A stretch of DNA of 14,001 nucleotides from an uncultured Anaerolineae bacterium (GTDB lineage Bacteria; Chloroflexota; Anaerolineae; JAYEMR01): positions 1 through 14,001 of the forward strand of contig CAYRNM010000050.1 of assembly GCA_964425465.1 (NCBI GenBank), read 5' to 3'. How positions within the stretch are numbered: position 1 is the stretch's first letter; each line of letters opens with the position of its first letter. Position numbers and translations under genes: made by a program. Below the pieces are notes generated by a model. The model made no database searches. It was not told the origin of the DNA and saw nothing but the letters and a program-made list of their open reading frames with translations. Positions 1 through 14,001 of the stretch are shown here, piece after piece.

Positions 1-1
1 T

Positions 2-346
2 TACCACTCCGACGGGGTCATCGAACCCATCATCGGGGACCTGATCGAGATCGGCGTGGATGCCCTTAACCCGGTGCAGCCGGATCGCATGGACCCACAG
101 GTCATCAAGCAGTGCTATGGAGATCGGCTGACACTGTGGGGCACGGTGGGAGTCCACACTACCTTTGCCCACGCCACACCGGACCAGATCCGGACCGAGG
201 TCCGCCATCGCCTGGAGACGCTGGGCTCCAGGCGGTTCGTCCTCTGCCCCGCCTACGACATTGATGAGCCCGACACCCCCTGGGCCAATGTGGCGGCCTT
301 CCTCGAGGCGGCTGTCCGGTATGGAAACGTGAGGAGTGAAGCGTGA
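2..346 (+). CDS. Uroporphyrinogen decarboxylase (URO-D) family protein, C-terminal fragment (HemE / MtaA-like methyltransferase fold); the 5' end lies outside the window
   Basis: The frame stays open from nt 2 (YHSDGVIEPIIGDLIEIGVDALNPVQPD...) to the TGA stop at 344-346. The C-terminal sequence pattern (DxxE-IG-D-LNPVQP ... LCPAYDI..DTP..N) resembles URO-D/MtaA family C-termini. It is convergent with the CDF gene, whose stop at 359-361 lies 12 bp away. Confidence 0.65.
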   Translation, partial: YHSDGVIEPIIGDLIEIGVDALNPVQPDRMDPQVIKQCYGDRLTLWGTVGVHTTFAHATPDQIRTEVRHRLETLGSRRFVLCPAYDIDEPDTPWANVAAFLEAAVRYGNVRSEA

Positions 347-358
347 AACGTGACACGC

Positions 359-1750
359 TCAACGCTCCACGAATATCTCCGGTTCCATGTGGATCACCAC
401 CCGGCCCAGGTGGGGAAGGCGGGCTCTCAGGGCGCTCTCTATCCGCTGTGATAGCTCGTGTGCCTCTCCGATGGGGGTATCGGGAGCCATCTGGCAGTGG
501 AGGGAGAGGGAGAGTTCATCCTGCAGGCGGCGCACTGATACCTTGTGACAGTTATCACACCACTCCGCTACCACCTGCTCCACGATCCGGCTGACCTCTT
601 CTGTCTCCTCCTGGCCCACCTCCTCGGCCCTTGCCTCGCGCAGCATGGGCTCAATGTGGGTGATCATCTCCCGCAAGCTGGGGAACTTTCCATGCGCGGC
701 CTCCACCAGCGCGCTGGAGCGTTGGTGTGCTTCGCACAAGGTGAGGTCGGCGGGGACCTCCACATGCAGGTCGGCGTAGAGATCGCCAGCTAGCTCATAA
801 GCCCGCAGGCCGTGGATGCGCAGGCCCAACTCGGTCGCCAGCCGCCGAAATCCCTCGCTGATCCCCTCCGCGCCGGTGCCACCCTCCCCCCGTTGGGGCT
901 CGATGTGAATGACGACATCCCTGACACCGTTCAAGTCCTCCGTTAACCGGTCCTGCACCTTGTGGGCGATGGCGTGGGCCTGGGCCACCGGCATGTCCGG
1001 CTCCACCCGGATGTGCAGGTCCACGTGGATGTCATCCTCGTGGCCCCGGCTGCGCACGTGGTGGACAGTCTCCACGCCCGGCACGGCCCGGGCGATCGCC
1101 TCGATCTTGCTGAGGGGAATGGCGACACGATCCAGCAGCGTCTTGGAGCTTTCGCGGATGATGTCCATGCCGATCTTGGCAATCACCCCGGCGATGGCCA
1201 AGGCCAGCAGGGGATCCACAAGGGGATAGCCCAGCCGCACGGCGATGAGCCCGCCCACAACGGAGAGGGAGACGTAGATGTCGGCCCGGGTGTGGAACGC
1301 ATCGGCCACCAGCACATCGCTCTTCAGCCGCCGCCCGGCGCGCAGCTCGTAACGCACCACGGTGAGGTGTACGAGGATGCTGGTCAGCAGGGCCCCGAAG
1401 CTCCACAGGTTGACCGTCGGTGCCATGAGCGCTGGAGCGCGCAGCCGTTCCAACGCGCTCTCCGCCAATTCCCAGCAGGTGAGGAAGAGTAGGATGGCGA
1501 TCCCTATGGCAGTGAAGGTCTCGAACTTGCGGTGGCCATAGGGATGCTCCTCGTCGGCTGGCCGGGCGGCGAGGGCTATCCCCACCAGCCCCACCACGTT
1601 GGAGGCGGAGTCGAAGACGGAATCGAAGCCGTCGGCGATGAGGCTGATGGAGCCGGTCCAGTAGCCCACGGCCAGCTTAGCCACTGTGGCCAGCAGGTTG
1701 AGGCCCATAGTGATAAACAACACGCGCCGGATGGCGGCGAAGTTCTTCAC
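359..1750 (-). CDS. Cation diffusion facilitator (CDF) family divalent-metal efflux transporter with a triplicated C-terminal cytoplasmic domain
   Basis: 463 aa. The N-terminal ~205 aa contains six hydrophobic helices, with DSVFD in TM2 and HTRAD in TM5 forming a DD-HD site-A pattern as in YiiP/CzcD. GTG start at 1750 is preceded by AAGGAG 7 nt upstream. The C-terminal 250 aa contains three related ~75-aa segments, each ending in VVIHIEP / MITHIEP / VVIHMEP. Confidence 0.85.
   Translation of the reverse strand: MKNFAAIRRVLFITMGLNLLATVAKLAVGYWTGSISLIADGFDSVFDSASNVVGLVGIALAARPADEEHPYGHRKFETFTAIGIAILLFLTCWELAESALERLRAPALMAPTVNLWSFGALLTSILVHLTVVRYELRAGRRLKSDVLVADAFHTRADIYVSLSVVGGLIAVRLGYPLVDPLLALAIAGVIAKIGMDIIRESSKTLLDRVAIPLSKIEAIARAVPGVETVHHVRSRGHEDDIHVDLHIRVEPDMPVAQAHAIAHKVQDRLTEDLNGVRDVVIHIEPQRGEGGTGAEGISEGFRRLATELGLRIHGLRAYELAGDLYADLHVEVPADLTLCEAHQRSSALVEAAHGKFPSLREMITHIEPMLREARAEEVGQEETEEVSRIVEQVVAEWCDNCHKVSVRRLQDELSLSLHCQMAPDTPIGEAHELSQRIESALRARLPHLGRVVIHMEPEIFVER
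380..1120 (-). repeat. Three tandem in-frame repeats encoding CDF cytoplasmic (CTD-like) domains (approx nt 896-1120, 647-865, 380-601)
   Basis: The protein segments are approximately 211-285 (GVETVHHVRSRGHEDDIHVDLHIRVEPDMPVAQAHAIAHKVQDRL..VRDVVIHIEP), 296-368 (GLRIHGLRAYELAGDLYADLHVEVPADLTLCEAHQRSSALVEAAHGKF.SLREMITHIEP) and 384-457 (CHKVSVRRLQDELSLSLHCQMAPDTPIGEAHELSQRIESALRARLPHLGRVVIHMEP). They share the pattern h-H-x-V-R/H ... D-hh-LH-h-x-V/M-x-PD-h-x-V/L-x-EAH ... hh-I-H-h-EP. Confidence 0.7.
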
Positions 1751-1761
1751 AAGAGCGCTCC

Positions 1762-2553
1762 TTATTCCTCTGCTTCCTGTGCTCGCGCCCGGTCGAGTAG
1801 CCTGGCGAAGATGGTGATGAACTCCAGAGGAACGGGGAAGATGATGGTCGAGTTTTTCTCCTCGGCGATCTGGACCAGCGTCTCCATATAGCGGAGTTGG
1901 ATGGCCATCGGCTCCTGGGCGAGGACATTAGCCGCCTGGGCCAAGGCCTGGGAGGCTTGGAGTTCTCCTTCGGCGTGGATCACCTTGCCCCGTTTCTCCC
2001 GCTCCGCCTCTGCCTGACGGGCCATGGCCCGCTTCATGGTATCGGGCAGCTCCACGTCCTTGACCTCGACGATGCTCACCTTTACCCCCCAGGGCGCAGT
2101 CTGCTCGTCAATAATCTGCTGAAGCTGGTGGTTGATCTGCTCCCGATGGGCGAGGAGTTCATCCAACTCTGACTGGCCCAGCACACTGCGCAGGCTGGTC
2201 TGGGCGATCTGCCAGGTAGCCCGCCGATAGTCCTCCACCTCCACGACAGCTCGCTCGGGGTCCAGGACGCGGAAGAAGGCCACGGCGTTGACTTTCACCG
2301 TGACATTGTCCCGCGTGATCGCCTCCTGAGCGGGGATGTCGAGCGTCTGGACGCGGAGGTTGACCTTGATCATCCGGTCCACGATGGGGATGATCAGGAA
2401 GATGCCCGGCCCTCTGGCGCCTACCAGCCGTCCCAGCCGCAGGATCACCCCCCGTTCCCACTCATTCACGATCTTGATCGCGGCGCTGAGGATGATGAGC
2501 AGAAAGACGCCCAGGGTGATGATGAGCGATAACAGCCCAGTAATCAAGCCCAT
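1762..2553 (-). CDS. SPFH / band-7 (stomatin-like, slipin) family membrane protein
   Basis: 263 aa with an N-terminal TM helix (LLSLIITLGVFLLIILSAAI), followed by the canonical stomatin core (VNEWERGVILRLGRL..GPGIFLIIPIVDRM..VNLRVQTLDIP.QE.ITRDNVTVKVNAV..FRV.DP..AV..V.DY..AT.QIAQTSLRSVLG...LDELL..RE.IN..L) and the C-terminal AEGE.QAS..LA.AA...PMA.QLRYMETL..IA.EKNSTIIFP. ATG at 2553 is preceded by AAGGAGG. The stop is 11 bp upstream of the CDF start, indicating translational coupling. Confidence 0.9.
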   Translation of the reverse strand: MGLITGLLSLIITLGVFLLIILSAAIKIVNEWERGVILRLGRLVGARGPGIFLIIPIVDRMIKVNLRVQTLDIPAQEAITRDNVTVKVNAVAFFRVLDPERAVVEVEDYRRATWQIAQTSLRSVLGQSELDELLAHREQINHQLQQIIDEQTAPWGVKVSIVEVKDVELPDTMKRAMARQAEAEREKRGKVIHAEGELQASQALAQAANVLAQEPMAIQLRYMETLVQIAEEKNSTIIFPVPLEFITIFARLLDRARAQEAEE

Positions 2554-2574
2554 GTGTCTGTCCTCCTTATCTCT

Positions 2575-3549
2575 CTATTCTACCCACACTTGCGCCCCCT
2601 TGTCCGTCTTCGTCGGTTCCGAAGCCAGGATGGGATGTCCCATCATTCCTTGCGTTCGAAGGAACTTCCGCAGTTGGGACAAGGTGGGGAAGGCTCCGCT
2701 GCCCCCCAGAGCGGTGATAGCCAGCCCCCCACAGGCATTGCCCAGGGTGACGCAGTCAGCTAAGGGCCAGCTCTGGAGCAGGCCGTACAGGAAACCGGAA
2801 CCGAAGGCAGCCCCAGCTCCGGTGGTGTCCACGACGGGCACGGGGAAGGCAGGGCGATGGAGTATCCTTTCGCCATCGCTGGCCAGTGCGCCCCTCCCTC
2901 CCAAGGTGACAACAACGAGGGGAAAGTGGGCGCTCAGTTTGCGCAGTGCAGCTTCGGGATCGGGCTGATGGGTCAGATGGGTCGCTTCCACCTCGTTGGC
3001 GATGAAGAGATCCACGGCCGAGCCCAACTCGTAGAGGGCCTCGCTCCACTGCTCGGTGGGGTCCCACCCGGCGTTGAGGATGGTGAGCATCCCCCGCGCC
3101 TTAGCCCGCTCGAAGATCGGCCCCTTCTGCTCCAGCCGGGTGCCGAAGAGGAGCAGGGCTTGGCTCTCCCCAAGGTGTTCCCAGGGCAGCACCTTGGCCG
3201 TGTAGTGGCCCTCGGCTCCCAGAAAGGTGGCGAAGGCCCGGTCCTGGGGCAGGGAGAGGGCAAAGGTGATATTGGCCTGCGCTTGGGGATCACGGATCAC
3301 AAAGCGTATATCCACCCCTCCCTGATGCAGATTGCGGACGATGAAATCGCTGAAGAAATCCTCCCCCAGCCGGGCAATAACCGCTGTCTCCAACCCCAGC
3401 CGGGCCAGGTTGAGGGCATAGAGGGCTGGGTCACCCCCCACGGCCAGGGCAAAGTCATCGCCGTAGACCTCCTCTCCCAACTGCGGCAGGCGTGTTAGCC
3501 CACTCATGAGGCAGTCCACGAACACATCGCCCACCGTGATGACCTGCAT
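2575..3549 (-). CDS. PfkB/ribokinase-family carbohydrate kinase homolog; the signature catalytic Asp is replaced by Ala (DTTGAGAAF)
   Basis: 324 aa. GG motif (AVGGDPALYA), NEVE (NxxE) motif and C-terminal anion-hole motif VVDTTGAGAAFGSGFLYGLL are present. Re-translating the minus strand at 2791-2829 confirms the codon GCT (Ala, plus-strand agc at 2809-2811) at the position where the family has the invariant GAGD Asp. Confidence 0.85.
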   Translation of the reverse strand: MQVITVGDVFVDCLMSGLTRLPQLGEEVYGDDFALAVGGDPALYALNLARLGLETAVIARLGEDFFSDFIVRNLHQGGVDIRFVIRDPQAQANITFALSLPQDRAFATFLGAEGHYTAKVLPWEHLGESQALLLFGTRLEQKGPIFERAKARGMLTILNAGWDPTEQWSEALYELGSAVDLFIANEVEATHLTHQPDPEAALRKLSAHFPLVVVTLGGRGALASDGERILHRPAFPVPVVDTTGAGAAFGSGFLYGLLQSWPLADCVTLGNACGGLAITALGGSGAFPTLSQLRKFLRTQGMMGHPILASEPTKTDKGAQVWVE

Positions 3550-3561
3550 TGCGCCGCCCCT

Positions 3562-4587
3562 CTACCCTCGACGGATGATGAGCCGATGGATGGCCCGATC
3601 TACTGCGCCAAAACGGTATTTGTACTCCTCGTCACCGCGCAAGAAGTCGAAGAGGGGATACCCCCGTTGGATGGCGTCCTGGATGCAGTAACACAGCAGC
3701 ACGATGCCGGGGCTCAGATGACGGTATCGTTGGGGGTCAAACCCGGAGTTGTAGACGGAGATGGCCTTCCCGTAGTCAAAGCAGAACATACTGGCTACCT
3801 TCTCGCCATTGATGGTGAGAAAAGCCAGATACAGCCAGCCCGCCTTCAGCATGACTGAAGCCATGGCCTGATTAAACTCCTGGCGCTGTTCGTCCATGTA
3901 CTCTTCTTTCACATGGCTGCTCTTCTGGAAGAGCTCAAAGTAGACCCCTATATCTTGGGCCAGGGTTTGGGGATCGTTGCTCAAGGTCCACTCGACCTGT
4001 TCCATGCCCCCCTCTGCCCGGCGCAGCTTGCGGCGGATCTCGTGGCGTTGCTTGCGGTCCAGTCGCTCCAGGTAGGCCTCCCAACTTTCGGGCAGGGCGA
4101 TGCCGGGGCACACGGTAAGCGGCTCGATTTGAAGCTCCAGGCCCCGCCCCTCGGCCAGGGGAGCCAGCACCTCCAGGGTAGGGGAGCCGGCCCGGATGTT
4201 GTCCACCTCGATGCGCTCCCAGTCGTCCCACTGGACCAGAGCATCGAGGATCGCTTCGTAGACCATCCCCTCTTGTCCCTTTTGGGCGATGAGATCCAGG
4301 TAATCAGATCCCCTGGGCGAGCCGATGATCCGCAGGCGGTGCGGCAGCCGGCCGGGGCTCTCATCGTACAGCGGCCAGAGGCCGACTAGCCGCTCCTCTC
4401 CATCGCGCACGGTGATCAGGGACAGCGTATCCTTTTCCTTAGGCCCGAAGTGCTCCCACCACACCTGCTGCCACTCGCAGGTCATGAACACTGTGTCGGA
4501 GGCACTCTGCTGCAGCAGACGATTCCACTCCTCCCCAAGCTGATCAAACTCTTCCGCTTTGGTATACACATCAATTTTCATGCCCAT
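3562..4587 (-). CDS. GNAT-fold acyltransferase of the FemAB/CelD-like type (Acetyltransf_6 / BioF2-like domain); probably aminoacyl- or acyl-transferase
   Basis: 341 aa. The C-terminal block RGYPLFDFLRGDEEYKYRFGA matches the FDFGRGDE.YK..(W/F)G signature of CelD/FemAB-like GNAT proteins. There is no canonical Q/RxxGxG acetyl-CoA loop. The start is ATG at 4587, or the Met two codons downstream. Confidence 0.55.
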   Translation of the reverse strand: MGMKIDVYTKAEEFDQLGEEWNRLLQQSASDTVFMTCEWQQVWWEHFGPKEKDTLSLITVRDGEERLVGLWPLYDESPGRLPHRLRIIGSPRGSDYLDLIAQKGQEGMVYEAILDALVQWDDWERIEVDNIRAGSPTLEVLAPLAEGRGLELQIEPLTVCPGIALPESWEAYLERLDRKQRHEIRRKLRRAEGGMEQVEWTLSNDPQTLAQDIGVYFELFQKSSHVKEEYMDEQRQEFNQAMASVMLKAGWLYLAFLTINGEKVASMFCFDYGKAISVYNSGFDPQRYRHLSPGIVLLCYCIQDAIQRGYPLFDFLRGDEEYKYRFGAVDRAIHRLIIRRG

Positions 4588-4614
4588 CGCCTGTGTTCCA
4601 CACTCCCAAGACGC

Positions 4615-4644
4615 GCCAGGGTGATCCCCTGCAATCGCCCTGGC
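4615..4644. other. Imperfect 11-bp inverted repeat (GCCAGGGTGAT-N8-ATCGCCCTGGC) in the 93-bp gap between the PIG-L1 and FemAB-like genes
   Basis: Seen directly: 10 of 11 stem positions are complementary with an 8-nt loop CCCCTGCA. No U-tract follows on the minus (transcribed) strand, so this is not a classical terminator. Confidence 0.3.
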
Positions 4645-4680
4645 ATTGGTGCCCAGTCTGTTTTATCTTCCAAGGGGCGC

Positions 4681-5403
4681 TCAGATCTCCAGATCGCTGC
4701 GCCCCAGCTTGCGAAAGGCCTCGGCATAGGCCAGACCCTGGGGTTGGCCCACCTGTGCGGCCCAGGCCCTGATGCGCTCCGGCAACCGCTCCATCGCATC
4801 GGGCGGGGCGAAGCCGGGTTCAGCCACCTGGCTGGCATGGCACTTGAGGGCCTCGATCTTGAGCTCGATGGTGTCGCTGATGTCCACCCAGTAGTTGGAC
4901 TCGCCAGGAGCGAAGAGGTAGTTCTCCTGGGGCTTGTAGGGCTCCAGCTTCTCCACCACGTGTTCAGGGTAGTACCAGGGACTGTCGGCCAGGTATCCCG
5001 CCTCGGCTGCGGCAAAGCCTACGGTGCGGTGGTCGGGATGCAGCTCGTAGGGACGCCAGGCATCGAAGGTGAGCAGGATGTCAGGGCGGATCTTGCGGAT
5101 GGCCCGCATGAAATCGCCCACCAGGTTTCGGGCCTCCTTGAGCTGGCCATCCTCGTAGCCCAGGAAGATCACCTCTTTCACTCCCAGGACCTCCGCTGCC
5201 GCCCGCATCTCCCGCCGCCGCACCTGGACCATCACCTCCGGGGTGACCTCGGTGGTGTGCATTCCCCGGTTGCCGTCGGTGGCGGAGATGTAAATGACCT
5301 CGTTGCCATCCCGAACCAACTTAGCGACCGTGCCGCCGCACAGGAACTCCGCATCGTCGGGATGGGCGAAAAGGACCAAAATCTTCTTACCGGTGACCGC
5401 CAT
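4681..5403 (-). CDS. PIG-L / LmbE family N-acetylglucosaminyl deacetylase (MshB/BshB-like metal-dependent de-N-acetylase), paralog 1
   Basis: 240 aa with the N-terminal VLFAHPDDAEF zinc/catalytic motif and HPDHR (HxDH) motif. Strong RBS GGAGGAGG upstream of ATG 5403. It is ~55% identical to the product of 6296..7042. Confidence 0.85.
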   Translation of the reverse strand: MAVTGKKILVLFAHPDDAEFLCGGTVAKLVRDGNEVIYISATDGNRGMHTTEVTPEVMVQVRRREMRAAAEVLGVKEVIFLGYEDGQLKEARNLVGDFMRAIRKIRPDILLTFDAWRPYELHPDHRTVGFAAAEAGYLADSPWYYPEHVVEKLEPYKPQENYLFAPGESNYWVDISDTIELKIEALKCHASQVAEPGFAPPDAMERLPERIRAWAAQVGQPQGLAYAEAFRKLGRSDLEI

Positions 5404-5441
5404 GAAAAGGACCTCCTCCGATTACTCGTTCGTGGAGCGTG

Positions 5442-5476
5442 ATGGTGGATTCGCTCCACGCTGCACGCTACACGCT
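5442..5476 (-). promoter_or_regulatory. Conserved 35-bp leader/operator element, copy A: three phased 7-bp direct repeats (AGCGTGN on the minus strand) plus palindrome GTGGA-N5-TCCAC, 39-73 bp upstream of the PIG-L1 start
   Basis: Plus-strand atggtggattcgctccacgcTGcacGctAcacgct is 31/35 identical to 9213-9247. In this copy the palindrome extends to a 9-bp stem (CGTGGAGCG/CGCTCCACG, loop AATCCACCATCA when read on the minus strand). Confidence 0.4.
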
Positions 5477-5518
5477 TCTTCTGCCACTGCCTGGGCTGGG
5501 AACTCGATATTCACTGCC

Positions 5519-6280
5519 TCATGCGCCCATCTCTTGGTGCACTAATGCAAATCCCAGTCTACGCGCTATGCGCAAAGATGGAATATTGTTCGCATAAGCG
5601 CCATACAAGGCGGCGGCTCCCTGTTCTAAAATCCATTTCGTTGCGGCCGATACGGCCGCAAGACCGTATCCCTGTCCCCGACAGGCTTCTTCGGTCCACA
5701 CGCCATAGGTGGCAACCGGACCAGGTTTCCATATGATGATGGCAATTGAGGCGCACCGTAGGCCGAAGGCCGCCAATTCAGTGGCTGTCACATCTGGATC
5801 GCTATGATAGCAGGCAAATGCCCAGATAAAGTCTTCGGAGACTGGCTGCCGTCTCTCAGACATCCGTAGGTCAAATTGCTCTGGGGGGATGTCCTTCTTT
5901 GTGAGTGCTACCGGTGTATGCTGGGTTTCTGCCGGGTGGAAATCCCTTGAGTTGGTCAGAATGTAATCAAAACCGTAGATGTAGAATCGGTCGAGTATTT
6001 CAGCCTTGTTTCCTAACACTCGCTTGATTTCCGCCGCACCCAGAGGAGAAAAAATCTCCCAAGGGGTCATTGATTGAGCAGCGGGAGCGATGGCTTCAAC
6101 GACGCGGGGTATGGCAGTTATCAAGACGCCGTCTCTGTCGGCGATTCGCTGAATCAGGAGACGATTTCTGGGCTCATCCGTCCGCTTTGGCGACTCTCGA
6201 ACGGTAATACCCTGGAGCGGAAAATCCTCAAGCGATAATCCCGCTTTACTCTCCAGGTATCTGCGTATTCGGTTATCCAT
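5519..6280 (-). CDS. GNAT family N-acetyltransferase with an uncharacterised ~130-aa N-terminal domain, encoded on a low-GC island
   Basis: 253 aa. The C-terminal GNAT core contains IWKPGPVATYGVW.EEA.RGQGYGLAAVSA..KWILEQG...R.IARRLGF (Q/R-x-x-G-x-G/A acetyl-CoA loop). Perfect SD AGGAG sits 7 nt upstream of ATG 6280. Hand counts of 60-nt chunks give 38-52% GC (for example 23/60 at 5941-6000, 30/60 at 6001-6060, 31/60 at 5519-5578) against ~63% for the neighbouring PIG-L genes. Confidence 0.6.
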   Translation of the reverse strand: MDNRIRRYLESKAGLSLEDFPLQGITVRESPKRTDEPRNRLLIQRIADRDGVLITAIPRVVEAIAPAAQSMTPWEIFSPLGAAEIKRVLGNKAEILDRFYIYGFDYILTNSRDFHPAETQHTPVALTKKDIPPEQFDLRMSERRQPVSEDFIWAFACYHSDPDVTATELAAFGLRCASIAIIIWKPGPVATYGVWTEEACRGQGYGLAAVSAATKWILEQGAAALYGAYANNIPSLRIARRLGFALVHQEMGA

Positions 6281-6295
6281 CTCGATTCTCCTGGG

Positions 6296-7042
6296 TCATA
6301 ACCCAGTTATGGTACCATCATCTGAGATCCAGTCACCGTCTGTCACCCTGTGGAAGGCCTCAGCGTAGTCCACGCCGATCTGCTTCCCTGCCTCGGCCGC
6401 CCAGCCCTTCACCCAGCGGGCAAACTCCTCCAGCCACGGTGGTTCGACATGGTTGCCCAGTTGCGTCTTGTGCTGCCGCAAAGCCTCGATCTTGAGGTCA
6501 ATAGTCTCCGTCACATCCACCCAGTAGTTGGGTTCCTGTGTGCCGAAGAGAACCATCTCCGACGGTTTGTAGGGCTCCAGCCCCTCGGCGATGTGCTGGG
6601 GGAAGTACCAGGGGCGGTCGGCCAGATAGCCGGCCTCCGTGGCTGCCCAACCGACCATGCGGTGGGCGGGATGGATCTGGTAGGGCCGCCAGGGATCGTG
6701 GGTGAAGATGATGTAGGGCCGATACTGGCGAATCAGGCGCATGATCTTCTCCACCAACTCTGAGGGACTGCCCCACTCGCCCGGCTTGCGCAGGTAACGC
6801 AGTCCGATGGCCTCCTTCACACCCAGCATCTCCATGGCCGCCCGTTGCTCCTGCTCGCGGATGTCCAGTAATTCGCCTGGGGTGGTAGCCAAGGTATGGA
6901 TACCACCTGCGCCCCCGGTGCAGATCACATACCAGATCTCATTCCCCTGCCGAGCCAACTTCGCTGCCGTAGCGGCCACTCCAAACTCCGCATCATCAGG
7001 GTGGGCAAAGAAAACGAACACCCTTTTGTCCGTTAGAACCAC
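6296..7042 (-). CDS. PIG-L / LmbE family deacetylase, paralog 2
   Basis: 248 aa with VFFAHPDDAEF. The HxDH motif reads HPAHR here, an Asp to Ala change relative to paralog 1. There are long colinear matches to paralog 1, for example AGYLAD.PWY.P.H..E.LEPYKP.E..LF......NYWVD...TI.LKIEAL..H. Confidence 0.85.
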   Translation of the reverse strand: MVLTDKRVFVFFAHPDDAEFGVAATAAKLARQGNEIWYVICTGGAGGIHTLATTPGELLDIREQEQRAAMEMLGVKEAIGLRYLRKPGEWGSPSELVEKIMRLIRQYRPYIIFTHDPWRPYQIHPAHRMVGWAATEAGYLADRPWYFPQHIAEGLEPYKPSEMVLFGTQEPNYWVDVTETIDLKIEALRQHKTQLGNHVEPPWLEEFARWVKGWAAEAGKQIGVDYAEAFHRVTDGDWISDDGTITGL

Positions 7043-7054
7043 CGATTGAACTCC

Positions 7055-8014
7055 CTACTCTTGGCTTGATTTGACCTTCTGATTGGCAAAAAGCTCCGCT
7101 GGCATGTCGCGAGGGATGATAATGGTGAGCGCCCGAGGCACGACCTCCAGCTCGATAGGGGTGGCAGCCATGGGGTCACCGTCCAGTTGGACTGGAAGGG
7201 GGACCGCCGTCTCGACCACGACCCGCCGGCCCCGATAGTAGGCCACCTCCGGGCCATTGAGATACTGACCGGTCAGGATGGCCGTAGCATGGCTAAGGGT
7301 CGAGGTCCAATCATGGCCTCTGAAGATGCACACATCGAACAGGCCATCGTCGAGCTGAGCCTGAGGAGTGAGGCGCAGCATCCCTCCGTAGAGTTGGACA
7401 TTACTGATCAGCACCAGGATCACCTGCTCCCGAAGGACATGGCCATCAATGGTGATGGTGGCTAGTGTCCCCTCAAACTCACGGGTCACCGCCGCCACGG
7501 CCACAGCGTAGGCCAGAGCGCCCCACCGTTTCTGAACTCGGGTGCGCGGCTCCATGAGCTCGGTCACCTTGGCGTCCAGCCCCACCCCGGCCCAGAGGAG
7601 GAAGTAGTGTTGGCCCGCACGCCCCACATCCACCTGACGGCGCTGCCCCTCCACCAACGCTATGGCTGCCTCTTCCAGGAAGTGGCGGTGGATGATCCCC
7701 CACAGGGGCAACCCCATCTCCCGAGCCCAGACATTGCCCGTTCCAATGGGCAGTACCCCCAGCGCTACCTCTGTCCCTGCCAGACCATTCACCACCTCGC
7801 TGATCGTGCCATCCCCACCGGCGGCCAGGGCCACGTCGTATCCCCTGGCCACCGCTTCGCGGGCAAAGGTCGTCGCATCACCAGGCCCCCACGTCTCCCG
7901 CCAGGTGACATCCCATCCCCGCTGGCCAAGGTAGCCGACGATTTCCAGGAGCTCTTTCCTCCAGTCACGCCAACCGGCAGCGGGATTGAAGATCAGCATG
8001 GCCCTCATATCCAC
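7055..8014 (-). CDS. Diacylglycerol-kinase catalytic-domain (DAGK_cat; YegS/BmrU/LCB5-like) family lipid kinase
   Basis: 319 aa with the AAGGDGT glycine-rich ATP loop, N-terminal IFNP..G start pattern and C-terminal beta-sandwich region. Start is GTG at 8014 or ATG at 8008. Gaps of 12 bp and 26 bp separate it from the neighbouring genes. Confidence 0.8.
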   Translation of the reverse strand: MDMRAMLIFNPAAGWRDWRKELLEIVGYLGQRGWDVTWRETWGPGDATTFAREAVARGYDVALAAGGDGTISEVVNGLAGTEVALGVLPIGTGNVWAREMGLPLWGIIHRHFLEEAAIALVEGQRRQVDVGRAGQHYFLLWAGVGLDAKVTELMEPRTRVQKRWGALAYAVAVAAVTREFEGTLATITIDGHVLREQVILVLISNVQLYGGMLRLTPQAQLDDGLFDVCIFRGHDWTSTLSHATAILTGQYLNGPEVAYYRGRRVVVETAVPLPVQLDGDPMAATPIELEVVPRALTIIIPRDMPAELFANQKVKSSQE

Positions 8015-8040
8015 ATCCCCCGTCGGCTCTTTGATGGGTA

Positions 8041-9189
8041 TTATAGGGGCAATTCGTAGATGCGATAGGTCTTGTAGGGTTGGCCTCCCAAGCGGCGGGC
8101 GAGGCGGTTCATCATGGTATTGTCCTCCAGGACGAGCGACCCCTCACAATGAGTATATCCCTTAGCCAGCGACGCATTCCCCGACTCCATGAACAGGGCG
8201 GCCTCGATACCCTGGCCGCGATACTCCTCTATGACACCCATGATGAGCCCTCGCCAAGTGGTGATCCGTCTTCTGTAGCGCAGGAACTTCAGCAGCGTCC
8301 AGGGCACACTCCGGCGGGAGGGACCGGGGTGGGCCTTGAGCAGGGCCTGGTTCACATCCGGCAATCCCACCGACACGCCCACTGGCCGATCCCCATCCTC
8401 AGCCAGGAAGAGCAGATCGGGGTCTAGGATGGACTTGAGCCCCTGCGCCAGGTGCTCGAACTCCGCATCGGTCATGGGCACGAAGCCCCACAGCTTCACC
8501 CAGGCAGAGTTGTAGATGGCCTTGGCCCGCTGCACCTCATTGTCCCAGTCCCTCATGTTGACTTTGCGGACGCGGATCTTGCCCTTTTGCAGGGTGACCT
8601 CGGCCACTCGGACCAACTTGCGAGGCAGATTCCGGCTCAGGGAGGCGGCCTCGAAAAGATAGGCGTACAGGTCTCGCGCCTTTCCGAAGCCGAAGCGTTC
8701 GATGAACTCGGCGTAGTAGGGCGGGTTGTAGGTCATCATGACCACCGGCGGGGAGTCGAAGCCCTCAATGAGCAGCGCATACTCCGCATTGGTGGAGAGG
8801 TTCACCGGCCCCAGGATGGCGCTCATCCCCTGATCGCGCACCCAATCGCGGGCCGTGCTCAGCAGCGCCTCGGCTACAGCGTACTCCTCGATCACCTCGA
8901 AGAGTCCGAACCACCCCACCTGCACTTCCTGGAAAGCGTTGTAATTGTGGTCCACCGTGGCGGCGATAGTACCGATCACTTCCCCATCGGGACGCTCGGC
9001 CAGGAAAAAGGCGGCGTCGGTGTGCTCAAAGAAGGGATTCTTCTCAAGGTCAATGTAGGCCCGCCGTTCCGTCACCAGCGGGGGGACCCAGTTGGGATCA
9101 TCGCGGTAGATGGTCCAGGGAAACTTGACGAAGGCCCAGCGGTCACGGTCGTCCGCCACCTGGCGGATGCGAAATCGAGAATCGCTCAT
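8041..9189 (-). CDS. Two-domain GNAT superfamily N-acyltransferase (MshD-like architecture; C-terminal domain carries the acetyl-CoA loop)
   Basis: 382 aa. The C-terminal IMGVIEEYRGQGIEAALF matches the R/Q-x-x-G-x-G/A motif. The N-terminal ~200 aa form a second GNAT-like fold lacking the motif. SD AAGGAGG sits 5 nt upstream of ATG 9189. Confidence 0.6.
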   Translation of the reverse strand: MSDSRFRIRQVADDRDRWAFVKFPWTIYRDDPNWVPPLVTERRAYIDLEKNPFFEHTDAAFFLAERPDGEVIGTIAATVDHNYNAFQEVQVGWFGLFEVIEEYAVAEALLSTARDWVRDQGMSAILGPVNLSTNAEYALLIEGFDSPPVVMMTYNPPYYAEFIERFGFGKARDLYAYLFEAASLSRNLPRKLVRVAEVTLQKGKIRVRKVNMRDWDNEVQRAKAIYNSAWVKLWGFVPMTDAEFEHLAQGLKSILDPDLLFLAEDGDRPVGVSVGLPDVNQALLKAHPGPSRRSVPWTLLKFLRYRRRITTWRGLIMGVIEEYRGQGIEAALFMESGNASLAKGYTHCEGSLVLEDNTMMNRLARRLGGQPYKTYRIYELPL

Positions 9190-9212
9190 CGGTCCTCCTT
9201 ATCCCATAACTT

Positions 9213-9247
9213 ATGGTGGATTCGCTCCACGCCTCACACTTCACGCT
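9213..9247 (-). promoter_or_regulatory. Conserved 35-bp leader/operator element, copy B, 24-58 bp upstream of the GNAT-382 start; its last heptad overlaps the MFS stop codon
   Basis: Plus-strand atggtggattcgctccacgcCTcacActTcacgct is 31/35 identical to 5442-5476, with the same three 7-bp phased repeats (NCACGCY) and the same GTGGA-gcgaa-TCCAC palindrome. Confidence 0.4.
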
Positions 9248-10670
9248 ATCCCTGTCGCTCCTCTCGCACCCACAGCAGAACCACAGCCGAGATGAGGAAG
9301 CAGGCGCTGTAAATAACGAAGATGACCAGGTAGCCCAGGCTATCCACCCGCCGGTTGAAGAAGTCGGCCAGCGGGCCACCCAATCCTGCACCCACGATCC
9401 CCGCCCCGGCCCCGGCCAGATTGGAGATGCCCAGGTAGCGGCCGGCCTCCTCAGGCGGCACCAGGTCCGTCCCCAGAGCCCAGTTGGTGGTGAAGAAGAT
9501 GCCGGTAGCCACGCCAATGATGCAGCCGCTGATCAGGACCCAGGTCACGTCAGGAGAAAAAACGAGGAGCAGAGTCCCCAGGGTGGCTCCCAGCCCCGCC
9601 AGGGCCACCAGCCGTTTGCGGCCGATTCGGTCGGCCAGATAGCCGCTGGGCAGTGCGGCCAGCAGGGTGAAGAGGCCCACTACCATCATCAGATGGCCTG
9701 TGGTATGGGGGGCATTGGAGACCCGCAGCACGTCCTGCAGGAAGTAGAGGGCGAAGCTCTGCAGGGACCCCACCGCCGCCAGGAAGAGCAACCGGTTGGT
9801 CACCCACCAGGTGAAGGAGGGATAGCGGTGCGCCTCGGCACTGATGCTCACACTGGCCCACACGCCGGCGATGATAGCCGCCACCATGGCCATCAAGCCC
9901 CCGATCCCCACCCCCACTATCAGCGCCCTTTCCCGACCGGCAAAGGACAACAGTACCAGCCCACCGGCGCCGCCCACCAGGGCTCCGCAGAGTGCGCCGG
10001 CCAGGGCCCCGATGCCCATGCCCAGGAGCAGCCCCAAGATGCGCAGCATCAGAGGGACGAGGGGCTGCTCGGAGGGCTCCCGCAGCGGCTCCTCCCGCAC
10101 GAAAATCATGGTGAGGAGCATGGTCACCAGCAGCGATCCGCCCACCACAACGAAGGCAGCCATCATGTGCCCGCTCCCCACCAACTTGGCCACCGTGAAG
10201 GCGGTCAGCACCACGGGCAGGAGTTCCATCACCGCCTTGACCCCCGAGGCCCGCCCCCGCTGATCCTCGGGCACCAGATCGGGGATGAGCCCCTGGAGAG
10301 CACCATGGGCGATGTTGGAGGAGAACTGAAGCAACAGCATGGCCAGGAAGAGCAGCCAATAGTTGCCTGACAGCGCGACCAGGGTCAGAAAGAGCAGGTC
10401 CAGCATAGTGCCCAGGAAGATGTAAGGCCGCCGGCGTCCCCAGCGGAAGGTGCTTCGGTCGCTGAGCAACCCAGCTGCCGGCTGCACCAGAATGGCTACC
10501 ACCAGGCCTGCGGCGCGCAGCCCCCCATAGAAGGTGTTCTTCATCTCTGGGCCCACGAACTGCTGCACCAGCACGGGGAGGATGATGGGGGTCAGGCTGC
10601 CGGAGGCCATGTTGAGCCCCAGCCAGTAGATGTTCAGCCAGATGAAGTCGCCGATGCTCAGTCGTTGCAT
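9246..10670 (-). CDS. Major facilitator superfamily (MFS) transporter
   Basis: 474 aa, highly hydrophobic with ~12-14 predicted helices. Characteristic MFS loop motifs are present (GLLSDRSTFRWGRRRPY after TM2; LADRIGRKR after TM8). Start is ATG at 10670. Confidence 0.85.
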   Translation of the reverse strand: MQRLSIGDFIWLNIYWLGLNMASGSLTPIILPVLVQQFVGPEMKNTFYGGLRAAGLVVAILVQPAAGLLSDRSTFRWGRRRPYIFLGTMLDLLFLTLVALSGNYWLLFLAMLLLQFSSNIAHGALQGLIPDLVPEDQRGRASGVKAVMELLPVVLTAFTVAKLVGSGHMMAAFVVVGGSLLVTMLLTMIFVREEPLREPSEQPLVPLMLRILGLLLGMGIGALAGALCGALVGGAGGLVLLSFAGRERALIVGVGIGGLMAMVAAIIAGVWASVSISAEAHRYPSFTWWVTNRLLFLAAVGSLQSFALYFLQDVLRVSNAPHTTGHLMMVVGLFTLLAALPSGYLADRIGRKRLVALAGLGATLGTLLLVFSPDVTWVLISGCIIGVATGIFFTTNWALGTDLVPPEEAGRYLGISNLAGAGAGIVGAGLGGPLADFFNRRVDSLGYLVIFVIYSACFLISAVVLLWVREERQG

Positions 10671-10750
10671 GGAGGCCGCCTCTTGCTTGTTATGCCTTCA
10701 GTGCTTGCCAACCGAAGGCGGTTTTGGGCCATAAGTATACATCATAATCA

Positions 10751-10792
10751 AAGGGGGAACAAATCAAGAGGGTGGGCACGAAGGCCCACCCT
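10751..10792 (-). terminator. Putative intrinsic terminator for the TA operon (minus strand)
   Basis: On the minus strand: AGGGUGGGC-cuucgu-GCCCACCCU (9-bp perfect GC-rich stem, 6-nt loop; plus-strand 10769-10792) followed by CUUGAUUUGUUCCCCCUU. It lies 25 bp after the toxin stop codon. Confidence 0.4.
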
Positions 10793-10816
10793 TGATGCTG
10801 AACATCTTACGCTTTT

Positions 10817-11072
10817 TCACGGGTCTCCCCTGTAGACATCCCTGCGATGTTTGATCTTCATCACCGTTACTTCCCTGGCCTGGTTATCAGCCTCATACAC
10901 TACCTGGTAATCGCCAACACGAATCCTCCAGCCTATCCCGCCTCGCAGCTTCTTCACACCCGAAGGCCGGGGGTCTTCAGCCAGGCGGGAGATGGCCCTC
11001 TCAACACGATCACGAAAAAGGAATAGCCGCTAACTCCCGCTCAGCCGGCTGGAGCAGATACAGGTTGTACAT
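10817..11072 (-). pseudogene. RelE/ParE-family toxin gene interrupted by a single-base frameshift in an A5/T5 homopolymer (plus 11015-11019)
   Basis: Minus-strand frame B starting at ATG 11072 reads MYNLYLLQPAERELAAIPFS then a stop. A frame one nucleotide further continues (L)FRDRVERAISRLAEDPRPSGVKKLRGGIGWRIRVGDYQVVYEADNQAREVTVMKIKHRRDVYRGDP to the stop at 10817-10819. Removing one T from the T5 run fuses both parts into an ~84-aa protein with the RelE/ParE hallmarks (N-terminal MY..F...A..DL..LP; C-terminal G.YRIRVGDYR.IY.......V.I..IGHRKDVY). Confidence 0.7.
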
Positions 11073-11337
11073 GCAGAGTCTCTTCTCCTCGCTCCCGCTC
11101 AGCCAGATATTCTCCAAAAGGCCGACGCGGTTCGTTCTGGCGCTCGTAGATAGCCACCACGTCGCTCAAGTCCTCCAGCCGCTCCATCAGGGCCTCAAAA
11201 TGCTTATAACCCATCAGGACCGCAATGGGGTGACTGCGGTAAGTGATGTACTGGGGCTCAGGTTGCTCAGCCGCCGATTTGAGTATCTCCTCCATCCTCT
11301 CACGCAAGTCGGATGCGGATACGATCTTCGTAGCCAT
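11041..11337 (-). CDS. Phd/YefM-family antitoxin
   Basis: From ATG 11337 (SD GAGGAAGG 5 nt upstream): MATKIVSASDLRERMEEILKSAAEQPEPQYITYRSHPIAVLMGYKHFEALMERLEDLSD..., matching the Phd/YefM fold pattern (S..E.R.NL.E.L......P..IT.RG.P.AVL.S.E.YE.L.E.LE.L.D). The six-frame ORF extends 13 codons further upstream without an RBS. Its 3' end overlaps the toxin start by 32 nt. Confidence 0.7.
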   Translation of the reverse strand: MATKIVSASDLRERMEEILKSAAEQPEPQYITYRSHPIAVLMGYKHFEALMERLEDLSDVVAIYERQNEPRRPFGEYLAERERGEETLHVQPVSAPAG

Positions 11338-11381
11338 CAATCCTTCCTCAAACCTTAACTCAAGTTTCAACCGCACCTAAG

Positions 11382-11409
11382 ATGATACCACATCCCCCCA
11401 TCCTGTCAA
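11382..11409 (-). promoter_or_regulatory. Sigma70-type promoter of the TA operon: TTGACA-N16-TATCAT
   Basis: Minus strand gTTGACAggatggggggatgtggTATCATc: a perfect -35 (plus 11404-11409) and a 5/6 match at -10 (plus 11382-11387), about 45 nt upstream of the antitoxin ATG. Confidence 0.5.
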
Positions 11410-11422
11410 CTCACCCTCGCCT

Positions 11423-11848
11423 TCATAGCGCTGTGCGAATCTTACCGGCTATAGCCTCGAGTTCTGCCCTTGTGGGCCGGTGGCCGTACTCTGGCCCAAA
11501 CCTTAAACCAAACCCATCGTTTGTGTAGCGTGGAAACACATGGAGGTGGACATGGAACACCTCTTGGCCTGCGGCTGCACCATCGGCCAGAAAGAAGTTG
11601 ACCCCTTCGCATTGGAGCCCGCTGTTCCTTAACGCTTGGGCAATGCGTTGGGCTGTCCGAAACATGCGATCGCCCGAGGCTTCATCGAGTTCCGCCAGAG
11701 ACGGGGCATGGGTGGTGGGGATGACCAGCACATGCCCTGGATTCACAGGCTGAATATCCATGAAGGCCCAGCACAGGTCATCCCTGAAAACGATGCTGGC
11801 TGGGAGCTTCCCTGCTAAGATGGCACAGAATACGCAAGCACTCATCAC
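11423..11848 (-). CDS. HIT (histidine triad) family nucleotide hydrolase/transferase
   Basis: 141 aa with the histidine triad HVHLHVFPR and the N-terminal CVFC...I....A..V..DD...AF.DI.P...GH.LVIP. It starts 3 nt after the upstream gene's stop, indicating translational coupling. Confidence 0.85.
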   Translation of the reverse strand: MMSACVFCAILAGKLPASIVFRDDLCWAFMDIQPVNPGHVLVIPTTHAPSLAELDEASGDRMFRTAQRIAQALRNSGLQCEGVNFFLADGAAAGQEVFHVHLHVFPRYTNDGFGLRFGPEYGHRPTRAELEAIAGKIRTAL

Positions 11849-11851
11849 TTT

Positions 11852-12211
11852 TCAGCCAAACATCCGCATGTCCACCGGCTGATAGGGATGCGCCTTCACC
11901 ACCTCCATGTTCAGCTCGATCCCCAACCCCGGCTGGGTCGGCAGTTCGTAGTAGCCATCCATCAGAGTTTCGAGAGGCTCGGTCAGGAGCTCCTTCCGCC
12001 AGGGCGCACCCAGGTCCAGTGGGGTCTCCAGAAAGAGGAAGTGGGGCAGACAAGCGGCCAGGTGCAGGCAGGCGGCGGCGATGGTCTGCTCTTTGCCCTC
12101 CAGCGTGGCCTCGCCCAGGCCGGTGAGGCCCTCGTCGGTCTCGACCTGGACGAACCCCCAGTTGCGCCAGCCGCCAAAGGTCAGATAAGTTCTCACAGCG
12201 GCAATCTTCAT
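11852..12211 (-). pseudogene. Remnant of an enolase-superfamily (mandelate racemase/DgoD/ManD-like) dehydratase gene with a large in-frame internal deletion
   Basis: The 119-aa ORF joins a typical MR/MLE N-terminus (MKIAAVRTYLTFGGWRNWGFVQVETDEGLTGLGEATLEGKEQTIAAA) directly to a typical C-terminal tail (ETPLDLGAPWRKELLTEPLE...GYYELPTQPGLGIELNMEVVKAHPYQP). The ~250-280 aa capping-domain remainder and TIM-barrel core are missing. It retains a strong SD (GAGGAGG) and an ATGA overlap with the formamidase stop. Confidence 0.6.
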
Positions 12212-13191
12212 GGAAGGCCTCCTCGTATAAACCCCGGCAGGTAGGCCTTGGGAAACTTGGCCACGATGGTGTAACGAGGGTCAACCACGTTGCCCACTCG
12301 GGCCGTGCCCACCTGCGAGACCACCTGCATGGCCTCCCACAGGTCGAAGCCGTAGTCCGCCGCCAGCCAGCGGATCAGCTCCACGTGGGCGATGCGGTAG
12401 GCATCCATGAGGGGACGGGTTGAGGCCGCGACCATGATGTGGCTCCCATCCTCGATGCGTGGCCAGCGGATGGCCTTCTTCCGGATGAGGTCCACGGTCA
12501 CCTGCGCCCTGGCGGGTGTCTCCAGTCCCACGCCACAGGCCTCCCCATCCCCCTGGGCAGCGTGCACATCGCCGAACATGAGGCAGGCCCCCTCCACGAA
12601 GACGGGGAGGTAGACGGTAGCCCCTACCCCTGTGTCCACGCAGTCCATATTGCCCCCGTGCTCGCCGGGTGCAATGGAACTGATCACCTCACCGAAGCGC
12701 GGTGCGGTGCCGATGCAGCCAAAGAAGGGATGTAGGGGGATCTCAATCCGCTCCAGAGAGCTTTGAGGAAGCTCTAACCGCCCCACGTTGCGCTCCAGGT
12801 CCAGCTCCCAGATGAAACTCCGCTCCGGCAGCGGCTCGCTCAGCCCGGTGGGGCCGCAGGTCCGGTCCTCAGGGGCGAAGACACCGAACCCCGGCACGAA
12901 GCGCGACTCCGCCCAGGAGCGGTTGGGGGTGATCTCCTCGATGTGGACCACCAGCGTGTCGCCTATTCCGGCCCCCTCCACGTAGAAGGGCCCTGTCTGA
13001 GGGTTGGCGGCGTAGACTCTGGTCCCCGACGGCTGGTGCCTCATCTCCTCGGGGACCTCTTCGCCATCGGGCCCCCGGCTGCTGGAATCGAGGGTCTGAG
13101 TGACGATGGCATCGCCGGGCCTCACCCACAGCGCGGGTTCGTGGGGGCCGAAGGTGTAGTAGAACTTGGTGGGGGTGAATTCGTGACGCAT
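12208..13191 (-). CDS. Acetamidase/formamidase (FmdA_AmdA) family amidohydrolase
   Basis: From ATG 13191 (SD AAGGAG 7 nt upstream) it is 327 aa: MRHEFTPTKFYYTFGPHEPALWVRPGDAIVTQTLDS..., with family-like blocks (PGD.V...T.D; NP.TGP..VEGA..GD.L.V.I; HGGNMD...G.G....LPV.V.GA....GD.HA.QGDGE). The six-frame ORF's extra 33 N-terminal codons begin at a TTG (13290) and have no RBS. Confidence 0.8.
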   Translation of the reverse strand: MRHEFTPTKFYYTFGPHEPALWVRPGDAIVTQTLDSSSRGPDGEEVPEEMRHQPSGTRVYAANPQTGPFYVEGAGIGDTLVVHIEEITPNRSWAESRFVPGFGVFAPEDRTCGPTGLSEPLPERSFIWELDLERNVGRLELPQSSLERIEIPLHPFFGCIGTAPRFGEVISSIAPGEHGGNMDCVDTGVGATVYLPVFVEGACLMFGDVHAAQGDGEACGVGLETPARAQVTVDLIRKKAIRWPRIEDGSHIMVAASTRPLMDAYRIAHVELIRWLAADYGFDLWEAMQVVSQVGTARVGNVVDPRYTIVAKFPKAYLPGFIRGGLP

Positions 13192-13218
13192 GGCGAACTC
13201 CTTTGCATGACGTAGGGA

Positions 13219-13308
13219 CGAGGCATTCCCACGATCATCCTGCATTTGCCCCGAGCGCTTGTCCATACAAGTACGGTGTAATTGAGCCAATCCGCATGGA
13301 ATGCCTCG
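13219..13308. promoter_or_regulatory. Perfect 11-bp inverted repeat (CGAGGCATTCC ... 68 bp ... GGAATGCCTCG) bracketing a candidate promoter (minus strand TTGGCT-N17-TATGGA, plus 13262-13290) upstream of the formamidase operon
   Basis: Seen directly: 13219-13229 is the exact reverse complement of 13298-13308. The promoter-like hexamers lie between the half-sites. Confidence 0.3.
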
Positions 13309-13311
13309 CCT

Positions 13312-14001
13312 TTACAGACGGCGCAACAACCAGCCAAAGAGCCGAGCCGACAGTCCCCCGCTCAGCCGATTGAGGATTTGGAAAAGGATGGGGAGGAGAG
13401 CTGTCACGCCGATCAGGATGACCATCTGCCGCGTGGGGAGCTGAAACAGAAGCCGAGCCACGAGAATGCCGATGATCAATAGAAGATCGAAGGTAAGGGC
13501 CACCACGTAGCAGCCCAGCGCTGCCAAGGAAGAGAGCTCCTGAGGCGAAGGGCCCGCCGAGGGTTCTGGCCGCACCTCAGTGGGCAAAGGCGGCGGAGGG
13601 GATGGTTTTGGCACCGCTTCCGCTGGTGCGGGTCGCTCCTCCACCGGTGGCAGCGCAACAACCTCAGCGACAGTTTCTTCAGGGACTTCCGCCTGCGCTT
13701 TCGGCGGCGCAACAGCCTCAACAGCGGCCTCCTCAAGGGGCGCGGCCTGTGCTTCCAGCGGCGATGGGAGCTCTTCAGGGACTGGCAACGGCTCCTCCAA
13801 GTCCCGCCTCCGCCGGCGCACTACCTCCTCGAAATGCCCACTGAAGAGGCGATACTCTCCACCCCGCCGCTCCACAACCCCCTTTCGCATGAGCCCCTGC
13901 CGCGTGCTCACCGCAGGGGGCCGTGCATCCGCAACGCCAGCGTAATATCGGCAGGCTTCTCGCTCCTGTGAGCTCAAAGAGGCCCACAGCCGGTGCAGAT
14001 G
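13312..14001 (-). CDS. Hypothetical membrane-anchored protein (5' end outside window): N-terminal basic, possibly DNA-binding region, ~85-aa Pro/Glu/Ala/Val-rich linker, two C-terminal TM helices
   Basis: The open frame runs from the window edge to the stop at 13312-13314. It contains ...GLMRKGVVERRGGEYRLFSGHFEEVVRRRRR; then the low-complexity PLPVPEELPSPLEAQAAPLEEAAVEAVAPPKAQAEVPEE...PSPPPPLPTEVRPEPS; then LAALGCYVVALTFDLLLIIGILVARLLF and VILIGVTALLPILFQIL. Confidence 0.5.
   Translation of the reverse strand, partial: HLHRLWASLSSQEREACRYYAGVADARPPAVSTRQGLMRKGVVERRGGEYRLFSGHFEEVVRRRRRDLEEPLPVPEELPSPLEAQAAPLEEAAVEAVAPPKAQAEVPEETVAEVVALPPVEERPAPAEAVPKPSPPPPLPTEVRPEPSAGPSPQELSSLAALGCYVVALTFDLLLIIGILVARLLFQLPTRQMVILIGVTALLPILFQILNRLSGGLSARLFGWLLRRL

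Follow-up and report, generated by a model that had tools for sequence, protein, structure and literature searches.

An eight-gene run in an uncultured Chloroflexota bacterium combines two separable gene modules and a recent insertion

Gene content and boundaries of the run

The window analyzed here is a 14,001-nucleotide stretch of DNA whose source is an uncultured Anaerolineae-type Chloroflexota. Eight consecutive genes lie on its minus strand, and their coordinates bear out both the positions and the gaps (56, 26, 12, 15, 115, 93, and 12 bp, from the first gene to the last) given in an earlier sequence-only reading; Pfam and NCBIfam searches likewise confirmed its family call for every gene. 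In order, the run encodes an MFS transporter of 474 aa (9246..10670; PF07690, 119 bits; MFS_2, 59 bits); a 382-aa tandem-GNAT N-acyltransferase (GNAT2, 8041..9189); a soluble lipid kinase of the DAGK_cat/YegS_C type (DAGK, 7055..8014; TIGR00147, 183.8 bits against a cut-off of 118.65); a divergent PIG-L/CE14-type deacetylase paralogue (PIGL_A, 6296..7042; PF02585, 88.6 bits); a 253-aa protein whose GNAT domain is C-terminal (GNAT253, 5519..6280); a second PIG-L/CE14-type paralogue (PIGL_B, 4681..5403; PF02585, 118 bits); an Acetyltransf_6 protein (AT6, 3562..4587); and a PfkB-family sugar kinase (2575..3549; PF00294, 159 bits). The first three genes constitute module A; the PIG-L pair, AT6, and PfkB constitute module B.

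Co-directional packing continues past position 2575 into two minus-strand genes outside the proposed pathway, a SPFH/Band7 gene (1762..2553; PF01145, 135.7 bits) after a gap of 21 bp and a CDF metal exporter gene (359..1750; TIGR01297, 264 bits; three ZT_dimer stretches) after a further 11 bp. Because these genes prolong the tight run, its 3′ boundary at 2575 is arbitrary, and because they are equally close, tight packing alone does not count as evidence of common function here. At the other end, a strong terminator-like hairpin on the minus strand (10769..10792; 9-bp stem with 7 G-C pairs, T-rich tail) follows a Phd/ParE remnant upstream of the MFS gene and plausibly forms the 5′ boundary of the transcription unit. 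A consensus scan detected no terminator-like site in any of the seven gaps that separate the eight genes; across the scan as a whole, such sites were no more numerous than the shuffled expectation.

GNAT253 stands apart in composition, with a GC content of 52.9% and a GC3 of 53%, versus a GC3 of 74-85% in neighboring genes. It is missing between the PIG-L genes of two relatives (L004 and L177), and its family is rare: of 1.84 billion representatives, 44 match it at E ≤ 1e-10. This middle GNAT is a compositionally foreign, recent insertion, and relatives do not have it in common as a pathway component.

The 35-bp element previously noticed in two of the gaps is real. Its minus-strand copies, at 5442..5476 and, between the MFS and GNAT2 genes, at 9213..9247, are 89% identical and share an invariant 19-nt core, for which 0.01 matches are expected by chance. 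The first copy comprises three AGCGTG heptads and GTGGA-N5-TCCAC, forms a 9-bp hairpin with downstream bases (5431-5460), and is absent from relatives L004 and L174-177.

Comparison with relatives separates the two modules

Comparison with related loci revealed that the two halves of the run occur separately. L174-176 retain the MFS (59%), GNAT2 (83-84%), and DAGK (85-86%) genes, flanked by GT2, PMT_2, and GT4 genes upstream and by beta-helix protein genes downstream, and PIG-L, AT6, and PfkB are absent alongside the trio in these 83-86%-identity relatives. L177, in turn, retains PIGL_A (86%), PIGL_B (85%), AT6 (69%), and PfkB (78%), together with Band7 and CDF. The DAGK, GNAT2, and MFS genes also occur together in L095, in an order that differs from that of the window; an AT6 homologue lies at a distance of 8 kb and is encoded on the other strand. 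Both modules are adjacent in at least three sampled lineages, namely the window, L004, and an 11.9-kb contig; in L004, synteny extends to the flanking HIT, Band7, and CDF genes.

Broader surveys gave the same picture. No homologue of GNAT2, DAGK, or MFS was found within 10 kb of AT6 in 80 AT6-anchored GTDB species loci, where PfkB was represented just by weak matches of 22-24% in two loci, which are not orthologues. Conversely, none of 83 GNAT2-anchored loci contained PIG-L or PfkB, and an AT6 homologue appeared in one (L095). The eight genes are therefore not one conserved unit, which tells against the single candidate pathway of the sequence-only reading. That reading would be refuted by components from unrelated housekeeping families with no conserved linkage in other genomes; the comparisons go part of the way, in that the full set is not conserved while linkage persists within each of the two sub-modules.

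Module A resembles bacterial ceramide genes

By sequence, GNAT2 is assigned to the YghO/CC_1154 family of bacterial ceramide synthases (bCerS). It aligns with Escherichia coli YghO at 35% identity over 98% coverage (tblastn), and yghO has been equated with CC_1154 (PMC9386255). The MshD-like nature attributed to this two-domain GNAT is thus not borne out at the level of family.

The neighborhoods of homologous genes also speak for this family. Next to E. coli yghO are spt and the genes of an ACP, an epimerase, and a fatty acyl-AMP ligase, and a Streptomyces homologue (40%) has an aminotransferase I/II gene on one side and an epimerase gene on the other. In 30 of the 83 GNAT2-homologue loci, an alpha-oxoamine synthase is encoded immediately upstream; the counts for a CerR-like epimerase and a PAP2_3 (IPC-synthase-like) protein are 21 and 11. 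An Spt neighbor accompanies 25 of 47 more distant relatives and none of the 10 closest (≥52% identity); because the nearest relatives are not Spt-linked, GNAT2 could be a paralogue with a different acceptor. Neither spt nor cerR is in the window, so the proposed module A pathway is here without its first steps. Spt-like genes have been reported from 218 Chloroflexota MAGs (PMC11334938).

Among solved proteins DAGK is closest to DgkB (E = 2e-34). The DAGK gene adjoins GNAT2 in L004 and L174-176, and in L095 a gene for a 31%-identical kinase does so. DAGK homologues at 52-55% identity occupy unrelated contexts and resemble housekeeping DgkB, which counts against the two-module explanation given below. 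The MFS protein, with similarity to MFS_2/GPH-type sugar transporters, is kept beside GNAT2 and DAGK in L004 (78%) as well as in L174-176, and a different MFS type (MFS_3) adjoins GNAT2 homologues in at least seven loci.

Module A would most likely carry out N-acylation of an amino-lipid through GNAT2, the acceptor being, by analogy with CC_1154/bCerS, a sphingoid base or 3-ketosphinganine. DAGK would then phosphorylate either the acylated lipid or a neutral lipid related to it, much as the ceramide kinase CpgB, which has a DAG-kinase domain (PMC10331486), acts on ceramide, and the MFS protein would move a lipid or a head-group precursor. The module shares with the bacterial ceramide genes (Spt, bCerS CC_1154/CCNA_01212/YghO, CerR, and CpgB) a full-length YghO homologue, which is also related to proteins from Streptomyces and metagenomes whose genes have Spt-like and CerR-like neighbors. 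As in the Caulobacter locus, the acyltransferase is paired with a soluble lipid kinase that has the DAG-kinase fold (PMC10331486). Unlike those systems, the window is without acpR and aasR as well as spt and cerR, its kinase is closest to DgkB among solved proteins, the nearest GNAT2 relatives have no Spt link, and an MFS gene belongs to the unit.

Module B and the GT4, PIG-L, and Fem-like cassette

Both PIG-L proteins find their best solved relatives in diacetylchitobiose deacetylases (E = 9e-37 for PIGL_A and 2.7e-41 for PIGL_B), the CE14 enzymes (Dac) of chitin catabolism in Thermococcales, with approximately 225 residues aligned. Against the MshB and BshB models they score 40-116 bits, far under cut-offs of 182-224; they are Dac-like CE14 proteins rather than the MshB/BshB type earlier considered. 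PIGL_B carries the canonical AHPDD and HPDH motifs, as in Dac. In PIGL_A, HPAH (aa 124-127) replaces HPDH and is without the motif Asp, whereas HPDH is conserved in every other aligned homologue except the L004 PIGL_A orthologue (HPTH). In contrast to the Dac system, no GlmA-type glucosaminidase, chitinase, or GlcN-6-P deaminase gene lies nearby, and the accompanying genes encode biosynthetic-type transferases. PfkB scores 141 bits with the IolC-N model and 127 bits with the ribokinase model, both under their own cut-offs, and its best solved relatives are ribokinases; it follows AT6 in L004 and L177, with Band7 syntenic in both.

The predicted model of AT6 adopts the Fem/MprF-type dupli-GNAT fold of aminoacyl-tRNA transferases. 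Its Pfam FemAB_like score, 16.8 bits, is under the cut-off of 27 bits, and no Fem protein was among the PDB sequences that a profile search matched. The relation to Fem is one of fold, and AT6 is a candidate aminoacyl-tRNA-dependent transferase. It differs from the Fem family (FemX/A/B, Orf11/Sbb17 of streptothricin-type pathways, and the MprF synthase domain) in having no sequence-level match and in its partners, GT4, PIG-L, and PfkB, which are not those of peptidoglycan, lipid, or antibiotic contexts.

In other Chloroflexota, the gene immediately downstream of the AT6 homologue encodes an MshA-like GT4 (TIGR03449, 372 bits, aligned over its full length) in 38 of 74 species loci, and PIG-L follows the GT4 in 5 of 36, plus L018. 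Linkage of AT6 and PIG-L in distant species amounts to 6-8 of 80 loci, versus less than one by a rough chance estimate that assumes about three PIG-L genes per 4,000-gene genome.

The PIG-L enzymes of module B would most likely de-N-acetylate a glycoside that contains GlcNAc, freeing its 2-amino group. AT6 would then most likely re-acylate this amine with an amino acid from aminoacyl-tRNA, in the manner of Orf11, which is Fem-like and aminoacylates an amino sugar (PMC12945691), and the target of PfkB would be a sugar or cyclitol that serves as substrate or precursor. The MshA-like GT4 gene is not in the window, so the proposed pathway is here without its first step; the glycosyltransferase would be encoded elsewhere in this lineage.

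This scheme parallels mycothiol (MshA-MshB-MshC-MshD) and bacillithiol (BshA-BshB-BshC) biosynthesis, in which GT4-type GlcNAc transfer is followed by PIG-L de-N-acetylation and amide formation on the freed amine, and the same parallel appears where Chloroflexota AT6 homologues adjoin MshA-like GT4 and sometimes PIG-L. It departs from them in the absence of an MshA/BshA-type glycosyltransferase and an MshC/BshC-type ligase from the window, as the sequence-only reading stated, and in a putative ligase of the Fem-type dupli-GNAT kind. Unlike the makers of mycothiol and bacillithiol, these organisms are not known to make a thiol product.

Alternative explanations and implications

Our best explanation of the run, given about even confidence, is that two modules, each conserved on its own, have come to lie side by side in this lineage together with one newly acquired gene, rather than forming a single dedicated pathway. 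Gene content, families, folds, and the separation of the modules in relatives are observed, whereas all substrates and reactions are inferred. The adjacency of the modules with no terminator-like site between them counts against this explanation, as do the missing first-step genes, the lack of Spt neighbors among the closest GNAT2 relatives, the fold-level tie of AT6 to Fem proteins, and the Asp missing from PIGL_A; the two modules may be co-transcribed and have a joint role. A single operon with a single product, a phosphorylated (sphingo)lipid head group that bears GlcN and is N-acylated or aminoacylated, would have GNAT2 make the lipid, DAGK phosphorylate it, PIG-L, AT6, and PfkB tailor the GlcN head group, and MFS flip the product. 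The uniform orientation, the gaps of 12-115 bp free of terminator-like sites, the side-by-side halves in three lineages, the AT6 homologue near the L095 trio, and the 11 loci with IPC-synthase-like genes all fit such an operon. We nevertheless consider it unlikely: close relatives keep the trio without the other half, the anchored surveys (0/80; 1/83 for AT6 and 0/83 for PIG-L or PfkB) find the halves apart, equal spacing reaches the unrelated Band7 and CDF genes, and the co-occurrence in L004 reflects general synteny of close relatives.

Catabolic salvage of chito-oligosaccharides or other GlcNAc glycosides by module B, possibly with MFS, through uptake, de-N-acetylation by the Dac-like enzymes, and GlcN phosphorylation by PfkB, appears quite unlikely. 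The kinship of both PIG-L proteins to archaeal deacetylases, the sugar-transporter similarity of MFS, and the nature of PfkB as a sugar kinase speak for salvage, as do homologous PIG-L genes beside GH4 and sugar ABC transporter genes (L002) or about 6 kb from AT6 (L005). However, the window contains no glycoside hydrolase, GlcN-6-P deaminase, or regulator, PfkB matches no glucosamine-kinase model, MFS accompanies GNAT2 and DAGK rather than the PIG-L genes, and AT6 has a biosynthetic, transferase-type fold with a glycosyltransferase as its conserved partner elsewhere. Equally tight packing of Band7 and CDF, the many unrelated contexts of DAGK and GNAT2 homologues, and the unrelated flanking genes within the L004 synteny would also suit individually housekeeping-type genes in a compact genome, with common function only between neighboring pairs. 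This is improbable, since the trio and the PIGL-PIGL-AT6-PfkB block each survive changed surroundings, the trio recurs reordered in L095, and AT6/PIG-L linkage in distant species exceeds the chance estimate.

Under the two-module explanation, and with the same even confidence, module B represents a local form of an AT6, MshA-like GT4, and PIG-L cassette widespread in Chloroflexota. We found no description of a GT4, PIG-L, and Fem-like cassette in the literature searched. The interest of the locus lies in this cassette, whose logic is that of mycothiol or bacillithiol synthesis and whose ligase is probably tRNA-dependent.

Gene organization of the run

Ten minus-strand genes follow one another in this window (G+C ~62%), beginning with an MFS transporter gene (9246-10670) and continuing with GNAT2, encoding a 382-aa tandem GNAT protein (8041-9189), a DAGK_cat/YegS_C kinase gene (7055-8014), the first PIG-L gene (PIGL_A; 6296-7042), GNAT253, encoding a 253-aa GNAT protein (5519-6280), the second PIG-L gene (PIGL_B; 4681-5403), AT6, encoding an Acetyltransf_6 protein (3562-4587), a PfkB gene (2575-3549), a Band7 gene (1762-2553) and a CDF exporter gene (359-1750). 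Pfam and NCBIfam searches bore out every family named in the sequence-only reading, the MFS, kinase, PIG-L and PfkB assignments coming from Pfam/NCBIfam and that of AT6 from Pfam. The gaps within the first eight genes (56, 26, 12, 15, 115, 93 and 12 bp) likewise matched that description. Past PfkB, the run goes on into Band7 (gap 21 bp) and CDF (gap 11 bp). This is cautionary: tight head-to-tail packing here reaches clearly unrelated genes, and cluster boundaries are therefore unreadable from spacing alone. A consensus scan for terminators, whose overall count was not above shuffled expectation, placed no terminator-like site in the run's seven intergenic gaps. Rfam searches revealed no RNA family within the window. 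The CDF transporter (463 aa) gave three matches to the cytoplasmic ZT_dimer domain instead of the usual one, and thus appears to carry a triplicated C-terminal domain.

On the 5′ side of the MFS gene lie a strong terminator-like hairpin (10769-10792), a degraded ParE remnant and a Phd antitoxin gene. The latter two occupy 10840-11376; the antitoxin gene is of the Phd/YefM type (TIGR01552), and the ParE/RelE-type toxin remnant that comes after it is both frameshifted and truncated. A sigma-70-like promoter match (11/12) is located upstream of the antitoxin gene at 11382-11409. Further upstream are a gene for a HIT-family hydrolase (11423-11848), syntenic with that of the closely related locus L004, and an acetamidase/formamidase-family gene (12208-13290).

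Conservation of the eight genes across related genomes

Identical proteins were found on short metagenome contigs only, and homologues came overwhelmingly from MAGs of Anaerolineae and other Chloroflexota, the best GTDB species representative for AT6 being just 52% identical. Surveying 80 GTDB species loci anchored on AT6 with 10-kb flanks, we found homologues of GNAT2, the DAGK kinase and MFS in none of them, and PfkB as weak matches (22-24% identity) in two. Anchoring on GNAT2 instead (n = 83) recovered an AT6 homologue in L095 alone, 8 kb off and on the opposite strand, and neither PIG-L nor PfkB at any locus. A PfkB gene beside a GNAT2 homologue in L085 was considered as a rearranged linkage and dismissed; at just 28% identity to the window PfkB, it belongs to a different subfamily.

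Close relatives divide the run into two modules. Three loci (L174-176) keep the MFS-GNAT2-DAGK trio (module A), with identities to the window of 83-84% for GNAT2, 85-86% for DAGK and 59% for MFS. On one side of the trio are GT2/PMT_2/GT4 genes, on the other genes for beta-helix surface proteins, and these loci lack PIG-L, AT6 and PfkB. The complementary set (module B) is found in L177, which holds PIGL_A (86%), PIGL_B (85%), AT6 (69%) and PfkB (78%) together with Band7 and CDF. In L004 both halves lie side by side as in the window, and since synteny extends to the flanking HIT, Band7 and CDF genes, this joint conservation represents general synteny. Within L004 (4704-10969), the MFS, PIGL_A and AT6 genes are each called as two fragments; the cause is a frameshift or assembly error, or else the cluster is decaying in this lineage.

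The eight-gene set is not a conserved unit. The proposal that all eight genes constitute one undescribed pathway fails on the separation of modules A and B in relatives at 83-86% identity.

A putative lipid module

GNAT2 has no informative match in Pfam or in PDB sequence searches. Its fold is that of the tandem (two-domain) GNAT family, and by tblastn it aligns with Escherichia coli YghO at 35% identity over residues 6-379 of 382 (98% of its length; E = 5e-61). The yghO gene, which adjoins genes for a fatty acyl-AMP ligase, an epimerase, an ACP and a RefSeq-annotated serine palmitoyltransferase, has been given as a homologue of Caulobacter CC_1154, an N-acyltransferase required for dihydroceramide synthesis (PMC9386255) that other papers name bCerS, the bacterial ceramide synthase (PMC11087976, PMC11334938). 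GNAT2 is thus homologous over its full length to the YghO/CC_1154 (bCerS) family, by direct alignment to YghO and via PMC9386255 to CC_1154.

Gene neighborhoods across the GNAT2-anchored loci show an alpha-oxoamine synthase (Aminotran_1_2) gene directly upstream of the homologue in 30/83, an NAD-dependent epimerase nearby in 21/83 and a PAP2_3 membrane protein in 11/83; a Streptomyces homologue (40% identity, tblastn) is flanked by aminotransferase I/II and epimerase genes. The ceramide-synthesis gene Spt adjoins the homologue at 25 of the 57 evaluable loci family-wide, a total made up of none of the 10 loci with at least 52% identity to the window GNAT2 and 25 of the 47 more distant ones. Spt and CerR are both absent from the window, L004 and L174-176. 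Their co-localization is not obligatory in known producers, and Spt-like genes occur in 218 Chloroflexota MAGs (PMC11334938).

The kinase scores 183.8 bits against TIGR00147 (cut-off 118.65), which places it in the YegS/Rv2252/BmrU family, with DAGK_cat (104 bits) and YegS_C (99 bits) domains and DgkB as its best solved relative. In Caulobacter, the sphingolipid locus likewise encodes a soluble protein with a DAG-kinase domain, the ceramide kinase CpgB (PMC10331486). The gene order differs in L095, where the GNAT2 homologue lies between an MFS_3 transporter and a different DAGK (31% identity), and an MFS_3 gene lies 3′ of the homologue at no fewer than seven loci. DAGK homologues at 52-55% identity on three long contigs reside in unrelated contexts that offered no conserved partner. 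Collectively, module A is best supported as a predicted lipid module comprising a bCerS-family N-acyltransferase, a lipid kinase and a transporter; its bCerS/kinase pairing would be an instance of an already known type of system.

Two PIG-L deacetylases and a PfkB kinase

The closest solved relatives of both PIG-L proteins are archaeal CE14 diacetylchitobiose deacetylases (Dac; 8bgn, 3wl4, 3we7), with E values of 2.7e-41 for PIGL_B and 9e-37 for PIGL_A. Of the metal/catalytic motifs, PIGL_B carries AHPDD and HPDH, and PIGL_A carries AHPDD but HPAH instead of HPDH. Scores against the thiol-pathway models were far lower than their cut-offs: 40.2 and 46.2 bits for MshB (TIGR03445; 224.35), 96 and 116 bits for BshB1 (182.5), and 73 and 88 bits for BshB2 (195); the Mca cut-off likewise lies far above both scores. 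Unlike Dac systems with their chitin-catabolism gene context, the window contains no glucosaminidase, chitinase or GlcN-6-P deaminase gene.

The two proteins are 50% identical to each other, and a neighbor-joining tree of PIG-L homologues resolved them as lineage-specific sister paralogues; it assigned them to neither the GT4-linked nor the GH4-linked PIG-L group. PIGL_B shares its HPDH motif with ten other Chloroflexota homologues; at this site PIGL_A has HPAH (residues 124-127; 6662-6673) and the L004 orthologue of PIGL_A has HPTH. A second motif, T(D/S/N)G(D/N/S)(K/R)G, is replaced by TGGAGG in PIGL_A, which in addition carries an insertion of two residues. Judged from these substitutions, PIGL_A may be a catalytically altered paralogue.

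The matches of PfkB to the ribokinase and IolC-N models fall short of the respective cut-offs. A role as a myo-inositol kinase feeding an MshA-like enzyme is left as speculation because its best PDB matches include no solved inositol kinase.

Linkage of AT6 with an MshA-like glycosyltransferase and PIG-L

An AF2 model of AT6 (pLDDT 89) predicts a dupli-GNAT fold closest to Fem/MprF structures. At the sequence level, AT6 matches its own family, PF13480, at 107 bits and FemAB_like at 16.8 bits (cut-off 27), and PDB sequence and profile searches returned no match between AT6 and Fem proteins. Lys323, in the YKYRFG motif, is invariant across 17 homologues; the catalytic C-terminal lysine of FemXWv is Lys305 (PMC12945691). 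A Fem-like enzyme, Orf11, uses Gly-tRNA to aminoacylate an amino sugar (PMC12945691), which offers a direct precedent for N-aminoacylating such a sugar once it has been de-acetylated.

Clustering of neighboring ORFs revealed a GT4 gene (~425 aa) directly downstream of AT6 at 38/74 evaluable species loci and directly upstream at one. This glycosyltransferase matches the MshA equivalog model from one end to the other at 372 bits (cut-off 462.5), the next-best family reaching 130 bits. A PIG-L homologue follows it at 5 of the 36 loci with room, and additionally in L018. The complete three-gene cassette, Acetyltransf_6 + MshA-like GT4 + PIG-L, is seen in L010, L018, L025, L027, L028 and L031 (1377-4473 in L031). 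The GT4 gene 5′ of the trio in L174 was dismissed as an MshA-like candidate (26% identity over the C-terminal half). The absence of an MshA glycosyltransferase and an MshC ligase from the window was upheld, with no GT4 or CysRS-like ORF found; these two mycothiol-pathway enzymes thus lack counterparts here, and the MshA-like GT4 adjoins AT6 only in other species.

At one AT6 locus without a GT4 neighbor, L002 (11100-16849), a PIG-L homologue lies on the opposite strand with GH4 glycosidase and sugar ABC transporter genes, an arrangement reminiscent of chitobiose catabolism. In L005 a PIG-L homologue (10509-11225) occupies a similar position, ~6 kb from AT6.

Targeted literature searches returned no linking paper for Chloroflexi with MshA, mycothiol or bacillithiol, or for Fem-like enzymes with PIG-L and glucosamine. 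As far as these searches show, the cassette is undescribed, and it would represent a new form of mycothiol/bacillithiol-type biosynthesis.

An inserted GNAT gene and a species-confined repeat

GNAT253 is missing between the PIG-L genes of both L004 and L177. Its composition departs from that of its surroundings (GC 52.9%; GC3 53% versus 74-85% in neighboring genes), and its family is rare: a search of 1.84 billion proteins gave 44 representatives at E ≤ 1e-10, one of which is from a Phycisphaerae MAG, and 14 at E ≤ 1e-30. Because of this absence, outlying GC3 and rarity, we regard GNAT253 as one foreign GNAT, recently inserted between the deacetylases. Its first ~170 residues have no Pfam match, and a PDB sequence search gave nothing useful. 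On one strain contig the gene is in two pieces.

The 35-bp element noted in two of the longer gaps is real. Its copies (5442-5476 and 9213-9247) are 89% identical and share a 19-nt identical core, for which 0.01 matches are expected by chance. In the element, a GTGGA-N5-TCCAC palindrome comes after three AGCGTG-type repeats of 7 nt; the first copy could also fold with downstream bases into a perfect 9-bp hairpin (5431-5460), and one copy abuts GNAT253. With as many as 3 mismatches tolerated within the core, and 8 across the full element, we found no instance outside its own species in 177 loci (2.25 Mb of related loci). Since the element is confined to that species, there is no support for reading it as a conserved operator or as a mobile element.

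Interpretation and implications

The best-supported reading of the run is a composite of a lipid module, an amino-sugar module and one inserted foreign GNAT, with all substrates and products being ones that we infer. The amino-sugar module would perform de-N-acetylation followed by Fem-type re-acylation, accompanied by a sugar kinase. The earlier idea of de-N-acetylation and re-acylation with a Fem/CelD-like protein substituting for the ligase therefore stands for module B, where it is strengthened by the GT4-PIG-L linkage in other Chloroflexota, and falls for the eight genes as a whole.

Both modules might instead serve a single glycolipid product, since they lie side by side in several of the lineages sampled and could share a transcript; we rate this below the composite because they separate at 83-86% identity. 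Purely catabolic chitobiose salvage fits the PIG-L and PfkB similarities but is at odds with a Fem-type transferase and with the absence of hydrolase and deaminase genes. We consider it conceivable, if rather unlikely, that Anaerolineae and related Chloroflexota make an undescribed aminoacyl-glucosamine conjugate through an MshA-like GT4, a CE14-type PIG-L and a Fem-type, aminoacyl-tRNA-dependent AT6 replacing the MshC/BshC-type ligase, with the window as a lineage-specific version. Such a conjugate might be a small molecule resembling mycothiol or bacillithiol, or else a GlcN glycolipid bearing an aminoacyl group, and the window's version would feature duplicated deacetylases, an added PfkB kinase and a site beside the ceramide-synthase-like module.

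If the module assignments hold, this Anaerolineae lineage couples a bCerS-family acyltransferase to a lipid kinase and a transporter. Chloroflexota were only recently proposed as sphingolipid producers, in a metagenomic study (PMC11334938), and the trio would offer a concrete three-gene target for phosphorylated sphingolipid synthesis in the phylum. The Fem-type AT6 linkage is the more interesting of the two implications. Provided that the assignments hold, its recurrence with GT4 and PIG-L across many Chloroflexota species suggests a tRNA-dependent "ligase" step in forming a GlcN conjugate, and could point to a still undescribed product, either an aminoacylated glycolipid or a low-molecular-weight thiol, in this large and poorly cultured phylum.
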